NCBI GenBank assembly: GCA_016787995.1
Contig: JAEUTB010000111.1
Coordinates: 14,775 to 78,774 of the forward strand
DNA from: Flavobacteriales bacterium
GTDB taxonomy: Bacteria; Bacteroidota; Bacteroidia; Flavobacteriales_F; PHOS-HE28
DNA: 64,000 nt
Direction of reading: 5' to 3'
The position numbers and the translations under genes are program-made. The notes below the pieces were generated by a model. The model worked only from the letters and a program-made list of their open reading frames with translations. It was not told the origin of the DNA and did no database searches. Positions 1-64,000 of this stretch are shown here, one piece after another. Positions within the stretch are counted from its first letter, which is position 1. Every line of letters starts with the position of its first letter.

Positions 1-110
1 TGGTGTTGGACAAAGGGCGCGTTCTGGAGAGCGGCACGCATGACGAGTTGATCGCGGACGTGGGTGGGTTGTACCACTCGTTGAGCCGGTTGCAACTGAC
101 GAACGCATGA
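1..110 (+). CDS. ABC exporter ATP-binding protein, C-terminal fragment (5' end lies outside the window)
   Basis: The frame is open from the window edge and reads ...VLDKGRVLESGTHDELIADVGGLYHSLSRLQLTNA*. This is a typical tail of an MsbA/ABCB-type nucleotide-binding domain. Its stop overlaps the next ATG (ATGA at 107-110). Confidence 0.6.
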   Translation, partial: VLDKGRVLESGTHDELIADVGGLYHSLSRLQLTNA

Positions 111-1123
111 CGTTACGACGTCTGCTCTCCTCCTTCTGTCTGATCCTTTGCGTGGCCAGCACGTGCTCCGCACAGCCTGCATATACAGTTGGACAGTACT
201 TGCGTGATCGGGCCGTCCTCGACCGTGTGGATTCAGCCTACAAGACGGGGGATGTCGACCTCGCCCTCGAACTGCACCGAACGCTCGGTAGCAACCATCC
301 AGTAGATCACTTTTGGCGAGCGCAACTGATCTGGCGCACGGGCGGGGCTCCTACCGATGAACTGAAGAAAGCCTTCGACCTAGGGTATCGACACATCCCA
401 AGCGCAACACCGGATAGCTTCGAAGTGGCGATGATGGAAGAGTTACGGCTGTTGGAAGAACAAGCGGCGGTGAAGCGCGACGTGCATCGCATTCAACGAT
501 GCGAGGAACTGATCGATAGGGATCAAGTCCTTGCCCGCGGCGAACATGATGAGGCCGGGAACCGCACCAACTTGGATACCTTGGACGCTCTGATCAGAGA
601 AGCTGGTTGGCCGAGCAGTTTTTCCCTCACCAATGAATATGGCGGCTCTGGGGTGGCCATTGTCCTTGCCCATCAGAAATGGGACAAAGCTCATCTCTTC
701 GGACCCTACCAAGCATTGATAGAGCAGGAGTGCATGGCGAGACGTGAGACCTGGCAGGTTGCTATACTCACTCTGCAACAGCGTATCCGCTATACTGCGC
801 GGAATAAGACGGATACCATCGCCTTCTCGAGCGGGGCACTCACCGACGATGATCCTGCACTACCGATGGTCGCTGCGATAAGCGATCGTTTGACCAGCAA
901 CGGGCACAGACATGTTTGGATACACGCGACGGACAGTACCGCCGCACGCGCCATCGCACAACGCATCGTCCAGGTTCAACCACGGATCACCATACCACAA
1001 GAAGTTCTGGAAATGCTCATAGAACGCGGCATGGACCATCCCGCACCATTATCCATGGAGCGCATCACCCTTGTCGTGGACCCCACATTGCCTACTGACC
1101 AGTTCCTGTATCGAATGAATTGA
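107..1123 (+). CDS. hypothetical secreted protein
   Basis: 338-aa ORF with an N-terminal signal peptide (MTLRRLLSSFCLILCVASTCSAQP). I recognised no catalytic motif. Confidence 0.6.
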   Translation: MTLRRLLSSFCLILCVASTCSAQPAYTVGQYLRDRAVLDRVDSAYKTGDVDLALELHRTLGSNHPVDHFWRAQLIWRTGGAPTDELKKAFDLGYRHIPSATPDSFEVAMMEELRLLEEQAAVKRDVHRIQRCEELIDRDQVLARGEHDEAGNRTNLDTLDALIREAGWPSSFSLTNEYGGSGVAIVLAHQKWDKAHLFGPYQALIEQECMARRETWQVAILTLQQRIRYTARNKTDTIAFSSGALTDDDPALPMVAAISDRLTSNGHRHVWIHATDSTAARAIAQRIVQVQPRITIPQEVLEMLIERGMDHPAPLSMERITLVVDPTLPTDQFLYRMN

Positions 1124-1137
1124 GGAACTTACGACCC

Positions 1138-1662
1138 ATGGCCCATCGAACCAACCTCTTGCTCACTCTCCTACTCATTGCAGGACGAGGATCCGCCCAA
1201 GAACCCGGTCTGTTCATCTATGGCAAGGTTGATGACCTCATCACAGCTGCGGAGTTAGAGGGAGTACGCGTCTCCGTTCAAGAGGTCGGTGCCGATACGA
1301 GCACACGTATCTACTCACCGATCACCACCGGGCAATTGACCTATGAGTTCACCCTAAGCGAACAGGGACACTACGAGGTAAGGGCTGAGGCCCCTGGCAA
1401 GATCAGCAAGTATGTTTTGATTGATGCACGAGGAGTTCCCCCAAAGAGCTGGTCCGATGGCCACGGGATCAACTTGGATATCGCACTATTGGATAGTATC
1501 CATGGCCATGATCTTTCGATGTTCAATGCACCGTATGCGGTAGGGCGTTACAAAAGAGGAACCTTCCGTTTTGACATCGCCGGGAATGCAAAAATGCGAG
1601 ACTATACTCAAGCCCTGTTGAAGAAGACCGGTCAGAAGATGGCCCCGCGACCAAGACAGTGA
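1138..1662 (+). CDS. hypothetical secreted protein
   Basis: The track ORF begins at a TTG at 1120. The first ATG at 1138 gives a signal peptide, MAHRTNLLLTLLLIAGRGSAQ. Confidence 0.6.
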   Translation: MAHRTNLLLTLLLIAGRGSAQEPGLFIYGKVDDLITAAELEGVRVSVQEVGADTSTRIYSPITTGQLTYEFTLSEQGHYEVRAEAPGKISKYVLIDARGVPPKSWSDGHGINLDIALLDSIHGHDLSMFNAPYAVGRYKRGTFRFDIAGNAKMRDYTQALLKKTGQKMAPRPRQ

Positions 1663-1675
1663 GCTTCGAAACCAC

Positions 1676-2296
1676 TCACATCCCCACCTCCACCACCTTC
1701 TTCGTCTCGAAGAACTCGCCGCTGAAGAACTTCTTCAGCTCGTGCACCTTCACCGCGTTGCGCACCGGTAGTATCTCGTCGGCCAGCTCGCCGCCTTTGA
1801 GGTAGTACATACGCCCCTGCCCTTTCGCCACCAGGTGTTTGGTGTCGCGGATGAATTCGGGCAGGGTGGTCACCGCGCGGCTCACGATCACGTCGTAGCG
1901 CTCGTGGTGGTCGGTGCTTCGGATCTGTTCAGCGGTGCAATTGGTGATGCCCAGGCCTTCCACCACGCCTTTCACCGCGGTGATCTTCTTGCCGATGCCG
2001 TCGATGCCGTGGAAAGTGCAGTCGGGGAAGAGTACCGCGAGCGGCACCAAGGGGAAACCACCGCCTGTGCCTACATCCACGATACGCGTGCCTTTCTTGA
2101 AGCTGACTACTTTGGCGATACCCAACGAGTGCAGGATGTGTCGCTCGTAGAGGTTCTCCATGTCCTTGCGCGATACAAGGTTGATGCGCTCGTTCCACTC
2201 CGGATACAGCACACCCAGCCGCTCGAATTGCGCGCGCTGCTGCGCGGTGAGCTCGGGGAAGTACTGGAGGAGGAGGTCGAGACCAGGAGCGTTCAT
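1676..2296 (-). CDS. rsmG: 16S rRNA (guanine527-N7)-methyltransferase RsmG/GidB
   Basis: From the internal Met (MNAPGLDLLLQYFPELT...) the protein is ~206 aa. It carries the SAM-binding motif VDVGTGGGFPLVPLAV and overall GidB-like layout. The upstream 51 aa of the track ORF are treated as a non-coding extension. Confidence 0.9.
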   Translation of the reverse strand: MNAPGLDLLLQYFPELTAQQRAQFERLGVLYPEWNERINLVSRKDMENLYERHILHSLGIAKVVSFKKGTRIVDVGTGGGFPLVPLAVLFPDCTFHGIDGIGKKITAVKGVVEGLGITNCTAEQIRSTDHHERYDVIVSRAVTTLPEFIRDTKHLVAKGQGRMYYLKGGELADEILPVRNAVKVHELKKFFSGEFFETKKVVEVGM

Positions 2297-2473
2297 GAAT
2301 ATGTGGGAGATTACGGCCTCACCCCCAACCCCTCTCCGAAGGAGAGGGGAGCACGACTCCTTGCCGATGAGAACAGACGACCTCCGGTCCCTGCTGGAAA
2401 TAGCCAGCGAACATGTCCACCAATTGTCCCTCCGTGGCAGTATGAGCACTTGACCGCATGTGCAGCGATACGC

Positions 2474-3082
2474 TTAGATGTGGTCCTTGTGGTTCTCCAT
2501 CAGGTTGAGGAGGAACTCCCGGGCGCGGAAGAGCTGGGCTTTCACCGTGCCGAGCGGAAGGTCGAGCTCCTCGGCGATCTCCTCGTAGCTATACTCCTTG
2601 TAATAACGCAGTTCCACCAGGGTGCGGTAGCGGGGCTTCAGCTTGTCCACCACATCGCGCATGATCAGGTTCTTCTGTTCCTTGATGGCGATCTCGGCCG
2701 GATCGAGGCCGGTGCCTTTCAGCTCGATGGTCATCTCGTCGCCATCCTCGGTGCCGATGGGGTTGTCGATGCTGAAGGTCTTCTTCTTCTGCTTGCGGAT
2801 CCAGTCGATGCAGTTGTTGGACGCGATCTTGAACAGCCAGGTGCTGAACGCGTAGTTCGGCGTGTACTGCTTCAAGCGATGGAACGCCTTGCCGAAGGCT
2901 TCGATGGTGAGATCCTCCGCATCGTCCTTGTTGTTGATCATCTTCAACAACATGAAGTAGATGGAGTCGCGGTAACGGCTCATCAGTTCGGCGTAGGCCT
3001 TCTGATCGCCTTTCTGCACGGCGCGTTGTACGAGGATGTAGTCGTACCGCGCCTTCTCGCTGAGGTTCTCGTTCACTTCCAT
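2474..3082 (-). CDS. RNA polymerase sigma-70 family (ECF-type) sigma factor
   Basis: Starts at MEVNENLSEK. Region 2 reads DAEDLTIEAFGKAF...FSTWLFKIASNNCIDWIRK. The region 4 HTH reads YSYEEIAEELDLPLGTVKAQLFRAREFL. Confidence 0.9.
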   Translation of the reverse strand: MEVNENLSEKARYDYILVQRAVQKGDQKAYAELMSRYRDSIYFMLLKMINNKDDAEDLTIEAFGKAFHRLKQYTPNYAFSTWLFKIASNNCIDWIRKQKKKTFSIDNPIGTEDGDEMTIELKGTGLDPAEIAIKEQKNLIMRDVVDKLKPRYRTLVELRYYKEYSYEEIAEELDLPLGTVKAQLFRAREFLLNLMENHKDHI

Positions 3083-4188
3083 CGTTTGGGCTTGACGAGG
3101 ATCGTGCTGGTGTACAGCAGGGGATCCAGTAGTAGGAACAGCCATTCTAGGGGTATAGCCAGCCACGCCAAGGCGCCGGCCTGAAGGCGGCGCATGGCGA
3201 GCACGGTGATCGGGAACAGGACGCACAGCTCCACGGCGAGGCCGATGGCCACTTCGCGCCATTGCATGCGGATGATGAACCACAGCAGCAGCAGCCAGAA
3301 GGCCGTGCGCGCCAGCGGCAGCAGCAGCAGCAGGATCTGATGGCCGAAGCGGTAATGCGCCGCGGTGGTGTAGTGCCGGCGTTTGCGGCGTAGCCAGGTA
3401 CCCAGATCGCGCGTGGGCTGCGTGGTCATGAACGAACGCGGGTCGGCCACCACGCCGGTGTTCTTGGCGCGTGCCACCTCGTTGATGAACAGATCATCAT
3501 CGCCGCTCATCAGGTGGTTGTGCTTGCGCGAGCCCTTGGCGCTGAAGAAGACCTCGCCGGTGTAGCCCAGATTGCGCCCAACACCCATGTAGGGGAAACC
3601 CGCCATGGCGAAGCCCATGTACTGCATGGCCTTCATGGTACCGTCATAACGCTCCAGTACGTTGGCCAGTCCGGCTTGTTCAGCGTAAGGGCTGTGCCCG
3701 ATCACGATCTGTTTGCCCTTGGCGAAGCCCGCGGCCATGGTGCTGATCCAATCGTTCCCGGCGGGCAGGCAGTCGGCATCGGTGAGCAGCACGTTCGGAT
3801 ACTTCGCGGCGCGCACCCCCACACCCAAGGCCAGCTTCTTGCCGTAGTTGAACTTCTCATCCGCCTGGATGTTCACGGGCCGCAAGCGCGGGTGTTCGGG
3901 TTTCATCCATTGCAGCACTTCCCAGGTGTCGTCCTCGCTTCGGTCGTTCACCACCACCACTTCGAACTCCTTGTGGTCCTGCTGCATCAGCAGCGGGATG
4001 AGGTGCTCCAGCCGGCGTGCCTCGCTGCGGGCGCAGATCACCACGCTCACCGGCAGGTCGCGGTCGGGCTGTACCTGCGGCTTGCGGAAGGCCAGCCGGG
4101 CGAACATCACCAGATGGAAGAACAGGAGCACCACGAGCGCGCCTGCCATGACATAGAACTCAATGGACCACATACGGAACGGCCCCAC
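3073..4188 (-). CDS. family 2 glycosyltransferase, membrane-bound
   Basis: Contains VSVVICARSEARRLEHLIPLL...VVVVNDRSEDDT and a DxD-type LLTDADCLP motif. It has an N-terminal TM helix and several C-terminal TM helices. It overlaps the sigma factor start by 10 nt. Confidence 0.8.
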   Translation of the reverse strand: MGPFRMWSIEFYVMAGALVVLLFFHLVMFARLAFRKPQVQPDRDLPVSVVICARSEARRLEHLIPLLMQQDHKEFEVVVVNDRSEDDTWEVLQWMKPEHPRLRPVNIQADEKFNYGKKLALGVGVRAAKYPNVLLTDADCLPAGNDWISTMAAGFAKGKQIVIGHSPYAEQAGLANVLERYDGTMKAMQYMGFAMAGFPYMGVGRNLGYTGEVFFSAKGSRKHNHLMSGDDDLFINEVARAKNTGVVADPRSFMTTQPTRDLGTWLRRKRRHYTTAAHYRFGHQILLLLLPLARTAFWLLLLWFIIRMQWREVAIGLAVELCVLFPITVLAMRRLQAGALAWLAIPLEWLFLLLDPLLYTSTILVKPKRWK

Positions 4189-4342
4189 CGCGGTGCGGGC
4201 ACGAGGGCGAAGCTATCGGCGGGGCTTGGGCCACCCAGCGCCCGACCCGGCCAGTTATGAACAGCGCAGGCGGGGCTGTTGGAGGACCTTCTGGAACAGG
4301 CTCTACTGCACACCTTTGCGCCGCTTATCCACGCTGCCGCCC

Positions 4343-4855
4343 ATGCTCCCGATCACCCGCACCGAACGCCTGCTCCTGCGCGAGATGACCGCCGCCGATG
4401 CGGCCCATTGCTTCGACCTGAACAACGACCCCGACGTGCTGCGCTTCACCGGCGAAGCACCCTTCCCCGATGTGGAGACCGCCCGCACTTTCCTGGCCGC
4501 CTACCCGGCCTACCGCGAAGATGGCTTCGGGCGGTGGGCTGTTGAAAAGCACGACGGCACCTGGCTCGGCTGGTGTGGTCTGCGGCGCCAACCCGACGGC
4601 GAAGTGGACCTCGGCTACCGCTTGCTTCCGGCGCACCGCAGCCAAGGCTTCGCCACGGAGGCCAGCCTGGCCTGCTTGCGCATCGGCTTCGAACGATTCC
4701 AATTGCCCGCGATCATCGCTCAGGTGGATCCTGCGAACCACCCCTCCATCCGGGTGTTGGAAAAGGTGGGCATGCAGATGTGGAGGACCGGCCCATGTGG
4801 GCACCACGAAGCGGCGCTCATCTACCGGTTGGAGCGGGAAGCATGGAACCGGTGA
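4343..4855 (+). CDS. GNAT family N-acetyltransferase (RimJ/RimL-like)
   Basis: Internal start MLPITRTERLLLREMTAADA. Further matches are RWAV...GWCGL, HRSQGFATEA and NHPSIRVLEKVGM, which together are typical of the Acetyltransf_3 family. Confidence 0.85.
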   Translation: MLPITRTERLLLREMTAADAAHCFDLNNDPDVLRFTGEAPFPDVETARTFLAAYPAYREDGFGRWAVEKHDGTWLGWCGLRRQPDGEVDLGYRLLPAHRSQGFATEASLACLRIGFERFQLPAIIAQVDPANHPSIRVLEKVGMQMWRTGPCGHHEAALIYRLEREAWNR

Positions 4856-4859
4856 TCGC

Positions 4860-5699
4860 CTACCGCTGCACCACCAATGGCCGAACGGTCATCGTATTCC
4901 CGTTGACCAGCCGGAGCACATAGTGTCCGTTGGCCAATGTCGTGGGAAGCGGCCAAGTGACCAGGTGCTCGCCTGGCGCCAGTACCTGATCGGCGACCGT
5001 GTGAAGCGCACGGCCTTGAAGGTCGAACACCTGCGCGTTGATGCGCGAAGCCTGGCTCATCCGGATAGGAACGAACACCTCGGCGGTGGCCGGTTGCGGA
5101 TAGGGCTTACCTACGGCCATCTCCCACGCGGACCCCTCACCGATGCCGGTACCCGTGGCGAGTTCGAGGTCATCGAGCAGGAACCAGGAACCCACCGTTG
5201 GGCTGCCTCCGGTGCCGCTGATGCCGAAGCTGATGGTGGCCGTGGCCGCAGCGTTCGTGTTGTACGCCACCAACGGCACGCTGAATTGGGCATACGTCGC
5301 TTGCCCTTCGGTGTACTGCTGGATACCCGCCGCCACCAATCCACCACCGGCATCGACTACGGTGACACTGATGGAGAGCAGATCCCCCGCTGCCTGTGGG
5401 CCAAACTTGTACCAGCCTGTGAAGGTGGTGGGGGTGCCCGTGACCGGCTGCGCCAAATTCTGCAGGATGGGTGGAATGGCGATGGTGCTTGCGATCACTT
5501 CGCCGCGGCAGGCCAGGATGCCGCCGTGCGCATCGTCGCTGGAGGTGACCGGGAACAAGTTCGCCGGTGCGATGTTGTTGTTGCTCCAGCCGTTGGGCAC
5601 CTGGCCCGTCCAGGCTTCGAAGCCGCCGTTGTTGACCTGTGCCGTAGACGCGTTGGAAAGCACGAACGAAGCAAGGGAGAACGTGTAGATGTGTTTCAT
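4860..5699 (-). CDS. T9SS C-terminal-domain secreted protein
   Basis: Signal peptide MKHIYTFSLASFVLSNASTAQ. The C-terminal ~80 aa resemble a type-A Por sorting domain (...LANGHYVLRLVNGNTMTVRPLVVQR). Confidence 0.7.
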   Translation of the reverse strand: MKHIYTFSLASFVLSNASTAQVNNGGFEAWTGQVPNGWSNNNIAPANLFPVTSSDDAHGGILACRGEVIASTIAIPPILQNLAQPVTGTPTTFTGWYKFGPQAAGDLLSISVTVVDAGGGLVAAGIQQYTEGQATYAQFSVPLVAYNTNAAATATISFGISGTGGSPTVGSWFLLDDLELATGTGIGEGSAWEMAVGKPYPQPATAEVFVPIRMSQASRINAQVFDLQGRALHTVADQVLAPGEHLVTWPLPTTLANGHYVLRLVNGNTMTVRPLVVQR

Positions 5700-5738
5700 G
5701 GTGGGTGGGTCTTACTGCAAGCTTAGCGGGATGCTTCT

Positions 5739-5752
5739 ACGGTGATCACCGT
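5739..5752. promoter_or_regulatory. 14-nt perfect palindrome ACGGTGATCACCGT ~40 nt upstream of a T9SS cargo gene start
   Basis: Seen directly in the sequence. A 13/14 match recurs at 17121-17134 in the same position relative to another cargo gene. Confidence 0.35.
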
Positions 5753-5800
5753 GATCCGCCAACGGCGTTCAACAGCGATCGGTGAAAAGCGCCTGGCCGC

Positions 5801-6145
5801 TCAGTTCGTCCACACCGCGTAGCCCTTGCGGCGCAGTTCCAGCGCAAGCCCTTTCTCCACCTCCAAGGCCTCTGCACGACTGAGCGGACCGATGTGCTGG
5901 TACAGGCTGGGGCGCAGGTAGCGGTCGTACTTCCGCACGATGTCGCTGCTGAGCTTGTGGCCCTTGGCACTGCGTGCGCCGGTCTTATGCTGTTGGAACC
6001 TTTCCTTCGGGTCCTTGCTGGTCTGCCCCACGTAGAGGCACTCCAACACGCCGTTGTACTGCGGATTCGCCGCCCGGAATCGCCAGTCCTCGGTGTACAC
6101 CTTGCGGGCGAGTTCGATGACGTAGACGGTGTGGACGGTGGGCAT
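5801..6145 (-). CDS. small GIY-YIG-like domain protein
   Basis: From MPTVHTVYVIELAR...LYVGQTSKDPKERFQQHK...E..LA. The spacing resembles the GIY-(x)n-YVG core of GIY-YIG nucleases. The protein is 114 aa. Confidence 0.55.
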   Translation of the reverse strand: MPTVHTVYVIELARKVYTEDWRFRAANPQYNGVLECLYVGQTSKDPKERFQQHKTGARSAKGHKLSSDIVRKYDRYLRPSLYQHIGPLSRAEALEVEKGLALELRRKGYAVWTN

Positions 6146-6278
6146 GATGCGGTCGTGCCCAAAGATGGCGGTGGCAGAAGTGGACTCCGCAGCCCTTGTC
6201 CGGGTTCCTTTCAACACGGCATCAACGGCACAACACCTAGATGGACCGATCCCAACATTCCCCGCCGTTCTTTCGGGC

Positions 6279-7340
6279 ATGCGCTACCTGTTCATCCCTG
6301 TTCTGTTGTGCATCGGGCTCCTTGCCGCCGCACAACCTACCATCGGTCCGGGTCAGTTCTTTCGGATCGATCATGCTTACCTGCGTCACAGCTACGACAT
6401 CCTGCCGACCAATGCAGCGGAACTGATCGATGCCGTCGGTGCCGATTACGCCATCGACCTGGCTTGGGTGAACACCGCCCCACTCTACACCAGTGACTCG
6501 ATCACCTGCACCGTGGCGGGGAACGACTATCCCTATCATCCGGATGATTACGATACGACCAACGTTCAGGTGGACTTCCATGATCGTGCGCTCAACGGTG
6601 TGCGCACGCATCTTTTCCTGGTGCAGGATGATCTGGTGGAGTACGTGGGCGGTCAGCCCTTCGGCACCGGTGGAACGGGAGATGACCTCGTCTTCCAACG
6701 CTACCCTGACCAGATCTTCGAGACCGTGCTGATCCCTGGGATCGAACTGGGTACCACGTGGAGCGGCCCCATCGATGGGCGTTTCCTTGATGCCTCCGGC
6801 AGTGATGACCATTTCCTCACGGGGACAAGCACCACCGTGGCGGATGGAACAGGAAGCATCACCCTGCCCGACGGCACCTACCTGCCACACACTCTGCGTC
6901 TGCGGACAGTTCGCGAATACACCGATAGCAACGTGATCTTCGGCGACCTACCGCGCAACGACACGCTTTACACTTGGTGGGTGGACAGCTGGGACGGTCC
7001 ACTGATGACCTTACCCATCGGCGACTACGGCCTTATGCATGGTTTCATCGCACCACTGCCCTTCACGCTCTACACCAGGTTGGGTGAAGTACAGCCCGTT
7101 GCCGTGAGCGAAGAAGGTGCGATCCCCGTGCGGTTGGGACATAACCCGTGCAGCGATCATCTCATCATCCAGGAGGGCATCAACTCCGCTTACCGCGTAG
7201 TGGATGCGAGCGGCCGCACCGTGATGCAGGGGCGACTTCACCAAGGATCGCTGGACGTACAGCACCTCGCTCCGGGGAGCTACACGCTACACACGCTCGG
7301 CGAACCAAGGCGGCCTGCACGTTTCGTCGTAGCACGCTGA
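6279..7340 (+). CDS. T9SS C-terminal-domain secreted protein
   Basis: Internal start with signal peptide MRYLFIPVLLCIGLLAAAQP. The C-terminus (LGHNPCSDHLIIQEG...LAPGSYTLHTLG...RFVVAR) looks like a type-A CTD. Confidence 0.7.
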   Translation: MRYLFIPVLLCIGLLAAAQPTIGPGQFFRIDHAYLRHSYDILPTNAAELIDAVGADYAIDLAWVNTAPLYTSDSITCTVAGNDYPYHPDDYDTTNVQVDFHDRALNGVRTHLFLVQDDLVEYVGGQPFGTGGTGDDLVFQRYPDQIFETVLIPGIELGTTWSGPIDGRFLDASGSDDHFLTGTSTTVADGTGSITLPDGTYLPHTLRLRTVREYTDSNVIFGDLPRNDTLYTWWVDSWDGPLMTLPIGDYGLMHGFIAPLPFTLYTRLGEVQPVAVSEEGAIPVRLGHNPCSDHLIIQEGINSAYRVVDASGRTVMQGRLHQGSLDVQHLAPGSYTLHTLGEPRRPARFVVAR

Positions 7341-7403
7341 CGGCAGTACCTTGCGCGCCGCCGAACGCATCGTGAGCGATCGCTGGCGTTCGCACTTCGC
7401 GAC

Positions 7404-8138
7404 ATGTGTCTCATCACCCTCGCTTACCACGTCCACCCGCGCTATCCCCTCGTACTCGCCGCCAACCGCGACGAATTCCATGAGCGCCCTACGGCGCCGG
7501 CAAGTTGGTGGAGCGATGCACCCCATGTGCTCGCGGGGCGCGATCTGCGGGCGGGTGGCACCTGGCTCGGTATCACGCGCCATGGACACTTCGCCGCGCT
7601 CACCAACCACCGCGACCTACGCCGGGAGCCGAAGCCGGGACCTTCGCGCGGTCTGCTCGTGCGTAGTGCTCTGGAGGGCACAGCAACACTGGATGACACC
7701 GTGGCTTACGAAGGCTTCAATCTCTTGCACGGTCCGCTGGAAAAGCTGCGTTACCACAACAACATCGAACCGACCGATGTGGCGCTGGAACCGGGCATCC
7801 ACGGCCTGAGTAATGCGCTATTGAACACGCCCTGGCCCAAGGTGCAACGTGCGAAAGCGGCAATGGAACGCGCTTTGAACAGCCGTGAAGGCGCGCTTGT
7901 GGAAGATCTCTTCGCGCTACTCGCCGATCCCGCGCAAGCGGAAGTGGAGCAACTACCCGATACGGGATTAGCACCACCGATGGAGCGCGCACTCTCCTCC
8001 GTGTTCATCGATACCACCGGCTATGGCACGCGGTGCAGTACTGTGCTGCTGGTAGATACAGATGGGCAGGTGTACTTCGAAGAGCGCACCTGGCCCGCAG
8101 GCACTGCGCAACGCATGACCTTCGCACTCGGTGAATGA
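7404..8138 (+). CDS. NRDE family protein (TANGO2/DUF833-like)
   Basis: N-terminus reads MCLITLAY...PLVLAANRDEF, with the eponymous NRDE motif and Cys2 directly after the Met. Confidence 0.85.
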   Translation: MCLITLAYHVHPRYPLVLAANRDEFHERPTAPASWWSDAPHVLAGRDLRAGGTWLGITRHGHFAALTNHRDLRREPKPGPSRGLLVRSALEGTATLDDTVAYEGFNLLHGPLEKLRYHNNIEPTDVALEPGIHGLSNALLNTPWPKVQRAKAAMERALNSREGALVEDLFALLADPAQAEVEQLPDTGLAPPMERALSSVFIDTTGYGTRCSTVLLVDTDGQVYFEERTWPAGTAQRMTFALGE

Positions 8139-8170
8139 GCGGATGGTCAGATCGGTTCTTCCGCCGTTCA

Positions 8171-8716
8171 TCACGCTTGTCGCGTGAGCGCCGTCAACGA
8201 GCGGTAGAGATCCGCTTCCATCCATTGTAGGGCGAGCGCTTCGTCCTTCAAGCGGCTTAGGCCTTTCTCGTTCGTTGCATCCATCAATTGGCTCCAACAC
8301 CGGATGGCGTGTTGCCGGACCGCACCGAGTGCCCGCTGCAACGCCGCTGGTCTTGCCGCCGGATCACTGCGGTGGTGGTCGGCGTAACGCACTTCCTCCA
8401 ACAAGGCCGTGACCTCCACCTGCGCGAGGGGCCCGGGTCGGATGCCGAAGGACTTCGCTTCGGTCAAGAGGCGTTCCGCGATGTGCAGGTCGATGGCCTG
8501 CTGCCTGCTCAGCACATTGCGCAGTCCTTCATGTCCTTCGCGCGTGAGGATCACCTTCAACATGGAAGCCATTCGCTGATGCAGGGAGACGAGCTCACTG
8601 ACCAGTGCTGCACGCCGCTGTTCCACATCACGCGCCAACGACCGCGTGACCTTCATGGCGCGTTCAGCCACATTGCTTTCCTTTCCCATCTTTACTTCAC
8701 GACCGTTCGAATTCAT
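8171..8716 (-). CDS. hypothetical protein (helical)
   Basis: 181-aa ORF. Its ATG overlaps the stop of the upstream OmpA-family gene (ATGA at 8713-8716), which suggests translational coupling. No motif recognised. Confidence 0.5.
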   Translation of the reverse strand: MNSNGREVKMGKESNVAERAMKVTRSLARDVEQRRAALVSELVSLHQRMASMLKVILTREGHEGLRNVLSRQQAIDLHIAERLLTEAKSFGIRPGPLAQVEVTALLEEVRYADHHRSDPAARPAALQRALGAVRQHAIRCWSQLMDATNEKGLSRLKDEALALQWMEADLYRSLTALTRQA

Positions 8717-9510
8717 GGCGCTTTCGGTGTTGGCGAGGTGAGGGTTGGATCCACGGTGCGGTACAGCTCATCCAATCGAGGGATCAGGATGATCTCCGTA
8801 CGTCTGTTTCGTTGTTTGCCTTCGGCTGTATCGTTGGAAGCGATGGGCGCGAATTCGCTGCGGCCCGCGGCGGTGACCCGCTTGGGATCCATCCCTGCCC
8901 ACAGCAGGATGCGCACGATGCTGGTGGCGCGCGCGGTGCTCAGGTCCCAGTTATCATCGAAACGCCCGCGTTTGATGGGCACGTTGTCCGTATGACCCTC
9001 CACCATCATGTCGATCTCCGTGTTGCTGCTCATGACCGTGGCGAGTTGGGTAAGGGCGTCCTTCCCCTTGGGCTCCACCGCCGCACTGCCGCTGGGGAAG
9101 AGCAGCTTCTCCGAGAGGGACACATACACCTTGCCGTCGCGCATGCTGACGCTCAGTTCCTCGGCTTTGAAATTCACGAGCGCGTCGGCCACCTTCTTGC
9201 GCAACCCGTTCATGGCGGCCGTCTGCGCTTCCAAGCGGCGGTCCAGCTCATCCATCCGGCGTGCCTTCTCCTGCAGCTCCGCGTCCTTGGCCTTGAGTTC
9301 GCGCTTACGTGCCTCCAATTCCTCGGCCGTCATGCGCGCGGTGCCCGCCATACCGTAGAGTTCGGCACGCAGGCCGCGCACCTGATCTTCGTAGGCCAAG
9401 CTGTCCCCGCGTAGTTTGTCCACATGCGCGGTGGCCATGGTGTATTTCTTCTTCGATACACAGCTGCCCAGCACCAGCAGGGCAGAGATGGGGATCAGGA
9501 GCTTCATCAT
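8713..9510 (-). CDS. OmpA/MotB-family peptidoglycan-binding lipoprotein with coiled coil
   Basis: Internal start MMKLLIPISALLVLGSC contains a lipobox. The OmpA_C motifs are VEGHTDNVP...NWDLSTARATSIV...GRSEFAPI...NRRTEIIL. Confidence 0.85.
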   Translation of the reverse strand: MMKLLIPISALLVLGSCVSKKKYTMATAHVDKLRGDSLAYEDQVRGLRAELYGMAGTARMTAEELEARKRELKAKDAELQEKARRMDELDRRLEAQTAAMNGLRKKVADALVNFKAEELSVSMRDGKVYVSLSEKLLFPSGSAAVEPKGKDALTQLATVMSSNTEIDMMVEGHTDNVPIKRGRFDDNWDLSTARATSIVRILLWAGMDPKRVTAAGRSEFAPIASNDTAEGKQRNRRTEIILIPRLDELYRTVDPTLTSPTPKAP

Positions 9511-9885
9511 GACCACCCTTACCACCAGCGGCATGCCACGGGCGCCGAGCGTTCGCTGTCGTGTAGTACAGTGGACGAATATGGGAAGATCATACCCAGG
9601 ATCGGGGCGAAAGCACCATGCCCTGCCGCTAGATCGGAGGATCGGCACGGGATCGGGATAGTGATGCTCATGATACGCGAGGTACACGATGAACGGTTGC
9701 AAGCCGCGTTGGAGCGGGCCACCCGCCGCACGGTGCGACGCCTCTGGATCAGCCTGGCCGTGATACTGAGCGGCTGGAGCGTTCTGGTGGCGGTGATGGG
9801 TTAGTGCGGCGGTCAGGCTGAGGTGCAGTGAAGGGGATCGAGGTTCCTCGGATCCTCATAGCTTCACCCTTCCAACCACGCTGCC

Positions 9886-10983
9886 ATGTTCAGGGACATC
9901 GCCATCGTTCTTCTGTGTGCCATGACCACCACCGCCGCTGGCCAATGCGTCATCAGCAACACCAACGCGCCCGGCTCCGACCCCACCGATGTGGAGATCG
10001 GTCAATCCTTCATGCCTACGTGTGATGGTGAGCTGATCTTCGTGGAGATCTACTGCAACGAAGGAGGCATCAACACGGCCGGGCAGCTGCGCATCTATGC
10101 GGGGAGCACCGTTACGAGCACTCCGATCCATACGCAAGCGTTGCCCGCCACGCTGGTGGAGGCCGACAACTACTATCACATCGACCTCACTACTCCCGTG
10201 CCAGCAACGGCCTTCCAATCGCTCACCTTCGAACTGCCCATGAGCGTGGAGATACCCTTCTCCGGCGGCAACCCCTACCCCGGTGGTCGAATGTTCTACA
10301 ACGGCAACAACGCGGCGCTGTACGCCAACTCCGACATCCGCTTCAACGCGTACATCGCCTCCGCGTGCACCAATACCGCCGCCTCCTTCAGCACGGAGGC
10401 CTGCCAGGAATACACCGCACCCAGCGGAGCCGTGTACACCAAAGGTGGCATCATCAACGACGTGATCCCCAACGCGCAGGGCTGCGATTCGTTGCTCACC
10501 ATCACCGTTGACCTCACCAGCGTGGACACCAGCGTGAACGTGGCTGGCGCGGTGCTCACCGTGGGCGAACCCGGCGCCTCCTACCAATGGCTCGACTGCG
10601 CGACCGGCGAAGCCATCAGCGGGGCCGACGGACAGAGCTTCGAGCCCACGGCTTCGGGCAGCTATGCGGTGGACGTGACCGTGGGCACCTGCACCGTGCG
10701 TAGTGCGTGCGTGCTGCTCCTGCCCACCACGATCCATCCTCATACGACACCCTCACTCATGCTACGTCCGCTTTCGACGTCCGGCTTATGGTCGATAGAA
10801 GGTGATGCCCCTACTACTGGGATCGCGGTGTTCGATGCGGCGGGGCGATCGGTGGCCCACCGCTGGATGAACGGAGTGCTTGACCTGACCACCGCTCCCG
10901 CTGGTGTGTTTGTGGTGCAGGTGTGGGATGCGGAAGGTGGCGTGCGCAGTGGCCGCATCGCCGTGGCGAACAATGCCCGGTGA
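9886..10983 (+). CDS. T9SS C-terminal-domain secreted protein
   Basis: Signal peptide MFRDIAIVLLCAMTTTAAGQ. CTD-like tail: ...APAGVFVVQVWDAEGGVRSGRIAV. Confidence 0.7.
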   Translation: MFRDIAIVLLCAMTTTAAGQCVISNTNAPGSDPTDVEIGQSFMPTCDGELIFVEIYCNEGGINTAGQLRIYAGSTVTSTPIHTQALPATLVEADNYYHIDLTTPVPATAFQSLTFELPMSVEIPFSGGNPYPGGRMFYNGNNAALYANSDIRFNAYIASACTNTAASFSTEACQEYTAPSGAVYTKGGIINDVIPNAQGCDSLLTITVDLTSVDTSVNVAGAVLTVGEPGASYQWLDCATGEAISGADGQSFEPTASGSYAVDVTVGTCTVRSACVLLLPTTIHPHTTPSLMLRPLSTSGLWSIEGDAPTTGIAVFDAAGRSVAHRWMNGVLDLTTAPAGVFVVQVWDAEGGVRSGRIAVANNAR

Positions 10984-11011
10984 GCCTTGACAGCGGAAGT
11001 GCAACGAAGAC

Positions 11012-11980
11012 CTACCGCGTGCTCTCCACGCCGATCACCGGGGTGTTGAGTGATTGCACGTACCAATCGCTGCCGCTGACATCGTCGTAGCCAAAGCCGT
11101 ACGCCGAGGAAGCGGTGTACAGCACGATGCGGTTGCCGGCCACCACCTCACCGCTCACCGGGGCATTGATGGACTGCACATACCAATCGCTGCCGCTGAT
11201 ATCGTCGTAACCGAAACCGAACGCCGTGTTGGCCGTGTACAGCACGATCCGCGCATTGGATGTGACCGCCCCCAGCACTTCTTCGTTCAAGGTCTGCACG
11301 TACCATCCACTTCCACTGGTGCTGTTCTTACCGAATCCGTAGGCGGTGGTCGCCGTGTACAGGACCACACTACTGTCCGATGACAATGCACCGATCACCG
11401 GACCATCGATGCTCTGGACATACCAGCGACTACCCGAGATCTCGTAGAAGCCAAAGCCGAAAGCCGTGGTGGCGTTCCAGATCACCGCACGGCCATCGGT
11501 GGTGTGGATCTCGCACGCTCCCGGACCTTGCGGACCCACCGGCCCCTGCGGACCTTGTGGACCGGCTGGGCCCACGCTGTTGTTGGCTGCGAAGAGCGCG
11601 TAGGGTACGCTGAGCAAGGGACTCACGCCCGTGATGCTGTAGTTCGATCCACCGTTGGGATCCGTTTCGGTCTTGAGGAAGAAGGGACCGTTGCCCCAGT
11701 TGATGCCGCTGAAGCTCCCGCTGACCGGAGTCCCACCACCGATCTCAAGCGTAGCGAGGCCGTTGGCATTGGTGCTGGTGCTGTGCGTTTCCACGTACAC
11801 GGCGGTGCCACTGGCGCTGCCCTGTAGAACGCTGGCGCGCAGGCCCACGGCGCCGCTCACCACGAGGTTATCGCTGGCATCACGCAGCACGGCTTGGAAG
11901 GTCATGCGCTGCGGTGCCTGGGCCGAAACGAGCACGGCTGCGCCCGACAGCGTGGCGAAGAAGAGGTGGCGGAGCGTCAT
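11012..11980 (-). CDS. secreted collagen-like / tail-fibre-like repeat protein
   Basis: Start MTLRHLFFATLSGAAVLVSAQ. A G-X-Y run, GPAGPQGPQGPVGPQGPG, lies at 11519-11572. Four tandem ~40-aa repeats (VLYTAxTAxGFG...SGSxWYVQS) lie at 11015-11488. The ATG overlaps the stop of the upstream gene (ATGA, 11977-11980). Confidence 0.7.
   Translation of the reverse strand: MTLRHLFFATLSGAAVLVSAQAPQRMTFQAVLRDASDNLVVSGAVGLRASVLQGSASGTAVYVETHSTSTNANGLATLEIGGGTPVSGSFSGINWGNGPFFLKTETDPNGGSNYSITGVSPLLSVPYALFAANNSVGPAGPQGPQGPVGPQGPGACEIHTTDGRAVIWNATTAFGFGFYEISGSRWYVQSIDGPVIGALSSDSSVVLYTATTAYGFGKNSTSGSGWYVQTLNEEVLGAVTSNARIVLYTANTAFGFGYDDISGSDWYVQSINAPVSGEVVAGNRIVLYTASSAYGFGYDDVSGSDWYVQSLNTPVIGVESTR
11015..11488 (-). 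repeat. 4 x ~120-bp tandem coding repeats
   Basis: Near-identical nucleotide blocks, e.g. cacgtaccaatcgctgccgctgacatcgtcgtagcc versus cacataccaatcgctgccgctgatatcgtcgtaacc. They encode the repeated WYVQS / YGFG module. Confidence 0.85.
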
Positions 11981-12438
11981 TGTTTGATGAGCTGGAAGGT
12001 GCTTGGGCTGCTGCCCGTGATGCGCAACAGGTAGAGTGCCGGGGGAAGGTCGCCCAGGGGGATGTGCATGGTGGTGGCAGTGATGCTGGCCGTACGAACG
12101 ACCTGTCCGGCGGCGTCGAGCACCAGGTACTGTGCGCCCGGGTCGGGGATGGTCTCGAAGGTGAGCTGCACCCCCTCCACGGCGGGGTTCGGTGCCACAT
12201 TGACCGCAGGATCCAGTGCAGCATCCTCCACCGTTAGCACCAGGTATTCGTAGGGCTGCTGCACGCCGGCGGCGCTGGTGCCGCCTGGGCCCTGCACCGC
12301 CGTATAGCCCACCTGACCGAGGCTGTAGCTGAGCGTGCCGCCCCCGCCGGTAGCCTCGCCACCCGAGGGTACCACGCCCTGCTGCGCCCACAAGGCCGAT
12401 ACGCATAGGAACACAGCTGTAAGAAGAAGAGACCGCAT
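11977..12438 (-). CDS. small T9SS C-terminal-domain protein (signal peptide plus CTD and little else)
   Basis: Only the last 153 aa of the 645-aa track ORF look coding. They start with MRSLLLTAVFLCVSALWAQQ and end with a CTD-like LPPALYLLRITGSSPSTFQLIKQ. Confidence 0.6.
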   Translation of the reverse strand: MRSLLLTAVFLCVSALWAQQGVVPSGGEATGGGGTLSYSLGQVGYTAVQGPGGTSAAGVQQPYEYLVLTVEDAALDPAVNVAPNPAVEGVQLTFETIPDPGAQYLVLDAAGQVVRTASITATTMHIPLGDLPPALYLLRITGSSPSTFQLIKQ

Positions 12439-12561
12439 TCGTCCGCAACCTACGCATCCGCTTGGGATCAGCGAACACCCCTTCCCTTCCGCGCGTTGTA
12501 TCCCATCACCATGTCCGGCTCGCTCCAGCACCCTACATTCGTCGTGCCCCAGCGGCCTACC

Positions 12562-15500
12562 ATGCGTTCGTTCATTCTTCTCGCGGCATTGCTGCTCTTC
12601 GGCCGCGCCGGTGCGCAGGTCTGCGACCCCATCGGCAACCTCTATGTGCTCTCCAACTACAATGGAGGCATCGTCACCATCAACGTGAACGTGGACATCC
12701 CCGACCTGGTGATCGGCATCTCCACCTACGAACCCGTGCAGGTATTCATCACCGGGCCCTTCGCCGCCAACGTGACGCAGGTGCTGTACGCGGGCATGAA
12801 CTCCAACCAGAACAATGACAACTGCGGCCAGGGCAACTTCAGCACCACCATCACCGGTGTGAACCCCGGCATCGTCACCATCAACCCGCCGATGACGCCG
12901 CCCACGGTGGGCTATACCCCTGCACACGGCAACGGTACCGGCCCTTTCGGCGGTCCCGTGATCGGTGCTGGTGGCGCGTGCGATACCACCATCAGCGCTG
13001 GTGGGGTGAACACGCCGGACGAGCTGGTGTACCACTTCGAGGAACAGACCGGCGCCACGCTCTGGGCGCACCAGACACAATACGACTGCTGGCAGAACGA
13101 CATCATCTCCCTCACCGACGGCGGCAACTGCTGCATCGACCCCACACCCACGGCCGATGAATGCGACCCGCTCGGCAACCTGATGATCTATTCCAACTAC
13201 GATGGTGGTGACATGACCATCAACGTGGACCAGAACATCCCCAACCTGAAGATCGGCATCTGCACCTACGAGACCGTGTCGGTGAACTTCGTGGGGCCTT
13301 TCGTGGGCAACATCACCGAGGTGATCTACGCGGGCTTCGGAGGCTACAACAACAACTGCGGCATCAACCCCTTCGTCACCACCATCACCGGGGTGGATCC
13401 GTCCATCATCACTTCGTTCAACCAATCGCAAGGCACCACCGCCATCGCCAACTACCTCGGCGAGCCACTCGGGCCGGGCCTGCCTCCCTTGGTCAATTGC
13501 ATCAGCGGTGCACAGGGTGATTGCAGCACCACCACCAGCAACGGCAACTCCGCTCCGCAAATCGTGCAATTCTTCCTGGACCAGTTCGGCCCGGGTACCA
13601 CGCTCTACGGCCATCAGGTGCAATACGATTGTTTCTTCGGCACCTTCAACCTCTCCGATGGCGGTAACTGCTGCCTGCAGGAGACCGGCACACCGCTCAA
13701 TCCCATCTACGTGGATGGCGCCATCTACGACTTCATCCCCTGGACCGATTCCCTCCTCTGCGGCGGGCCCATCACCATCGACCTCAGCTTCTACCCCGTC
13801 ATCATCCAACCACCCAGCTACCCCGGCTATGTGTGGAGCGATGGCACCCTGGGCCCCGTGATCACCATTACCGAGCCGGGCACCTACTCCTTCATCGTGG
13901 GTGATTATTGCCACTACGCCGACGGGCTCTGGCTCACGGACACTGTGGTGGTACTACCGTGTTGCGCCTTCGGTGGTGTGGACAGCACCATCACCCCCAT
14001 CAGTTGCACGGGTGGCGCCGATGGCAGCATCACCGTGGATCCTGTGCAGGCCGGCACCTTCACCTACACCTGGAACACCGTGCCCCCGGCCGATACGCCC
14101 ACCATCAATGACCTCGCTGCCGGAACCTACGTGGTGGAGATCGACAACGGTGCGAACTGCGACACCACCGTCACCTTCACGCTCGTGGATCCGCCGCCGG
14201 TGGAAATGGAAGTGACCGGCGACGCCGACATCTGCATCGGCGAAAGCACCACCCTCACGGCCGTATGGCTCGGCACCACGGGCACTGTGGATGTGGACTG
14301 GGGGGCCCTCGGCACGGGTAACGACCTGGTCATCTCCCCCGCCGACACCACCACGGTTACCGCCACCATCACCGACGACCTCGGCTGCAGCGCCACCTAC
14401 GACTTCGTCGTGAACCCCGTGGTGTGTTGCCCCACCTACACCATCGACGCCACACTCACCGATCCGCTGTGTACCGGCACCAGCGACGGCAGCATCGCCG
14501 TGGCGGTGGCCACCACCAACACGCTCACTTACGTATGGAACACCACGCCTGCGCAGACCACCGAGACCGCCACCGACCTCGCCGCAGGCAGCTACAGCGT
14601 CACCATCACCGATGATCAGGCGTGCGACACGGTGCTCACCTACACGCTCACCGACCCGCCGGTGTTGAGCGTGACGGTGAACGGCATCACCCCGCTGTGC
14701 CAGGCGGTCACCGCCACCTTCACCGCCGAAGCCGAGGGCGGCACCGGACCGTACACCTATGCGTGGACACCCGAGGCCACCGGCCCCAGCACCAGCTTCA
14801 CCACCACCACCGATGCCACCGTAAGCACCATCGCCACCGATGCCAATGGCTGCACCGCCGAGGGTAGCTTCACCCTGGTGGTGACCCCAGCGCCCACGGT
14901 GACCTTCACCACCAGCGCCGACACCGTATGCGCGCAAGCCGATGTGCGGTTCTTCGCCGTGGGCGATCCCAGCCTGACCCTCTTGTGGGACCTTGGTGAT
15001 GCCGGTGCTTCCAGTTTACCGAACCCAACGGCCAGTTACGAATTCGCCGGTCCGCAGGAGATCTTCCTCGTGGGTACCACGCCCGATGGTTGCGCCAGCC
15101 TGCCCGTCACGCGCACCATCACCATCGCCCCGCTGCCGTCGGTGTCGCTCACCGTGGAACAGGATGGCTGCGCGCGCGGCATCACCGTGATCGCCCTCAG
15201 CGACATCGAGGCGGAACTGACCCTGACCCTCGACAGCTTGCCGCTGCCCGTGGCCTCCAGCGTGAACCGCTATGCCGTGGACCCCGGTGAATACACCGTG
15301 CACCTGCTGGCCACCACGGCCGTCGGTTGCCAGGACAGCACCGAGGTGGATGTGCTGGTGGAGGATCCGTTGGGCATCTACCTGCCCAACACCTTCACGC
15401 CCGACAACAACGGCATCAACGACGCGTTCGGCCTACCCACCTTGGAGGATCCGCGCATCTACGAACTGCTCGTCTTCGACCGCTGGGGCGCCGAACTCTT

Positions 15501-15639
15501 CCGCAGCAATACACCCACTGACCTGTGGACCGCCAGCGGCATCCCCGATGGGGTGTATCCTTATATCCTGCGCACCGAAGATCCCTGCCAGCCCACCGAG
15601 GTGCTGGAGCTACGCGGGCATGTGACGGTGTTGCGGTGA
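12562..15639 (+). CDS. large surface adhesin with SprB-type repeats, a PKD-like region and a gliding-motility type-B C-terminal domain
   Basis: Start MRSFILLAALLLFGRAGAQ. SprB-type repeats include CTGGADGSITVDP and CTGTSDGSIAVAV. The C-terminus YLPNTFTPDNNGINDAFG...VFDRWG matches the TIGR04131-type CTD. Confidence 0.85.
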   Translation: MRSFILLAALLLFGRAGAQVCDPIGNLYVLSNYNGGIVTINVNVDIPDLVIGISTYEPVQVFITGPFAANVTQVLYAGMNSNQNNDNCGQGNFSTTITGVNPGIVTINPPMTPPTVGYTPAHGNGTGPFGGPVIGAGGACDTTISAGGVNTPDELVYHFEEQTGATLWAHQTQYDCWQNDIISLTDGGNCCIDPTPTADECDPLGNLMIYSNYDGGDMTINVDQNIPNLKIGICTYETVSVNFVGPFVGNITEVIYAGFGGYNNNCGINPFVTTITGVDPSIITSFNQSQGTTAIANYLGEPLGPGLPPLVNCISGAQGDCSTTTSNGNSAPQIVQFFLDQFGPGTTLYGHQVQYDCFFGTFNLSDGGNCCLQETGTPLNPIYVDGAIYDFIPWTDSLLCGGPITIDLSFYPVIIQPPSYPGYVWSDGTLGPVITITEPGTYSFIVGDYCHYADGLWLTDTVVVLPCCAFGGVDSTITPISCTGGADGSITVDPVQAGTFTYTWNTVPPADTPTINDLAAGTYVVEIDNGANCDTTVTFTLVDPPPVEMEVTGDADICIGESTTLTAVWLGTTGTVDVDWGALGTGNDLVISPADTTTVTATITDDLGCSATYDFVVNPVVCCPTYTIDATLTDPLCTGTSDGSIAVAVATTNTLTYVWNTTPAQTTETATDLAAGSYSVTITDDQACDTVLTYTLTDPPVLSVTVNGITPLCQAVTATFTAEAEGGTGPYTYAWTPEATGPSTSFTTTTDATVSTIATDANGCTAEGSFTLVVTPAPTVTFTTSADTVCAQADVRFFAVGDPSLTLLWDLGDAGASSLPNPTASYEFAGPQEIFLVGTTPDGCASLPVTRTITIAPLPSVSLTVEQDGCARGITVIALSDIEAELTLTLDSLPLPVASSVNRYAVDPGEYTVHLLATTAVGCQDSTEVDVLVEDPLGIYLPNTFTPDNNGINDAFGLPTLEDPRIYELLVFDRWGAELFRSNTPTDLWTASGIPDGVYPYILRTEDPCQPTEVLELRGHVTVLR

Positions 15640-16030
15640 GGGGGTTGTCGTCCCGACCTTGAGAGCATTTGCCCACCATGTCTATGGGGGCTGTAGGCAG
15701 TAACGCGTTCGTAGTCCAACATCCACCGTGATCACCGGGCGGCAAGGCGTCGCGATCTCCTAGATGTAGGTCGTGCCTGGCGAGCCACGCCTACCGAGGG
15801 GTTGGTCGTGCAGCGGTGAACGAGATGCATGCGAAGAGAAGCAGCGCCACGTAGCGCCGCGTTTTGTTGGGGTGCGAACACCACGTTCGTTCGCAGGGGT
15901 TCTGTGTCGTAGTGCCTGGTGCGCTGGATGCTGAACGTCCCATTCCCAACTGTCGCCCACCGGCGGGGACGAAGCGTGTACAAGACACGCGCACCTTCAA
16001 CCGGCCCCTCACCCTCAACCCCAAGACCCC

Positions 16031-17005
16031 TTGCCCATGCTTGCACCTTACACCTTCCGTTCCATCGCCGCGCTAGCCCTGCTGTTCTGCGGAACGCCGA
16101 ACCTGCTTCATGCACAAGTGAGCTACGCCTTCCAAGCCACCTCCGCCACGTACGAACCGGTGGCGGACTACACGGTGTGCGACTTCGATGGAGATGGCTT
16201 CGACCGCATCAATGAACTGGATGGTGAACTGTTCCACTTTTTCGGTGTGCCTTTCCCCGTGGGCGATGACCATCCGCTCCACATCGGCGACTTCGGCTTC
16301 GTGCGCGTGGACAACGACAGCTCGTTGATCATCATGGACGGGCTCTTCACCACCCTGGAACCGCACGACCAGAATAGCGAAGTGCGCTATGCCATTACCG
16401 GTACCTCCGGCGCACGCACCCTCACAGTGGAATGGCACCGCTGGCATTTAAGCAACGGACCAGAGATCAATTTCGCCAGCTGGCAGGTGCGGATGGAACA
16501 AGGCACCGGTGCCATCACCATCCACATCGGTCCCAACAGCGGCGGCACCAACCTCTTCACCAACATCAGCGGACCCAACTGCGGCATCTTCTATTCGCCG
16601 GTGGACTTCTCCGGCTGCTACGAGAAGATCTGGGTCGAAGGGGCGCCCGATGCCATCGTGGTGGATAGTGCCGCCAACTACGACTTCGATGCGCTCTTCG
16701 GTTTTCCGGAGGCCAACACGTTGTACCGTTTTACGCCACGTACAGCCACCACCGACCTACCCGCCGCACCCATCGTGGGCCTGGCGCAGCTCGTGGTGAG
16801 CGGCACGCAGCTGAACCTGGAATGGCCCGCCGCACCCGCACCGCTCGCTATTACCATCCTGGACGCTACCGGGCGCACAGTGCAACGCAGCAGCACCGCG
16901 CACGACACCTGGCGCTTCAACAGCACCACCTTGCCCAGCGGTGTCTATTTCCTCCAGGCACAGGCCGGTGAAGCGGTCTACACGGCGCGTTTCATCAGGC
17001 CTTGA
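16031..17005 (+). CDS. T9SS C-terminal-domain secreted protein
   Basis: Signal peptide ...FRSIAALALLFCGTPNLLHAQ. CTD-like tail LPSGVYFLQAQAGEAVYTARFIRP. Confidence 0.7.
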   Translation: MPMLAPYTFRSIAALALLFCGTPNLLHAQVSYAFQATSATYEPVADYTVCDFDGDGFDRINELDGELFHFFGVPFPVGDDHPLHIGDFGFVRVDNDSSLIIMDGLFTTLEPHDQNSEVRYAITGTSGARTLTVEWHRWHLSNGPEINFASWQVRMEQGTGAITIHIGPNSGGTNLFTNISGPNCGIFYSPVDFSGCYEKIWVEGAPDAIVVDSAANYDFDALFGFPEANTLYRFTPRTATTDLPAAPIVGLAQLVVSGTQLNLEWPAAPAPLAITILDATGRTVQRSSTAHDTWRFNSTTLPSGVYFLQAQAGEAVYTARFIRP

Positions 17006-17120
17006 GGTGCTGGAGCTCCGCGTGCATGTGACCGTGTTGCGGTGAGGATGCATGATGGCGTGGAGCTAAGAACGACCGGCAAAGGGAGCAACCCCATGAC
17101 CGTTCCGAAGAGAAGAGGAT

Positions 17121-17134
17121 ACGGTGATCACCGG
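17121..17134. promoter_or_regulatory. palindrome ACGGTGATCACCGG ~43 nt upstream of a T9SS cargo gene start
   Basis: CGGTGATCACCG is a perfect 12-nt palindrome. The downstream leader (CACCCACCACCATGA) resembles that of the 5699 gene (ACCCACCCACCATGA). Confidence 0.35.
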
Positions 17135-17176
17135 ATGGTGTGGCCCTTGGTGAAGTGCCACCTTGCACCCACCACC

Positions 17177-18070
17177 ATGAGAACACAGCTACCCTTCATC
17201 CTCCTCATCGCGTTCTGTTCCACGGCAACCGCCCAAACGCTCACGGATGCCACCAGCATCCCGGCCGTGGGCCACAACGAAACGCGGGAATACTACAACG
17301 CCTCGAGCGCACCAGCTTGGAACCTGACCGGTACCGGCAACACCTGGGATGCCACCAGCGTGGTCACCTTCGGAGTGAGCGCCACCGTGAGCTACCGCGC
17401 ACCGGCCGCCAGTCCCTTCGCGGCAGCGTACCCGACCACTACGCTTTGTGCCGAACGCTTCCAGAACGGCAACACCGAATGGCGTCATTACCTCGTTGAC
17501 GCTGCCCATGCCGAGATGATCGGCATCAGCGCCGAGGACTTCAGCGGCGGCCGCACGTATTGCAACTTCCCCTTCACCATCGGCAACACCTTCACCGATG
17601 ATTGGTACCTCAACGGCAACACCTACAGCGACACCTACACCTATGTGGCGTCCGGTGAAGTCCTGGCCCCATGGGGCACCATCTCCGATGTGGTGATGTT
17701 CGAGACCAGCGGTGGTTTCAGCTATTACCTCTACTTGGCCAACAACTTGCTCGACCCCATCGGTGGGTACACCCCAGGCTTCGGTATCGACCTGTGGAAG
17801 GTGGACATCGCCAATGGCATCAGCGATACGTCCACGCCCACCATCAACCTCTGGCCGAACCCGACGACGGATGAACTGGTGATCGACGGGGCATCGGAAC
17901 GGGGCTTCACCTATCGCTTATCCGATATGCGCGGACAACTCGTGCACAGCGGCTACACGACCAATGAACGGGTGGTGCTTGATCTGCGCAGCAGTGCTGC
18001 CGGTGTGTACACCGTGCAGGTCACGGACGCGCGTGGGCGGCTTGCTGTGGAAAAGGTGGTGGTGGAGTGA
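17177..18070 (+). CDS. T9SS C-terminal-domain secreted protein
   Basis: Internal start MRTQLPFILLIAFCSTATAQ. CTD tail LWPNPTTDELVI...AAGVYTVQVTDARGRLAVEKVVVE. Confidence 0.7.
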   Translation: MRTQLPFILLIAFCSTATAQTLTDATSIPAVGHNETREYYNASSAPAWNLTGTGNTWDATSVVTFGVSATVSYRAPAASPFAAAYPTTTLCAERFQNGNTEWRHYLVDAAHAEMIGISAEDFSGGRTYCNFPFTIGNTFTDDWYLNGNTYSDTYTYVASGEVLAPWGTISDVVMFETSGGFSYYLYLANNLLDPIGGYTPGFGIDLWKVDIANGISDTSTPTINLWPNPTTDELVIDGASERGFTYRLSDMRGQLVHSGYTTNERVVLDLRSSAAGVYTVQVTDARGRLAVEKVVVE

Positions 18071-18155
18071 AGCATGCGCTCAAGGTGAGGCACTGGTGGG
18101 CGTTGAGCGCTCCACGAAGTCAGCCTTCGCCCCGGCTTCGGCTGACAAGGCCCAC

Positions 18156-20090
18156 CTACGCGCCTGTGGAACTACGGTGGACAAAGTACATCTCCAGCTC
18201 ACCTTTTCCTTTCGCCTGCACCTTGCCGCGGGGAGTGAAGGTGAACGATGCATCGTTCTTTACCAGGACGTAGGTGGCTTCGCTGATATTGACTTGTCCT
18301 ACCTCACCGCTGCTTTCCATCCGGCTGGCAGTGTTCACCGTATCGCCCCAGATGTCGTACTGGAATTTCTTCACCCCTACGATGCCGGCGACCACAGGGC
18401 CAGTGTGGATGCCGATACGGATCTCGAAGTAGGGCTGCCCGGCCGCTTGCTTTTGGGCCTTGCCTACTGCGATGAATTCGCGCATCTCCAGTGCGGCCAT
18501 GAGTACATCCATGGCGTGTGTGCTGTTGGGCGTGGGCAAACCCCCTGCGGCCATGTAGGCATCCCCGATGGTCTTTATCTTCTCGATGCCATACTTCTCC
18601 GTGATGCGATCGAACGCGCTGAAGCATTCGTTAAGGTCCTTCACTAGTTGTGAGGGTGTAACGACCTCACTCATGGCGGTGAAGCCCTTGAAATCGGTGA
18701 AGAGCACGGTGACCTGATCGATCTGAACGGCCTCCGCTTCGCCCTTCGCTTTCAATTCCTCTGCGACCTCTTCCGGCAGGATGTTCAGCAGGAGCTCCTC
18801 GCTGCGGGCCTTCTCTTTGCCTATGCGGTTGCGTTGTGCCAGGAACACACCGGCGAAGAGCGCCACCAGTACGAATCCTCCGACAAAGCCGTTGCGCACC
18901 AGCTTCTGTCGGCGGACCTCTACTTCATGGGCGGCCTTTGCCACGGCCTCCTTCTTCTCGAAGTCGTATTGCATCTGTAGCTGCACGGCCTTGCGCGTGT
19001 TCGCCTCGTTTTGGATGCTATCGCGGTAGTCGACGTACTTGGTGAAGTGTACCAGCGCCGAGTCAGCATTCCCTTCCTTCATCGCCACATCGTAGAGACC
19101 GGCATGCGCATTGGTGATCCATTGCTTCGCACCGATGGGACGGGAGAGCGAAAGGCCACGGCGCAGGTGGTCCTTCGCCTCCTCGTACCGTTCGAGATGC
19201 GTGAGGATCTCGCCCGTGTTGATATTCGCCGCAGCAAGGCTGAAGGGGTCATCGAGCTCCTCGAAAAAGGCGATCACCTCCCTGTTCATGGCCAGCGCCT
19301 TCTCGAAGTCCTCGTTCCTCTGGTAGTGGTTGGCGATGGCACCTTTACAAATGGCTACGCCCATCGGGTTATCCAGCGCACGCGCGATCGCCAGGGCGCG
19401 CTCCAAATGCGTCAGGGCCTCATCGCCTTTGCCGTGGGCATCGAGCGTATTGCCCAAGTTATTGCTCGCCTGAGCGATACCGAGGCTGTCGTTCAATTCC
19501 TCATATGTATGCAGCGCCTCCTTCTGCCAACGTTCCGCCTCATCGGCATTCTCCATCTGGTCGTGGATGTTCCCTATGGTGGACTTGATGGCCGCCCCCG
19601 CCCTGCGATCGCCCATCTGCTCCACCAGCCGCAGCTGCGCCAACGAATGCTCCAGGGCCACGGGGAAATCCGATGATTGTTGAGCGCAGTAGCTTAGGCT
19701 CTGATGGAGCTTGATCAGCTGGTCTTTGCGGCCCAAGTGGTCCCATGCATCCAGCGAACGCTGGAAGTGGACCCGCGCAACCCCATATTCCTCCCGCTGC
19801 AGATGGCCATGGCCTAAGTTCTTGAGCGCTTCGGCCCGTCCCGGCCCAAAGTCGATGGTTTCGGCCAGCTTCAGCGCCCGGGTGGCTACGACGATGGTGC
19901 TGTCCGGTCGGTCAGCTGCTTCGATCGCGGCTAGCTCGTTCAGGAGCCGCACGGTGGTCGTATCGTGCTGTGGACGCTTTAGCAGAGCACGAAGGGAATC
20001 GGGATCGGCCTGGCCAAGGACCGCAGTGGAGAACGTCGCAAGAGCGAATTGGGTTAGGAGATGACCTAGTTGCATTTTCCTCGGGTTCAT
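18156..20090 (-). CDS. TPR-repeat / transmembrane / class III adenylate-guanylate cyclase (paralogue 1)
   Basis: The layout is an N-terminal signal, a TPR-like helical repeat region, a TM helix (FVGGFVLVALFAGVFLA) and a cyclase domain. Cyclase motifs are FTDFKGFT, IKTIGDAYMAAGG and YDIWGDTVNTASRMES. The start is ambiguous between 20075, 20090 and 20114. Confidence 0.85.
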   Translation of the reverse strand: MNPRKMQLGHLLTQFALATFSTAVLGQADPDSLRALLKRPQHDTTTVRLLNELAAIEAADRPDSTIVVATRALKLAETIDFGPGRAEALKNLGHGHLQREEYGVARVHFQRSLDAWDHLGRKDQLIKLHQSLSYCAQQSSDFPVALEHSLAQLRLVEQMGDRRAGAAIKSTIGNIHDQMENADEAERWQKEALHTYEELNDSLGIAQASNNLGNTLDAHGKGDEALTHLERALAIARALDNPMGVAICKGAIANHYQRNEDFEKALAMNREVIAFFEELDDPFSLAAANINTGEILTHLERYEEAKDHLRRGLSLSRPIGAKQWITNAHAGLYDVAMKEGNADSALVHFTKYVDYRDSIQNEANTRKAVQLQMQYDFEKKEAVAKAAHEVEVRRQKLVRNGFVGGFVLVALFAGVFLAQRNRIGKEKARSEELLLNILPEEVAEELKAKGEAEAVQIDQVTVLFTDFKGFTAMSEVVTPSQLVKDLNECFSAFDRITEKYGIEKIKTIGDAYMAAGGLPTPNSTHAMDVLMAALEMREFIAVGKAQKQAAGQPYFEIRIGIHTGPVVAGIVGVKKFQYDIWGDTVNTASRMESSGEVGQVNISEATYVLVKNDASFTFTPRGKVQAKGKGELEMYFVHRSSTGA

Positions 20091-20138
20091 GAGTTCGTAA
20101 CGAAGGACCTCCACAGCTCCCTCTCTCCTGCCACAGCC

Positions 20139-22136
20139 TCAGGCGACGGCGGACCTCCCGTCCACAAAATACATGTCCAGCTCTCCTTTGCCCTTCGCCT
20201 GCACCTTGCCGCGTGGGGTGAATGTGAGCCCCGGCACATCCTTCACCAGCGCGTAGCTGGCTTCGCTGATATTGACCTGTCCCACCTCACCGCTGCTCTC
20301 CATCCGGCTGGCTGTGTTCACCGTATCGCCCCAAATGTCGTACTGGAACTTCTTCACCCCTACGATGCCGGCCACCACCGGGCCGGTGTGGATGCCCACG
20401 CGCATCTCGAAGAAAGGCTTGCCTGCTGCTTCCCGCTCGGCCTTGTGGTGTTGCATGAAGTCCTGCATCTCCAGCGCCGCGCGGATCACATCGGCCGGTG
20501 GACCGTGCTGCGGATCGGGCAGTCCACCGGCCGCCATGTAAGCGTCGCCGATGGTCTTGATCTTTTCGATGCGGTACTTCGCCATGATCCCGTCGAAGGC
20601 CTTGAAGCAGGTATTCAGTTCCGCGACGAGTTCAGCGGGCGTCACCTTCTCGCTCAATTGCGTGAAGCCTTTGAAATCCGTGAACAGGATGGTGGCGGTG
20701 TCGAAGTGTTTCGCTTCCGCAGCGCCCGTTGCCTTCAGTTCATCCGCCACCTCTTCGGGCAGGATGTTCAGCAGGAGCTCATCGCTGCGCTTGCGCGCCG
20801 CGTTGATCTTATTGCGTTGCCGCCATACCACCCCGAGGAACAACAACGCGAAGGCGAGACCGCCCGCGATGGCATTGCGTACCAGCCGCTGGCGCTGGTC
20901 CTTCTTCTCCTGCTCGGCTCTCGCGGCGGCCTGCTTCTTCTCGAATTCATAGGTCATGGCCGTTTCCGTGAGCTTCTTGTCGCGCTCGGCGTTGAAGAGC
21001 GTATCGCTCCAGGCTTTGTAGAGCTTGTGGTGCTCCAAGGCGCTACGATGATCACCCTGCGCGCGCTCCACCTCGCTGAGCGCGCTGTAGGCGTTCATCA
21101 AGTTCGGCGTGTCCTCGTTGAACAGGAAGGTGGTGATAGCACTATCGAGCAGGGCATGGGCTTCGGCGAGGGCCGACTGGGTGGCTCCATGGAAGAAGCG
21201 CTCCAGGTAGGCGCGGTCGAGGCTGTCCACCGCTTCGCGGTTGAGCGAGGCTATGCGCTCCTGCACGATGGCCACGTCGTTCGTTTGGTCCTCCGCCATG
21301 TAGCCGAGCCGGGCCCGTTCGAAATGCGCGCGAGCGCCGATGCGGTCCCCGGCTAGCTGTGCCACATTGCCCAAACCGAGTTCGGCGTTGGATAGTGCAT
21401 AGGTCATATGCCCGGCCTCGGCCAATTCCTTCAACTCGGTGAAGGTGATCCGCGCAGCGTCCGGCTGGCCCATGTCCAAGTGGACCTGCCCGAGGTTGGT
21501 GAGCGCAATGCTTCGGTCCACCGGCGTGATCGCTGACTTGAGATCGACGAGCAAGCGACGGTAGTTGCTGGCGGCATCCTCCAGTTTGCCCTGTAGGGCA
21601 TAGACCATGGCGATGTTGGAGAGGCAGGAGGCCTGGAACGAACGGTCACCGTTGCGGTCCGCCCAAGCCAGCACCTCGAAGAACGCGCGCAGGCCCTGCT
21701 CGAGATCGTCCATGCTCACCATACCGTTCGCCATGTTCATGCGCAACGCGTAGATCCCGGTGGAATCGGCCAGGGCCAAGCGTATGGCCATGCTTTGCTG
21801 CCAATGATCCATGGCGACAGGCGCGCGGCCCAGGTAGTAGTTGGCAGTGCCCAACTGCTCGAGGCCCAGGCCCTGTGCACGGGTGTTGCCCAAGTCGCGC
21901 GCGAGCTCCGTGAGTTCGGTGTAGAGCGCGATGGCCTTGTCCAGATCGCCACGCTCCAAGAAGATGGTGCCAGCGCGGTGCAGGGAGCGCAGACGGTTGC
22001 TGTCCGGCGGCGCGGTCTCCAGCACGTTCAATATCGAATCCACATCGGGCTGGGCACTTGCCGTGAAGGCCACCCACGTGAGCAGGGCAGACACGAACAA
22101 GGCGCGGGTAGTGGATAACATGGTTCCAAATTGCAC
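20139..22136 (-). CDS. TPR-repeat / transmembrane / class III adenylate-guanylate cyclase (paralogue 2)
   Basis: Same architecture as paralogue 1. The cyclase domain is nearly identical (FTDFKGFT, IKTIGDAYMAAGG, YDIWGDTVNTASRMES). Confidence 0.85.
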   Translation of the reverse strand: MQFGTMLSTTRALFVSALLTWVAFTASAQPDVDSILNVLETAPPDSNRLRSLHRAGTIFLERGDLDKAIALYTELTELARDLGNTRAQGLGLEQLGTANYYLGRAPVAMDHWQQSMAIRLALADSTGIYALRMNMANGMVSMDDLEQGLRAFFEVLAWADRNGDRSFQASCLSNIAMVYALQGKLEDAASNYRRLLVDLKSAITPVDRSIALTNLGQVHLDMGQPDAARITFTELKELAEAGHMTYALSNAELGLGNVAQLAGDRIGARAHFERARLGYMAEDQTNDVAIVQERIASLNREAVDSLDRAYLERFFHGATQSALAEAHALLDSAITTFLFNEDTPNLMNAYSALSEVERAQGDHRSALEHHKLYKAWSDTLFNAERDKKLTETAMTYEFEKKQAAARAEQEKKDQRQRLVRNAIAGGLAFALLFLGVVWRQRNKINAARKRSDELLLNILPEEVADELKATGAAEAKHFDTATILFTDFKGFTQLSEKVTPAELVAELNTCFKAFDGIMAKYRIEKIKTIGDAYMAAGGLPDPQHGPPADVIRAALEMQDFMQHHKAEREAAGKPFFEMRVGIHTGPVVAGIVGVKKFQYDIWGDTVNTASRMESSGEVGQVNISEASYALVKDVPGLTFTPRGKVQAKGKGELDMYFVDGRSAVA

Positions 22137-22289
22137 AAAGCAGCGCGCAATATCAATTCTTACATCGGAGTGCCTCCATAGCCGTCACAACAGGTCGATC
22201 CCTCCGCCTTATACTGATGGTGGCCGGGCGTTGGTCGAAGATCACCAACGCATCTTCATTGCTTCAGCGAACGAGATCCATCTCCCCTC

Positions 22290-24248
22290 TCACCCGCCAT
22301 AGCCTCCGGCGACTGTTGGCATCCTTTCAACAAAATACATCTCCAGCTCGCCTTTCCCCTTCGCCTGCACCTTGCCGCGTGGGGTGAACGTGAACCCCGG
22401 CACGTCCTTCACCAGCGCGTAGGTGGCCTCGCTGATGTTCACCTGTCCCACTTCACCGCTGCTCTCCATGCGGCTCGCGGTGTTCACGGTGTCGCCCCAG
22501 ATGTCGTACTGGAACTTCTTCACGCCCACGATGCCGGCGACGACCGGACCGGTGTGGATGCCTACGCGCATCTCGAAGAACGGTAAACACTTGGCACTCC
22601 GCTCTGCTTTTCGGTGGGCGATGAAGGTTTGCATGTCCAAGGCAGCGAGCACCGTTTTCTGCGCGGAGTCTTCGCTGGGTACCGGCAGACCGCCCGCGGC
22701 CATGTAAGCATCACCGATCGTCTTGATCTTCTCGATGCCATACCTGGCCATAATGCCATCGAAGGCCTTGAAGCACGTATTCAGCTCCGCGACCAGGTCA
22801 GCAGGTGACACGTTCTCGCTCATCTGGGTGAAGCCCTTGAAGTCGGTGAAGAGGATCGTGGCGCTATCGAAATGCTTGGCTTCCGCGTATCCTTTCTCCT
22901 TCAGCTCCTCGGCCACTTCCGTAGGCAGGATGTTAAGCAGGAGCTCATCGCTGCGTTGGAGTGCCTTCATCGTGCGCTGGCGCTGCTTGAACACCACTAC
23001 CCCGAAGACGAGCAGACCCAGCCCAGCGAACAGGACGATATTGCGCCGGGTGCGCTCACGAGCCACACGCGCTTCACCGCGTTCGATCTCCTGCTTCATC
23101 CGCAGGGCGTTGGAGAGACTATCCGCCCTCATCTCCGCTTCGAATTCCAACTGGGCCGTCTCCTCCACCGCCTGCATGCCCGCCACACTATCCTTCAAGA
23201 CGACCCACCGTTCCGTCATCCGTAAGGCGTCTGCCAGTCGTCCTTGGCGACCATAAAGATCCTTCAGGGCCTTGGTCGCCGCCATCTCGAAGCGGACCTG
23301 TCCAGTGGTGCTCAGTTCACCGATGGCCTGCAACAAGGCCGACTCCGCCTCGCGCAGACGACCATCGCGAATGAGCAGCTCGCCCAACAAGGTGCGCTCG
23401 CGGCCCAACCAGTTATCCACCCCTGCGATCTTCGATGTTTCGATGGCCCGTTCGATGGTCGCGATACCCTCCCGCACGCTGTCAAGTCTGGCGTAGTGCT
23501 CTGCCAACGTCCAGTGCATCAGCGCGAAGGGCATGTCCACCGGATCGCCGACCTGTTCGGCGATGGATCTCTTCAACCAACGCATCGCCTCATCCTGTTC
23601 GCCACGTGCATTCAGCAGATACGCGATGTTCCATTTGAAGATCCCGCGATCGTAAGGGGTCTTGGAAAAGCGACCACCCAGCATGATCAAGCTGTCGACC
23701 GGCGCTTGGTCCGGTTCCTTGATGGCGATGGTCAACCGTGCAAGCAGCACGGATGCCGTGTCGTTAAGAGCAAGCGCGAACGGGAGCATCTCCCGCGCGA
23801 ATTGCACCATGCGGGCGGTGTCGCCCATCAGTTCGTAGAAACGCTGGAGGCGTGCGTAGTGGTGCAACGTTTCACGGGCCGTGGGATCTTCCGTGATCCG
23901 CCACGCTTCCATGTACGCCCTGAGCGCACCGCTGAAATCCGACGTGTAGGCCTCTTGAGAACCGAGTGCATACAAGTAGCGAGCGCGCAGGCGTGTGCCC
24001 TTGCGCAGCACTGCGGGTTCTGTGGACCGCTCGAGTTCTCCGAACACGCGGAAGAGACTGTCGCGGTAGCGATCGGCCATGGCGCCCTCGTGTGCCGTCC
24101 ATTCATACAGCGTCACGAGCAACTCCGCTCTAATGGTGTCGTGCGCGGCACGGTCGAGCTCCCGCTCCATGGAGTCCAGCATGGCCCGGCTCTGGGCGCT
24201 CGTTGATACGGTGGCCAGGCTGATCAGCCAGAACAGAAGTATCCTCAT
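22290..24248 (-). CDS. TPR-repeat / transmembrane / class III adenylate-guanylate cyclase (paralogue 3)
   Basis: Internal start MRILLFWLISLATVSTSAQ, with the same architecture and cyclase motifs. Confidence 0.85.
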   Translation of the reverse strand: MRILLFWLISLATVSTSAQSRAMLDSMERELDRAAHDTIRAELLVTLYEWTAHEGAMADRYRDSLFRVFGELERSTEPAVLRKGTRLRARYLYALGSQEAYTSDFSGALRAYMEAWRITEDPTARETLHHYARLQRFYELMGDTARMVQFAREMLPFALALNDTASVLLARLTIAIKEPDQAPVDSLIMLGGRFSKTPYDRGIFKWNIAYLLNARGEQDEAMRWLKRSIAEQVGDPVDMPFALMHWTLAEHYARLDSVREGIATIERAIETSKIAGVDNWLGRERTLLGELLIRDGRLREAESALLQAIGELSTTGQVRFEMAATKALKDLYGRQGRLADALRMTERWVVLKDSVAGMQAVEETAQLEFEAEMRADSLSNALRMKQEIERGEARVARERTRRNIVLFAGLGLLVFGVVVFKQRQRTMKALQRSDELLLNILPTEVAEELKEKGYAEAKHFDSATILFTDFKGFTQMSENVSPADLVAELNTCFKAFDGIMARYGIEKIKTIGDAYMAAGGLPVPSEDSAQKTVLAALDMQTFIAHRKAERSAKCLPFFEMRVGIHTGPVVAGIVGVKKFQYDIWGDTVNTASRMESSGEVGQVNISEATYALVKDVPGFTFTPRGKVQAKGKGELEMYFVERMPTVAGGYGG

Positions 24249-24438
24249 GTGGATGTGCTTGGCTCGCTCAGGCGTATCGAACCTAACGAAAACCCCGCTT
24301 TTGAGCTTGGAATAAGCCCAGAGACGTGATCGCTGCTCAGAGGTGTCCGAAAGGACCAGGACCCTCACCTGAGGGAACGAACGAATTCGTCAAACCGCAT
24401 CGCTACCGACAAGCCCCGTTCCACCCCACCTTTGCTAC

Positions 24439-26898
24439 ATGGTCATCCGTCCACTCCTCTCCCTGCTCCTTGCCTCGACCGCCAAAGCCTTGCATAGCTC
24501 GCCCCAGCGCAGCGAAGGAGAGGCGAAGGCATGGCACTTTGCATTCCCCCTGCGCCTGCCCTTGCGCCTGCTCCTGCCCCTGGCATTCCCCTTGCCCCTG
24601 CCCCTGGCATTCCCCTTGCCCCTGCCCCTGCGCCTGCCCCTGGTATTCCCCCTGCTCCTGCTCCTGCACCTGACCCTACCCCTGCTCCTCACCCTTCCCG
24701 CCGCCGCTCAGACCTGGGAACTCGTCACCCCCGTGAAGACCCTCAGCGACCTGGCCGCCGTACACCAGCGTAGTCCCTTTGAGGCCGTAACCATCGACCG
24801 CACCCTGGGCCATGTGCTCAAGACCACCGACGCCGGCGACAGCTGGGTGCGCATGCCGTACAACATGATCGACAAACCCCGCGCACTGGTGATGTTCGAC
24901 GACGAGCGCGGCATCATCGGCGCCGACCTTAGCCGCTTCTACCGCACCACCGACAACTGGAACAGCTACACCACGGTGAACCTCTTCGGCTTCGGCAATG
25001 CGGCGTGCCTCAGCTTCGTGGACGACCAGCTCGGCTGGGCCGCCAGCGAGAACGGCAAGATCGCGCACACCACCGACGGCGGCGCCACCTGGACCCTACA
25101 GACCAGCGGCACCACCAATGCCATGGTGGCCTTGCACTTCGTGAACGAGCAGCTCGGTTTCGCGGCCGCCACCGGTGCTCTGTTGTTGCGCACCAACGAC
25201 GGCGGCACCACGTGGACACCCATCACCGCACCCATCAACTTCAACCTGCGCCGCTTCCACTTCTTCGATGCGCAGAACGGCATCGCCGTAGGCCTCGGCG
25301 GCCAGCTCCTGCGCACCACCGATGCGGGCCTCACCTGGACCGACCAAGCCAGCCCCACCACCAACAGCCTGCTCAACCTCTTCGTGCGCGGCGACCTTCT
25401 GATGGCCGTGGGCAACAGCGGCACCGTGATCCGCAGCACCGACGGCGGCGACACCTGGAGCGCGCAGACGCTGGAACCCAACCAGGACCTCTACAGCGTA
25501 TCCATCGACCCCAGCGGCATCGGCCTGATCACCGGCGAAGCGCGCGTGTACCGCACCACCGACAACGGCGCCACGTGGGCACCCGTGCAGATCGGCACCT
25601 ACCACAGCCGCCTGAACAAGGTGAGCTTCGGCACCGACCAGCTCGGTGCAGCCGCGGGCTGGCTGAACCAGGGCGGATATGAGAACGGCGTGATCCGCAC
25701 CACCGACGGCGGCCGCCACTGGAGCAACGTGACCGGCGGCACGGCGCAATGGCTCGGCGTACACCTGCGGCCCAACGGCGTGGGCTGGATCGGCGGCGGA
25801 CAAGGCGTTAACCGCAGCACCACCGACCACTTCGCCACCACCGCCAACCACCCCGGCCCCAGCGTGGCCGTGCGCTGCGTATGGGCCCTCAGCGCCACCA
25901 CCGCCGTCATGGGCGGCGGCTACATCAACGGTGGCGTCTACCGCACCACAAACGGCGGCAGCACCTGGCAACAGGTCCTCAACGGCGGCGACATCTACGA
26001 CATCTGGTTCATCAACGACACCCTCGGTTTCTGTGGCGGCGCTGGCGGCAGCATCGCACGCACCACCGATGGCGGCGCCACCTGGACCTGGATCGATACG
26101 CCCAGCAACTCCGACATCAACAGCATCTTCTTCCTCAACGATACCCTCGGCTGGTTCGCCGGCAACGGCGGCGCCCGCACCACCGACGGCGGCGCCACCT
26201 GGACGCTCCTGAACGAATTGCCGCAGTTCACCATGAGCGTTTTCTTCACCGACCCCGACACCGGCTACGCGGTGAACGTGAGCGGCTACGTGCTGCGCAC
26301 CACCAACGGCGGCGACAACTGGGACGAGATCGTGCCCGCTCCCTTCGACGTCAGCATCGGCGACGCCACCCTGGTGGACGGCACCATCGTGGCCGTAGGC
26401 GACCAGGGCGATGTGTTCCGCGCCACGCTGGCCTGCCCACCTGCGCCGCCGATGCCCACGGTGCTCCAGAGCGGCAACACCTTGTGCACCGCCTACCGCC
26501 CGCAGATCCAATGGTACCTCAACGGCGATCCCCTGCCCGATGCCACGTGGCCCTGCCTCACCACCAGCGCCACCGGCAGCTACACCGTGGTGGTGACCGA
26601 CGCGCTCGGCTGCACCAGTGCGCCCTCCGCACCGATACAAGTGATCAGCACGGCGGTGGAAGAGCACCCCTCACCCACCTTCACCCTCTACCCCAACCCC
26701 ACCTCCGCCGACCTCACCGTGCGTTTCGCCACCGATGGCCACCACCACCTCGAGCTCTGCGATGCACAAGGCCGTGTGTTGCGCACGTTGTCCACCCAAG
26801 GCACACAGACCGTGCTCGACCTGCAGGCATTGCCGACAGGGCTGTTCGTGGTGCGCGAGGTGGGGCGTGGTGCGGGGGTAAGGGTGGTGCGGGAGTGA
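24439..26898 (+). CDS. BNR/Asp-box (Ycf48- or sortilin-like) beta-propeller repeat protein with T9SS CTD
   Basis: There are at least 10 copies of the (S/T)xDxGxTW Asp-box (TTDGGATWT, TNDGGTTWT, STDGGDTWS...). The C-terminal type-A CTD reads LYPNPTSADLTVRF...LPTGLFVVRE. The N-terminus contains an unusual Pro-Leu repeat. Confidence 0.8.
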   Translation: MVIRPLLSLLLASTAKALHSSPQRSEGEAKAWHFAFPLRLPLRLLLPLAFPLPLPLAFPLPLPLRLPLVFPLLLLLHLTLPLLLTLPAAAQTWELVTPVKTLSDLAAVHQRSPFEAVTIDRTLGHVLKTTDAGDSWVRMPYNMIDKPRALVMFDDERGIIGADLSRFYRTTDNWNSYTTVNLFGFGNAACLSFVDDQLGWAASENGKIAHTTDGGATWTLQTSGTTNAMVALHFVNEQLGFAAATGALLLRTNDGGTTWTPITAPINFNLRRFHFFDAQNGIAVGLGGQLLRTTDAGLTWTDQASPTTNSLLNLFVRGDLLMAVGNSGTVIRSTDGGDTWSAQTLEPNQDLYSVSIDPSGIGLITGEARVYRTTDNGATWAPVQIGTYHSRLNKVSFGTDQLGAAAGWLNQGGYENGVIRTTDGGRHWSNVTGGTAQWLGVHLRPNGVGWIGGGQGVNRSTTDHFATTANHPGPSVAVRCVWALSATTAVMGGGYINGGVYRTTNGGSTWQQVLNGGDIYDIWFINDTLGFCGGAGGSIARTTDGGATWTWIDTPSNSDINSIFFLNDTLGWFAGNGGARTTDGGATWTLLNELPQFTMSVFFTDPDTGYAVNVSGYVLRTTNGGDNWDEIVPAPFDVSIGDATLVDGTIVAVGDQGDVFRATLACPPAPPMPTVLQSGNTLCTAYRPQIQWYLNGDPLPDATWPCLTTSATGSYTVVVTDALGCTSAPSAPIQVISTAVEEHPSPTFTLYPNPTSADLTVRFATDGHHHLELCDAQGRVLRTLSTQGTQTVLDLQALPTGLFVVREVGRGAGVRVVRE
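24541..24700 (+). repeat. Pro-Leu-coding hexamer / 24-nt tandem repeat inside the N-terminus of the BNR protein
   Basis: The unit cccctggcattccccttgcccctg is repeated at 24577-24600 and 24601-24624. A degenerate third copy lies at 24637-24660. The whole tract is CC(C/T)(C/T)TG-periodic. Confidence 0.85.
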
Positions 26899-26948
26899 AA
26901 AGCCGCCCGCGGCGGCCGTGGGCACTTATACAACGTGCATAAGCCCCA

Positions 26949-27458
26949 TTACACCTTCAACGGACCTTCCACGCCCCCATCATCACCTGGGGTCTTGCCC
27001 ACCAGGGCCAGCAGGATCTTCACGCCCGCTACGAGGTTGCCGTCCTTCGTGTCCCAGTAGTAGCTCTCGTCCGGCGTCACCTGTAGCAGGCGCAGGTCGG
27101 GGTCGTCCGCGCCCTCGGGCACCCAGGCCTTGGCCAGGGGGCTGAAGATCTCCTTCATCCGCGCCCGGTCGTTGCTCACGGTGGTGTGGCCATGTACCGC
27201 CAAGTACTCCTGCTTGCCGGGGTTGGCGAAGTAGAGGCTGATGCGCGGATCGCGGGTGAGCTCCTCGAACTTCTCGCTCGTGCGTAAGGTGAGGAACCAG
27301 AACACGCCCCGCTCATCCACCTCCGCCACCGCCATGGGCCGGCTGTGCGGCGGTCGCTCTTCCGTGGCCGTCACCATCATACAGATGGACTGGTGCTTCA
27401 CGATCTCCTGCAATTGGGCGATCGCCTCGCGACCACCGAGTTCCTTGTAGTTGCCCAT
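26949..27458 (-). CDS. pyridoxamine 5'-phosphate oxidase-family protein (general stress protein 26-like)
   Basis: Internal start MGNYKELGGREAIAQLQEIVKHQSICMMVT...RPM....DERGVFWFLT...YLAVHG is typical of the GSP26/PNPOx-like split barrel. Confidence 0.8.
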   Translation of the reverse strand: MGNYKELGGREAIAQLQEIVKHQSICMMVTATEERPPHSRPMAVAEVDERGVFWFLTLRTSEKFEELTRDPRISLYFANPGKQEYLAVHGHTTVSNDRARMKEIFSPLAKAWVPEGADDPDLRLLQVTPDESYYWDTKDGNLVAGVKILLALVGKTPGDDGGVEGPLKV

Positions 27459-27835
27459 GGCTGTGTTGTTGTGCAGGGGACAACACAAGGGGCATGCCCG
27501 GTGGAAATGCGCACGACGCAGGCTTGTTCCGTGGAAGAGCTTGCCCGATCGGCGGGCTACGCGACTTTCTGCGGGGGATCGGATGCCCAGGGGGGGCAGC
27601 ACTTGGACGGCGATATCTTGGCGTTCGGCTAGACTATGCGCAGCCACCAACTTGCCGTGCATTGGTTACCAGCAGCATTGAGCGTAGAGGGGCACTTCAT
27701 GGTTACACACGGCGACGAACACTACCGTATACCGCTCTGCCGCGCCACATACACTGCAGCTACCGATGTGGAGGGGGTTAGCAGTTCGCAAAAGTTGCGT
27801 CAAGGACCATTTCAAAACGAAAAGTTCACTGACGG

Positions 27836-29965
27836 TCATTTCAGACCAAGCTGCGCCTTGACTTCGGAAGCTTGGATACAAACTTCGTTATGGGATCGCA
27901 GTTCGAGGAACAGGCTACGCAGGTACTTGGACACCTCACCCAGTTCATCCGAAAAGGTGAACACTTTCGGATCGCCGATGATGATCAACTTCTGCCTGGC
28001 ACGACTGATGGCCACGTTCACCAAACGTTCACCGGTATCGCCTTTATAGAGTTGCCCGATCCGACGGTCCGTGCTGTCCACCACATCCCATAGGATGATG
28101 TCGTACTCAGAACCTTGAAAGGAATGAATGGTGCCCACCTTCACACGATCCATCTTTTCGGAAGTGAGCATGCTGCTTCGCAACAAGTGCTGGATGAGTT
28201 GCACCTGACCATTGTAAGGAGCTACAACACCGATCGTTACGCCTTGTACGTCACGGACAAGGGTCTGCACCAAAACCACCACTAACTCCGCCGATGTGTG
28301 GTTGCGCCGAGAACGCGTTTCAGTCATTGACACGCGTGAACCGTCCTGCAGACCAAGTTGAATGAAACTGACCGCCGCGCTGCCAAGGAATTCAAAGCCA
28401 TTGAGTGTAAGGGGTGCCCGGTCAACACGAGTGCGGAGCCGGCCATCGTAAAAGCGTTCGTTGATCAGGTCGCAGATCTCCGGATCCATACGATGCTGCT
28501 CGTTGAGCATCACCAAGCCTTGTTCTCGAAAAGCCGGCACCTTGCGCAAGTAGCTGAAGATGTCCGTAGCGAACCAATTCCGCGCCGCCTCGGTCGTGCT
28601 CACACAGATGGGTCCAAGTTGCTTGAAGTCGCCGGTGATCACCAGCTTATCACGAGTGAACAAGGCCATGGCCACGGTCTGCACCAAAGGCATCATGCTG
28701 ACCTCGTCAATGATGACCATATCGAACTGTTCCGGTTGGAAGGCATCGCTTAGAAAACACATGGCGGAGGTGGTGAGCGTGATGCTCGCCTCCCTCACCC
28801 GGGCCTCGTTCGCTTTCTTCAACTGCGCACGCAATACCACGAGCTGGTCCCTCAATTCAGCACGTCGTTCCGGCAAGTTCTCTGCCGTTCTTGCCAGCGC
28901 GGCTTGCAAGCGCCCCACTTCACGGCGTAGTGTGAGGATGTGGTCCTTATCTGGGAACAAACGGTCGTCCGCATTGATCTCCGGAAGAGCTGGGTACCCG
29001 AAACGAAGGACCTTGCGCGCTTCCAACAGCTCCCGTGTTTCACGCACCCGTTCCATTTCCTTCACCACTGCGCGTGTGAGATGGTCCACGGCGATGTTGG
29101 AGATGCCACTGGCCAGCACTTTGCGGCCTTGCGCAGCAGCCCGGGCGATGATCTTGGCCAAGGTGAAGGTCTTTCCTGTACCCGGCGGACCCCAAATGAA
29201 CGTGAGGTCCTGACCGAATACGCGCTCCATCACCAGACGCTGTGGTGTATTGACTTCGGGGTCGACGATGGTGACGGTGCCATTGCCGGTGCGAACGAGG
29301 TCGCGGCGCTCAAAGAGGCGTGCAGCTGCCGACTCCGGATGGTTCGGTATTTCCTCGAACTGCTTCTGTATCTTCTTCAGGAAATCGATGGGATGCGTAC
29401 GAAAGCGGAAACGACCGTTCATCTGCTCTGCGGAGAGCGCTTGGTTCGTGCGGAAGATGACGGTACTGGTGCGGTTGTAGTAGGCCAACAACACCCCGCG
29501 GGCCACACCACCATCCTGCAGTTCGGGCCACCACAGATCAATGGGCAAGCCGTCCTGACCTGGAGCGGCCAGGCCATCGGGCAGGCTTATCACCGCTTCG
29601 TACTGTTTCCCGTTCGCGGTTTCGCGCAGTAGCCGTAGCACCTTGGCCACCACCCAGTTCTTGCGCTGGTCCTGCTCCACAGCCGACTTCTCATCGTGGA
29701 AGGCCTTGCGCACCTCATCCTCTGGTGTGCTGCTCAGATCGAAACAACTGGGGAAATCACGTGTGAGCTTGCGCCAATCGGGGCGACGCAAATGCGTGCG
29801 CACCACCTCAAAATAGTCGGAGTAGTCGTCCAGGCATTGCACAATGACCTCTTCGTCCACATGATCACGGTGCAGCAGATTCTTCAACTGCAGGGTGTTG
29901 TAGTCCTTCTCGCGATGCGCGGGCTCGTACCACTTCTGGATGATCTTGAGGAAGAGGACCTGCAT
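27836..29965 (-). CDS. Upf1/DNA2-like superfamily 1B helicase (AAA_11/AAA_12-type)
   Basis: Walker A is WGPPGTGKTF and motif II is MVIIDEVSMM. Other helicase motifs are GDFKQLGPI, HSFQGSEYDIILWD and VAISRARQKLIIIGD. Confidence 0.85.
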   Translation of the reverse strand: MQVLFLKIIQKWYEPAHREKDYNTLQLKNLLHRDHVDEEVIVQCLDDYSDYFEVVRTHLRRPDWRKLTRDFPSCFDLSSTPEDEVRKAFHDEKSAVEQDQRKNWVVAKVLRLLRETANGKQYEAVISLPDGLAAPGQDGLPIDLWWPELQDGGVARGVLLAYYNRTSTVIFRTNQALSAEQMNGRFRFRTHPIDFLKKIQKQFEEIPNHPESAAARLFERRDLVRTGNGTVTIVDPEVNTPQRLVMERVFGQDLTFIWGPPGTGKTFTLAKIIARAAAQGRKVLASGISNIAVDHLTRAVVKEMERVRETRELLEARKVLRFGYPALPEINADDRLFPDKDHILTLRREVGRLQAALARTAENLPERRAELRDQLVVLRAQLKKANEARVREASITLTTSAMCFLSDAFQPEQFDMVIIDEVSMMPLVQTVAMALFTRDKLVITGDFKQLGPICVSTTEAARNWFATDIFSYLRKVPAFREQGLVMLNEQHRMDPEICDLINERFYDGRLRTRVDRAPLTLNGFEFLGSAAVSFIQLGLQDGSRVSMTETRSRRNHTSAELVVVLVQTLVRDVQGVTIGVVAPYNGQVQLIQHLLRSSMLTSEKMDRVKVGTIHSFQGSEYDIILWDVVDSTDRRIGQLYKGDTGERLVNVAISRARQKLIIIGDPKVFTFSDELGEVSKYLRSLFLELRSHNEVCIQASEVKAQLGLK

Positions 29966-30001
29966 GGAGTGTACTTAAGCGCTTGGCGCGTGGAATTTCG
30001 T

Positions 30002-30691
30002 TCACATCAGGTCCTCCAACTTCAAAGGACTCTCCTTCACTAGCCGGATATAGGCCTTCATACCCACGAAGTAATTAAATGGAGGATGATGCCCAAGATG
30101 ATCAAGTGAGAAGCACGCCTCGATACGTCGAAATGAATGTTCGACCTGGTCCATCGCACGGGTCACCTGGTCGCGATGCACTCCAATCGAAACCTGGACC
30201 TTCGAATCCCAGTGAGCGAGCCGTGTATTTCTCAACTTCTTGATCGGGCGGAGCGCCTTGACCAAGTCCTTTTCCATTTGAAGTCGCACCGGCTCAGTGT
30301 CTCTGGGGAAAATCGAAGCATGCCTATCCAACCACGCAGGAATGCCTATTGGCTCAGCCCCTGGCCTTCTTCTTCGATCACCAAAAGCTGCAAGACCTAA
30401 GAGCAAAGTGGTCCACAAGGCATCCAGTATGACACCATTGAACGCGCCAAGTTTCTGCACCACTTGGTACCGGTCTTCCGGCGCGGCATCCAGCCAATCC
30501 TGCAACGCTGCCCAGATGTTCTCCAACCTACCGTACTGGTGCCAGAGGTAGTTGAACTCGCGTGCGGCCTCTTCGCCCATGGCCACACGCCAGAATGCGG
30601 CTTGGCCGGCGTTGCCGACCTCGAATGATCGGAAAGTGTTGGCGCTCATGACAGGTGAATTCGAGCGGGCGTTTGATGGACGTGGGCGCAT
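30002..30691 (-). CDS. HEPN-domain protein, AbiU2-like (putative RNase effector)
   Basis: All-helical 229-aa protein carrying LRNTRLAHWD, an R-N-x3-A-H (Rx5H) HEPN-type motif, at 30212-30232. It sits 36 nt upstream of the helicase and 4 nt after the previous gene. Confidence 0.5.
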   Translation of the reverse strand: MRPRPSNARSNSPVMSANTFRSFEVGNAGQAAFWRVAMGEEAAREFNYLWHQYGRLENIWAALQDWLDAAPEDRYQVVQKLGAFNGVILDALWTTLLLGLAAFGDRRRRPGAEPIGIPAWLDRHASIFPRDTEPVRLQMEKDLVKALRPIKKLRNTRLAHWDSKVQVSIGVHRDQVTRAMDQVEHSFRRIEACFSLDHLGHHPPFNYFVGMKAYIRLVKESPLKLEDLM

Positions 30692-30695
30692 CGGA

Positions 30696-32072
30696 TCAGG
30701 CTACCTCCTCCTTCCGCTTCCTGGAGTTGTTGCAATACCGGTGCGTTAACCGCCCATTGTCCTCAGTCGTTGTGCCTCCCTGCCAAAACTGCTCGATGTG
30801 GTCCACCGCCGCATCATCCATCGTCGTGATCTTGTTGCCGCAGAGCTCGCACTTGTTGTTCTGGTCAAATAGCTGCTGCTTGAACTCATAGGTGAACAAG
30901 CGATCCTGTGGCACATCATTCTTCAGAATGGCATCCATGCGTCCACGCCATTTATCGAATCGTTTCTGGATGGCCTGCTTGCTGCTGGTACTGCGTTCAA
31001 TGGAGGTGATGAACTCATCATCGCTGGTCATCAGGTCGATGAAGCCGTCATGGAGCAGGTCACGGTTCCTGGTCACCTGGTTCTTGTCGGCATCGGCGAA
31101 GACCACCATGCACACATCATACAGTGACACGTTGAATTTCTTGGGCTCCCACTTGCCGTTCTTGGCACCGGCAGTCCCCGCATAGAAACGCCTGAAGGCA
31201 CGCTCACCGAAGATCGTGTTCGTGATTTGGACCGCGTTGCGAAAAGCCTTGCGAAGGGCCTCAGCATTCAAGGACTTCATTTCGCGCTCTGCCTCCATGA
31301 AGTCCGTCATGAAGCGTTTCATGGGCGACGTATACTTCAAGTAGGTCTTGTGGTGGAGGGCGGCGAAGCGAAGTACCAGCTCGGTGTTCCACATGCGCCA
31401 ATCCGGCTCCTGTACGCGGAGCAGTTTGTTGAAGGCGGCGTCTTCGGCGAGTTCCTTCAGCAGTTCATTGAATGGCCCGCGCAGAGTACAGTTCCGAAGC
31501 TCTTGATCACTCAAGGGCATTGAACCGGAGTTCAAGCGCTCGAAGATCTCGTACTGCAAGCCCTTGTCGCTTTCCTTCTTGAACAGAATGGTGCGTAACG
31601 GGCAGTCGTTGAACTTCTCTTGTAGTTCATCAGAAAGGTCCTTGTAACCAAGGCCATTCAGGTCCGTGAGCGCCTGAAGGCTTTTCAATTGGAAGGGTGA
31701 GCCGTCCGGGAAGCTCCCGCGCTTGAAACTGAACAGCGAGGTAAGCCGCTGTTGCCCATCAATGACGTTCTGCACCCCATTCACCTCTTCGTTAAGATAA
31801 ATGATCGGGAGCGGGATGTCCAGCAAGACCGATTCCACCAGTCGGCTGGCACGCTTCGCATCCCAGACGTATTTGCGCTGGAACTCAGGTTGCAGAATGA
31901 GCCGACCACGTTCATACTTCTCCGCCAGCACAGCGACAGTAGGGTCCGTGGATTGCGTAAAGATCTTACGGCCCTTGCCATCAAGTGAATCCTCTTCGAC
32001 TTCCTTGTCAAGGTCTTGTTCCAGATCATCCTCTATCTCGTACTTGGCCATGTGCTGCGTGTTAGTGATCAC
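30696..32072 (-). CDS. DUF262 (ParB/GmrSD N-terminal-like) protein with C-terminal HNH endonuclease
   Basis: DUF262 motifs are LQPEFQRKYVW and VIDGQQRLTSLF. The C-terminal HNH reads CELCGNKI...DHIEQFWQGG...N...HRYCNN. The start is either GTG at 32072 (GTGA overlap with the upstream stop) or ATG at 32051. Confidence 0.85.
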   Translation of the reverse strand: MITNTQHMAKYEIEDDLEQDLDKEVEEDSLDGKGRKIFTQSTDPTVAVLAEKYERGRLILQPEFQRKYVWDAKRASRLVESVLLDIPLPIIYLNEEVNGVQNVIDGQQRLTSLFSFKRGSFPDGSPFQLKSLQALTDLNGLGYKDLSDELQEKFNDCPLRTILFKKESDKGLQYEIFERLNSGSMPLSDQELRNCTLRGPFNELLKELAEDAAFNKLLRVQEPDWRMWNTELVLRFAALHHKTYLKYTSPMKRFMTDFMEAEREMKSLNAEALRKAFRNAVQITNTIFGERAFRRFYAGTAGAKNGKWEPKKFNVSLYDVCMVVFADADKNQVTRNRDLLHDGFIDLMTSDDEFITSIERSTSSKQAIQKRFDKWRGRMDAILKNDVPQDRLFTYEFKQQLFDQNNKCELCGNKITTMDDAAVDHIEQFWQGGTTTEDNGRLTHRYCNNSRKRKEEVA

Positions 32073-33355
32073 TTCTTCCTCTTCCGTTTCTCCACCTCCT
32101 TCTTCTTCGCCCGCTTCAGGTACTCTCCATCCTTGGTCAGCTTCTCCATGATCAGGTCGATGCAGGCGTCGGAATAGGTGTGCTGAACGATGGTGCCGTC
32201 GTCGAAATGGAACTTGTTCGAGTTGTCCTTCCAGCCCTCCATGGAGCTGATGCTGCTGAAGTCGTGTATGTTGAACTCCGGCTTGGTTCGGCCGAACAAT
32301 TTCCGGAGTCCATCTTCGCTGAACCGGCCTTTGAGGCGCTTGTTCACCTCGGCCACGATCTGCTTGGCTTCCAGCGGATGCGACTTCTTCTGGTCCAACG
32401 TCTTGTTCACCACAATGGGCATTACGCCCGCGATGCCTGCAATGGTCTGCTCCGGTTGCGAATTCTTGTCCACAAAGCCGATGCTCAGGTGCAGAGGTAT
32501 CGCGAAGCGGTTGTCGTTCGCCTGCTCTGCGTCGCGTTCCAGGCGCTCAATGCGGGAAAGGATGTTGGCAGCATGCTCATGGCCGTAGCGTTGCACCAGC
32601 ATGGCTTGGTAAGGCTCGGTGCCATCGAACACTAAGGACAACAGCCCTACGCCGCTCACCTGCATCGGTGGGTATCCGGCAAGGGTCAGGTACTCCCGGA
32701 AGAAGTTCATCACCCCACTCTGGAAGTAGCGACTGGCAATTGGCCCCAGTTCAGGCAGGACGTAGTGCATGGATTCATCGCGCAGGTCGTGGACGTACTC
32801 CACGTTGCGGCGTACCGGGTCCTGCGCAGGGTACAATTCGGCCAGGACCTTTCGCAGCGACTTGCTCTTGCGCTCCTTGCCACTCTCCCAAATGCTATCG
32901 GCCCCCTGCTCCTTCACAAGCCGTGCTTTCAGGAACTTCTCGAACGCGGCGCAGAAGTGCACCACGAAGGCATCCACGCGGTTGGGAGTGGTGGGGCGGT
33001 TGAACAGTTCGATGGCCAGTTGGAACTCCTGTGCAGCGGCCTCCAATAGATCCCCGAAAAGGCCAGTGTGCTTCGTGGCCGGGCGCGGCGGCCCCGCCTT
33101 GCGCTGGCTCAAGGCATCCTGGAAGCGCTCCAGCGTGATGCCAGCAAAGCCTTGCACCATATAGGTGTCCTTATTCGCTTTATGCAGCCACGGCACAAGG
33201 CCCTTACTTATCATGGGCTTGATAGCTGTGTCCTTATAGCCCGTGGCCGATAGGACTTTGGCCAAGGTCAGTGTGCGACCGTTGGATGCATACTCCCGGA
33301 GCAGGGCAAATAGCTTTTGCTGTTTGTCGGACGCGTTACGCATGGTTTTGGTCAT
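32069..33355 (-). CDS. hypothetical protein with HEPN-like Rx4H motif (DUF3644-like)
   Basis: 428 aa. The central helical region is FQLAIELFNRP...FVVHFCAAFEKFLKA...VHDLRDESMHY, with the RDESMH motif at 32765-32782. Family assignment is from memory only. Confidence 0.5.
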   Translation of the reverse strand: MTKTMRNASDKQQKLFALLREYASNGRTLTLAKVLSATGYKDTAIKPMISKGLVPWLHKANKDTYMVQGFAGITLERFQDALSQRKAGPPRPATKHTGLFGDLLEAAAQEFQLAIELFNRPTTPNRVDAFVVHFCAAFEKFLKARLVKEQGADSIWESGKERKSKSLRKVLAELYPAQDPVRRNVEYVHDLRDESMHYVLPELGPIASRYFQSGVMNFFREYLTLAGYPPMQVSGVGLLSLVFDGTEPYQAMLVQRYGHEHAANILSRIERLERDAEQANDNRFAIPLHLSIGFVDKNSQPEQTIAGIAGVMPIVVNKTLDQKKSHPLEAKQIVAEVNKRLKGRFSEDGLRKLFGRTKPEFNIHDFSSISSMEGWKDNSNKFHFDDGTIVQHTYSDACIDLIMEKLTKDGEYLKRAKKKEVEKRKRKK

Positions 33356-33434
33356 GTTGCATCCGGAGCCTCCTTCAGTGAGTTTGCTACACTATATCGA
33401 CTTGGGAGTGTCACCGGCCTGACTCGGACCCACT

Positions 33435-34652
33435 TCAAGTAGTTGGAAGTTTCTTGATCAGCGGAATCATCACATCAACCACCTTGCGATACATGGCGCT
33501 CTTCCGCTCTTCTTGGAATTTCTTCCAAATGCGATCAGCTACCTCTGTGGCACTCAGCTCTTGCTTCAGCGACTTGTCAAGCGATTGGCGATAGAACGTG
33601 AACCACTGTTCAGGCGCGCTTGTCTTGTTATCTGAAGGGAACTTCTCCTGCTTCATCAAGCTCAATACTTCCTTTCGCCATTCCTGATCCTTTGCAGATG
33701 GACGAAGTTGTGCGGCGAGCACGGCGTTAGTCTCCTGGACACGCACTTCAAAAGCTGCCGAGTACCATCGGCCCGCCTCTTTGTTCTGGGCTAGATCCCA
33801 AGCCTTGGGCACATAGGTCAACAGGCCCTTGGTGGCATGCACGAAAACCAGTTCCCCTTTCTTATCTTCCTCAATAAGGCGGTGCTTCAGAAGGTCGGTT
33901 ACCTCCTTCGTCCTGTCGGGGCGTTGGGAGAACAAGTAGTCCAACGCGGTACCATGCGCCTTGTAGATCTCCTTAGCCAGCGTGATGGCCTCGTCGTTGT
34001 CGATGAACCGTTCTTTCAAAAGCGTGTTGTATTGATGAATGAGATAGCCCGGCCCCTCTTGTAGTTCTCCGCTCGCATGGCCTAGGCAGGTCTCCAATGC
34101 TTGTTGAACGGTCTGGTAGGTTGTCGGTATGTACTCCTTGTCGTTGGGTTGTTCTGCGTGTCTCGTCAGAAAGAGCAGCACCCTCTTCGCATCCGGGTAT
34201 TCCCTCTCCACTTCTGCCCTGTACTTCAGCAATTGGTCGTTCCCTTGCCGGGAGTTCACTTTGTTCTCGATACCAATGACCCATTGCAGGTCGTTCGCCA
34301 AAGTGATCTCCACCAATACATCCAAACGGCTCCATTCTCGTACAACTCGCACCTGTTTGAACGGCTTAGTATCAACCATGACCGGGTCGATGACCTCAGG
34401 TCGGTCAGCATCGTGCAGCACAAGCATCATCCATCGGCGCAGGAACAATTCACCGAAGCCATGATTCTCTGTTGGATCGAGTAGCCAAGCCAACATGTTT
34501 GAATGCCTGAGCTCATGGTCACTACTGCGCAGGACATCGAACACGTTGAATCGCCCGATGGTGCGTTCGAGCTTCATGAAAGCATCTGGCGCGACCACAA
34601 GCTTGCGCATTGAGGCTATGATCTCAACCGCTTGGACTTCACGCTCTGCCAT
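33435..34652 (-). CDS. PD-(D/E)XK nuclease family protein
   Basis: The N-terminal part reads HELRHSNMLAWLLDP...HGFG..FL. It is followed by RLDVLVEI...VIGIENKV, which fits D-x17-E-x-K. Confidence 0.65.
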   Translation of the reverse strand: MAEREVQAVEIIASMRKLVVAPDAFMKLERTIGRFNVFDVLRSSDHELRHSNMLAWLLDPTENHGFGELFLRRWMMLVLHDADRPEVIDPVMVDTKPFKQVRVVREWSRLDVLVEITLANDLQWVIGIENKVNSRQGNDQLLKYRAEVEREYPDAKRVLLFLTRHAEQPNDKEYIPTTYQTVQQALETCLGHASGELQEGPGYLIHQYNTLLKERFIDNDEAITLAKEIYKAHGTALDYLFSQRPDRTKEVTDLLKHRLIEEDKKGELVFVHATKGLLTYVPKAWDLAQNKEAGRWYSAAFEVRVQETNAVLAAQLRPSAKDQEWRKEVLSLMKQEKFPSDNKTSAPEQWFTFYRQSLDKSLKQELSATEVADRIWKKFQEERKSAMYRKVVDVMIPLIKKLPTT

Positions 34653-34668
34653 GTGATTCAGCTACTCC

Positions 34669-34872
34669 TCAGGCTTTCGGGCATGGATCCTTTGTCCCCA
34701 GGTCTTTCAGGGTGTCAGGGTCGAACCTGAGCAATGAGAGCGACATCGTATTGCCGCCGCACACTTCAACTATCGTGGCATTTACACACTTGAAAAGGAT
34801 TGGCAGCGAGCGGCCGTTGACCTCCTGCTTCGCGGTATACCAATTCCCAGGAATGAGTTCAATCGTTGACAT
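34669..34872 (-). CDS. small hypothetical protein (67 aa)
   Basis: ATG-initiated MSTIELIPGNWYTAKQEVNGRSL.... It ends 17 nt before the PD-(D/E)XK gene and has no motif. Confidence 0.35.
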   Translation of the reverse strand: MSTIELIPGNWYTAKQEVNGRSLPILFKCVNATIVEVCGGNTMSLSLLRFDPDTLKDLGTKDPCPKA

Positions 34873-35009
34873 CGCTACCTGTTTGTGCTCGTTCAATTCC
34901 CTTCCTCTTCCCACTCCCCTCCACGATCTTGATCTCCTCCTCCGTCAACCCATCGCGCACACACCTTGCGCTCCTCCCGCACAGGCCGCCCTCGAAGATG
35001 CGCGCCACG
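34859..35009 (-). pseudogene. relic of a second methyltransferase 3' end
   Basis: The minus-strand frame reads ...CVRDGLTEEEIKIVEGSGKRKG.... This parallels the intact MTase tail VYGLYGLTPEEIEIVERSGKRKP. The nucleotide block ctccacgatct is shared at 34919-34929 and 35059-35069. Confidence 0.4.
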
Positions 35010-38000
35010 CTACTCATCGCCCGTCGCGCCATCGTTAGTTGGCTTTCGCTTGCCGCTCCTCTCCACGATCTCTATCTCTTCAGGTGTAAGCCCATACAGA
35101 CCATACACCACCTGGTCGATCTCCCGCTCCACCGCCTCCGCCTTTGGCCCAGCCACCATCCCCAGCCGCTTCTCCACCAGCTTCTCCAGTTGTGTGTCAA
35201 GACTGCGGTTGGCCATTGGCAGAGGCAACTGAGCAATGGACCGTGCCTGTATTTCACTGAAGACCTTCTTCGTGGACTTCAGAAATGTTGTGTAGTAGTA
35301 GTTCCAAAGCTTCGAATTGAACAAGGCCAAAAGCCACTCAGGTGTCCGGTTAGTATCTTGGTTCAGATTAATGACCACAAGCGTATTAAGCGCATAGAAC
35401 TGCTCTTCGTCGAGAGCTGCAATCAAGCTCGATGAAACACGTCGGAAGAAGATCTTCTTCTTGGAGAGAAAGATGTCCTCTCGCTTACAACTATGAATGG
35501 AATCAACATCGTACCGCAAGTAATTTCCAGACCATGCGATGCCATAGCGATGAATCTCTCTACCGTCAATTACCGGCTTGTAGTTCTTGCCCTTGGCCTT
35601 GTTGAACAGATGTGCAGCTCGGTCACCTTTGAGCGCGATTGCCTGGTTTATTGACGATATCTGTCCAAGCTTGATAGAAGAACGGTCGTCGATGTTCTTC
35701 TTTAGGACACGACCAGCATCGTCATGAGCCACCGAGAATCGCAACAAATCATCGCTTGCGAATTCACCTGCCGGTATTGTAGTACTGCTCCATTGGTAGT
35801 CGCTCGTAAACGACGTGACCTTGATAGCGTTTGACGAAGGTCGCGTCCTCTGAAGAAAGAGCGTCACGGCTTCGACCACGGCATCATCGAACGGCAGCTT
35901 TTCGTAGGTCACTATCTCCGCAACCTGTGTCTGCTCCAAAATGAACTTGCGCAATCCATGGTAGTAGTCCTGAGTAAGTATCGTATTCGGTACAATGAAT
36001 GTCAGTACGCCATTTTTCGCAAGCGAGAGTGCGCCGCTTTCAATGAAGAACCCGAATGTGTTCATTCGGCCCATAGATGAAGAGTAGTTGGCGAGCAGAT
36101 ACTTCCGCTGCACGTCGTCGAACCATTCATACATCGCAAGCTGCACGTATGGAGGATTCCCAATCACAATGTCGAAACCCTTGTTCAACCCATACATCCA
36201 CTCGGGGTCGAAGAAGGGCGCGCTGGCGTTCTGGTCGTAGGGGTCCCAAGCGGCGAGCATCTTGGCGGTCTTGGGCTGGAACTCGTGTTCCTGCACCAAT
36301 AGCTCCGCCAGCTCCTCGCGCAATTGCTTGTCCTGCTCGCGGCACCGGGCCTTGCGCTGGGGGGTGCGCGCCTCGAAGTAGTCGTGCCGCACGCGCTTCA
36401 GTTGGGCCTTTTTCCTGTCGATGGCCGGGTTGGTGAAGAGGTTGTCCTGCTCCTTCTCCAACTTCATCAGCGTATTGGCCGCCACGAACTTGGTCTCCAA
36501 ATTGGGTAGGGGGCGCACGCCCAGGTTGGGGCGCTTGGCATCCACGCGCTGGTCCACCACCAAGCTGATGAAGAAGCGCAGCTTGGCGATCTGCATGGCG
36601 ATGGGCTGGATGTCCACGCCATAGATGCCGTTCTCGATCAGGTAGAGCTTGCGGCCGTAGTCCAACGCGTTGTGCTCGAAGGCATCCTCGATGTCCCGGA
36701 TAGTGTTCTCCTTGATCTCCGCATCGTCAAGCTGCTTTGCCTTCTCGATCTGCCGCTCCTTCCATTGGGTGTTCTTGGGATCGAGCTTGTGCAGCACGTG
36801 CACCAGCTTGTGCAGCACGCCCATGGGGAAGGCGCCGCTGCCACAGGCGGGGTCCAGGATCTTGCAACTGTCGATGGCCGCGATGAGCTTCTCGGCCTCT
36901 GCCTTGGAGAATTGGTGGGGCTCTTCAGTGTAGGAAAGCACGTGGCGGAGCTTCGCTTCGATATCGTTTCGTGTGTCGACCCTGTGGGTCGACGGTACGG
37001 GAGCTTCGAGGGATGTTTTGAGGTAGGCGATGAGTGATTCATCCACCATGTAGTTCACGATCTCCCGCGGCGTGTAGAAGCTGCCGGTCTGCTTGCGGGC
37101 GGTGGTCTTGGTCTCCGGGTTGTAGTTGGCCAGCAGGTTCTCGAACACCTTGCCCAACAGCTCGGGGTCCAGCGCCACTTCCTCCTCGATGGGCGTGTTC
37201 TCCGTGATGGTGAACTTGTAGCTACCCAGGATGTCGATGAGGCCGCGCACCTTCTCCTTGCGGGCCTTCTTACTGCCATACACCTCACTGAAGTCCCATT
37301 CCTCGCCCTCGGGGTCGAAGAAGAGCTTGTCCGGCACGTGCAGCGGATTATCCTCCCGGTCGCTGAAGCCATCAATGCGAACGGGAACAAGCTTGCCCTT
37401 CTGCTCCACCTGCTTGTCCAGGCACTCGAAGAGGCCACCGTTCAGGAAGGGGATGGGGTCGAACAGCTCCTTAAGGGTTCCCTTGGGGTCCACGAAGCAG
37501 CGTTCGTAGCGGAACACGTTGTGGATGAAGTAGTGCTTGCTCTGGCTGCGGTCCGCCTCGATGCGGAAGCGGCGCTTGCCCATCTCCGTGTTCAGCGTGG
37601 CGAAAAAGAGGTTCTGCAAGATGGCCTTGTAGTAGAGGCTCTTCTCCTTCGCATCGCTGCGCAGGATCTTCTTCAGCGCCTTGGGATCGAAGAGGGCATC
37701 AGGCACCAGGTCCTTCTCGCGCAGGAACCACACGAACATGAGGCGTGTGATCAGCCGGATGGTGTTGATGGCGTTGCGCTTCTCCTTGTCGCCTTCGGCA
37801 TCCGCGGGCCACTTGGTCACCTCCACGGCATGGAAGTACCAGTTGCTCAGTTCGCGGAAGAAGCGCTTGTTGAGTTCCTTGGTGTCGAGGGTCTTGCGCC
37901 AGGCCTCGTGCAGCTTGGGGAAGTTGGGCACCTCATGCTTCTTGCGCAGTTGCTCTAGGCTCAGATCAAAGAGGATCTCCACATGTGCCCGGTGCGGCGC

Positions 38001-38549
38001 TGTGGTGCGGATATCCTTGATCAGGGTCACCTTCTCCAGCACGTCCTTGCTGCTTTCACGCTTGTGCAGGCGGCGATCGATGACCGCGAAGGACAACGTA
38101 TCGCCATGTTTGAACAGGATCATCGCCGGCATGGCGAAGCACTTGTTCAACTCGCGCGTGATATGACTAAGCTCGGTGCGCGTATAGGCGCCTTCCTTCT
38201 TCGGCTTCAGCTCCAGCACGAAGAAGAGGTAGCTCTCGATGATGGTGTTGTCCACCTGCTCGTTCCTGAACAAACCGTGTTGGGCGCCCAGGTTGTCCCC
38301 AGTGAGCTGGAAGAGCAGGTCGATCTTTTTCCACTGCTCGTGCAGCGCGGTCTTCTTGTTGAAGCGTGGATCGTTCTTCCCGAAATACTCCTCGAATTCA
38401 GCGAAGGTGCCCTTAGTGAAGTAGTTCAAGCGAGGCGCGCTGTAGCCAAGGTTCTTGAGCAGGTACAGGGCGCATTCGGACAGGTCGCCGGTGCCTAGGG
38501 CCTCGATGGCTTCCTTGATGCGCAGTTTCAGGTCTTTCTTCTCGCTCAT
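35010..38549 (-). CDS. large gamma-class N6-adenine DNA methyltransferase with C-terminal target-recognition region (Eco57I/type IIG/PglX/DrmMI-like)
   Basis: Motif I is ILDPACGSGAFP, upstream of motif IV DIVIGNPPYV. The protein is 1179 aa. Its tail, LYGLTPEEIEIVE, is typical of this family. Confidence 0.9.
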   Translation of the reverse strand: MSEKKDLKLRIKEAIEALGTGDLSECALYLLKNLGYSAPRLNYFTKGTFAEFEEYFGKNDPRFNKKTALHEQWKKIDLLFQLTGDNLGAQHGLFRNEQVDNTIIESYLFFVLELKPKKEGAYTRTELSHITRELNKCFAMPAMILFKHGDTLSFAVIDRRLHKRESSKDVLEKVTLIKDIRTTAPHRAHVEILFDLSLEQLRKKHEVPNFPKLHEAWRKTLDTKELNKRFFRELSNWYFHAVEVTKWPADAEGDKEKRNAINTIRLITRLMFVWFLREKDLVPDALFDPKALKKILRSDAKEKSLYYKAILQNLFFATLNTEMGKRRFRIEADRSQSKHYFIHNVFRYERCFVDPKGTLKELFDPIPFLNGGLFECLDKQVEQKGKLVPVRIDGFSDREDNPLHVPDKLFFDPEGEEWDFSEVYGSKKARKEKVRGLIDILGSYKFTITENTPIEEEVALDPELLGKVFENLLANYNPETKTTARKQTGSFYTPREIVNYMVDESLIAYLKTSLEAPVPSTHRVDTRNDIEAKLRHVLSYTEEPHQFSKAEAEKLIAAIDSCKILDPACGSGAFPMGVLHKLVHVLHKLDPKNTQWKERQIEKAKQLDDAEIKENTIRDIEDAFEHNALDYGRKLYLIENGIYGVDIQPIAMQIAKLRFFISLVVDQRVDAKRPNLGVRPLPNLETKFVAANTLMKLEKEQDNLFTNPAIDRKKAQLKRVRHDYFEARTPQRKARCREQDKQLREELAELLVQEHEFQPKTAKMLAAWDPYDQNASAPFFDPEWMYGLNKGFDIVIGNPPYVQLAMYEWFDDVQRKYLLANYSSSMGRMNTFGFFIESGALSLAKNGVLTFIVPNTILTQDYYHGLRKFILEQTQVAEIVTYEKLPFDDAVVEAVTLFLQRTRPSSNAIKVTSFTSDYQWSSTTIPAGEFASDDLLRFSVAHDDAGRVLKKNIDDRSSIKLGQISSINQAIALKGDRAAHLFNKAKGKNYKPVIDGREIHRYGIAWSGNYLRYDVDSIHSCKREDIFLSKKKIFFRRVSSSLIAALDEEQFYALNTLVVINLNQDTNRTPEWLLALFNSKLWNYYYTTFLKSTKKVFSEIQARSIAQLPLPMANRSLDTQLEKLVEKRLGMVAGPKAEAVEREIDQVVYGLYGLTPEEIEIVERSGKRKPTNDGATGDE

Positions 38550-38559
38550 CGGTCGTTCA

Positions 38560-41500
38560 TCACTTGATCACCAGCCAGGTCACCAGATCGAAGTCATCCG
38601 GTGTGCTGGCCTGCTGTGCGTCGGGGATCAGCAGGGCTTGCCGGTCGTTGCTCAGTTTGGCACCGCTGCGCTTACGGAACAAGCTGGCGATGTCGGCGGT
38701 GGCGCGCTCGATGAGCGCATCGTACTTACCCATGCCATTTTCCGTTTCGCGATTGAAGAGCTCGCACAGTTCCTGGTAGGCTTCCTGCTTGCCTTGGCAC
38801 AGCGAGCGGAAGACTTCCAAGGTCTGCTTCGGCTGGGTAAACCTGAAACGCACGGTGCCATCCTCCCGCACGTACACCAAGAAGTAGGGTGCCGTTACGT
38901 TGATCGCTTCCTTGGCCTTCTGCTGCTCGTCATCGCCACGTTTCCGTTCACGCAGGCAGAGCAGCACACCGGGCTTGATCACGTCCTTGACGCCGGGACT
39001 GAGCAGGTCGTACTGCTTGGCACCCATGGCGTGGCCAGGGGAGGGCACCACGGCATAGAGGCCTTCGGGCGCTTCACGCAGGCGGTCCTCGTTGCCCTTC
39101 AGGAAGTTCAGTAGCTCGGTGCGGAAGTCGTCCAGTGTAAGGTCGGTGAGCGAAAGAGTATCGCCGCTGTCCTCGATGTCCAGCACCTCCTCCTTCAGCT
39201 TCTTCAACTGACGGTTGCGGTACTTCAGATCCTCGCTGATCAGTTCCTCCACCTGTTCGTTGGTGAGCAGGTTGTCATCGGCGGTAGCGGCCAGGTCCAC
39301 CAGCGCCATGCGGGTCTCCACGCGGATCTTCAACTCAATGTACTTGTCCAGGTCCTCGGTGGGCCAGAAGTTCACCAAATGCACGGTGGCGTTGGTGCTG
39401 CCCAGGCGGTCGATGCGGCCGAACCGCTGGATCACGCGAACCGGGTTCCAGTGGATGTCGTAGTTGATCAGGTAGTCGCAGTCCTGCAGGTTCTGGCCTT
39501 CGCTGATGCAATCGCTGGCGATGAGCACATCGATGCAACCTTCCTGCGGCATGTCCTTCTTCAATGCCCGCTGCTTGCTGATGGGGCTGAAGTTGGTGAG
39601 GATGTGGTTGAAGTCGTTACGGCCGAAGGTGGTCTTGTTGTTGGTGCCGGTTACCAGGGCGATGTGGCTTTTCAGCTCATGGGCCACGAACTCCTGCAGG
39701 TTGTCGTAGAGGTACTCCGCCGTATCGGCGAAAGCCGTAAAGACGATGACTTTCTTATTGCCCGGATTGTATTGCTTGATGGCTTTGGCCGCGAGCAGGT
39801 TCTTCAGTTCCTGCAGCTTGGCATCTCGCTTGGCGTCGATGGCCTTGGCTGTGTTGTACAAGCGCACCATGGTCCGTTTGTCGCTAGCCAGCACCTTCAG
39901 CCACTCGTCCAACTTACTTTCCATGTGGGCCAACTTGAACTTCATGCGCTTGCCCACCTCCCATTGCGCATCGTCCTCATCGAAGTCGGTCGTCTCCTCG
40001 CTGTCCGGCTCGGAGGCTTCCAGCTCATCGGCTTCGGCTCGCTTGGCCTGGTACTCCTTGATGCGCTTCTCCAGGTTCTCAATGCGCTGGATGGTGCGGT
40101 CCATGCTCACGGCGAAACTGTGGATGGAGCTTTCCAGTCGTTTGAGGAAGCCCTTCTTCATCATGTGGATGAGCAGGCGTTCGCGCTTTCCCTGGCTGAA
40201 GGGCAGTCCTTCCAAGGCGGCTTGAGTCTCGTAGTGGCTCACCCACTTGTCGTCGATGAAGCGCGAGGGGTTGTAAACCGCCAGCTCGTACTTCAGGATC
40301 TCGTCGTTGATGGCATCGTAGCCCTCGATCCGGTTCTCCAGATCGAGCGCCGGGTAAATGGAGATGGGCTTCGCCCGTTCGGGGAAGTGACCGATGACCT
40401 CCTCCGAGTAGAAGGTCTTGATGTGGTTGCGGCTGCGTGCGATGGTTAGCTCGTCCAGCAGCTTGAAGAAGGCGCTGTCCAATTGCTCCATCAACTGCTT
40501 CACGTTGCGGTCTCGATTGACCGGGTCGGCCCACTTGGTGAACTGGGACTGGGCACGTTTTAGCAATTGTGCGGTCGTATCATCCACGCCTTGGATCAGC
40601 TGGATCTGGTTGCGCAGGTCGCGGAGATTGGTGTTCACGGGCGTGGCCGTGAGCAGGAGCACCTTGCTCTTCACCCCTTCGCTGATGAGCTTCTTCAGTA
40701 GCCAGGCCGTGCGATTGAACTTGTCGTTGCCTTCTTCATCCGTGCGGATCTCCGGATTGCCTCGGAAGTTGTGGCTCTCATCAATAACGATGAGGTCCCA
40801 TGCGCCCCATGGGAAATTGGCCATGTCGAAGCCGTCCACCTCGCTGGTGCCGCGTGTGCGACCCATGTCGGTATGGTACAGAAGCCGGTAGTTGAACTTG
40901 TCCTTCTTGAACGGCGAGAGCGGACTGAGGCGGCGGCTTTGATAGATGGTCCAGTTCTGCGCGAGTTTCTTTGGGCAAAGCACTAGTACGTTCTGTCCGA
41001 GCCCCTCGAAATACTTGATCACGGCCAGCGCCTCGAAAGTTTTCCCGAGACCAACACTATCGGCGATGATGCAGCCGCCGTGCGTCTTGATCTTGTTGAT
41101 GGCGCCTTTCACACCGTCCTTCTGGAAGGCGAAGAGCATGTTCCAGATCTCGCTCTCCAGGAAGCCGGTGCGGTCATCCAGCAGACCGCCTGCTGCCTCG
41201 TCCTTCAAGAATTTCTCGAAGACGTGGTAGAGTGTCTTGAAGTACACGAACTCCGGCGGCGTTTCCGCGAACAGGAGCTTCATATCGTCCAGCACCTTCT
41301 GCTTCACATCTTCCACCAGTCCGGTGTTGTCGTTCCACAACTCTTCGAACCACTGCTTCAACTCCTCTCGGTCCCGGCGATCGTTGATCACCATGTTCAA
41401 CTCCATGTTCGGCGTGCTGCCGCATCCCAAACCTTGTGCGGTGAAGTTGCTGCTCCCGGTGATCGCTTCCTCGGTCTTGTTCGGATTAGCGATGTGGTAG

Positions 41501-41934
41501 AGCTTGCCGTGCAGGAAGTTCGGCCGCACCAAAGATCGTATCTCCACTTTGCGCTGGATCCAATCCGCACAAGCTTTCGCCATGGCCCGCTGCTGTACCT
41601 GTGCGGCCATCTTCAAGCCCTCATCAGTCATTCTGAAATTGCGCCGCGGCTTGTTCTCGTCCTTTACCTTGATGAAAGCTGGATCACCGAAAAGGAAGCG
41701 GAGGTGATCGACGCCCTCGAGTTCTTCCCGCAATTGGGCGTACGCGTTCACCGTGAAGTAGGCACTGACGATACTGAGCGCACTGCCGTCCAGGATCTTC
41801 TCCCTAAGCCAATCGCCAACCTTGCCGTGGTCTCGATTGTCTTTGATGGAAGATAGATGTGTCGTAGTCCTAGGGATCGAAGGGAACAATTGTTCGGGGG
41901 TATTTACTCCGGGTGCAAAGTACCTCAAATGCAC
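38560..41934 (-). CDS. PLD-nuclease domain fused to SNF2/SF2 helicase
   Basis: The N-terminal HKD motif is HGKLYHI...ITGSSNFT. Helicase motifs are ADSVGLGKTF (I), VIDESHNFRG (II), LLTATPVNT (III) and QRFGRIDRLGS (VI). Confidence 0.9.
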   Translation of the reverse strand: MHLRYFAPGVNTPEQLFPSIPRTTTHLSSIKDNRDHGKVGDWLREKILDGSALSIVSAYFTVNAYAQLREELEGVDHLRFLFGDPAFIKVKDENKPRRNFRMTDEGLKMAAQVQQRAMAKACADWIQRKVEIRSLVRPNFLHGKLYHIANPNKTEEAITGSSNFTAQGLGCGSTPNMELNMVINDRRDREELKQWFEELWNDNTGLVEDVKQKVLDDMKLLFAETPPEFVYFKTLYHVFEKFLKDEAAGGLLDDRTGFLESEIWNMLFAFQKDGVKGAINKIKTHGGCIIADSVGLGKTFEALAVIKYFEGLGQNVLVLCPKKLAQNWTIYQSRRLSPLSPFKKDKFNYRLLYHTDMGRTRGTSEVDGFDMANFPWGAWDLIVIDESHNFRGNPEIRTDEEGNDKFNRTAWLLKKLISEGVKSKVLLLTATPVNTNLRDLRNQIQLIQGVDDTTAQLLKRAQSQFTKWADPVNRDRNVKQLMEQLDSAFFKLLDELTIARSRNHIKTFYSEEVIGHFPERAKPISIYPALDLENRIEGYDAINDEILKYELAVYNPSRFIDDKWVSHYETQAALEGLPFSQGKRERLLIHMMKKGFLKRLESSIHSFAVSMDRTIQRIENLEKRIKEYQAKRAEADELEASEPDSEETTDFDEDDAQWEVGKRMKFKLAHMESKLDEWLKVLASDKRTMVRLYNTAKAIDAKRDAKLQELKNLLAAKAIKQYNPGNKKVIVFTAFADTAEYLYDNLQEFVAHELKSHIALVTGTNNKTTFGRNDFNHILTNFSPISKQRALKKDMPQEGCIDVLIASDCISEGQNLQDCDYLINYDIHWNPVRVIQRFGRIDRLGSTNATVHLVNFWPTEDLDKYIELKIRVETRMALVDLAATADDNLLTNEQVEELISEDLKYRNRQLKKLKEEVLDIEDSGDTLSLTDLTLDDFRTELLNFLKGNEDRLREAPEGLYAVVPSPGHAMGAKQYDLLSPGVKDVIKPGVLLCLRERKRGDDEQQKAKEAINVTAPYFLVYVREDGTVRFRFTQPKQTLEVFRSLCQGKQEAYQELCELFNRETENGMGKYDALIERATADIASLFRKRSGAKLSNDRQALLIPDAQQASTPDDFDLVTWLVIK

Positions 41935-42159
41935 TTTCTCGAGTCACCCTTCGTGCAACTTTCCTGTAGCGTAGTACCACGGAGCAACGTCTACTACCAG
42001 CAAATCGCACATTCCATTCCGATCGAACCGCGCGAACGATCCTAGTGCTTCATTTCAAGAATGAGTGTCACCATGTTCAGGCACAAGGCTAGTCCACCAC
42101 GGGCGCGGGTGCAAAAACCGCTAACGTTCGACAACCTATGCCAAGTATCGAAGTCAGGC

Positions 42160-42921
42160 TCATCTCTCACGATAGGTGAAGTTCATGACATCATCGATCG
42201 TAAGTGCAGGTGCTTTCTCCAGGTTCTTATCATAAGCTATTTCAACTGAGTACTTCTTTTGTTCTTTCTTGATCACGCCCTCTGGATAAGGGCTGATGCC
42301 CCTGAGCTCGATGCCTGCGCGCATGACGGCCATGGCCACTGCGAGTACCGTCTCACGGCCTACCCCTGGATTGTATCGTATGGAATTTGACCTTTCGTTC
42401 CGGTAGGACTCATTATTCACCCACAGTGCCCTGAAGCCGGACGCTCGCAGACTCTCGACCACCTTGTCCCTTTCCGATCGTTTGATGTAGTACCTGATCG
42501 TCGCGAGCACATCCACCTTCTCCCCTTTAAGCAATGTGATCAACCGTGTATGGCTCGTCCTGCTCCTTTCAAGACCTTCAAGGCTCCGATCCAGAGATAC
42601 ACTATCGGCCCACTCCTTAGCAATGAACTTCTTGAAGTCCAAGTCATATCGGTCTATGAGCTGCTTCCAACCTTGTATGCTATCCCGCAAGCCTACTAGC
42701 TCATTCGTTACCTGGATCCGCTCCGACCTAAGGACCATCACGCTGTCCTTTAACTCACGAACCTCACGTTGCGCGCTGATCACACTCTTACTCGAATACG
42801 TAATGAGAGCGAGCGCACCTATAACAGTGAGCACGTTCAAGGTCATCAATCGCCACTTGGATCGCCGCTCCTTGGCATCGATCTTCAAGAGCAGTTCTTG
42901 GAATTCATCCGCTTGCTGCAT
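42160..42921 (-). CDS. coiled-coil / single-TM protein with C-terminal globular domain, unknown function
   Basis: 253 aa. TM helix WRLMTLNVLTVIGALALITY, then a heptad-like region (REVRELKDSVMVLRSERIQVTNELVGLRDS), then a ~130-aa C-terminal domain. Confidence 0.55.
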   Translation of the reverse strand: MQQADEFQELLLKIDAKERRSKWRLMTLNVLTVIGALALITYSSKSVISAQREVRELKDSVMVLRSERIQVTNELVGLRDSIQGWKQLIDRYDLDFKKFIAKEWADSVSLDRSLEGLERSRTSHTRLITLLKGEKVDVLATIRYYIKRSERDKVVESLRASGFRALWVNNESYRNERSNSIRYNPGVGRETVLAVAMAVMRAGIELRGISPYPEGVIKKEQKKYSVEIAYDKNLEKAPALTIDDVMNFTYRER

Positions 42922-42930
42922 GTTCTTTGA

Positions 42931-43299
42931 TCATCCAAGGTTCAACAATCGCTTCATGAGATCCTGCAGGAAAGCGTTGACCTGCTTGGCTTCTTCTTCT
43001 GTTGGTTCTTCCTCCTTGTATTTCTCCAATTTGGTTGCGATAAGCTCCAGGCCGGTAACCACGCCTCTCCGGGCAACCACCTCTTTAACCTGGAATCCTG
43101 AGAGCGTAGCTACAAAGCCTCCACCAAGCTGAATGATGGTTTGTGAGGTGTTGTCATCGCTGATGAAACGACCAACCACAAGCATGATGACACCGAGTAT
43201 GATCACGGCTGCACCGAATATGGCATAGAGCTGGATCGCCTTGTCCTGATCATGTTTGATCCTCCTGACCTCATCGGTGGTGAGAAAAAAGGACGCCAT
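42931..43299 (-). CDS. small two-TM membrane protein
   Basis: 122 aa. Hydrophobic segments are LYAIFGAAVIILGVIMLVVG and IIQLGGGFVATLSGF, followed by an acidic helical tail. There is a 9-nt gap to the next gene. Confidence 0.5.
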   Translation of the reverse strand: MASFFLTTDEVRRIKHDQDKAIQLYAIFGAAVIILGVIMLVVGRFISDDNTSQTIIQLGGGFVATLSGFQVKEVVARRGVVTGLELIATKLEKYKEEEPTEEEAKQVNAFLQDLMKRLLNLG

Positions 43300-43368
43300 G
43301 GAAGTCAGAAGCTTTCAATTGCTCCGAATGTAGCAAATATCAAGCTCGTCAAGTGGAACTTACAGGTA

Positions 43369-45117
43369 CTATACCGACAGATCCTGCTGCGGCGTGTACG
43401 GCTTCGTCACCTTCTTCGTCGGACCACCCGGCAACAACCAATGTTCTTGCAGATCGTTCTTGATGGTCTCGCGCACGAACCGTGAACCTTTCCTATTGAG
43501 GTACACCAACTTGCCGGCCCAGAACAGCAAGCGGTTGAGCCAACCATCGGTGTTCACCAGATCGGTGAGGATCGCGTTGGTGCGCTCGCGCAAGGGAGCA
43601 TCGAAGCGGTCGATGTCCTCGGTACGCCGCATCGGCCAGTTGCAACCACTGTTGGCGAACACCGGCTGCAGCTCTCGTTCGGTCCGTGGCTTGAAGATGG
43701 GGATGATCTGGAAGCCAAGATCGTTCTCTTCTACGGAGCGGAAGAATTCCTGCCGACCCGGGGTCAGCGCCGCATAGGAATCGCGAAAGATGGGGTTCTT
43801 TGTATTCGCGGGCACCGTGAAACTGTCTCGTAAGAATTTCTCGCAGTTGTAACGCCCCAAGAAGTAGTCGTGCACGCGGAACTCCTTGTGCAAGAAACCG
43901 CTGAACCCACCGAGCTGTCCGCAAGCGATGGCGTCTGAGCCCTTAAGGTCCACTCCGGGTGCAATGGAAGTTGGCAGATCACGACTGGGACTGATGAGGA
44001 ACTGACCGGCACCGGCGGATCCCATGGCTTCATCCAAGGTCTTGGGCTTGGTGCGCAGCTGCCCGATCATGGCGCCTAAGGTGTTGCCCATGGTGCGTAA
44101 CAGGGCGTCCTTGCCCTTGAACTCCTCGATGGTGGTGGGGAACGGATCGATCATCAAGATGGTGCCCTTGAAGGTGTCGTAGCTCTGCCGTTCGAAGGCA
44201 TCCTGCTGGCCGGTGCGGTCGCAGATCAACTCGCGCACCCGCTCGAAAGGTTCGTTGTTGATGAGGCCGCCGTCCACGTTCATGGACTTGTACTCGTCCA
44301 CGATCACGGGATTCCGCTCTGTGATCCACCTGAACCACGGGTGATCGTTGATGTAGTCCTTGGGCCGCACCACCTCGCGCGCCTTCAGGCCGACCGGGAA
44401 AGCCGCCGTGGCCATGGCCACTTGGCGGGCGATGGTGACCTGGCGAGGTACGGTGAAGTCCAAGGGGATCCAACCATCGCGCCGTTCTGCATAGGCAGCC
44501 AGGGTGGAGTTGAGCCGGAAGCAGCCATAATCGTTGTGCACCTGCACGTGGTAGGGCTCCATGGCCCGTGTGCGCGAATTGAAGGTGACGCTGTAGTAGA
44601 AACCTTCGAGGTTGGTAAGGGTGCTGAAGACCCGCATATCGTTGGCGATGTACGGACGCGGCACCCAGGAACCAGCACCGCTCAAGGCCCGTTCTGCCGT
44701 GCGGTCTATGAAGGCCGTGTTGAGGAGTGACTTCGTGTAGGACTCTGTGATGTCGTTGGTCAGCAGCATCTGCTGGAACATATCCGGATGGGTAAGGTCC
44801 ACCCAGGTATGGTAGAACAGGTTGTTGGGGCGTTGGGCCATCACATCATCACCCTCTTTCCACTTGGCAGGCTCGATACGGCCATGGAGCGCCGTGGCCG
44901 TGAGCAGGCCGATGATGCCGCCAGCAGAGGCCCCACCGATGTCGCAGATGCGCACTTGGTGCATAGGTGTGTTGGCCGGGTCCCGCACCTTTTCCTGTTC
45001 CCAGATCTCCAGTGCCTCCAACAAATAGTCCATGACACCGGCGGAGTACGCCCCGGCGGATACGGCACCGGCCAGGCAGAGGCCGATCTCAAAAGGTTGC
45101 TTCGGTTCGTTGCTCAT
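43369..45117 (-). CDS. patatin-like phospholipase with long C-terminal extension
   Basis: Start MSNEPKQPFEIGLCLAGAVSAGAY (Gly-rich oxyanion region). The nucleophile elbow is GGASAGG (GxSxG). The catalytic Asp motif is NVDGGLINNEP. About 300 aa follow the catalytic domain. Confidence 0.85.
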   Translation of the reverse strand: MSNEPKQPFEIGLCLAGAVSAGAYSAGVMDYLLEALEIWEQEKVRDPANTPMHQVRICDIGGASAGGIIGLLTATALHGRIEPAKWKEGDDVMAQRPNNLFYHTWVDLTHPDMFQQMLLTNDITESYTKSLLNTAFIDRTAERALSGAGSWVPRPYIANDMRVFSTLTNLEGFYYSVTFNSRTRAMEPYHVQVHNDYGCFRLNSTLAAYAERRDGWIPLDFTVPRQVTIARQVAMATAAFPVGLKAREVVRPKDYINDHPWFRWITERNPVIVDEYKSMNVDGGLINNEPFERVRELICDRTGQQDAFERQSYDTFKGTILMIDPFPTTIEEFKGKDALLRTMGNTLGAMIGQLRTKPKTLDEAMGSAGAGQFLISPSRDLPTSIAPGVDLKGSDAIACGQLGGFSGFLHKEFRVHDYFLGRYNCEKFLRDSFTVPANTKNPIFRDSYAALTPGRQEFFRSVEENDLGFQIIPIFKPRTERELQPVFANSGCNWPMRRTEDIDRFDAPLRERTNAILTDLVNTDGWLNRLLFWAGKLVYLNRKGSRFVRETIKNDLQEHWLLPGGPTKKVTKPYTPQQDLSV

Positions 45118-45181
45118 CGGGGTGTCGAGTATGTTGAATGCATGTTCTGTCGTCAAAGGCCAGGTGGGTAAGTCCTTTCCC

Positions 45182-45862
45182 TCACGGGACCTGCACACCG
45201 GCGGGCACTGCCATGCGCGCCGAGTCGGCCTTCAGCGGTTCAAGTTGCTGTGCGCAGCATTTCACTGGCATTGGCCTGCAAGTGGTCATGGCCGCGTGGC
45301 AGGTGCAGGCGTTGGGTGGCACCATGTGCTTATCGTGTACACCAGAGCCGATGCAGCCATTACTGGAATACGGCGAACGCTTCTTTCTGGGCTTGTGGCT
45401 GGGTGGTGCATCATTCCTATCACATCCGCAGCAGGGGTTCACCAAGTAGATCTCGGGCGCTTGGCAGGGTTCTGCCTTGCATCGGTCGTTGCTCTCGGCT
45501 GCAGTGAATAGTTGATCGATCTTCACGGTAATGGTCTCTAAACGATCGCTCATCCAGCAGAACTGAGCGAAGCCGAACAGCATGGCGACTAGTACCAGGA
45601 AAAAGGTGGCCCAGACCCCACGACGCACTCGGTTGGTGAGGGACCTGAGTTTCTTCTCCCGCTCAGGCGTGGCCTTCGTCTTCTCGACGGCCTCTTCCAG
45701 CGATCTGACCTTCTCACTGAAGTCTTTAAGCTGTCCGGCAAGTGTCTCTTCGGCACTATCGAAGACTTTGTTCCGCTGTCGTATGATCTTGTCAAGGTCC
45801 TCCAGGCGGCTGCGCTGGTCAGAGAGTTCGTTCAAAATATCTTGGAGAGTGGGCGTAGCCAT
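45182..45862 (-). CDS. coiled-coil / TM / Cys-rich extracytoplasmic-tail protein
   Basis: 226 aa. The N-terminal part is helical, followed by the TM helix VWATFFLVLVAMLFGFAQF after RVRRG. The C-terminal ~110 aa hold about 11 Cys (PCCGC, ACTC, KCC). Confidence 0.5.
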   Translation of the reverse strand: MATPTLQDILNELSDQRSRLEDLDKIIRQRNKVFDSAEETLAGQLKDFSEKVRSLEEAVEKTKATPEREKKLRSLTNRVRRGVWATFFLVLVAMLFGFAQFCWMSDRLETITVKIDQLFTAAESNDRCKAEPCQAPEIYLVNPCCGCDRNDAPPSHKPRKKRSPYSSNGCIGSGVHDKHMVPPNACTCHAAMTTCRPMPVKCCAQQLEPLKADSARMAVPAGVQVP

Positions 45863-45891
45863 GTGAATACTGTATTTGTTTTTGGTCGGTC

Positions 45892-48800
45892 TCAGGCCAT
45901 TTCATGGGCCGCGATATTCGTGTCCAGGGCTTTCAGGCGCCTGCGGTAGAGTGAGGTTCCAGCATTGGATCTGCCCTGTACCACCCTGCGTTCAATGGCG
46001 CAGGAAAAGTGGTAGAGGTTGTCGGCGTAATCATCCTCCAGAAAAAAGAGATCGCCAATGAGGCGTCGTAGGTGCTTCCCGCCGTTGTGCACGCCCATGC
46101 CCCGCGAGAGGTCTTCCCGGGCGAGGGTGTAGTGCATCAAGGGGTCAAGCCGGTTCTCCACGTTGCCATCGGCCCAACGACTAACATCCGCATGGATCTC
46201 CGCTGCGGCCGCCCTTACATCCGCAGAGCCTGGGGAGGAGATCGGATAGGTCTCCATGCTGCGGAGCAAGGCTGTCCAGTTGCCCAAGCGCATACGCGCT
46301 AAGGCTATCCGGGTATGGTTATTCACGAAACTGATGCCCGAGAGGTTGAAGATGTTGATGAGGTGGAAACAACAGTGGATGGAATCAGCCACGAGTTCGC
46401 GGATACTTTCACGGCCTGGCATGTGCGCGTTCAAGGGTAGTGCCGCCCCGATATGGCGATTCCAGGCATACACCGGAGTCGTGCCATCGAAGATGCCGCT
46501 GCGGGCAAGGTCCGCTCGTATCCAGTTGTACTGCACTGTGAGCTCCAGCAGCAGGGCTCGTGTGAACTGTAGGGTGACTAGGTGTTTGTGCACCATCAGG
46601 AATTCCCGTGCGTCATCCAAGGCGCGCGCAAGTGGCGGTCCGGGTTGGCGATGTGTCAACTGCAAGCGATGCCAGAGGATGTCCAGCTCCACCAGTTCAG
46701 CTTGGTAGGAGATACCACGAACGGACCGCACTGCGGATGCTCCGGCTGAAGGGTACACGATGGGCTTTGGTGATTTGGAGCGTTGCTGCACATCGATGTG
46801 CCCGTTGTATTTGTGCACGGTGGCCACGGCCCAGCGTTTCAGATCCAAGACTTGGTCCAAGGCATTCGCGGAAAGCGAAGTCCCATTGGTATCCAACATC
46901 ACGAATAGCAACTTCTTCAATTGAAAGACGGCCTGGAACGATTGACCGCTTTCGGCATATGCGCGTGCCGAAAGCAAAAGGAAATACGCCACTTGCCCAT
47001 ATTGGGTATCGGCGAGGATCCAGTTGACCCGTATCCCCATGAATTCGTTCGAAGTGGGGTCGGGGTATGCTTCGGCGTAACCCTCTGCGATCAGTGCATC
47101 TGCATACTTGGAAATCGCGCTGGCTGCGAGTTGATGTGTGGCGTTCGTCGTCTGGTCATCGGCAAGACCAGAGGTCATCCACCGCTGGTGGTCGAGCCGA
47201 TTCTCAGGTTGTCGAAGGAGCCTAAGGGCACGTTCCCACTGATTCGTCTTCGTTGTATCGAGCAGATGGTCTACGGCGGTTCGATAAAGAAGGAGAGAGT
47301 CCTCCTTCATCTGCCCCGGTATCAGCGAAGGTCTGTTGGGTTCGTGTTTCAGGCGCAGATTGCTGAAAAAGAGAATGGAGCCAGCCTGGGTGGTGGCCAT
47401 GGACAGGAAGCGTGGTAGGGCAAAATTCCTTGGTCTGGACATGTTCTTCTTGGCGATAGCCTGGGTGAACTTGTAGATCCAATCCACCGATGCATACACG
47501 GTGGTCATGCTTTGTGCTTTCACCCGGAGCGCCAACGCATACTGCATGGTCAGGCTGAGCAATCGTATGTCCAGCCTTCTTACGTCCACATTGTAAGCCC
47601 TTTGATCATTTCCAGCGGGGACTCTCCGGACCACGTCGAGGATCAGTTCGCACAAGGAGCTCACGGTGATCACGGCTTCGTCCATCGCCTTTATCCGCTC
47701 GAGACAATGAGCCTCCTTCAGCTTCAACCGAACGTATTCGTGGAAATGATCCAACTCGAAGTGCTTTCCTCGATGTGCGCTGCGCTCAAAGTGCAGAGCC
47801 GCTGAACGATAATGCTCCAGCGCATCTGCATGTTCGGCATCGTAGAAGTGAAGATCACCTAGCTGTGCGTGTAGGTCACTGATCGGCTGGATGCCCCATT
47901 CCTTCTGCACCACGTTAGTTTCCTTGAACTGCCGGTGCAGATCCTTCAAGCGTTTGTTGAACAATTGTTTTACGGCTTGGGACTCGTCCAACGTGAAGTT
48001 CATAGCAGCCGAATCCAGTTCAGAGACCTTGGAGAAGTAGGCGATCTCCTGGTAGGTCTTGGCGAAGAATACATAGCCGTAAAGTCCGTTGTCTATAGTT
48101 CGCAGATGCTGATCGGATAGGCGCAGCAGGATGTCGCTGATGTATTTCCGCACTTCGGGCACCTTGTTCAAGGCAATGGCCTCGGGTGCCATTTCCAAGT
48201 GGGCAAAGCTGAACGCGTTAGGGTGGAATTTGAAAAGGTGGTCGAGCAGGTAGGTGAGCGAGACGAGTTGCTTGTCGTTGAGCGATCGGTAGTAGTGCGA
48301 GTGGATGCTGGTGAAGGGGCGGCAGAAGTAGGTCATCAGCATATGCGCATGTTGAGCCGTTGCGTCGAGCCGCAAAAAGAGGCCGGGGCCATCATACCCC
48401 AGGTCCATCACCAGGTTGTTCGGATCCTGGCGTAAGCGATCCAAGGCCTGCTTGCTTTCCACCGGATACATACTGCGCTCGTAGAGCTGCATGAGCTTCT
48501 TTGGGATCCCATTGCTGCGGAAGGTGAGGTAGATGGCATAGTTCTGGACGGCTGAAAGCATCTGGTCCAGCTGCTCCTGCGCCAGTTGTCGGTCAGGTTG
48601 TGCGAACAACCAGTTCCGATACGAAGCGCTGACATCGTTAATGCGCACCATGCGCGCACCGGGCTGGCGAAGTTGCTCCACTAGGCTGCGCGGTAGCAGG
48701 GTTTCTAGTACGAACCGTTCGGTGGTGGTAGTGAGCCCGCTGCGTTCACTGTCCCCATCGCGTTGGCGCTCCTTCAAGAAGGTGGGCACGTAGACCACGT

Positions 48801-50178
48801 GGTTGAACACACTACTGAAGAAGGCGTCACGGTTGCTTGTATCGGCCATGACCGCATCGAACATCTCCCGGCTACCGATGAAGATGAACTTGGCTTGGGC
48901 CACGTTCAGGAAGTGCTTCAAGTTGGCGAACAGCGCAGCGATGGCCTCCTGCCGCCGCCGGTAGTGGTAGGCGGCGAAACTTGTATGGCGTTGCTCCTCA
49001 TGTTCGTCATCTGTTAGGTCCTGGTCGTCCTTCTGCATCACCCCGGTCGGCGCTCGCGGCGTGAGTTTGTCCAGTTCATCGACTAGGAACACGATCCGGT
49101 TGTGACCTTGCCGGTATCGCGGTTGATCATACTCCACCTTCGTGAGGCGGCAGAGTAATCGCATGGCCCACTCGGGCAATATGGGGGGACTGTGGGAGTC
49201 CATGATACCGAACTGGTCGAGGATGTCGGTCAGCTCGATCTCGATCTCCTTGGTCTTCGCGATCGGATAGGAGACGCTCTTACGCCTACCAAAGGCGAAA
49301 GGATTGTAGGTGGCACCTTGCAGCCCACGCACATCCTCGGTGGTCACCGATGCACCGATGCGGGCGATAAGCAGTTGTAGGCGGTCCTTCAAGCGCGAGG
49401 TGGATCGATCGATGCGATCCTGGAAGGTCCTTCGCAACAACTGGCGCCAGACCCAATAGGTGAATAGGCCCACCAAAGCGGGTAGGAGGAACACATCCAC
49501 GAAGCGCATCCAGTAGTACCCGTCCTGCTCTGCCTTGATCGGTCCGAGCCCGTGCATGACCAGGCCATCCGTGCAGACGAGGCCTGCTCGGGGCGTTGTT
49601 GTGGAACCGCCCGCTGGAACCTCGTGGTGACAAGGCCCCATGGTGGTGAACAGGACATGCGGGCCGATGTGCGGCAGCGCCACGAAGAACGCGCCGATGC
49701 CGAAGAGATAGGGCAGCACCCTGCACGCCATCCCGACCCTGTCCCACGGCCGCATCCGGATACGCCCCATGACCTCGAGCAACTTCACCGCCATCAAGCG
49801 CAGGATGGCGCGCTGGTCGATCTCATCCTCCGCTAGGTTGATCTCCAGGTGATGTACCCGAACCTCACCGGGTCCGCCAAGGTCCCAGACCAGCTTCTTC
49901 CAAAAATTCCTCCGAAGTCCCATGGTGGACTCCTTGTTGAGCTTTCGCAGGACGTTGCGTGTCAGACTCGTCTTACCCACACCGCGATAGCCCGTGACCA
50001 GGATGGAGCCGCTCCTATTGGCCGTATTATCAAGGATACGCGCCTTCAGATGCGCTTCGATCGTGCTGCGCTCGATGTACTTATCATCGCCATCCAACGA
50101 CACGTTCCCCGCTTGTGGCGAGTCGTAGAACTTGTACCACGGCAGTCGGATGTAGAGGTTCGGAATATGATTACGCAT
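45892..50178 (-). CDS. giant KAP/PifA-type P-loop NTPase with ~1000-aa helical-repeat C-terminal region
   Basis: Walker A is GYRGVGKTS (49966-49992). Two hydrophobic helices lie at ~49645-49728 and ~49441-49503. Walker B, RIVFLVDELD (49072-49098), follows them. This insertion topology is the KAP family hallmark. Confidence 0.75.
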   Translation of the reverse strand: MRNHIPNLYIRLPWYKFYDSPQAGNVSLDGDDKYIERSTIEAHLKARILDNTANRSGSILVTGYRGVGKTSLTRNVLRKLNKESTMGLRRNFWKKLVWDLGGPGEVRVHHLEINLAEDEIDQRAILRLMAVKLLEVMGRIRMRPWDRVGMACRVLPYLFGIGAFFVALPHIGPHVLFTTMGPCHHEVPAGGSTTTPRAGLVCTDGLVMHGLGPIKAEQDGYYWMRFVDVFLLPALVGLFTYWVWRQLLRRTFQDRIDRSTSRLKDRLQLLIARIGASVTTEDVRGLQGATYNPFAFGRRKSVSYPIAKTKEIEIELTDILDQFGIMDSHSPPILPEWAMRLLCRLTKVEYDQPRYRQGHNRIVFLVDELDKLTPRAPTGVMQKDDQDLTDDEHEEQRHTSFAAYHYRRRQEAIAALFANLKHFLNVAQAKFIFIGSREMFDAVMADTSNRDAFFSSVFNHVVYVPTFLKERQRDGDSERSGLTTTTERFVLETLLPRSLVEQLRQPGARMVRINDVSASYRNWLFAQPDRQLAQEQLDQMLSAVQNYAIYLTFRSNGIPKKLMQLYERSMYPVESKQALDRLRQDPNNLVMDLGYDGPGLFLRLDATAQHAHMLMTYFCRPFTSIHSHYYRSLNDKQLVSLTYLLDHLFKFHPNAFSFAHLEMAPEAIALNKVPEVRKYISDILLRLSDQHLRTIDNGLYGYVFFAKTYQEIAYFSKVSELDSAAMNFTLDESQAVKQLFNKRLKDLHRQFKETNVVQKEWGIQPISDLHAQLGDLHFYDAEHADALEHYRSAALHFERSAHRGKHFELDHFHEYVRLKLKEAHCLERIKAMDEAVITVSSLCELILDVVRRVPAGNDQRAYNVDVRRLDIRLLSLTMQYALALRVKAQSMTTVYASVDWIYKFTQAIAKKNMSRPRNFALPRFLSMATTQAGSILFFSNLRLKHEPNRPSLIPGQMKEDSLLLYRTAVDHLLDTTKTNQWERALRLLRQPENRLDHQRWMTSGLADDQTTNATHQLAASAISKYADALIAEGYAEAYPDPTSNEFMGIRVNWILADTQYGQVAYFLLLSARAYAESGQSFQAVFQLKKLLFVMLDTNGTSLSANALDQVLDLKRWAVATVHKYNGHIDVQQRSKSPKPIVYPSAGASAVRSVRGISYQAELVELDILWHRLQLTHRQPGPPLARALDDAREFLMVHKHLVTLQFTRALLLELTVQYNWIRADLARSGIFDGTTPVYAWNRHIGAALPLNAHMPGRESIRELVADSIHCCFHLINIFNLSGISFVNNHTRIALARMRLGNWTALLRSMETYPISSPGSADVRAAAAEIHADVSRWADGNVENRLDPLMHYTLAREDLSRGMGVHNGGKHLRRLIGDLFFLEDDYADNLYHFSCAIERRVVQGRSNAGTSLYRRRLKALDTNIAAHEMA

Positions 50179-50336
50179 GGATCCTCGTTTCGTCCTTGTT
50201 CCTTGCTCCGATTAGGATCAACGTGCTTGCTGCCGGTCTTTCACCGTGCGGAGGAACTCCTCATCCACCTTCTTCGCGGTCCTTCGGATGCTGGTGCCGC
50301 CAGCATGCGGCTCTAAACCACCTTGGATCATCCACC

Positions 50337-50957
50337 CTACCATGTTGTATCAAAATGAGTTGTTTGGCGCCGGAATTCGAATGACCCGAACAACGGCTCG
50401 TTCGGCGGAAGTTGCCAATAGTTACCCTTCACATTGTTATCATCAAGAACCTCTCCTTCTGCATAGCCCTTTAGGTGTGTATCCTCTTTGGTTATCTCAT
50501 ATGTATAAGCGATCCTGTGGTCGCTGATGAAATCACCCCAAGATGTTTGCCACTGATACGGGATATCCAAGGTGACCTGTTTCACCACCTTTCCCGAAGT
50601 GTCTTTCACTTCTTCCCAGAGCCTGTTGCCTTGCAATTTCCATTGCAGGCCGTTCGCCGTGGTGACCAGTGAGATCTCGCACACCCCGCCATGGTTCTTC
50701 ACCTTTGACTTACAGCGATACTTGTACTTTCCGACAATCCGGGAGTACTCATTCAATTGCTTGGCCGTGATGGTGTTCGGTGTGCCTTCACTAACCACCT
50801 TGATGTATTGCTCAAGAAACGGCAATCTGATCTGCTGTCCATTCAATCTCAACCAGAATATGATCGTAAGGATGAAGAAGAAGATGAGCAGCAAAAGGAT
50901 CAGAGCGTCCTTGGGTTGGCGTTTGGCAAAACCCCATATTCTATTCGCGAGCTCCAT
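50337..50957 (-). CDS. N-terminal-TM, beta-strand-rich protein, unknown function
   Basis: 206 aa. TM segment ALILLLLIFFFILTIIFWL is followed by alternating aromatic and polar beta-like segments (YKYRCKSKV, WKLQGNRLW, AYTYEITK). Confidence 0.55.
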   Translation of the reverse strand: MELANRIWGFAKRQPKDALILLLLIFFFILTIIFWLRLNGQQIRLPFLEQYIKVVSEGTPNTITAKQLNEYSRIVGKYKYRCKSKVKNHGGVCEISLVTTANGLQWKLQGNRLWEEVKDTSGKVVKQVTLDIPYQWQTSWGDFISDHRIAYTYEITKEDTHLKGYAEGEVLDDNNVKGNYWQLPPNEPLFGSFEFRRQTTHFDTTW

Positions 50958-51038
50958 CAGTTCGAATTTTGTTCCAGCCCTCTGCCATGGTTGTTCGGAT
51001 CAACACTCCTTCACGTTCATCGAGGGAACTGGAGATCC

Positions 51039-51881
51039 TCAATTGTTCTTCTTCGCCTTATCTATGGTCTGTGTAAAGACACTCATACCGACGGCAACTC
51101 CGAACCAAGGCTGGCCTTGGTAACGCCAACCGGAGTCATCATCGAATAGCATGTCCCAGCCAATGAACACTCCAAATTGTATCCTATCACGGTCCACGAC
51201 CAATCCTATTGGAAGGGTCAGTGCTGCACGCTCCTTGCTTTCCTTGACTTCGCCATTCGTATTAAGGCTGTCCACTGTGATGGAACTGAACGCCGCGCCA
51301 AGGCATAGTGCGATGCCATTATCCCTAGACCCATTGAGCCGAATACCTCCTATACCACCCAGTGAGACATCTTTTGTGACTACGCCACTCTGTGGGCGGT
51401 ACTTAAAAGGGAGTACTGCCGTACCAAATATGGCCGAGAGTCCGCCACCCTCGAAGGGTACCGCGTTCTGCTTCAGTTCATCCGCCGTGATGAGAAAGTA
51501 GCGATCAGCTTCACGCTCTCCCGCAGCGATCTTTTCCGGATCGTAATTATATCGATAGGCCATTTCCTCTTCGTGTTCGCGGAGATCACGATCCCACCAG
51601 TACGCCCGGTACTTGGTCTTTGTCTTGAGGGTGGTGCTCGTCGCCCAATCATAAAAAGCGACCACGTAGGCGCTTGGCGCAACCCCTTGGGGTCCTATGC
51701 TCCTAACCAGTGTGAACTTCGCGGAATATGGGCATAGTCGATGAACATAACCTCCGGTGTCGCCAATGATAGAACATTCGTGAAGGATGACATCATTGGC
51801 CAACTGATACTCCTTGCTTTCCTGGGTCATGCTCCACAGCGATGCTTGTGCAGCTGCAATGAATAGTAGTGCCCTTTTCAT
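51039..51881 (-). CDS. secreted beta-rich protein (possible outer-membrane or porin-like)
   Basis: Internal start MKRALLFIAAAQASLWS is a signal peptide. The C-terminal half is Gly/aromatic-rich with alternating segments (GGLSAIFGTAVLPFKY, WFGVAVGMSVF). Confidence 0.55.
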   Translation of the reverse strand: MKRALLFIAAAQASLWSMTQESKEYQLANDVILHECSIIGDTGGYVHRLCPYSAKFTLVRSIGPQGVAPSAYVVAFYDWATSTTLKTKTKYRAYWWDRDLREHEEEMAYRYNYDPEKIAAGEREADRYFLITADELKQNAVPFEGGGLSAIFGTAVLPFKYRPQSGVVTKDVSLGGIGGIRLNGSRDNGIALCLGAAFSSITVDSLNTNGEVKESKERAALTLPIGLVVDRDRIQFGVFIGWDMLFDDDSGWRYQGQPWFGVAVGMSVFTQTIDKAKKNN

Positions 51882-51984
51882 GGTGCGAGAGATAACGGAT
51901 GGTTCCTGCATGTCTTCGAGCAATCGTCTTCTGTATTCGACATTCTATAAAATGTGGTATCCAGGATTTGGCACATTATTCCAT

Positions 51985-53571
51985 TCACTTCGGAAAATTC
52001 CCCCGCGCGAATTCCTCCGCATTCCTGTGACAGATCCCCTCCACCGCGTGCTCCACGGCGGTGGTGGAGGTGAGGTGGTGCAGGCAGCTGGGTGGGTTGG
52101 CACTTTGCCGTTCGTGGTCGATGGCGGCGATGAGCTGGGCGCGGAAGTCGGCGAAGAAGAGGGCCGTGGGGTATGGGTCAACGGGGTCTATCCAGCCTTC
52201 GAAGTCGGTGCCGATGGACAGGCACTCCCAGATGCGGTGTTTCTCGGCCAGGGGGAATTCACTGTCGGGTTTTCCATAGACCACCTCGAGTATGGCCTTG
52301 ATGTTGGCCCAGAGGATGGTGATGTCGTTCTCGGCATTGGCACGCACACCCACGATGCGTTGGTCGAAGCTGAGACCGATAAGGCCGTTCGTGCGGTGGA
52401 CGAGAAGGACATCCTCGTCGCAGATGTTGATGTTCCAGCGGTTGAAGCGGCTGCCCGGTGCGGTGGCGCCGTCCTTTTCGTCACCGCTCTGGGCGATGAG
52501 TTGCTGCAGGGTCTTGACACCCGTGTAGGCCACATGGCTGGCGATCACGGGGATCACATCGGGGGTTGACCGCTCAAGTCCTGGCCGCACCACGCTCTCG
52601 TAGTATTCATGCCGCGCCTTGGCGCTCATGTGCTTCACGTCGATCAGGATGCGGTAGCCTGCCGCAGGGTCCGGGTCGCCACTCTCCTTGATCGAGAGGA
52701 TGCGCCGGAGCACGCGCCAGCCTTCGGGCGTGAAGCCCTCGTTCATCTGGACCTCCTGCCCCATGATGTAGGTGGCCTTGCCCGGGAAGCTGTGCGCATG
52801 GCCACAGAGCTTGTTGGCGAAGTGGTGCGCGAACGTGATGAAGAGGATCGGATGGTCCCATTGTTTCACGCGGTCCACGTTGGCCAGCCAGTCGGTGACC
52901 GTGCCGCGGTCCGTGCCCAGCGCGTGCCCGCCCTCGATGGTGAGGATCATGGCCACCTTGTCCGCAGCGAGAGCATTGACCAGCTGGGCCTTGGTGCGCG
53001 GGATCACGTAGGTGCCGGTGGCGTCCAGTTCATTCGGATAGTCGCGTCGCCGCTTGCGCTCGCTCTCGAAGATGTTGCGCACCGTGGTGGGCGTGAGGAT
53101 GCTGTTGCGCGTTTCCACCCCATCCTTCAGCGTGGCGAAGGCGTACTCTTCGTTGAGGTAGTCCCAGTAGCTGTACGATGCGCTCTGGAAGTGGTCGATG
53201 GCCGCATCGGGGATCCACATCACGAAGAACTGCAGGTAGTCGCGTAGCGGAAGCACCTGCGAGGTGAAGGCGCGCGTGAGCGCTTTGTACCAGCGGTCGG
53301 CCCCGGTGATGCCCTGCATGTCGATGGAGAAGAAGCCTTTCTCCACGGGGTACAGCGCGTTGAAGGTCAGGCGCACCTTCCCGTTCCAGAGCTTCACCAG
53401 ATCGGCCTGGGCGTACTTGCTGGCCATCTTGCGTCCGTTGAGCGCTGCCCGGCTGTCGCTCACGATGGTCCAGGGGTGGTATTCGCCCTTGCGCTCGTAG
53501 CGTTCGCGCTGGTGGCGCATCCACAAGAAGCCCTTGGTGTGGTTGTGGGCGTGCAGGTCCGCGAAGCGCAT
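51985..53571 (-). CDS. membrane-dipeptidase (M19)-like metal-dependent hydrolase
   Basis: The motif series is ADLHAHNH, ILTIEGGHALG, ITFAHHFANK, IDVKHMS, VIASHVAY and IGTDFEGW. It parallels the M19 DGHND / EGG / DxSH / SHS / GxDFDG pattern. Confidence 0.6.
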   Translation of the reverse strand: MRFADLHAHNHTKGFLWMRHQRERYERKGEYHPWTIVSDSRAALNGRKMASKYAQADLVKLWNGKVRLTFNALYPVEKGFFSIDMQGITGADRWYKALTRAFTSQVLPLRDYLQFFVMWIPDAAIDHFQSASYSYWDYLNEEYAFATLKDGVETRNSILTPTTVRNIFESERKRRRDYPNELDATGTYVIPRTKAQLVNALAADKVAMILTIEGGHALGTDRGTVTDWLANVDRVKQWDHPILFITFAHHFANKLCGHAHSFPGKATYIMGQEVQMNEGFTPEGWRVLRRILSIKESGDPDPAAGYRILIDVKHMSAKARHEYYESVVRPGLERSTPDVIPVIASHVAYTGVKTLQQLIAQSGDEKDGATAPGSRFNRWNINICDEDVLLVHRTNGLIGLSFDQRIVGVRANAENDITILWANIKAILEVVYGKPDSEFPLAEKHRIWECLSIGTDFEGWIDPVDPYPTALFFADFRAQLIAAIDHERQSANPPSCLHHLTSTTAVEHAVEGICHRNAEEFARGNFPK

Positions 53572-53577
53572 GGCGGC

Positions 53578-54651
53578 TCAGTATTGGAACACGGTGGTCT
53601 TGCCGTTCAACACCTCCTTCACATCGTGCACGACACTCGGGCTGTTCATGTAGTACCAATGGTGCGCGATGTTCTCTCGAAGGGTCTTGTCATCCGAGAT
53701 GTAACTGACATCGGCTTGGATCACGCCGTCCGGCAGGGGCACGGTGCGCCGGGCTCCCCAACGTCCCAGTCGATTGAAAGCGTTCTTGGTGCGTTCACTG
53801 ATCCCCAACGCCTTGTCCTCGTTGTGGTAGTACACGTGCATGCGCTCGCCCAGCATGATGGCATTGTGCAGGGGTTTGCCCGGCTCCAGACCATCATCAT
53901 CCACATCGGCGGCCATCAGGAGGATCTCGCCGAAGACACTGTTGGGGCGCACGTTACGCGCGAAGAGTTCGGCCATCATGCTCTCGAACACCCGGTTGCC
54001 CATGCTGTGGCACATCAGGTGGATCTTCTGGGCGCAGAAGACGTTGTTCATGTCCTTCACCCTTCGCTTTCGTGCTGCCGTGACCAGGTCTTGGAAGAAA
54101 CTGGTCATGGACTGGAAAGAGCGCGCCATGGCGTAGCCGGTCTTCACGGCATCGCGTGCATCATCCCGGTACCGGGTGAGGCTGCCGCGTGATGGCCAAG
54201 TGAAGAGGATGATGTGCCCGATCGGGCTATCAGCCGGTGCCACGTAGCGCTCGTGAAGGTCGGCCAGTGTGGTGAGCGCGCCTTTGAGGTCACTGTTGTA
54301 GCCGTGGACGAAAACGAGGAAGTGGCCTTCGCCGGCCTTGTCAGCCTTCCCCGTGGCATGGAGTTCCTCGAACACCTGTATGCTGGGCGGTACCACCCCT
54401 GCTGGATACTTGCCATGGAGCTCTTTGTACTCCATTTCGGCATCGGAGAGGTCGGGGAGGATCTCGATCTTGAAATCGTCCAGGTTGCGCGCCTTCGCCG
54501 GATCGAAGGTGACCGTGCCGTACCGCAGGTTGTCCATAGCCTCTTCCTTGCCATCGGCGCGCAGGCATTCACTCCTATTCACGGAGACGTACCCGCCCTT
54601 GCGGCTACCTTTGATGATCTGGCGGTTAGTGATGATGTAATGCGTTGCCAT
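53578..54651 (-). CDS. alpha/beta hydrolase, DUF900-like
   Basis: Internal start MATHYIITNRQ. Motifs are FLVFVHGYNSD...ILFTWPS and the nucleophile elbow LMCHSMGNRV. Confidence 0.7.
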   Translation of the reverse strand: MATHYIITNRQIIKGSRKGGYVSVNRSECLRADGKEEAMDNLRYGTVTFDPAKARNLDDFKIEILPDLSDAEMEYKELHGKYPAGVVPPSIQVFEELHATGKADKAGEGHFLVFVHGYNSDLKGALTTLADLHERYVAPADSPIGHIILFTWPSRGSLTRYRDDARDAVKTGYAMARSFQSMTSFFQDLVTAARKRRVKDMNNVFCAQKIHLMCHSMGNRVFESMMAELFARNVRPNSVFGEILLMAADVDDDGLEPGKPLHNAIMLGERMHVYYHNEDKALGISERTKNAFNRLGRWGARRTVPLPDGVIQADVSYISDDKTLRENIAHHWYYMNSPSVVHDVKEVLNGKTTVFQY

Positions 54652-54676
54652 TTGCAATAGAGTTGGATGATCGCTA

Positions 54677-55396
54677 TCAGCCCTTGTTCGGATCCACGAA
54701 ACCTGTGACCCGATCGATGAGTTCCTCGAACCGGGTGGGATCGAAGCCCACGATGAAACCGATGCCGGACAGCACGCAAGCCATCCGTTTGTAGGCTTCT
54801 TCACGGATGTCCGATCCTTCCGTGGTGACATCGCTGAAGAGGTGACCTTCGAAGAAGCCCCAGGTCGCGATGAGCACCAAGTACACGAAGAAGCCACGGC
54901 TAAGGGAAACCCATGGAAGCTCGTACATGAAGGAGTACCGTCTGATCATGCGTTCAGGGATCTTACCCTCCCCCTGTGCAAAGGCGTTCAGCAAGCGGAT
55001 CCACATGCCCTCGAATCGGAAGTTGTAGCTGGTGCAGCCACCGACGAATGCAGCCAGAACGCACAGGAGTCCCACGTTGGTCGGCGTCCAATAGAATAGG
55101 ATGGCGGCCAGGGCTTCGCTCCTTGTCAACGTTTCAACGAACGCACGTGGGGGGTCGAATTCCAAGGTGCCACATTCGTAGTAATTCCGCATGGCGATGC
55201 GGTAGGGCGCACTGTCCATCGAAGAGCCGACGGTGAACACGGCTACCCATGCTGCAATGCCTAAGAGACCAAGACCCATGTACAGCCCTTGCCATAGCCG
55301 AAGGGGCTTCAACTTGGCCATTTGTTCGAGCACCGACCCACGTCCACTCGGTGGTTGCTTGGGCACTTGATCCGCTGTGTCTTCTGTCGTGGTCAT
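54677..55396 (-). CDS. multi-pass membrane protein, unknown function
   Basis: Internal start MTTTEDTAD. At least 5 hydrophobic helices (e.g. LYMGLGLLGIAAWVAVF, VGLLCVLAAFVGG, FFVYLVLIATWGFF). Confidence 0.5.
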   Translation of the reverse strand: MTTTEDTADQVPKQPPSGRGSVLEQMAKLKPLRLWQGLYMGLGLLGIAAWVAVFTVGSSMDSAPYRIAMRNYYECGTLEFDPPRAFVETLTRSEALAAILFYWTPTNVGLLCVLAAFVGGCTSYNFRFEGMWIRLLNAFAQGEGKIPERMIRRYSFMYELPWVSLSRGFFVYLVLIATWGFFEGHLFSDVTTEGSDIREEAYKRMACVLSGIGFIVGFDPTRFEELIDRVTGFVDPNKG

Positions 55397-55409
55397 CGGT
55401 TGCGACTTT

Positions 55410-56057
55410 TCATTCCACCCACCGATACCCCAACACCCTCCGCGCCCCATACCCCGCCACACACACCTTGTTGCTTTGGTTGCCGCCCAACACTTGGTAG
55501 CCCGTGCCTTTCGTTTCGAGATAGAAGGCCACATGCCCCGCATTGGGATTGTTCGGATCGCTGCGATCGAACACGACCACACAGCCGTATTCGGGTGCGC
55601 TCAACTTGCGGCCCCACTTCAGCCAGCTGCGCGCGGCAGCGGAATTGGTGCCGACGATGCCCGCCTGTTGCATGCACCAGTTCACGAAACCCGAGCACCA
55701 AGGCGTTTCATCGCTGGTGGCCGGGTTGGTGGTACTCCGCAGGTATTGGATGATACGCGGGTTATGCTCCGGTCCTGGGTATTCCTGCACGCCCAGCTCT
55801 GCGCGGGCGATGGTGATCCATGCGGGTTCGTCCACCGGCGGGGCGCCGGGTATGGCTTCCACATGGTATTTGTTCACCCAACCTTCCAGCGTGCCGTCGC
55901 GCAAGGTGGCCTGCACACGGAGCCAGTCGCCCTGCGGTCCGGAGAGGCGCAGCAAGGGAGTACCATAGGGCAGACGGCCGATGATGTTGTCGCCGAGGGC
56001 GGCGGTGCGTCGTATGCGCAGCACGCTGGCCGTGGTGCGGTGGGTGGGCAATGGCAT
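55410..56057 (-). CDS. SH3-like plus TIGR02594/CHAP-like cell-wall amidase family protein
   Basis: Start MPLPTHRT. The SH3b-like region is ...GDWLRVQA...EGWV. It is followed by NPRIIQY...TPWCSGFVNWC...GHVAFY....LGGNQSN, a Cys-His papain-like pattern. Confidence 0.7.
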   Translation of the reverse strand: MPLPTHRTTASVLRIRRTAALGDNIIGRLPYGTPLLRLSGPQGDWLRVQATLRDGTLEGWVNKYHVEAIPGAPPVDEPAWITIARAELGVQEYPGPEHNPRIIQYLRSTTNPATSDETPWCSGFVNWCMQQAGIVGTNSAAARSWLKWGRKLSAPEYGCVVVFDRSDPNNPNAGHVAFYLETKGTGYQVLGGNQSNKVCVAGYGARRVLGYRWVE

Positions 56058-56248
56058 GGTGGTGGTCTCCTCCTCTACTGTTCGTGCACCGTGCACGAGC
56101 AGTGGGTCAAACCTCATGCTCCTAAGCGCCCTTCACCAAGCGCCGAGGGGGGGCGATCCACCGGGGTGTTCCCCGCAATTCACCCGGGCAAGGGTGTGGC
56201 GGATGGTGCGGAAGACTTAACACACGATTCGGTGGACTTGTCCTAAAC

Positions 56249-56914
56249 TTGAGGCACCACCGCATGTTGCCCGCTCCCATCCCGTTGGCCTTGATCGACG
56301 ACCATACGCTGTTCCGCAGCGCCTTGGCCGATATGCTCGCGGGTGATGCGCGCTTTGAAGTGGTGGTGCAGGCAGCGCACGGCGCCGAGTACCTGCGTGC
56401 GGTGCAAGGCGGTGTACAAGTGGCGGTGGCGGTGGTGGACCTGCACATGCCGATCATGGACGGCTTCGAGACCATCGCGTGGATCCGCGATCATGCGCCG
56501 GGCACACGGGCGGTGGCCCTCTCCTTCGACCTGAGCGAGGAGGTGCGCCAGCGCGCGCTGAAGGCCGGTGCCTGCGGTTTCCTGCGCAAGGACACCACCA
56601 AGGACCATTTCCTGGCGGCGCTGATGCAGGTGGCCGTGGTGGGGCAATTGCCGCCCGATGCGGCGCAGCACGACCAGCGCGCCGAGCAGGCGCAGAGCCG
56701 CAGCGAGCTGCTAGCGAAGTTGAGCCAGCGCGAGCTGGAGTACATGCGGCTGCTCTGCGCCAACGGCGACAGCACCGCCGAGCAGCTGGCGGCCCAAATG
56801 CAAGTGGGCGTGCGCACGGTGGACGGCTACCGCGAGGGCGCCTACCGCAAATGCCAGGTGCATTCGCGCGCCGGCCTGGTGGCCTTCGCCTACAAGTGGG
56901 GCTTGTACCCGTAG
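56249..56914 (+). CDS. NarL/FixJ (LuxR-HTH) response regulator
   Basis: The receiver has LALIDDH, the phospho-acceptor VVDLHMP, ALS and K. The C-terminal LuxR HTH is LSQRELEYMRLL...TVDGYREGAYRK. Confidence 0.85.
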   Translation: MRHHRMLPAPIPLALIDDHTLFRSALADMLAGDARFEVVVQAAHGAEYLRAVQGGVQVAVAVVDLHMPIMDGFETIAWIRDHAPGTRAVALSFDLSEEVRQRALKAGACGFLRKDTTKDHFLAALMQVAVVGQLPPDAAQHDQRAEQAQSRSELLAKLSQRELEYMRLLCANGDSTAEQLAAQMQVGVRTVDGYREGAYRKCQVHSRAGLVAFAYKWGLYP

Positions 56915-57136
56915 TGCGGTCGTGGTGCCGCTGAACCCTTATGTCCGTAGGTATTGCGCGTTATGGCCCGTACACCGGTGCACGGTGCGTGCCGCCCACA
57001 ATGGCATGTGCGATACGTCTAAATTACGTGGGTACACTACCGTCTTTTAGACCTTGTGGACCGCGCTGCGGCATTCGAACTTCGCCCGAACGAACCGCGT
57101 GCGCTCCTCTCCCGGCCACGCACGATCCGAACGACC

Positions 57137-57805
57137 ATGGCCGGCGAGAACCCCTTACCCACCACCGTGGCGGTGGTGCATACGGATGAGCTGATGCGTG
57201 TGGGCATCCACACGGTGGTGGAACATGAAACCGACCTGCAGGTGCTGCATACGGGCGAACGCCTGGATGCCTTGACCGCCGAGGTGGCCACAGGTGCGGA
57301 AGCCGAGCCGCAGGTGCTGGTGGCCCAGCTGGCCGCGCCGTTGGACCTGGGCTGTGCAGCCCTTCGTAGGTGGCGGCGGGCTTGTCCGCAGGCGCCCGTG
57401 GTGGTGATCGGCGAGCTGACACCGCTGCTGGTGCAGCGCGCGGTGGAGGCCGGGGCCATGGGCGTGTTGCCGCTGCACGTGGCGCGCACGGAGCTGGTGC
57501 AGTGCATCCGCACGGTGGCCGGTGGTGGGCTGCACGCGAACAGCTGGTTGCAAGCGCGGTTGCGCGCGGGCCATCAACGGCTGCGCAGCGCGGGTGCCGA
57601 CGCCGGTGTGCTGCTCACGGCGCGCGAAGCGGAAGTGCTCCGCCTGATGGCGCACCCCGCCGGTCATACCTACCAGGTCATCGGGGAGCAGCTCGGGATC
57701 AGCGAGGCCACGGTGCGCACCCACCGCGACAACCTCTTCGCCAAGTTGGAGGTGAACAACCGCCAGGCCTTGGTGGCCGAAGCCACGAAGCGCGGATTGG
57801 TGTAA
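57137..57805 (+). CDS. atypical LuxR-HTH response regulator with degenerate receiver domain
   Basis: Start MAGENPLPTTVAVVHTDE. The expected acidic pocket and phospho-Asp are replaced (HTDE; VLVAQLAAP). The LuxR HTH is intact: LTAREAEVLRLM...ISEATVRTHRDNLFAKL. Confidence 0.75.
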   Translation: MAGENPLPTTVAVVHTDELMRVGIHTVVEHETDLQVLHTGERLDALTAEVATGAEAEPQVLVAQLAAPLDLGCAALRRWRRACPQAPVVVIGELTPLLVQRAVEAGAMGVLPLHVARTELVQCIRTVAGGGLHANSWLQARLRAGHQRLRSAGADAGVLLTAREAEVLRLMAHPAGHTYQVIGEQLGISEATVRTHRDNLFAKLEVNNRQALVAEATKRGLV

Positions 57806-58017
57806 CGGCTCGTTCGTTCCACCGCGTTGATCGGCAGGTGCTGCGACGAACGCTGTTCTATGGAACGCGCGCGCGAGGCACCGATGGTGCGCGTAACGCT
57901 GGCGCGTGATCCGTGGAAGGTGCACATGCTGTTCGGATGGGAGGCACCGGCGCGGCGGGGTAGGCAACTGCCAGCAAGAGTGGTGCAACTCTCCGGGCAG
58001 GGTGCGCACCTGCTCAT

Positions 58018-58395
58018 GCAAGGTGTACAACTGTCCGCGCAAGGTGTACAACTGTTCGTGCAAGGTGTGCAACTGTCCGCGCAAGGTGTACAACCGTTCG
58101 TGCAAGGTGTACAACTGTCCACGCAAGGTGTACAACTGTCCGTGCAAGGTGCACAACTGTCGGTGCAAGGTGCACAACTGTCCGTGCAAGGTGTGCAACT
58201 GTCCGTGCAAGGTGTACAACTGTCCGTGCAAGGTGCACAACTGTCCGTGCAAGGTGTACAACCGTCCGTGCAAGGTGTACAACTGTTCGTGCAAGGTGCA
58301 CAACTGTCCGTGCAAGGTGTACAACCGTCCGAGCAAGGTGTACAACTGTTCGTGCAAGGTGTACAACTATCCGTGCAAGATGTGCACCTCCTGGT
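58018..58395. repeat. 21-bp tandem direct repeat array (17 good copies plus degenerate flanking copies)
   Basis: The unit GCAAGGTGTACAACTGTCCGT starts at 58018, 58039, 58060 ... 58354 with exact 21-nt phase. Variation is mostly transitions at three positions. Degenerate copies lie at ~57977-58017 and 58375-58395. Confidence 0.95.
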
Positions 58396-58630
58396 GCGTG
58401 GAAGTGGACATGATGGATGGCTCGCACCGCGGGTGATCCCGTTGTGCCACAAAAGCGTTGGCCGCGTGGACTATTCGTGCGAACCGCTGTGGGCGCGGTC
58501 CCTGGCGCATGGGCATCCGCCGTTCGGCGGAGGGCGGCCCCCGCCCTATGGCGTGGATAGGGTAACGAACAGGTTGCGCCCAGCGGATAAGGGCCACAAA
58601 CCGGGCCTCGGCCCACAAAAAAACAAACCG

Positions 58631-59263
58631 ATGTTGAAGCAGTATTACATCCTGAAACTGGGGTTGGACCGGATCACCCCGAGCGCCTTGCTGGTGAAAG
58701 CCCGCAACATGGTGAGCAAACTGACCGGCAACGCCGCCTTCGCCACCCCCACCCCGCCCTTGGCGGCGGTGACCGCAGCGGCGGACCTGCTGCAAGGGGC
58801 GATCAACGCATACGAGGCCAACCCGGGTCCGAACGAGCTCACGGACCGCACCATCGCCTTCGAGCAGGTGAAGGGCTTGGTGACGGACCTGGGCGGCTAC
58901 ATCCAAGCGGCCAGCGGTGGCGACCTGGCGCTGATCAAGAGCGCGGGCTGCCAGGTACGCAAGGAGCGCACTCCGGTGGGTGAGCTGCCGGCCCCTCGCG
59001 GTATCTCCGCCGTGGGTACGGCACTTACGGGTCGCATCGACATCAGCTGGGGCGGGGTGCGCGGTCGCCTGATGTACGAGCCCGAGATCTGCGAGGGCGA
59101 TCCCAACGTGGAGAGCAATTGGCGCGTGCTGCAGCTCACCAGCAAGAACCGCTTGTCGGTGACCGGCCTCAAGAGCGATGTGCTGTACTACTTCCGCGTG
59201 AAGGCCATCGGCACCGCGGGCGCTGGTCCGGTGAGCGAACCTGCAGTAGCCAAGGCCGCCTAA
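58631..59263 (+). CDS. fibronectin type III domain protein
   Basis: The ATG at 58631 is preceded by an A-rich leader (cacaaaaaaacaaaccg). The C-terminal FN3 signature is ...LTGRIDISWGGVRG...YEPEI...WRVL...LSVTGLKSDVLYYFRVKAIG. Confidence 0.7.
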   Translation: MLKQYYILKLGLDRITPSALLVKARNMVSKLTGNAAFATPTPPLAAVTAAADLLQGAINAYEANPGPNELTDRTIAFEQVKGLVTDLGGYIQAASGGDLALIKSAGCQVRKERTPVGELPAPRGISAVGTALTGRIDISWGGVRGRLMYEPEICEGDPNVESNWRVLQLTSKNRLSVTGLKSDVLYYFRVKAIGTAGAGPVSEPAVAKAA

Positions 59264-59366
59264 GCGGAACAGTTTCCTTCTTCACCTGCAAAGACCCGGG
59301 GTCTGCCACGCACGGCGGATCCCGGGTCGCGGGCTGGACACACGAACCACACCAACACCCCAACGC

Positions 59367-59768
59367 ATGAACGCCGCACACCTCCTCAACGCCGCCTACG
59401 AACAGGACTACCTGGACTGGCACCAACACACGGGCCCCTATGCCGGTGTGCCCTTCGACCCGCGCACCTTCGCCCAGCTGGTGCGCGAACAATACCCCGC
59501 CGAACCCGCCTGGGCCGATGCCATGGAACGCTGCGACCGCGCTTGGCATACCGAGTGGTACACCACCTTGTACCCGCCGTACGAGCGCAAGTACGTCCGC
59601 CACCGCGGCAGCTTCTGGCTGCAGCACCCGCAGCTCGGCACGTTGCTGGTGGACCACTTGCAGAGCGGCGACATCAGCGGCATCGAGTACTGGGCACGTC
59701 TGGGCCACGAGAACCTTGAACCGCTGGAGCACGTATTGAACAGGCTCGCGATGTGCCCTGTGCGATGA
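59367..59768 (+). CDS. hypothetical protein
   Basis: 133-aa ORF. Its stop overlaps the next ATG (ATGA at 59765-59768). Confidence 0.55.
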   Translation: MNAAHLLNAAYEQDYLDWHQHTGPYAGVPFDPRTFAQLVREQYPAEPAWADAMERCDRAWHTEWYTTLYPPYERKYVRHRGSFWLQHPQLGTLLVDHLQSGDISGIEYWARLGHENLEPLEHVLNRLAMCPVR

Positions 59769-60532
59769 CCATCCAACCCCTCACCCCCGACGTGCCGCAC
59801 CGCGCGTACTGGATGCCCGACCTGGAGTGGGGCCGCGCGCTGTGGCACGCGCACACGCCGTACTGCTACGCGCGCTGGTGCGAGGAGTACGACGATGTGA
59901 TGGGCATCGGCGGCTACGTGAACCACGGCGACAGCGCCCTGCTGGACCTGCTCTACATACACCCCGACGAGACGGGTCGTGGCTACGGCACCGCACTGCT
60001 CCAAGACCTGCTGGCCCACGCCGACAGCGAAGGCATCGCCACCATGGTGGCCTACGTGCGGCCCGCGCTGGTGCCCTGGCTGCAACGCCACGGTTTCGCC
60101 CCCCATGGGGAGATCCTCCGCTGCACCGGCGGCCGATTCCTGCAGGCCACGCTGGACGAAGTGGAACCGATGGAAGCGCAACATCTGCTCGGCGTGTTGC
60201 ACTTGGACCGTCGCGCCACCGGCGAAGACCGCCGCACCTGGCTGATGGAGCATAACTACCTCGGCAGCGTGTACAACGAGCGCGGCCGCATCCGCGGTTT
60301 CGTGCTGCCCCTCTTGCGCGACGCGCTGATCGTGGCCGACGTCCCCGAAGTGGGCCTGGAACTGCAGCGCTGGGTCTTCCCCGTGCAAGAGCACCTCCTG
60401 ATCCCCGCCACGAACAGCGCCGCCCTCCAGCACCTGCACGAGCGCGGCTACACCAGCACCGTGGACACCGTGCGCCTCGTGCGCGGCGTGGTGCCGGACT
60501 ACAAAGGGGAACTGGTGTATGGGTTCGCGTAG
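59765..60532 (+). CDS. GNAT-family acetyltransferase-like protein
   Basis: Start MTIQPLTPD. The acetyl-CoA-binding-like region is LYIHPDETGRGYGTALLQDLLAHADSEG. Confidence 0.65.
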   Translation: MTIQPLTPDVPHRAYWMPDLEWGRALWHAHTPYCYARWCEEYDDVMGIGGYVNHGDSALLDLLYIHPDETGRGYGTALLQDLLAHADSEGIATMVAYVRPALVPWLQRHGFAPHGEILRCTGGRFLQATLDEVEPMEAQHLLGVLHLDRRATGEDRRTWLMEHNYLGSVYNERGRIRGFVLPLLRDALIVADVPEVGLELQRWVFPVQEHLLIPATNSAALQHLHERGYTSTVDTVRLVRGVVPDYKGELVYGFA

Positions 60533-60554
60533 GTCATTTTACTGAAATGAAAAG

Positions 60555-60585
60555 ACGAAGCCCGGCGTGTTGCGCCGGGCTTCGT
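60555..60585. terminator. GC-rich hairpin between convergent genes (bidirectional intrinsic terminator candidate)
   Basis: acgaagcccggcg-tgtt(g)-cgccgggcttcgt forms a ~13-bp stem. An A-run lies 5' (aaaaga) and T-rich bases 3' (gcgtt). Confidence 0.6.
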
Positions 60586-60600
60586 GCGTTGGGGGGGGAT

Positions 60601-61953
60601 TCAAGGCTTACCCTTCAACCCTGTGGTCAATATCGTGACCGCCAATTGCGAGGGGAAGGTGCGCTGGATGAACGCATCGCCCGCGTTGATGGAATAGCTG
60701 ATGCGCAGCACATTGCTGATGCCGATGCCAAAACGCACCTGGGCCATTGCCAATGAACGCAAGTCGCCTTTGGCCAGATTACCATAGAACGCTGGATTGC
60801 CGATGAGGAGAGAGGGCCGCGCACTGGCGAAGAAGCTCAAGATGCCATCGCGCCCCGAAAAGCTGGTGTGCAACTCGAACCCGAGGTCGCTGTGGAAGGG
60901 CACCTGTACTTGGTCTTCGGCATATCGCGTGAGATCGATCGAGAGTTTGGGTTGGAAGCTGGTGCGGAACATGAACAAGCCGGTGATGCTCGTGTATCCG
61001 ACCAATGGCATTCCGAAGGTGGCGACAGCGTTGCCGCCTCCACCAAGTATGCGTTGGGCCTGGTCCTGTGCCACCTGTTCAGCATCCACTTCGGTGGTGT
61101 CGCCTTTGCCCACGTTGCTCAACAAGCCACCGAAACCGACCCGAAGCGGGCCGATATAATCGTGGAAGATCTCTGAATACAAAGCACCGTTGCCCGTCTC
61201 AGTACTTAACGTTAGGATATTGCTCTGAAGGAACTTGGACCCTTCCTTGAAGAATGGGTCGTAGAACCGTCTGGTGGTCTCGGCAAGTCCATCTACGGCT
61301 ACCCATTCCGTACGATGCATGGCCCGGAATGCACTCATCAAGGCCTCGCTTTCGAGTCGGACCTTGGCCAGTGAATCGGCCATCAACTGCCGGATGCTGT
61401 CGACTTTGGCGGACATATCCTTGTGGTCTTTGGCCTGGACCAATGCCGCCATCCGTTTTTGTTCGAAACGTTCTTCCACCTTCTTGGTCAGGCTGTCACG
61501 GTAGTGCTGGATCCGATCGATGGAACCACTGCGTGCAACCATTCGGCGAAGTGCGGTCGCTTCCGCATCCACCCGTTCCTTCTGCGCATCTTTCTCCTCC
61601 TTCACCACATTGGAAACGGAATCGAGTCTAGTGCTTAGTGCTTTTGCGGCTTTGGAGAGGCTATCGCACAAGCCCTTCAACTCCTTGATGCGTTCATCCT
61701 TACTGGCTGCTGCAACCACCGGTTCGCTCAATTTCTGCGTGCGCTCCAGCAACCTGCCCAAGCCAAGGGTGTCCACAGCGCGCTCGGTCAGCTTGATCAT
61801 TTCTTGGGACACCTTGACTGAATCGGAGCTTGCTGGCGGTTGGAACCAACGTACTTTCTCGCGGGTCGGTGTGAAGTATGGGATGTTCTGTGCGACCGCT
61901 TCCTGCCCGAGCAGGAGACCGATCAAGATGACTAGGGAGGTTACTGGGCGCAT
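60601..61953 (-). CDS. secreted coiled-coil protein with beta-rich C-terminal domain (possible outer-membrane protein)
   Basis: Signal peptide MRPVTSLVILIGLLLGQEAVAQ. A long helical middle section is followed by a C-terminal part of alternating beta-like segments. Confidence 0.6.
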   Translation of the reverse strand: MRPVTSLVILIGLLLGQEAVAQNIPYFTPTREKVRWFQPPASSDSVKVSQEMIKLTERAVDTLGLGRLLERTQKLSEPVVAAASKDERIKELKGLCDSLSKAAKALSTRLDSVSNVVKEEKDAQKERVDAEATALRRMVARSGSIDRIQHYRDSLTKKVEERFEQKRMAALVQAKDHKDMSAKVDSIRQLMADSLAKVRLESEALMSAFRAMHRTEWVAVDGLAETTRRFYDPFFKEGSKFLQSNILTLSTETGNGALYSEIFHDYIGPLRVGFGGLLSNVGKGDTTEVDAEQVAQDQAQRILGGGGNAVATFGMPLVGYTSITGLFMFRTSFQPKLSIDLTRYAEDQVQVPFHSDLGFELHTSFSGRDGILSFFASARPSLLIGNPAFYGNLAKGDLRSLAMAQVRFGIGISNVLRISYSINAGDAFIQRTFPSQLAVTILTTGLKGKP

Positions 61954-62096
61954 GGGGTGTTGGTTTGGTGCTGCGAACCAACAGCGACCGGCCCCGCGCG
62001 AACAGCGTTGTATTCACCGGCGGGGAACACGTACTTTTCACAGGTGCCCGCCTGAAGTAGGCGGATTGTTTTGCGGCACTAACCAATTCCACCACG

Positions 62097-63044
62097 ATGA
62101 GAACGAGACACCTACTCCTATTGATCCTGGCAATCTTCGCACTTGCCGCTGCCTACCTCTTCTATAGGCGATCAACAGAAGGTAGCATCCCCCCCGGGAG
62201 TTCAGGGTTCGAGGATTCTTACGTCAAGGCACTCGAACTCGGTTGTGCGCGCTGTGACTTCGAGCGGTTCTTTGCGGTAAAGGCCGGTGGCACTAAACGT
62301 ACCCTCGTGCCAGATATCCTGATCGACCTGACGTCATTCGAGCGGGAACTCGATGCTGCCTTATCAGTGAATACCTCGAAGGATGTGGGAGTCATTGTGT
62401 ACCATGGTCTTCAGACGCTGGAAACGAACCAGTTTATCTACAGGCCAGAGATAGAATTCGTCGGATTGAAAGAGCTCAACGATGATGTGTGGGATCTGGA
62501 AACCATACCGGATAGTCGTTATTCGATCGACCTAATGAATGGTTCGTTGGTCAGGACCGGACCCGGGCACGGCTGGGAAACCTACAAGTCGCACATGCAC
62601 GTGCACAGGACCATCCAGGATGCCACCAACGACCCGGGCTTCCAGAATGCACCATCCGTATCTGAAGGTGATGACGTTAGATATTACATCTTCAAGTATG
62701 ATGGACGCTTGAGTAAACTACTTGGTCAAAGTTTCGGCCTGAAAGCGTCTCGGCTAAAGTTGATAAGCACAGCTGAACCTTCCATCGAACCTGGTCACAC
62801 GGGTGAAATGCGTCATCACGTAGCTATCGCGCTTTGCACGGTTGAAGCCAATGGAACCGTAGCAGAGCTTGTGGAGGATAGATCTTACTGGCCTTTCAAC
62901 TTCCGGATGAAGGCTCTTGATATCGGCTCTCCCTGCCCATACCGGTGTGCAGACGCTCATTTTCCTGATAAAGGAATACCCATTCGTGCATCGTGCACAC
63001 CCCAGGATCAGAGCTGCACACATACACCTAGGCACTATAATTGA
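62097..63044 (+). CDS. membrane-anchored hypothetical protein
   Basis: N-terminal anchor MRTRHLLLLILAIFALAAAYLFY. No motif recognised. Composition is somewhat more AT-rich than neighbouring genes. Confidence 0.55.
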   Translation: MRTRHLLLLILAIFALAAAYLFYRRSTEGSIPPGSSGFEDSYVKALELGCARCDFERFFAVKAGGTKRTLVPDILIDLTSFERELDAALSVNTSKDVGVIVYHGLQTLETNQFIYRPEIEFVGLKELNDDVWDLETIPDSRYSIDLMNGSLVRTGPGHGWETYKSHMHVHRTIQDATNDPGFQNAPSVSEGDDVRYYIFKYDGRLSKLLGQSFGLKASRLKLISTAEPSIEPGHTGEMRHHVAIALCTVEANGTVAELVEDRSYWPFNFRMKALDIGSPCPYRCADAHFPDKGIPIRASCTPQDQSCTHTPRHYN

Positions 63045-63053
63045 ACTAGTGCT

Positions 63054-63725
63054 GTGCTAACGTTGCTATCACTCTGGGGCTGGATCTCCTTGGGCAAGTG
63101 CGCGCTGGTGTTCGCGGCGCTGGTAGCCTGGTCGCTGGGCTGCAAAGCGCTGGGCGCAGGTTCCAACTGGCTGGGACTACAACTCGTGGCGGCGCTGGTG
63201 GCGGAATGTGCCGCCACTGCGCTGTCCTTCCAGGGCGAGAACAACCTGCGCGTGTACGATGCCTACCTGCCCGTGGAGTTCGTGGCGCTGTTGTGTTATG
63301 CCCTGACCTGGTCGGGCTTGCTGCGTGCCAAGGGTATCATCCTCGGCGTTTGCCTGACCCTGTATGGTCTTGTGCTTTGGAACGAGTTCCCAACGGCTTG
63401 GATCAAGCAGTCCTTCACCACTAACAGTTACATGCTCGGCGGCCTGGGCCTCGTTTGTGCAAGCGTGTTCGCGCTGTTCCGGATCGCCATGCGTTCGGAA
63501 GTGCCCATGATGAAGGTGCCCAGCACATGGGTGTTGCTGGGCATCGTGGTCTTCTTCGGCGGCAGCATCCCGCTCTTGGGTCTCACCAATGCGCTCATCG
63601 AACGCCAAGTGGCCTGGGCGCCGAACATGTACTTCATCAACGACGCGCTCTTCCTCTTCCGCTATGGTTGCGTGCTGGTGGCGGTGTTCATCGGTCTGCG
63701 TAACCCTACCCCGTCACTTGTATGA
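63054..63725 (+). CDS. multi-pass membrane protein
   Basis: 223 aa with about 6 hydrophobic helices. Its stop overlaps the ATG of the downstream kinase (ATGA at 63722-63725). Confidence 0.55.
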   Translation: MLTLLSLWGWISLGKCALVFAALVAWSLGCKALGAGSNWLGLQLVAALVAECAATALSFQGENNLRVYDAYLPVEFVALLCYALTWSGLLRAKGIILGVCLTLYGLVLWNEFPTAWIKQSFTTNSYMLGGLGLVCASVFALFRIAMRSEVPMMKVPSTWVLLGIVVFFGGSIPLLGLTNALIERQVAWAPNMYFINDALFLFRYGCVLVAVFIGLRNPTPSLV

Positions 63726-64000
63726 GCGACCTGTTCGTCACCATCACCATCAGCACGCTCATCGTGTTGCTCTTCCTCGGATTGGTGGTCACACTGCTCG
63801 TGCTCAACAACGCGCGCCGCATCCGCCACCGCGCCGAAGTGGCGGAGCTGCGCCAGCAACAGGACCGCGCCGTGATGGACGCCGAACGTGAAGCCACACG
63901 CCACACCCTGCGCGAGCTGGGCAACGAGCTGCACGATAATGTGGGGCAGTTGCTGGTGGTGTCGCAACTCGGGGTGAACACGGTGGTGGACGAATTGGGT
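63722..64000 (+). CDS. sensor histidine kinase (HisKA_3/NarX-DesK type), N-terminal fragment; 3' end lies outside the window
   Basis: This ORF is not in the track because it runs off the window. My own translation is MSDLFVTITISTLIVLLFLGLVVTLLVLNN...RELGNELHDNVGQLLVVSQL. It has a TM helix followed by an ELHDxxGQxL H-box. Confidence 0.8.
   Translation, partial: MSDLFVTITISTLIVLLFLGLVVTLLVLNNARRIRHRAEVAELRQQQDRAVMDAEREATRHTLRELGNELHDNVGQLLVVSQLGVNTVVDELG

Follow-up and report, generated by a model that had tools for sequence, protein, structure and literature searches.

Our analysis of a 64,000-nt stretch of DNA from a Flavobacteriales bacterium (assembly GCA_016787995.1, contig JAEUTB010000111.1, positions 14,775–78,774 of the forward strand; hereafter "the window") suggests that a HEPN protein and an SF1 helicase encoded by adjacent genes may form a helicase-gated HEPN RNase anti-phage cassette embedded at the 3′ end of a restriction-modification (R-M)-like operon, a reading to which we assign a probability of about 0.45. 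The domain identities, the conservation of the motifs, and the gene order and its conservation are direct observations. The pairing is of known outline and is not a new principle: the combination of a Upf1-like helicase with HEPN has already been described computationally (CoCoNuT CnuH-CnuE and Hhe), and AbiU2 genes in R-M operons and defense genes embedded in R-M-like systems have been described as well.

The HEPN and helicase genes end an R-M-like operon

The pair occupies the 3′ end of an operon whose genes lie on the same strand in the order HKD-SNF2 protein, Eco57I-type methylase, PDC-S26, PDC-S19, DUF262-HNH protein, HEPN protein, and helicase (Table 1). The operon is R-M-like and packed with anti-phage genes. 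As an earlier note on this DNA had claimed, both ORFs of the pair are on the minus strand, with a 709-aa helicase ORF (27836–29965) preceded, after a gap of 36 nt, by a 229-aa ORF (30002–30691), and the sequences GPPGTGKT, DEVSMM, GDFKQLGPI, FQGSEYD, and VAISRAR can be read in the translation of the former and LRNTRLAH in that of the latter. A scan of the 29966–30001 spacer detected no terminator-like site on the minus strand, and a spacing of the same size (~35 nt) separates the HEPN and helicase genes in a second locus, L002. The shared strand, the 36-nt spacing, and the lack of an intervening terminator count in favor of a cassette.

Table 1. Features of the operon, in order of position in the window
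Feature	Coordinates	Strand	Evidence
Upf1/IGHMBP2-like SF1B helicase, 709 aa	27836..29965	-	Pfam AAA_11/AAA_12, PADLOC MkoA core, PDB profile matches, AF2/Foldseek
Spacer from HEPN stop to helicase start, 36 nt	29966..30001	-	Sequence read
AbiU2-family HEPN protein, 215 aa (probable start)	30002..30649	-	Pfam PF18734, invariant R140/H146, AF2 model
DUF262 (GmrSD_N) + HNH protein, NsnA-like	30696..32072	-	Pfam GmrSD_N 4.7e-31, HNH 9e-9; PADLOC NsnA 302 bits
PDC-S19, embedded defense candidate: DUF3644 HEPN domain + EC042_2821 REase-like domain	32069..33355	-	Pfam/PADLOC
PDC-S26, embedded defense candidate: PDDEXK_4 nuclease	33435..34652	-	Pfam/PADLOC
Relic copy of methylase gene 3′ end, 53 nt	34901..34953		74% identity to 35043–35095, 87% to L007 methylase end
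Eco57I/TaqI_C-type N6-adenine methyltransferase, 1179 aa, frame gene	35010..38549	-	Pfam/PADLOC
HKD (PLD) nuclease-SNF2 helicase fusion, 1124 aa, first operon gene	38560..41934	-	Pfam PLDc_2, SNF2-rel_dom, Helicase_C; PADLOC C3a139 'HKD+Snf2' 406 bits

The DUF262-HNH gene lies directly upstream of the HEPN gene, ending 4–46 nt before the HEPN start, and may either supply a third component or have been embedded independently. Farther upstream, the relic copy of the methylase 3′ end looks like a scar of cassette exchange. Homologues of the methylase precede the HEPN/helicase cassettes in L001/L006, L002, L003, and L007; the HKD-SNF2 protein is 67% identical to its homologue in L006. The gene downstream of the helicase encodes a PNPOx-like protein, and no DUF429 remnant was found on that side of the window's helicase. 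A σ70 promoter scan, which is not an appropriate scan for Bacteroidota, found nothing.

The upstream gene encodes an AbiU2-family HEPN protein

The longest HEPN ORF reaches an ATG at 30691 and encodes 229 aa. All homologues begin at the position of its second Met (MSxxxF...), which makes 30649 the probable start; the protein would then have 215 aa, and the residues that the earlier note numbered R154 and H160 become R140 and H146. The proposal that this protein is a HEPN protein was borne out by Pfam. Specifically, residues 26–169 align to positions 2–161 of the 193-position HEPN_AbiU2 profile (PF18734) at 31.3–31.5 bits, above the gathering cut-off of 26.8 (E about 1.5e-7 to 1.8e-7), with the Rx5H dyad conserved, and 27 of 29 relatives match the same family (best E 1.5e-26). 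R140 and H146, both within the putative catalytic motif LRNTRLAH, are the sole invariant columns among 29 sequences with a mean identity of 26%.

The AF2 model of the HEPN protein is a confidently predicted all-alpha bundle (pLDDT 88, pTM 0.85). Foldseek searches with the model returned generic helical bundles (best E 0.9 against the PDB and 0.3 against BFVD), with no significant match to solved HEPN structures, and a profile search against PDB sequences found nothing. The protein has a single domain and is accompanied by neither a sensor domain nor an antitoxin gene, and no PADLOC v2 model matched it. The subfamily is rare. Searches recovered no locus in plasmids, phages, or IMG/VR and one locus each in GTDB genomes and JGI metagenomes.

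The downstream gene encodes a Upf1-like SF1B helicase

Upf1-like helicases function in RNA surveillance in eukaryotes. The window's helicase matches AAA_11 (90.7 bits, 1.7e-25) and AAA_12 (120.9 bits, 6.5e-35) in Pfam, each with a cut-off of 27, and its motifs I, II, III, V, and VI are intact and invariant in 32 homologues. These domain matches and that of the HEPN protein are much stronger than chance would produce. Against PDB profiles, it matches IGHMBP2 (8.8e-51, with the alignment beginning at residue 152) and UPF1 (3e-46). The AF2 model (pLDDT 86.5) shows two RecA domains together with a 1B beta-barrel, a helical stalk, and, at the N-terminus, a helix/hairpin extension of ~100 aa; in Foldseek it matches IGHMBP2 (4b3g; E 1.7e-34, TMq 0.65, TMt 0.74, 669 columns) and UPF1 (2gjk; 3.7e-33). 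The Upf1-like core and the small N-terminal extension account for the whole predicted structure, with no nuclease or other effector domain. In IMG/VR and plasmids, only distant helicase cores (22–32% identity) were found.

The two proteins have complementary parts, a single-domain HEPN protein with an invariant Arg/His pair and a complete, effector-less helicase with intact motifs, and this complementarity counts in favor of a joint function.

Gene neighborhoods of the relatives

An SF1 helicase gene lies directly downstream of the HEPN subfamily in 7 of 8 distinct loci, and the genes upstream of HEPN vary (DUF262-HNH, HEC-07, or McrC). In particular, a Upf1-like helicase follows HEPN in the window and in L002, and a UvrD-like (GajB-like) helicase follows it in L001/L006, L014, L018, L015/16, and L005. 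Only in L003/L004 is HEPN not followed by an SF1 helicase, and there two samples show a frameshift in the HEPN gene. Between the window and L002, blastn gives a single unbroken 2.7-kb match (74%) that spans exactly the HEPN and helicase genes, with unrelated flanks. Finally, the last 18 HEPN residues track the type of helicase, reading 'ESPLxLxDLx' with Upf1-like and 'WxGNPFE' with UvrD-like helicases (6 loci), and the remainder of the protein does not sort by helicase type. Each of these four patterns counts in favor of a cassette, although the tail covariation, seen in 6 loci, could mark a recombination breakpoint instead of a contact. The eight HEPN contexts are not independent, because all come from related Flavobacteriales-type islands.

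Seen from the helicase, the picture differs. Helicase homologues without HEPN occur directly behind a methylase in L013, whose genome is syntenic with the window; behind an unrelated 150-aa gene in L007; overlapping hsdR in L009; and alone, with a decayed hsdR remnant, in L019. The co-conservation on which the earlier note's proposal turned is one-sided: the HEPN subfamily is followed by an SF1 helicase in most loci, but the Upf1-like helicase family, including its nearest homologues, is also found without HEPN, and most HEPN homologues are paired with a different, UvrD-type helicase. These helicases without HEPN count against a cassette. So do the non-independence of the loci and the partnering of HEPN with helicases of two families (SF1B and SF1A), which an obligate complex would not usually show. 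The same holds for a distant AbiU2 relative that lies on a Xanthomonas plasmid with no adjoining helicase, and for the absence of HEPN-helicase fusions among 23 relatives in 1.84 billion protein representatives and in a 5.8-billion index, where all matches were of 89–259 aa.

The 150-aa L007 protein was considered as a diverged HEPN protein and rejected, with an hhalign probability of 0.1% and no matches in Pfam, PADLOC, or PHROG. A C-terminal tail common to this protein and the window's HEPN protein was likewise rejected, the DNA similarity not exceeding that of shuffled sequences (z = 0.5). By eye only, the L007 protein appears to have a PD-(D/E)xK-like 'D...QLK' pattern.

The homology of the window to L007 and L013 sets in precisely at the ATG of the helicase gene, as though swappable cargo genes sat in front of a fixed end piece, the helicase. 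Homologous methylase frames carry differing cargo in the window, L002, L006, L003, and L007, as embedded cargo would, and L013 has no cargo genes. In L005, the UvrD 5′ end is duplicated around a DarTG insertion, an exchange scar. Together with the helicases without HEPN and the window scar at 34901–34953, the L005 scar and the boundary at the ATG favor the main rival explanation, which we consider rather unlikely: that the HEPN protein and the helicase are independent, adjacent only as cargo and end pieces of a defense-collecting R-M-like operon. The HEPN protein would then act on its own as an Abi-type or PrrC/RloC-like 'guard' RNase, and the helicase would be a separate R-M-associated protein working with the restriction machinery or with another nuclease, for example DUF429/PDC-S44. 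Unrelated defense genes embedded in modification-based systems are documented (10.1101/2024.01.29.577857), and AbiU2 genes have previously been noted in R-M operons (PMC3710099). Independence leaves unexplained, however, why an SF1 helicase is downstream of HEPN in 7 of 8 loci despite varying upstream genes, why HEPN and the helicase form the single block shared by the window and L002, and how a 215-aa single-domain HEPN protein with an intact catalytic dyad stays harmless with no antitoxin or sensor.

There are two further explanations. In the first, which we regard as improbable, the functional unit is larger and comprises HEPN, the helicase, and a DUF262/ParB-like protein, perhaps joined by the RelE-type HEC-07, following the logic of Menshen (ParB-like sensor, NTPase, nuclease effector), with the SF1 helicase replacing the ABC ATPase and HEPN replacing or joining the BECR nuclease. 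Consistent with this, a DUF262 gene precedes HEPN by one or two positions in the window, L001/L006, L002, L003/L004, L014, and L015/16; the window's copy closely precedes HEPN and scores 302 bits on NsnA; HEC-07 proteins carry an NsnC-like C-terminus; and HEC-07, HEPN, and UvrD are kept together across ~55–80% protein identity. Yet L005 has McrBC in place of the DUF262 protein, the DUF262 proteins differ in type and can hardly be aligned (27% over 170 aa, window versus L002), and HEC-07 is absent from the window and L005. Moreover, HEC-07 alone protects Escherichia coli and GmrSD-like genes are in any case very common embedded cargo (10.1101/2024.01.29.577857), and the Menshen survey mentions neither a HEPN protein nor a helicase (PMC12065111).

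In the second, which we judge very improbable, the frame system has three subunits (HKD-SNF2, the N6A methylase, and, as the third, the SF1 helicase), in a 'helicase, methylase, ATPase' layout analogous to Hma or a reduced DISARM, and HEPN is one embedded cargo gene among several. A methylase or R-M operon does precede the helicase in the window, L002, L007, L013, and L009, with 0–4 variable genes between, and the HKD-SNF2 protein matches the HmaA and DrmD profiles and the methylase the DrmMI and PglX profiles. Against such an arrangement, the L006 SNF2/methylase frame, 65–67% identical, ends in a UvrD-type helicase; the methylase systems of L013 and L009 are unrelated; L005 has McrBC and no methylase; and no HmaC match was found. 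In addition, the methylase of Hma is of the m5C type and its ATPase is a different one (PMC8565338), and for this reason membership of the frame in Hma was rejected.

Comparison with known defense systems

The earlier note treated the helicase-HEPN pairing as perhaps undescribed, but it has been reported, both in CoCoNuT type II/III-A (CnuH-CnuE, PMC11090510) and in HEPN-SF1 helicase fusions (PMC3710099). The CoCoNuT pair, known from purely computational work, likewise places a Upf1-like SF1 helicase beside a HEPN RNase that is the predicted effector, inside super-operons with restriction systems. The window differs in that none of its eight operon proteins has a McrB or McrC (CnuB/CnuC) domain; its HEPN gene is upstream of the helicase rather than downstream, as is CnuE; its HEPN protein is a bare 215-aa AbiU2-type domain, whereas CnuE has an elongated wHTH and a coiled coil; and its helicase has neither the SmpB-like nor the RelE-like domain at the N-terminus.

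The pair was also proposed to be Mokosh-like, and this is correct for the helicase, which is Upf1-like in sequence and predicted structure and has a core matching MkoA. In Mokosh, a COG1112/Upf1-like helicase is paired with a PLD nuclease, and both are needed for defense (10.1101/2022.05.11.491447); the helicase-plus-nuclease logic is shared. Membership of the pair in Mokosh was nevertheless ruled out. The match to MkoA (PADLOC PDLC03920, 202 bits) is limited to the helicase core, aligning residues 242–684 to positions 620–1099 of 1112, the C-terminal 40% of the profile only. Compared with Mokosh type I, the helicase has no Ser/Thr kinase domain in Pfam and is 709 aa rather than >1100 aa, and neither flanking gene encodes a PLD protein (MkoB); compared with type II, no PLDc match is present within its 709 aa. 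The sole PLD of the operon belongs to the SNF2 fusion protein, encoded five genes upstream, which matches C3a139 and DrmD, not MkoB. The window's candidate effector is, instead, the predicted HEPN RNase.

AbiU2/HEPN genes in R-M operons (PMC3710099) share with the window the family PF18734, the Rx4-6H motif, and the location, but the AbiU2 survey lists Sel1-repeat partners and R-M operons and no SF1 helicase partner. In Lactococcus lactis, AbiUii lowers the activity of AbiUi and does not protect by itself (PMC13064643). Hhe also combines HEPN and an SF1 helicase in defense, but as one ~1800-aa HEPN-SF1 helicase-Vsr protein with DUF4011, transglutaminase, and Vsr domains; the window's helicase scores 31.9 bits on NCBIfam Hhe_antiphage, against a cut-off of 2000, and 16.5 bits on PADLOC Hhe, in the Walker A region only. 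Gabija (GajA-GajB) and Hachiman (HamA-HamB) share the two-gene helicase-plus-nuclease design, and most HEPN homologues are partnered by a UvrD helicase with a GajB profile score of ~200 bits. Their effectors, however, are OLD/Toprim or PD-(D/E)xK DNases rather than a HEPN RNase, and no GajA or HamA homologue is present.

In modification-based systems (Hma/HEC/PDC; 10.1101/2024.01.29.577857), same-strand defense genes are similarly nested within or behind a helicase-methylase system, and the neighbors PDC-S19, PDC-S26, HEC-07, PDC-M63, and PDC-S44 belong to that catalogue (Payne et al. 2024). The window's frame differs in that it consists of HKD-SNF2 and an N6A methylase and is none of Hma, BREX, DISARM, and type I R-M. 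With respect to Menshen (NsnA-NsnB-NsnC), the operon has the NsnA-like protein but no NsnB or NsnC match.

Proposed mechanism and implications

In a helicase-gated cassette, the HEPN protein would be the effector, predicted to be a metal-independent RNase acting through the Arg/His dyad of LRNTRLAH, and the SF1 helicase would be an ATP-driven sensor or switch. The helicase would load on phage-derived nucleic acid (possibly RNA, ssDNA, or a replication intermediate) and, through a presumed contact with HEPN, would release or activate the RNase; RNA cleavage would then halt translation and may abort the infection. By analogy, CnuH-CnuE (PMC11090510) and Mokosh (10.1101/2022.05.11.491447) serve as precedents for such a design and count in its favor.

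A more far-reaching version, which we consider unlikely, is that the AbiU2-type HEPN proteins of this clade are 'plug-in' effectors whose short C-terminal tail can be exchanged and serves for docking onto interchangeable SF1 helicases (Upf1-like SF1B or UvrD-like SF1A), forming a helicase-agnostic sensor-effector cassette absent from current catalogues and possibly wired to the upstream DUF262/ParB-like sensor.

If the two genes are independent, they would add to the documented cases of defense genes accumulating in R-M-like operons. If they do act together in the proposed way, the anti-phage repertoire would gain a rare and compact RNase cassette gated by a helicase, and the pair would provide a tractable two-protein model for how Upf1-like helicases control bacterial HEPN nucleases, the same question being posed by CoCoNuT and Mokosh. 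If functional, the association of one HEPN clade with two SF1 helicase families would shed light on the exchange of sensor and effector modules within defense islands.

The two proteins

The earlier note's two open reading frames and domain calls were correct, including the 36-nt gap and the motifs (GPPGTGKT, DEVSMM, GDFKQLGPI, FQGSEYD, and VAISRAR in the helicase; LRNTRLAH in the small protein). The small protein likely starts at 30649 (215 aa), because all homologs start at its second Met. A scan for minus-strand terminators between the two genes found none.

Sequence profiles and the Rx5H motif assign the small protein to the HEPN_AbiU2 family. In particular, Pfam HEPN_AbiU2 matches it at 31.3 bits (cut-off 26.8) and matches 27 of 29 aligned relatives (mean identity 26%), in whose alignment only the motif's Arg and His are invariant. 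Only 23 relatives emerged when 1.84 billion representatives were searched exhaustively by HMM. The AF2 model is confident and all-alpha (pLDDT 88), with no significant structural neighbor in PDB or BFVD (Foldseek), and the protein matches no model in PADLOC, NCBIfam, or PHROG.

The helicase matches Pfam AAA_11 and AAA_12; the helicase core of PADLOC MkoA (Mokosh) matches at 202 bits, over residues 242–684 only; a profile from 32 homologs matches IGHMBP2 (8.8e-51) and UPF1 (3e-46) among PDB sequences; and the AF2 model (pLDDT 86.5) superposes with both over ~670 of 709 residues (Foldseek E 1.7e-34, TM 0.65/0.74). These matches and the model together indicate a complete Upf1-like SF1B core, including the 1B barrel and stalk. 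The N-terminus carries an extra helix/hairpin extension of roughly 100 residues, and the protein has no nuclease domain.

The operon and its island

HEPN and helicase are the last two genes of a same-strand operon, in a region of lowered GC content (about 27–53 kb). The operon frame, an HKD-SNF2 fusion plus methylase, resembles fused DrmC-DrmD plus DrmMI without DrmA/B, matches PADLOC candidate C3a139, and carries different cargo in database loci L002, L003, L006, and L007. Just past the methylase stop codon, at the junction with the cargo, lies a 53-nt relic of the methylase 3′ end (87% identical to the L007 allele versus 74% to the resident gene), which has the look of a cassette-exchange scar; locus L005 holds another exchange scar. 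T9SS-tail proteins are also encoded in the window; together with its synteny to a Flavobacteriales MAG, they assign it to Bacteroidota.

Coordinates of features in the window and in compared loci
Feature	Locus	Position	Strand	Remark
TPR-repeat, adenylate/guanylate cyclase tandem paralogs	window	20139-22136, 22290-24368		just outside island
Helicase ORF	window	27836-29965	minus	709 aa
HEPN, longest ORF	window	30002-30691	minus	229 aa
HEPN, likely start	window	30002-30649	minus	215 aa
DUF262 + HNH	window	30696-32072	minus	NsnA-like
PDC-S19	window	32069-33355	minus	DUF3644 HEPN + REase
PDC-S26	window	33435-34652	minus	PDDEXK_4
Methylase relic	window	34901-34953		cf. 35043-35095
Eco57I/TaqI_C-type N6A methylase	window	35010-38549	minus	frame
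HKD (PLD)-SNF2 fusion	window	38560-41934	minus	frame
Further defense-like genes, upstream	window	43369-50178	minus	609-aa patatin-like phospholipase, 226-aa unknown, 1428-aa STAND-like (AAA_16/KAP-type) NTPase
ABC ATPase, DUF262, HEC-07	L001	3009-7926		immediately 5′ of HEPN
ABC ATPase, DUF262, HEC-07	L002	3517-7996		immediately 5′ of HEPN
Frameshifted HEPN	L003	8001-8578		
Frameshifted HEPN	L004	2724-3331		
DarT/macrodomain (DarG-like) pair + 173-aa ORF	L005	10653-12527		insertion
150-aa protein	L007	4595-5047		36 nt 5′ of helicase
DUF429 (PDC-S44)	L007	7312-7974		directly 3′ of helicase
DUF429 (PDC-S44)	L013	3431-4081		directly 3′ of helicase
Decayed hsdR 3′ end	L019	about 9910-10000		Algibacter sp. 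L3A6, CP047030

Co-conservation of the two genes

Co-conservation, which the earlier note had made a test of its proposal, holds one way only: from the HEPN side, not from the helicase side. The HEPN subfamily comprises only 11 clusters among 5.8 billion proteins, and eight loci were compared.

Genes adjoining HEPN in each locus
Locus	Upstream	Downstream
window	DUF262-HNH	Upf1-like helicase
L002	ABC ATPase, DUF262-HNH, HEC-07	Upf1-like helicase, 83% identical to the window's
L001/L006	SNF2-HKD, methylase, ATPase, GmrSD, HEC-07	UvrD/GajB-like helicase
L014, L018, L015/16	HEC-07	UvrD-like helicase
L005	McrB, McrC	DarT-DarG insertion, then UvrD-like helicase
L003/L004	HEC-07	exonuclease-RecQ-like gene

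An SF1 helicase lies downstream in 7/8 loci, while the upstream genes differ; in the sole exception (L003/L004) HEPN is a pseudogene, frameshifted in two independent samples and followed after ~200 nt by a DnaQ-like exonuclease fused to a RecQ-like helicase. The window and L002 share a single unbroken 2.7-kb nucleotide match comprising exactly HEPN and helicase. The final 18 HEPN residues track helicase type and the remainder does not (six loci, chance about 1 in 15), which may mark a recombination breakpoint. The L005 insertion is flanked by duplicated first 48 helicase codons, and that locus is headed by McrBC, with no methylase in the lead position.

In L001 and L002, the ABC ATPase, the DUF262 protein, and HEC-07, whose C-terminus is NsnC-like and RelE-type, resemble a trio of Menshen type arranged B-A-C. 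A larger unit, in which DUF262, with or without HEC-07, would join HEPN and helicase in a Menshen-like logic, is improbable. In its favor, DUF262 precedes HEPN in the window; against it, McrC does so in L005, and neither HEPN nor a helicase is mentioned in the survey of Menshen (PMC12065111).

Full-length relatives of the helicase form a far larger family, which includes many Flavobacteriaceae proteins (44–48% identity) and occurs independently of HEPN (L007, L009, L013, and L019). Specifically, the helicase directly follows a methylase and precedes DUF429 in L013 (a Flavobacteriales MAG syntenic with the window; BNR/T9SS gene 74% nt); follows an 81% identical methylase, PDC-M63, UzuA, and an unrelated 150-aa gene and precedes DUF429/PDC-S44 in L007/L008; overlaps the hsdR end with its start in a type I R-M operon in L009 (Mariniflexile); is solitary, with ~90 nt of decayed hsdR upstream, in L019 (Algibacter); and, at 36% identity, occupies yet another context in L010–L012. 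The L019 remnant strongly resembles the intact L009 hsdR-helicase junction; L019 lost its R-M operon but kept the helicase. Homology between the window and L007 or L013 begins exactly at the helicase ATG; from this and the HEPN-less contexts, the helicase behaves as an end piece recurring in R-M-type operons, with exchangeable upstream genes. That it is instead a third subunit of the SNF2-HKD plus methylase frame is very unlikely.

DUF429 adjoins the helicase in two HEPN-less loci and is absent from two HEPN-bearing Upf1-like loci (2 versus 2), and could be an alternative nuclease partner. The L007 150-aa protein, in HEPN's position, has no database match; by eye, a 'FDIIL...MQLK' pattern is reminiscent of PD-(D/E)xK nucleases.

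Mechanism and relation to known systems

The likeliest reading, at a probability of roughly 45%, is a helicase-gated HEPN RNase cassette. The effector would be a single-domain HEPN whose catalytic dyad is intact and which lacks both antitoxin and sensor; its neighbor, an effector-less helicase, would gate the RNase through physical coupling, responding to a trigger with an abortive outcome. Domain identity, motif conservation, and linkage are observed, and HEPN and helicase stay adjacent in upstream contexts of three kinds and with helicases of two families. Alternatively, the embedded genes could be independent, with HEPN guarding the R-M system in PrrC-like fashion; this is possible but rather unlikely, with the helicase's HEPN-less occurrences on one side and the kept adjacency on the other.

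Mokosh by definition combines a COG1112 helicase with a PLD nuclease, and type I adds a kinase (10.1101/2022.05.11.491447). The helicase core is the sole part common to both, and the pair is therefore not Mokosh; the earlier note's 'Mokosh-like module with a different effector' survives as a fair analogy. No description of an AbiU2-type HEPN and an SF1 helicase as a pair was found in the literature or in PADLOC or NCBIfam models. CoCoNuT type II/III-A and relatives pair Upf1-like helicases with HEPN effectors, CnuH-CnuE (PMC11090510), whereas here McrBC is absent and HEPN lies upstream and lacks a wHTH. A 2013 catalogue already lists fusions of HEPN to SF1 helicases, as well as AbiU2 genes within R-M operons (PMC3710099), and defense genes embedded in modification systems are documented (10.1101/2024.01.29.577857). 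The pair is of the helicase-plus-nuclease cassette kind, embedded in R-M-like operons, and is not new in principle.

Follow-up and report, generated by a model that had tools for sequence, protein, structure and literature searches.

A compact array of genes in a Bacteroidota defence island, in which a giant P-loop NTPase stands beside a patatin-like lipase and several small membrane or secreted proteins, raises the question of whether such neighbours form one phage-defence system or several that happen to share an address. The array lies in the window, the 64,000-nucleotide stretch of a Flavobacteriales bacterium genome that was analysed here, and a preliminary description drawn from the DNA alone had delimited it as a seven-gene module ending at 51923. 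The seven minus-strand open reading frames are indeed present at 42160–51923, with gaps of 9, 69, 64, 29, 158, and 81 nt, but the upstream limit did not hold, as the same-strand array continues to 56117 with gaps of 6–61 nt. In full, it comprises 11 genes and one gene relic, separated by 6–158 nt:

42160–42921, minus strand: g253, 253 aa, with a single hydrophobic segment
42931–43299, minus strand: g122, 122 aa, with a two-segment hydrophobic hairpin
43369–45117, minus strand: patatin, 582 aa counted from an ATG; the open reading frame extends to a GTG at 45198
45182–45862, minus strand: g226, 226 aa, with a single hydrophobic segment
45892–50178, minus strand: the NTPase, 1428 aa
50218–50331, minus strand: a 37-aa ORF between g206 and the NTPase, a relic of a trypsin-like gene
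50337–50957, minus strand: g206, 206 aa, with a single hydrophobic segment (TM helix) and a β-rich domain
51039–51881 or 51923, minus strand: g263, with a signal peptide and a β-rich domain
51985–53571, minus strand: M19-like amidohydrolase, upstream continuation of the array
53578–54651, minus strand: DUF900 α/β-hydrolase, upstream continuation
54677–55396, minus strand: g239, a multi-TM protein of 239 aa, upstream continuation
55410–56117, minus strand: SH3-CHAP amidase, upstream continuation

The genes are genuine: when the NTPase, patatin, CHAP, g122, and g253 are compared with relatives, dN/dS is 0.05–0.14. The expectation that the small proteins are membrane-bound or secreted is borne out by the one hydrophobic segment in each of g253, g226, and g206 and by the hairpin in g122, and g263 started at 51881 opens with the signal-peptide-like sequence MKRALLFIAAAQASLWS; none of the small proteins has a Pfam match. 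In an island spanning 28 kb, the array directly adjoins seven known defence or RM genes, its neighbours being a Type IIG methyltransferase with HKD-Snf2, PDC-S26, PDC-S19, NsnA/GmrSD, AbiU2, and a MkoA-like helicase. PADLOC-DB v2, which includes a Tmn model, matches MkoA, NsnA, PDC-S19, PDC-S26, Type IIG, and HKD+Snf2 among the flanking genes. The same scan of the seven proteins (E ≤ 0.1) reached at best the P-loop of SspF (E = 8e-4) and, as had been proposed, matched no named system; in the upstream continuation it covered the M19-like, DUF900, and CHAP proteins, with zero matches. Also as described earlier, the seven-gene module, in which patatin alone passes a Pfam cut-off, showed no sign of a CD-NTase, SAVED, TIR, or Sir2 domain.

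In terms of architecture, the NTPase was proposed to carry two hydrophobic helices between Walker A and Walker B, and both hydropathy and an AF2 model confirm this arrangement. From the N terminus, the protein consists of a P-loop with Walker A, a TM hairpin, Walker B, a helical core, and an α-solenoid; there is no N-terminal adaptor domain, Walker A beginning at residue 63. The key elements are as follows:

49969–49992, minus strand: Walker A, G63-YRGVGK69-T70 (GYRGVGKTS, K69), invariant in alignments A1 and A5
49435–49737, minus strand: membrane insert, with hydrophobic helices at residues ~148–182 and ~224–248, a loop of ~45 residues, and Arg-rich flanks on both sides
49063–49089, minus strand: Walker B, FLVDELDKL, residues 364–372, with D367, E368, L369, D370, and K371 invariant in A1 and A5
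45895–47628, minus strand: C-terminal α-solenoid, residues 851–1428, all-helical repeats (AF2 pTM 0.80)

In the moderately confident N-terminal model (pLDDT 66.8), long helices 144–176 and 222–257 sit between β-strands 108–114 and 361–367, and Walker B is located on the latter strand. A Foldseek search with this model gave no match at E ≤ 1e-3, the top one, the STAND-TPR structure 6mfv, being non-significant (E = 6e-3, TM-score 0.10–0.13). The helical core of ~490 aa (residues 360–850) is conserved and has its own invariant motifs, NFTLDES, RSNG, and LGDLH. The Foldseek matches of the solenoid were all to TPR or toroid-type repeat proteins and were weak, with the exception of a single designed tandem-repeat protein (E = 8.5e-4). 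Close relatives differ strongly in this region, which is hypervariable: compared with the NTPase of the nearest locus, L004, which is 83% identical overall, residues 1–850 are 90–100% identical, whereas the solenoid is 50–72% identical with saturated dS. The solenoid is the putative sensor of the protein.

The NTPase passes the cut-off of no Pfam family. Its best match, AAA_16, falls short of the cut-off (30.9 bits, with 32.6 required) and covers residues 37–84 only. Gao and colleagues reportedly described, in 2020, STAND/Avs-type NLR-like sensors (AAA_16), with which the NTPase has in common the succession of NTPase, helical domain, and repeat sensor as well as hypervariable repeats; unlike them, it has no separate effector domain, carries a TM hairpin inside the NTPase domain, and shows no significant structural match. 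The name KAP/PifA-type, under which the NTPase was first described, fits its architecture only. KAP NTPases have TM helices inserted within the P-loop NTPase domain, and Aravind and colleagues are said to have reported this insertion in 2004 together with a sporadic distribution, often near RM genes. TM helices inside the P-loop domain are likewise present in the window NTPase and its homologues, but family membership was not upheld: the KAP_NTPase profile (PF07693) stays below its cut-off of 20 bits, at 19.4, over profile positions 7–48 of 293, which correspond to the P-loop only, none of five long homologues matches it at E ≤ 0.01, and a precomputed match exists for 1 of 19 homologues (P0012). 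No specific likeness to PifA was seen either: hhalign of A1 against F-plasmid PifA (L138:12446–14671) aligned 28 P-loop columns with 5.7% probability. What the NTPase does share with KAP proteins, including PifA and the EF_KAP-type fusions, is membrane association, TM segments in or beside the P-loop NTPase domain, a long C-terminal region, and a patchy occurrence that is often close to RM genes; for some of these fusions an anti-phage role has been shown experimentally (PMC13552941).

Another architectural parallel is Tmn, a P-loop NTPase with two inserted TM helices and solenoid arms, whose sensing of a phage protein leads to collapse of the cytoplasm (PMC13001434). Both YobI/Tmn and the window NTPase are single large proteins with two TM helices after Walker A within the P-loop domain, both have one or more α-helical solenoids proposed to sense a phage protein, with sensor parts that vary among homologues, and both are associated with other defence systems. 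The NTPase differs in its much larger size (1428 aa) and its conserved ~490-aa helical core. Tmn is characterised as a decameric membrane complex that exports Mg2+ in an ATP-driven manner; the two are likened by architecture only. A sequence match to Tmn or YobI was not obtained with either PADLOC (E ≤ 0.1, SspF P-loop only) or Pfam (E ≤ 0.1).

The NTPase belongs to an unnamed family of proteins of 1300–2400 aa that has no Pfam or PADLOC model; a threshold of E ≤ 1e-30 gave 595 representative clusters, or ~600 at 50% identity. In full-length homologues with identifiable Walker motifs, Walker A lies at residue ~54–143 and Walker B at 282–985, and 2–12 hydrophobic segments separate them (two fall below the hydropathy threshold). 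We recovered 44 NTPase loci from species-representative genomes. About one-third lack any operonic neighbour, no neighbour family is conserved among ~40 loci including L004, and tblastn with the other 10 array proteins of the window detected none of them in these loci except in L004. In the closest subfamily, six of eight loci adjoin defence genes or sit in an RM operon, five of the six being RM. The window copy, with its Type IIG and other defence neighbours, is one of the six; in addition, one homologue is embedded in a Type I RM operon between hsdS and hsdR (L009), another adjoins hsdR (L007), two loci adjoin Type I RM genes (L003 and L004), and one adjoins DUF4357 and PLD genes (L005); no defence neighbours were found at the remaining two (L139 and L140). 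A defence gene embedded in a Type I RM operon is known from the prr locus, which harbors PrrC, and the positions of the L009 and L007 homologues are classic for such RM-guarding abortive-infection genes. Unlike PrrC, the NTPase has no anticodon-nuclease or other nuclease domain, and in the window it adjoins a Type IIG/HKD-Snf2 pair rather than lying inside a Type I operon. Distant homologues with 10–12 TM segments, from Acidobacteriota and Myxococcota, occur among housekeeping genes; defence may therefore not be the dedicated role of the family as a whole.

The idea that the seven genes are co-inherited does not survive comparison with relatives, in which the array falls into at least four separately occurring units and the full gene set is largely not co-conserved. 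L004 retains CHAP (91% aa identity), the NTPase, g226, and patatin, and has swapped both the upstream cassette and g122/g253; in place of the multi-TM, DUF900, and M19-like genes it carries a 398-aa protein, Peptidase_S8, a 758-aa protein, and a trypsin-like peptidase. Two loci, L054 and L055, keep patatin, g122, and g253 (93, 92, and 95% identity) and lack the NTPase and g226, and in L054 these three genes are under strong purifying selection (dN/dS ~0.05–0.12). L136 and L137 carry g122 and g253 without the other array units. Array content varies by presence and absence among strains at dS ~0.5. As a side observation that runs against a mosaic, the CHAP…NTPase-g226-patatin frame retained in L004 and the tight same-strand array also fit a single multi-effector system.

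The pair g122-g253, with g122 as its first gene, is conserved in L054, L136, and L137, and g253 directly follows the g122 homologue in all three of these loci examined; only three homologues of g253 were found among 5.8 billion proteins. The product of g253 crosses the membrane once, in N-in orientation, and combines a coiled coil with a C-terminal α/β domain. Weak matches of g122 to SLATT and CyanoTRADDas_TM were not upheld.

The g226 protein has a coiled coil and one TM helix and ends in a Cys-rich, probably periplasmic tail. It alone keeps its adjacency to the NTPase in both genomes that carry this NTPase subtype (the window and L004). Its N-terminal half shares a hypervariable block with the NTPase C terminus (dS ~2) and its C-terminal half travels with patatin (dS 0.36); dS between the window and L004 differs approximately sixfold between adjacent segments. 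The patatin assignment, made earlier from intact GxSxG and DGG motifs, is sound (Pfam PF01734, 38.2 bits against a cut-off of 27.7), and neither G61-G-A-S64-A-G-G67 nor D282-G-G varies among 13 members of its family. The protein has no signal peptide and carries a C-terminal extension of ~250 aa. Its family has >1382 members, mostly from Bacteroidota and usually solitary; in ~77 loci neither a conserved neighbour nor an NTPase homologue was detected. Like CapV-type effectors of CBASS, it is a lipase of the patatin type whose Ser-Asp dyad is intact, here in a defence island, and membrane phospholipid hydrolysis is by analogy a plausible killing mechanism. Unlike CBASS, the 11 array proteins include no CD-NTase, SAVED, or other signal-generating protein, and PADLOC found no CBASS components above noise; patatin, a 582-aa protein of Bacteroidota type as distinct from CapV-type, matches the PADLOC phospholipase effector model at E = 0.028 only.

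We favour, with middling confidence, the reading that 42.1–56.1 kb is the effector-rich end of a Bacteroidota defence island, a mosaic of exchangeable units of which the first is a membrane-anchored sensor NTPase, possibly with g226. The second unit is the lineage-conserved patatin lipase, the third the g122-g253 membrane pair, and the fourth a swappable hydrolase cassette of CHAP, the multi-TM protein, DUF900, M19-like, g263, and g206. The NTPase is best read as self-sufficient, possibly aided by g226. In the mechanism that we propose, it would sit in the inner membrane via the TM hairpin inserted in its P-loop domain, and its fast-evolving solenoid would bind a phage-derived protein. Binding would lead to NTP-dependent oligomerisation or a conformational change, upon which the NTPase might target the membrane itself, by permeabilising it or by letting ions or solutes flow out, an effect that membrane-spanning g226 may mediate or tune, with arrest of phage replication as the outcome. 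As for patatin, the hydrolases, and g122-g253, these most likely act independently of one another on membrane or envelope and have gathered at one hotspot; loose cooperation among them is possible and is not required by the data.

A possible, though unlikely, alternative is that the whole array from CHAP to g253 is one multi-effector abortive-infection system, in which an NTPase switch would release or activate patatin and the hydrolases and cassettes would be swapped to diversify the output. The packing of 11 genes and the 37-aa relic on one strand is consistent with this, as is the replacement in L004 of DUF900 and M19-like by subtilisin and trypsin-like peptidases within an otherwise retained frame, in which one hydrolase set has been traded for another. 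A second, independent NTPase-patatin adjacency occurs in L017, where an unrelated, CapV-like patatin lies 56 nt upstream of the NTPase homologue; this one case weakly favours wiring from sensor to lipase. In addition, patatin relatives stand beside homologues of the M19-like, 398-aa, and 758-aa proteins and a WYL regulator (L052, L092, and L096, with M19-like homologues in the first two), and in L136 a different patatin/caspase/MBL operon lies directly next to the g122-g253 pair. Such a system is, however, hard to reconcile with purifying selection on patatin, g122, and g253 in L054, where there is no NTPase, with the failure of tblastn to detect the other array proteins in the other ~40 NTPase loci beyond L004 (only L017 carries a patatin, an unrelated one), and with ~77 patatin loci in which partner genes are mostly absent. 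Nor was a common adaptor domain found in the array proteins: at the sensitivity of BLAST, an all-against-all BLASTP of the array and the L004 and L054 cassette proteins found no shared segment, and the NTPase has no N-terminal adaptor. NTP-dependent ternary conflict systems are built around a MoxR-vWA or GTPase core, their NTPase and effectors having adaptor domains in common (Kaur et al. 2020, PMC7159879); the array does not match this kind of system, as no MoxR, vWA, or GTPase domain was found in it and the BLASTP comparison gave no shared adaptor. A bolder version, which we regard as doubtful, would make giant STAND-like NTPases, hairpin-wired to the inner membrane, a new class of phage sensor; in this Bacteroidota lineage the sensor would, together with co-varying g226, gate a swappable set of cytoplasmic enzymes that degrade the envelope (patatin, CHAP amidase, lipase, and peptidases), a modular defence system in which one switch serves many interchangeable effectors.

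It is improbable that the locus serves envelope remodelling, lysis, or lipid turnover outside defence, under adjacent LuxR-type response regulators and with the NTPase as a membrane-complex assembly factor: the gene content (peptidoglycan amidase, dipeptidase-like enzyme, lipases, and membrane proteins), a patatin family widespread in Bacteroidota mostly amid unrelated or housekeeping genes, HisKA_3/GerE two-component genes flanking patatin in L052 and L054, GerE-type response-regulator genes in the window, and the housekeeping neighbours of distant NTPase homologues would suit it, but the seven contiguous defence or RM genes, the presence/absence variation at dS ~0.5, the homologue inside a Type I RM operon, the hypervariable solenoid, and cytoplasmic hydrolases in which no signal peptides were found, unexpected for routine envelope maintenance, argue against it.

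Membrane-associated phage defences are poorly understood, the anti-phage action of Tmn and of KAP fusions having been shown only in 2026. The NTPase family is a third lineage, unrelated to these in sequence, that combines a hairpin-interrupted P-loop domain with a solenoid that evolves fast. Should the family prove to serve defence, the same design would have been used repeatedly to link the sensing of phage to the membrane. For Bacteroidota, where defence systems are under-studied, the family would also provide a single-gene, testable candidate. The locus also cautions that a tight same-strand array in a defence island need not be one system; the part worth following up is the unnamed giant membrane-anchored NTPases, often beside or inside restriction-enzyme operons.

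One cassette exchange has left a scar. The 37-aa ORF is 93% identical over 29 aa to the C terminus of the 257-aa trypsin-like protein, which is intact in L004, and the DNA alignment with L004 resumes inside it. Judged from these sequences, it is a 3′ relic of a trypsin-like peptidase gene and marks a recombination junction where the upstream cassette ends, and g263 and g206 belong to the cassette that displaced this earlier gene beside the NTPase. Both are absent at this position in L004, in which a paralogue of g206, 29% identical, is instead found downstream of patatin.

All seven minus-strand ORFs that the preliminary description had combined into one membrane-centred module are present in the window, separated by gaps of 9, 69, 64, 29, 158, and 81 nt, and dN/dS values of 0.05–0.14 against relatives (NTPase, patatin, CHAP, g122, and g253; proteins of the form gNNN are named by length in amino acids) indicate that the array genes are real. 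The motifs given for them there are right as well. The boundaries drawn around the seven ORFs are arbitrary, as the same-strand run extends upstream by four genes to 56117. A 37-aa ORF lies immediately upstream of the NTPase gene.

Genes of the same-strand run
55410–56117, minus strand, SH3-CHAP amidase (CHAP), last gene of the upstream continuation
54677–55396, minus strand, multi-TM 239-aa protein (g239), upstream continuation
53578–54651, minus strand, DUF900 α/β-hydrolase, upstream continuation
51985–53571, minus strand, M19-like amidohydrolase, upstream continuation
51039–51881 (or to 51923), minus strand, g263
50337–50957, minus strand, g206
50218–50331, minus strand, 37-aa ORF between g206 and the NTPase
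45892–50178, minus strand, NTPase (1428 aa)
45182–45862, minus strand, g226
43369–45117, minus strand, patatin (582 aa)
42931–43299, minus strand, g122
42160–42921, minus strand, g253

The patatin assignment is supported by Pfam (Patatin, 38.2 bits versus a cut-off of 27.7) and by the motifs G61-G-A-S64-A-G-G and D282-G-G, both invariant in a 13-member alignment. Signal peptides are absent from the cytoplasmic hydrolases (CHAP, DUF900, M19-like, and patatin), and the small array proteins are predicted to be mostly N-in with periplasmic domains. All-against-all BLASTP of the array against the cassette proteins of L004, L054, and L052 (L-numbers denote comparison loci in other genomes) revealed no shared adaptor (EAD-like) domains; the only matches were a g206 paralogue, the relic of a trypsin-like gene, and the expected orthologues. 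PADLOC models gave no match above noise for the 10 array proteins scanned (all but g239). Weak matches of g122 to SLATT or CyanoTRADDas_TM pore proteins (E 0.006–0.03) are absent in two diverged family members and were rejected as an artefact of transmembrane composition. A scan for sigma-70 promoters and terminators, which is uninformative for Bacteroidota, stayed at chance level.

The NTPase has the membrane insertion ascribed to it. Walker A (GYRGVGK69TS) and Walker B (F364-LVDELDKL) are invariant across homologues and enclose two hydrophobic helices (about residues 148–182 and 224–248); Arg-rich flanks on both sides of the helices suggest a membrane hairpin that leaves the NTPase domain cytoplasmic. 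A word-indexed search returned 19 relatives only; exhaustive phmmer with residues 1–860 against 1.84 billion representatives gave 1040 matches at E ≤ 1e-3 and 595 at E ≤ 1e-30, nearly all of 1300–2400 aa. In 44 species-representative genomes of Bacteroidota, Ignavibacteria, Calditrichia, Acidobacteriota, and Myxococcota, nearly every full-length member places Walker A at about residue 54–143 and Walker B at 282–985, with 2–12 hydrophobic segments between them. The family has neither a Pfam nor a PADLOC model.

No Pfam family reaches its cut-off for the NTPase (AAA_16, 30.9 versus 32.6; KAP_NTPase, 19.4 versus 20, P-loop only), and the proposed membership in the KAP/PifA family is not supported. 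With F-plasmid PifA, hhalign aligns only the P-loop, at 5.7% probability; “KAP/PifA-type” is thus an architectural analogy and not a family assignment. A sequence search of the PDB matched the NTPase at the P-loop alone and the patatin not at all. The AF2 model of residues 1–860 (pLDDT 66.8) displays a P-loop sheet broken by two long helices and followed by helical domains; Foldseek against the PDB gave no significant match to it, the weak ones being STAND-TPR, ORC/Cdc6, TnsC, and RdrA. The model of residues 840–1428 (pTM 0.80) is an α-solenoid similar to repeat proteins of the TPR or toroid type, and the C terminus matches only generic helical-repeat proteins in the PDB by Foldseek.

None of the families flanking the NTPase is conserved across its 44 loci, roughly one NTPase gene in three stands alone, and tblastn found none of the window's other array proteins in NTPase loci outside L004. 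Because it is solitary in most genomes, the NTPase is probably self-sufficient. Among 146 flanking proteins, Pfam annotation recognised three Type I R subunits and a single patatin on the Bacteroidota side and nothing but housekeeping genes on the Acidobacteriota/Myxococcota side; the distant homologues with many transmembrane segments from these two phyla sit among housekeeping genes. Members of the closest subfamily, which have two transmembrane helices, measure about 1400 aa, and are at least 33% identical, occur in the following settings.

Genomic context of closest-subfamily NTPases
Window: defence island
L004: Type I RM, AAA_15, WYL
L003: hsdR and hsdMS 3 kb away
L007: directly after hsdR and a YgjP-like gene
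L009: in a Type I operon (hsdM, hsdS, RelA_SpoT-like, DUF4357, NTPase, 247-aa two-TM protein, hsdR)
L005: DUF1643, DUF4357, PLD, DprA-helicase
L139: housekeeping
L140: unclear context

In the L009 operon (5064–17622, a Flavobacteriales MAG), four genes including the NTPase homologue lie between hsdS and hsdR. DUF4357 adjoins the NTPase homologue in both L009 and L005.

The array is a mosaic, and a single unit of seven genes is not supported: L004, L054/L055, L136, and L137 carry different subsets of them. The 582-aa patatin is common to three related genomes at 93–96% identity, in differing surroundings. L004, whose NTPase is 83% identical to that of the window, reads CHAP, 398-aa protein, Peptidase_S8, 758-aa protein, 57-aa and 37-aa ORFs, trypsin-like peptidase, NTPase, g226 homologue, and patatin; past the patatin come a g206 paralogue, a WYL regulator, an AAA_15 ATPase, and a Type I RM system. 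DUF900, M19-like, g263, g122, and g253 are all missing from L004. L054 and L055 read 176-aa protein, 287-aa protein, a second patatin (307 aa), the 582-aa patatin, g122, and g253, with no NTPase and no g226. The g122–g253 pair occurs in two further contexts: in L136 (40 and 50% identical, respectively) beside a transglycosylase, a Type I RM system, and an AAA_15 ATPase, convergent with a caspase/HExxH-protease/MBL/patatin operon, and in L137 (69 and 57%), with EcoEI_R_C and NA37 genes after it. Over 29 aa, the window's 37-aa ORF shares 93% identity with the C terminus of the L004 trypsin-like protein. Judged by this match, it is what remains of the 3′ end of a trypsin-like peptidase gene, still intact in L004, and it marks a recombination junction of the swappable upstream cassette; the window's cassette, including g263 and g206, took the place of a peptidase gene that formerly adjoined the NTPase.

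Exchange is also apparent within the NTPase and g226 genes. The block at 45182–47628 (minus strand) is 50–72% identical to L004 (7271–12259) with saturated dS, whereas its flanks show 90–100% amino acid identity (NTPase residues 1–850) and 96% (patatin) at dS 0.36–0.8. The C-terminal half of g226 is less identical to L004 than either of these, at a dS within the same range.

dS between the window and L004
CHAP: 0.47
NTPase residues 1–850: 0.80
NTPase residues 851–1428: 2.4–2.7 (saturated)
g226 N-terminal half: about 2
g226 C-terminal half: 0.36
Patatin: 0.46

This contrast indicates that recombination replaced one block spanning the NTPase solenoid and the g226 coiled coil, and the joint replacement suggests that solenoid and g226 may interact physically. 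g226 is the NTPase's only persistent companion; a g226-like conserved downstream partner was found at none of the other NTPase loci.

The window patatin family comprises >1382 proteins at 45–52% identity, mostly from Bacteroidota, and no neighbour is generally conserved in 77 loci. Exceptions are L052, where an M19-like gene is convergent with the patatin; L092 (1798–8638, plus strand), with genes for a protein like the 307-aa patatin, a 398-aa-like transmembrane protein, three small proteins, an M19-like protein, and the patatin, and a convergent WYL regulator; and L096, where a 758-aa-like gene immediately precedes the patatin. Members of the swappable cassettes thus recur beside patatins without the NTPase. 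Another multi-hydrolase operon built around a patatin lies in L136 (10800–17181, minus strand) and also encodes caspase C14, a 634-aa HExxH protein, a metallo-β-lactamase, and a 182-aa protein; together with L092, it suggests a recurrent, undescribed theme of patatins with assorted hydrolases in Bacteroidota defence islands.

A second, independent NTPase–patatin adjacency exists in L017 (8859–15838, plus strand), a Bacteroidales chromosome in which the gene for a CapV-like 348-aa patatin precedes that for a 1958-aa NTPase homologue by 56 nt. This patatin is classical (DGGGIRG, GTSTG, and DGG) and unrelated to the window subfamily. This adjacency and the frame conserved in L004 speak for the patatin as a putative dedicated downstream effector of the NTPase; L054, which has the patatin without the NTPase, and the roughly 40 NTPase loci that lack a patatin speak against it. 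The stretch is best accounted for as a hotspot in a defence island, put together from units that can be exchanged. The preliminary description is partly borne out, as to a defence candidate with a patatin and a membrane-inserted NTPase, but not as to family or unit.

Within this hotspot, the NTPase combines a sensor-like hypervariable solenoid with a built-in membrane element. Tmn, which bears two inserted transmembrane helices along with solenoid arms, brings about ATP-driven export of Mg2+ as well as plasmolysis (PMC13001434), and KAP-fusion defence proteins give phage protection (PMC13552941). The window NTPase, as known from its sequence and AF2 models, resembles Tmn in its inserted helices and solenoid. 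By analogy to both, the solenoid would sense a phage protein, an NTP-dependent conformational or oligomeric change would follow, and the output would be at the membrane; the NTPase would then join the known class of membrane-inserted P-loop NTPase defence proteins.

Downstream of the array, the minus strand carries a run of defence genes (27.8–42 kb).

Island genes within 27836–41934, minus strand
MkoA-like SF1 helicase with AbiU2 HEPN protein
NsnA/GmrSD-HNH fusion
PDC-S19 (DUF3644-EC042_2821)
PDC-S26 (PDDEXK_4)
Type IIG-like Eco57I/TaqI_C methyltransferase, paired with the HKD-Snf2 helicase
HKD(PLD)-Snf2 helicase (PADLOC model C3a139, E 1e-121)

The window encodes Por_Secre_tail, CHU_C, and SprB proteins, as befits a Bacteroidota genome, and high-GC Flavobacteriales MAGs are the nearest named relatives for both NTPase and patatin. 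A mobile-element origin was rejected: no relatives turned up in IMG/VR viral contigs or PLSDB plasmids, and there are no tRNA genes within the 64-kb window. Three tandem paralogues of 652, 665, and 692 aa (18156–24368, minus strand), 3.5 kb from the island edge, each contain a class III adenylate/guanylate cyclase domain (PF00211, E 1e-56 to 1e-61), with N-terminal TPR repeats in two of the three; class III cyclases are employed by Pycsar-type defence systems. At 58017–58383, inside an ORF at 57827–59263 (plus strand), a 21-bp tandem repeat (17.5 copies, 89% matches) gives a 478-aa protein its (QGVQLSV)n heptapeptide array; the copy number of the repeat may vary among strains, since L001 aligns there at several repeat offsets.

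Follow-up and report, generated by a model that had tools for sequence, protein, structure and literature searches.

What kind of protein terminates the 22-kb defence island in this window (the whole 64,000-nucleotide stretch of DNA analysed), and how might it act there? It was originally predicted to be a 1428-aa NTPase with transmembrane (TM) helices within the P-loop domain and a helical-repeat tail, and the ORF, its motifs and its hydropathy confirm this outline. The strand had been overlooked, however: the uninterrupted, ATG-started reading frame found in the ORF list and by translation lies on the minus strand, and the plus-strand translation of the same interval is full of stops. The gene is real, because its N-terminus is conserved throughout the family in the alignment of relatives and because dN/dS against an 83% identical relative (P0002) is about 0.1 for the whole gene and drops to 0.01-0.03 within the NTPase part. 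Also, an identical protein (P0001) occurs on public metagenome contigs. The gene and its parts are the following (KD19, best 19-residue Kyte-Doolittle mean):

45892-50178, minus strand: complete gene of the 1428-aa membrane-inserted P-loop NTPase, stop included (ORF list, translation, identical public protein, dN/dS)
49966-49992, minus strand: Walker A or P-loop, GYRGVGKTS, aa 63-71 (motif position, invariant residues)
49666-49749, minus strand: TM helix 1, AF2 helix aa 144-171 with hydrophobic core aa 150-168 (KD19 1.81)
49516-49665, minus strand: predicted extracytoplasmic loop between the TM helices, aa 172-221 (pLDDT, K/R content)
49438-49515, minus strand: TM helix 2, aa 222-247, continuing into a predicted cytoplasmic, Arg-rich helix (KD19 1.73, AF2 helix 222-257, positive-inside flank)
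48739-49407, minus strand: second half of the NTPase core, aa 258-480 (AF2 secondary structure, invariant columns, Pfam AAA match)
49066-49098, minus strand: Walker B, RIVFLVDELDK, aa 361-371 (invariant residues, AF2 strand 360-367)
48319-48738, minus strand: helical lid and probable winged-helix module, aa 481-620 (AF2 pLDDT 80-92, helix/strand pattern, Foldseek)
47899-48318, minus strand: family-specific conserved middle module, aa 621-760 (invariant columns, identity to the 83% relative)
45895-47898, minus strand: TPR-like alpha-solenoid, aa 761-1428, proposed sensor arm (AF2, Foldseek)

Both Walker motifs were re-located in the translation where they had been predicted, GYRGVGKTS at aa 63-71 and RIVFLVDELD at aa 361-370. 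Residues G63, R65, G66, G68 and K69 of the former and D367, E368, L369, D370 and K371 of the latter are invariant in 18 relatives. The AF2 model of the N-terminal part is moderately confident (pLDDT 67.5) and has an ASCE-type strand order in the P-loop core; within aa 258-480 it places a helix, a beta-hairpin, the Walker B strand, a disordered acidic loop (375-402) and strands 4 and 5, in the region of which R409, N419, K421, H422, F423, K430, D446 and R450 are also invariant. After the TM insert is spliced out, Pfam AAA matches from Walker B to the sensor-1 region. The best Foldseek matches of the N-terminal 620 aa are ORC1, Cdc6, ORC4 and TnsC, all weak (E 1.5e-3 at best, TM-score 0.19-0.40), and ORC4 is also returned by a PDB profile search with the N-terminal part. 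The P-loop core, as modelled, is of the AAA+/STAND type with an ORC/Cdc6-like fold. These initiator-clade AAA+ proteins are the closest in structure and PDB sequence (E about 1e-3), but they lack both the TM insert and the TPR tail, and the window gene has no replication or transposition context.

The two hydrophobic stretches between the Walker motifs, at aa 151-178 and aa 227-247, behave as the predicted TM helices: AF2 builds helices at 144-171 and 222-257, and no other 19-residue window in the rest of the protein reaches a Kyte-Doolittle mean of 1.5. TM calls were based on Kyte-Doolittle hydropathy, AF2 helices and charge bias. By hydropathy, 137 of 150 family representatives have TM-like segments in the interval from Walker A to Walker B, against just 7 with any ahead of Walker A and 31 with any beyond Walker B. 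Insert-bearing members have 2 to 9 such segments between the motifs, and the family range is 0 to about 9, with approximately 9% of the representatives lacking the insert. The position of helix 1 is conserved in the family but its sequence is not, and the connecting loop (pLDDT below 50) varies among relatives in both length and sequence. In the two-helix members (n = 51) the K+R fraction is 0.226 and 0.213 in the flanks versus 0.093 in the loop, which falls below both flanks in 40 of the 51. The TM hairpin between the Walker motifs is a family trait, not a chance feature, and obeys the positive-inside rule. The predicted hairpin follows strand 2 and helix 2 and precedes the Walker B strand, and would leave both ATPase halves in the cytoplasm, held at the inner membrane face.

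This topology had been regarded as the defining feature of KAP NTPases. It is not exclusive to them, since PifA has no TM helices and YobI/Tmn is named as the family with two of them inside the P-loop domain (2026 bioRxiv preprint, PMC13001434). KAP proteins (Kidins220/ARMS, PifA; PF07693) are likewise P-loop NTPases, some with TM helices within or beside the NTPase domain, and carry C-terminal regions of unknown function; phage exclusion has been shown for PifA and EF_KAP, and KAP NTPases with such fusions act in phage defence in a Walker B-dependent manner (PMC13552941). A bona fide Kidins220/ARMS-PifA family protein whose sensor tail is exceptionally long would account for the position of the hairpin within the P-loop domain, for a Walker B (hhhhDELDKxxP) resembling that of PifA (hhhhDDLDRLEP), and for a Pfam KAP_NTPase score that rises to 27 bits when the insert is spliced out and reaches E<=0.01 in 9 of 18 members (best 9.4e-6). 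The intact protein, however, scores 19.4 bits against a cut-off of 20 over profile positions 7-48 of 293, the match stays confined to positions 7-56, which is the P-loop, and AAA_16 and AAA_22 always score higher, AAA_16 being the best model in all 18 members. Members naturally devoid of TM helices match AAA_16, ATPase_2, nSTAND and iSTAND, not KAP. Alignment by hhalign to PifA or to a 120-sequence profile of its clade recovers Walker A (probability 18-21%) and Walker B (9%) only, and the family HMM does not match PifA at E<=10. The HMM is instead colinear with soluble AAA_16-type NTPases over Walker A, Walker B, sensor 1 and the lid, and the nearest sequence relatives are soluble AAA_16 (STAND-type) NTPases fused to kinase/FHA or NB-ARC modules; all Pfam STAND matches of the family fall under their cut-offs. 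Assignment to KAP is not supported, the subthreshold Pfam match being limited to the P-loop and the PifA-clade alignment to the Walker motifs, and we regard it as quite improbable.

Beyond the core, the tail had been described as about 1000 aa of helical repeats resembling a STAND/Avs sensor array. An array of that type is present: the AF2 model of the solenoid is all-helical (pLDDT 76.8, pTM 0.82), includes the helical segment originally quoted (aa 786-827), and matches TPR arrays of LGN/Pins, separase and Ski3 in Foldseek (E of 2e-4 and above). Its length was overstated, since the array spans about 670 aa (about 760-1428) and aa 480-760 are taken up by the lid, the probable winged helix and a conserved module without repeats. 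The winged helix after the lid is a probable feature of the model, consistent with the AAA+ core, lid and winged helix common to ORC1, Cdc6, ORC4 and TnsC (weak matches, E 1.5e-3). The middle module has no Pfam match; it holds a near-invariant NFTLDES segment, its invariant columns are closely spaced between D635 and L744, and aa 692-736 are modelled at low confidence. Between the window NTPase and P0002, identity is 100% over aa 601-720 and 98-100% at the N-terminus, versus 52-68% over aa 901-1200 in the solenoid, the fastest-diverging part; dS is 0.3-0.5 in the N-terminal part and saturated in the arm. The engine is conserved, whereas the arm is fast-evolving or mosaic. A polar cluster at the extreme C-terminus is also conserved and could be an unrecognised catalytic site.

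This order of nucleotide-binding domain, lid, winged helix and TPR sensor is that of STAND/Avs and AAA_16-TPR (MalT/LAL type) proteins. In contrast to these, the family has a TM hairpin inside the nucleotide-binding domain and no N- or C-terminal nuclease, protease or TIR effector, and Foldseek places ORC/Cdc6/TnsC above any solved STAND structure. A TM-inserted NTPase with a sensor-like arm does exist here as predicted, but the combination is less unusual than supposed, as KAP fusions (PMC13552941) and Tmn (PMC13001434) are precedents. Tmn is encoded by a single gene without a conserved operon, and the window family has the same layout: within about 1300-1400 aa, a P-loop NTPase at the N-terminus (Walker A at about residue 65) carries two TM helices ahead of Walker B, and the C-terminal part is a long and variable solenoid, helical throughout, with a proposed role in sensing phage proteins (PMC13001434). 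NSF (3j94), which the same preprint superposes on the Tmn NTPase, is also among the Foldseek matches. The family could on these grounds be a very divergent YobI/Tmn branch that acts as Tmn does, as a decameric hub coupling ATP hydrolysis to Mg2+ export and plasmolysis. Yet none of 18 members matches Pfam YobI-ATPase at E<=0.01 and none of seven proteins does so at E<=1, PADLOC gives no Tmn match and NCBIfam has no YobI model; the separation from Tmn was drawn from the YobI/Tmn models and the published description. The lid, probable winged helix and NFTLDES module preceding a TPR-like array also differ from the coiled-coil and ARM/HEAT arms of Tmn (PMC13001434), as do a TM number of 0 to about 9 and an overwhelmingly Bacteroidota distribution with no plasmid or phage members found. 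A YobI/Tmn branch that acts in this way is considered very unlikely.

The genes adjoining the NTPase could bear on its output:

45182-45862, minus strand: 226-aa gene encoding a coiled-coil, one TM helix (KD19 2.09 at aa 83-101) and a Cys-rich tail; a 51% identical counterpart lies beside P0002
43369-45198, minus strand: patatin-like phospholipase, 609 aa from GTG or 582 aa from ATG at 45117 (Pfam Patatin 2.2e-9)
50218-50331, minus strand: 37-aa ORF just upstream, 3'-end remnant of a trypsin-like protease gene (match to a P0002-locus protein)

The first of these starts 29 nt past the NTPase stop, and its product has no family match in profile searches. CBASS patatins of the CapV type are membrane-degrading effectors, and by this likeness the three genes might form an operon in which the NTPase senses and switches, the Cys-rich 226-aa membrane protein serves as adaptor, and the patatin degrades the membrane as effector. 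The trio is on one strand and tightly packed (29 nt separate the first two genes, and the next two overlap by 17 nt or lie 64 nt apart), and it recurs at the P0002 locus with differing outer flanks on both sides, so the three genes travel as a block. However, it is limited to these two closely related loci: neither a patatin nor a 226-aa homologue occurs near the NTPase in any of 79 other genome loci or in six other inspected contexts, and patatin homologues at 38-50% identity exist elsewhere without the NTPase and without the 226-aa gene. Divergence is also discordant (NTPase 83%, 226-aa protein 51%, patatin 96%), suggesting mosaic assembly. Upstream of P0002 lies a gene for a 257-aa trypsin-like protein, with whose C-terminus the 37-aa ORF shares 93% identity across 29 aa. 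This ORF marks the recombination point at which an upstream cassette was replaced; similarity to the P0002 locus at the DNA level stops at window position 50307. A three-gene system thus appears unlikely, and the 226-aa membrane protein and patatin are no more than optional additions confined to this lineage.

No neighbour gene is conserved across the 79 genome loci, and the NTPase is therefore a one-gene unit. An exhaustive search found at least 884 clusters at 50% identity, mostly in Bacteroidota, with no model in Pfam, NCBIfam or PADLOC; in PADLOC the NTPase matches only SspF, through its P-loop. The nearest neighbours of family members are heterogeneous, and in several contigs the gene is alone. 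The size of the family, its concentration in one phylum, its absence from the plasmids and phages searched and the many housekeeping or regulatory neighbours (glycine cleavage, cytochrome bd, UvrA, response regulators, Por_Secre_tail proteins) are what would be expected of a non-immune Bacteroidota ATPase that is tethered to the membrane for signalling or scaffolding, for example in envelope or surface regulation, and adjoins the island by chance. These neighbours, the absence from plasmids and phages and the lack of a PADLOC model beyond SspF were counted against a defence role. Such an ATPase is nevertheless rather doubtful, as the gene lacks a conserved partner or operon, the family is thinly and patchily distributed (at least 166 of about 185,000 species genomes, with two copies, L029 and L046, in one MAG), the sensor arm is extremely divergent, and relatives repeatedly adjoin type I R-M and Abi_C genes, along with WYL, AAA_15/21 and PLD genes. 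Patchy occurrence, the R-M/Abi neighbours, the conserved engine versus the fast or mosaic arm, and the position at the end of an island with same-strand SF1 helicase, AbiU2 HEPN, GmrSD, DUF3644 plus REase-like, PDDEXK_4, type IIG R-M and HKD-Snf2 genes were counted in favour of defence.

The NTPase is probably a membrane-anchored, STAND-like signalling protein acting as a self-contained anti-phage sensor and effector. By analogy with STAND/Avs proteins, Tmn and PifA, its variable solenoid would bind a phage-derived protein, and binding would free the conserved engine for nucleotide-dependent oligomerisation or ATP turnover. The clustered TM inserts, two here and up to about nine in relatives, might then upset membrane or ion homeostasis and stop infection. 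The insert is the most likely output because no enzymatic effector domain is recognised in the protein, although the membrane would not be the universal output of the family, since some relatives have no insert. The family, yet to be named in Pfam, NCBIfam or PADLOC, most likely belongs to a known kind, the Tmn-like single-gene defence NTPases that act at the membrane.

The original prediction of an open reading frame at 45892..50178 was correct as regards the frame, which is real and runs unbroken for 1428 aa from an ATG, but the gene lies on the minus strand, the plus-strand frame being full of stops. The Walker A (GYRGVGKTS, aa 63-71) and Walker B (RIVFLVDELD, aa 361-370) motifs are present in the translated protein, as are two hydrophobic stretches, aa 151-178 (highest Kyte-Doolittle mean over 19 residues, 1.81) and aa 227-247 (1.73). 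Public metagenome contigs of up to 213 kb encode an identical protein (P0001). Comparison with an 83%-identical relative (P0002) gave dN/dS values of 0.01-0.03 over the NTPase and about 0.1 over the whole protein, which mark the gene as functional and under purifying selection.

The AlphaFold2 model of aa 1-760, built on an 18-sequence alignment (mean pLDDT 67.5), presents the following elements over the NTPase domain.

Predicted order of structural elements in the NTPase domain (aa positions)
57-63: strand, followed by the P-loop and helix 69-89
107-114: strand, followed by helix 122-139
Insert: TM1, loop, TM2, helix, beta-hairpin, two helices
360-367: Walker B strand
375-402: disordered acidic loop, followed by helix 401-426
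430-436 and 460-464: strands

From this predicted order, the core is of ASCE type, and the transmembrane (TM) hairpin would follow its helix 2 and precede its Walker B strand. Its long helices span aa 144-171 and 222-257 in the model and are separated by a disordered loop.

The hydrophobic segments between the Walker motifs occupy the same alignment position in the 18 closest relatives (23-83% identity), and their sequence is not conserved among these proteins. Counting segments with KD19 >= 1.6 as TM-like in the 150 best family representatives, two such segments were found between Walker A and Walker B in 51 proteins, three to nine in 83, one in three and none in 13. Most representatives have no TM-like segment before Walker A (143/150) or after Walker B (119/150). 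In the 51 two-helix members, the K+R fraction of the 15 residues at each cytoplasmic flank averages 0.226 and 0.213, compared with 0.093 in the connecting loop and a whole-protein mean of 0.134; the loop value falls below both flanks in 40 of them. Such a bias follows the positive-inside rule for a topology with an outward-facing loop and the two ATPase halves in the cytoplasm. Hydropathy, modelled helices, family-wide position and charge bias thus bear out the proposal of TM helices inserted between the Walker motifs: the insert is genuine and family-wide, and the window protein has two predicted TM helices at this site.

The original prediction placed the protein among the KAP NTPases, an assignment that does not hold. 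In the window protein only the P-loop region is matched by several Pfam models, with AAA_16 (30.9 bits, cut-off 32.6) ahead of AAA_22 (24.3 bits, cut-off 27) and KAP_NTPase (PF07693; 19.4 bits, cut-off 20, restricted to profile positions 7-48 of 293). Over 18 members, AAA_16 matches all (best E 1.5e-8), AAA_22 15, AAA 10 and KAP nine, the KAP matches (E<=0.01) being limited to the P-loop and always ranking under AAA_16. Members that naturally have no TM segments match AAA_16, ATPase_2, nSTAND1/3, iSTAND and NACHT weakly, and none matches KAP. An artificial construct from which the insert was spliced scores 37.8 bits with AAA_22, 33.9 with AAA_16, 27.2 with KAP and 26.3 with AAA; KAP again covers the P-loop only (positions 7-56), and AAA spans Walker B to sensor 1.

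Profile comparisons with PifA, the founding KAP member from the F plasmid, and with 120 PifA-clade proteins gave the same picture. Using hhalign, the family alignment (A4) aligns to PifA with a probability of 18% over 32 columns at Walker A, and a 150-sequence family profile aligns to the 120-sequence PifA-clade profile at Walker A (21%) and Walker B (9%); in hmmsearch, the family HMM did not match PifA at E<=10. As nothing but the Walker motifs could be aligned, KAP membership is not supported and was rejected.

Membership of the YobI/Tmn group was likewise not supported at the HMM level. Models for YobI/Tmn are included in the Pfam, PADLOC and NCBIfam libraries. The Pfam YobI-ATPase model matched neither the 18 members at E<=0.01 nor seven proteins at E<=1, NCBIfam returned nothing meaningful for the window protein and no YobI model among its matches, and PADLOC gave a P-loop match to SspF and nothing else. 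Judged by these library models and, for KAP, by the PifA comparisons, the family is apparently unrelated in sequence to both KAP and YobI.

The family HMM is colinear with soluble "GYRGVGKT...FDELD" NTPases through Walker A, Walker B, sensor 1 and lid, and these soluble proteins carry AAA_16 fused to kinase/FHA or NB-ARC modules. Proteins of this kind encoded outside the window (P0019-P0033), with a "GYRGVGKT" Walker A, a "FDELD" Walker B and a fusion either to Ser/Thr kinase plus FHA modules or to another STAND NTPase of NB-ARC type, appear to be more closely related to the TM-insert family than any other proteins that do not belong to it. Because these relatives and about 9% of the members are devoid of the insert, it appears to be a derived feature. 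A sequence profile search of the PDB returned P-loop matches only (ORC4 at E 0.002), and a Foldseek search with the N-terminal model ranked ORC1, TnsC, Cdc6 and ORC4 first, all weakly (E 1.5e-3). The model and these weak matches fit a core followed by lid and winged helix, with no solved STAND structure in the top 50. The core is probably AAA_16/STAND-like (ORC/Cdc6-like).

Downstream of the core, aa 484-604 form a confidently predicted helical bundle and then a helix/strand unit, an arrangement that would fit a lid plus winged helix. The strongest family conservation outside the Walker motifs falls in aa 621-745, where D635, D646, K650, H652, P665, E666, N727, F728, L730, D731, E732 and S733 are invariant and Pfam gave no match. 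Part of this region (aa 692-736) is predicted with low confidence in both the 1-760 and the 700-1428 models. The segment "SELDSAAxNFTLDES" (aa 692-745; window ~47944-48105, minus strand) is nearly invariant in the family, yet has pLDDT <50 in both, and may serve in docking or auto-inhibition.

The model of aa 700-1428 is all-helical (pLDDT 76.8, pTM 0.82) and matches TPR-type solenoids in Foldseek (LGN/Pins, separase, Ski3, IFT-A; E from 2e-4), so that a repeat arm of ~670 aa can be delimited. The anticipated STAND-like sensor arm is therefore present as a TPR-like C-terminal array, but it is shorter than the ~1000 aa proposed; the helical segment previously quoted as its example is located at aa 786-827. 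A polar cluster (H1364, D1383, D1386, H1390, E1396, R1397) is conserved at the extreme C-terminus, within "FLEDDYxDNLYHFxCALER". It lies in helices (aa 1364-1397; window ~45988-46089, minus strand), has no Pfam match and could bind a ligand or metal, or form an interaction surface. The window protein showed no enzymatic effector domain.

Word-indexed homologue searches had indicated a tiny family of ~18 proteins. When HMMER was run exhaustively with an aa 1-760 profile, this proved to be a sensitivity artefact, and the idea of an ultra-rare protein was therefore dropped. The search recovered 1863 cluster representatives at E<=1e-3, 1277 at E<=1e-10 and 884 at E<=1e-30, and the family thus comprises at least 884 clusters at 50% identity, labelled "ATP-binding protein" or "hypothetical" by their sources. 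None of the family-level models in Pfam, NCBIfam and PADLOC detects it. When one genome per species was scanned with a pattern, at least 166 species proved to carry the family. Among the best 80 of these, almost all are Bacteroidota (Saprospiraceae, Flavobacteriales, Cytophagales, Chitinophagales), with a few from Ignavibacteria, Nitrospirota, Calditrichia, Cloacimonadota and Acidobacteriota. One MAG holds two copies, and tblastn matched no family member in plasmids (PLSDB) or GenBank phages.

In the window, the NTPase gene is the last member of a 22-kb defence island, all on the same strand, which includes the following genes.

Other genes of the defence island, in order of coordinates
27836-29965, minus: SF1 helicase (AAA_11/AAA_12)
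30002-30691, minus: AbiU2-like HEPN protein
30696-32072, minus: GmrSD (DUF262 plus HNH)
32069-33355, minus: DUF3644 plus EC042_2821 REase-like protein
33435-34652, minus: PDDEXK_4 nuclease
35010-38549, minus: type IIG-like methylase/restriction protein, 1179 aa
38560-41934, minus: HKD(PLD)-Snf2 helicase (PADLOC candidate "C3a139 HKD+Snf2", 1e-121)

The HKD-Snf2 and type IIG pair may constitute a DISARM- or BREX-like unit. A protein with a Por_Secre_tail domain is encoded at 24439-26898; T9SS sorting domains of this kind are typical of Bacteroidota, and it points to a Bacteroidota host. A promoter and terminator scan of 41.8-56.5 kb gave counts at or under the shuffle expectation and was uninformative, as expected for a Bacteroidota-type host.

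An all-against-all BLAST of 666 neighbours within 6 kb at 79 loci revealed no conserved partner gene, the largest neighbour cluster being present at eight of the 79. The 131 nearest neighbours are heterogeneous by Pfam and PADLOC; many are housekeeping genes, and the defence genes among them include MADS, WYL, AriA/PtuA-like, AbiLi, HEC-01 and PDC-S14. Relatives inspected by hand adjoin type I R-M plus Abi_C, type I R-M, or PLD plus DUF4357 genes, or stand alone amid housekeeping genes. The NTPase gene is a self-contained unit. In one locus (L008, 6850-12150), an 1850-aa member (P0015) is followed on the same strand by a 1766-aa ORF with no Pfam hit, which may be a paralogue or a partner.

The NTPase of the window and P0002 are each adjoined by the same two genes, for a small membrane protein and a patatin-like phospholipase. 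DNA comparison of the two loci defines three conserved blocks.

Conserved blocks and small gene at the window locus
55415-56188: block 1, CHAP-domain gene
45973-50307: block 2, NTPase plus 130 nt upstream
43359-45436: block 3, 3' part of the small gene plus the patatin gene
45182-45862, minus: gene for the 226-aa small protein, 29 nt after the NTPase stop and followed by the patatin-like phospholipase gene

The 226-aa protein, for which no family match was found, has an N-terminal coiled-coil, a strong TM helix (aa 83-101) and a Cys-rich C-terminal tail (CCGCD, CTC and KCC motifs). Protein identities between the two loci are discordant (NTPase 83%, small protein 51%, patatin 96%), a metagenome scan recovered five patatin homologues (38-50% identity), none accompanied by the NTPase or the 226-aa gene, and both genes are absent from 79/79 genome loci. 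The patatin pair therefore falls outside the core system; it is a neighbour specific to this lineage and possibly an accessory.

The DNA beyond the patatin gene differs between the two loci, and the ~5 kb between the CHAP gene and the NTPase are wholly replaced. Flanked by the CHAP/SH3 gene and NTPase anchors, the replaced stretch corresponds to 50308-55414 in the window and to 1618-7141 in the related locus L003. The former encodes a 239-aa protein, a DUF900 alpha/beta hydrolase, a 528-aa protein (weak M19 match) and proteins of 263 and 206 aa; the latter encodes a 398-aa protein, an S8 peptidase, a 758-aa protein and a trypsin-like protease. The stretch resembles an exchangeable cassette coding for secreted or hydrolytic proteins. 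A 37-aa ORF at 50218-50331 (minus strand) shares 93% identity with the C-terminal 29 residues of a trypsin-like protein (257 aa) of the related locus and is a remnant of the end of that gene, marking a recombination junction.

Divergence from P0002 is also uneven within the NTPase, with 99% identity over the N-terminal 140 aa, 100% over aa 601-720 and 52-68% over aa 901-1200, and with synonymous divergence of 0.3-0.5 N-terminally and saturated in the arm. Either the gene is a mosaic or its arm evolves much faster than the rest, and the contrast agrees with the pattern of "conserved engine, variable sensor" that has been reported for Tmn (PMC13001434).

Tmn, a YobI-family single-gene anti-phage NTPase, has solenoid arms and carries two TM helices inside its P-loop domain; it assembles into a decamer that senses T2 RIIB, and its ATP hydrolysis is coupled to the export of Mg2+ and to plasmolysis (PMC13001434). 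TM inserts in P-loop NTPases are not exclusive to KAP (PMC13001434), KAP NTPases with C-terminal regions of unknown nature confer Walker B-dependent protection on Enterococcus (PMC13552941), and PifA causes membrane permeability lesions on T7 infection according to the citation in PMC13001434. With such precedents in Tmn and the KAP fusions, the layout can no longer be called an unusual architecture. Like YobI/Tmn, the window protein has two TM helices between Walker A and Walker B, a variable C-terminal alpha-helical arm (here TPR-like and the fastest-diverging part) and no conserved operon. In KAP proteins, NTPase-associated TM helices occur in a subset and are absent in PifA, whereas the window protein has two. 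Of the NBD, lid, winged helix and repeat sensor of STAND NTPases, the TPR array is confirmed in the window protein, and the lid and winged helix are predicted. The novelty lies in a large, unnamed family, centred on Bacteroidota, in which a TM insert is joined to a predicted STAND-like NBD-lid-WH-TPR layout.

By way of mechanism, the solenoid would bind a phage component, binding would trigger nucleotide-dependent assembly or ATP turnover, and the clustered TM inserts might then perturb the membrane or ion balance. We tentatively put forward, as a rather speculative proposal, that the family represents a third independent P-loop TM insert, after KAP and YobI/Tmn, in a STAND-type host, and that the inserted helices (2 to ~9) could themselves be the effector, ligand-triggered and nucleotide-dependent oligomerisation creating a pore or ion pathway. 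If so, bacteria would have, resident in the membrane, a counterpart of NLR resistosomes that is widespread in Bacteroidota and that current defence catalogues lack. The function of the insert can be approached by comparing natural variants, in which 0, 2, 4 or more helices are inserted.

To our knowledge, little is understood of phage defences that act at the membrane: tests have been confined to Tmn and a few KAP proteins, nearly all in work on Proteobacteria and Firmicutes, and we know of few characterised defence systems in Bacteroidota. If the protein is an immune sensor, the family would add a major single-gene defence system to the Bacteroidota; provided that the three families gained their inserts independently, it would also suggest that a membrane hairpin in the ATPase core arose repeatedly.
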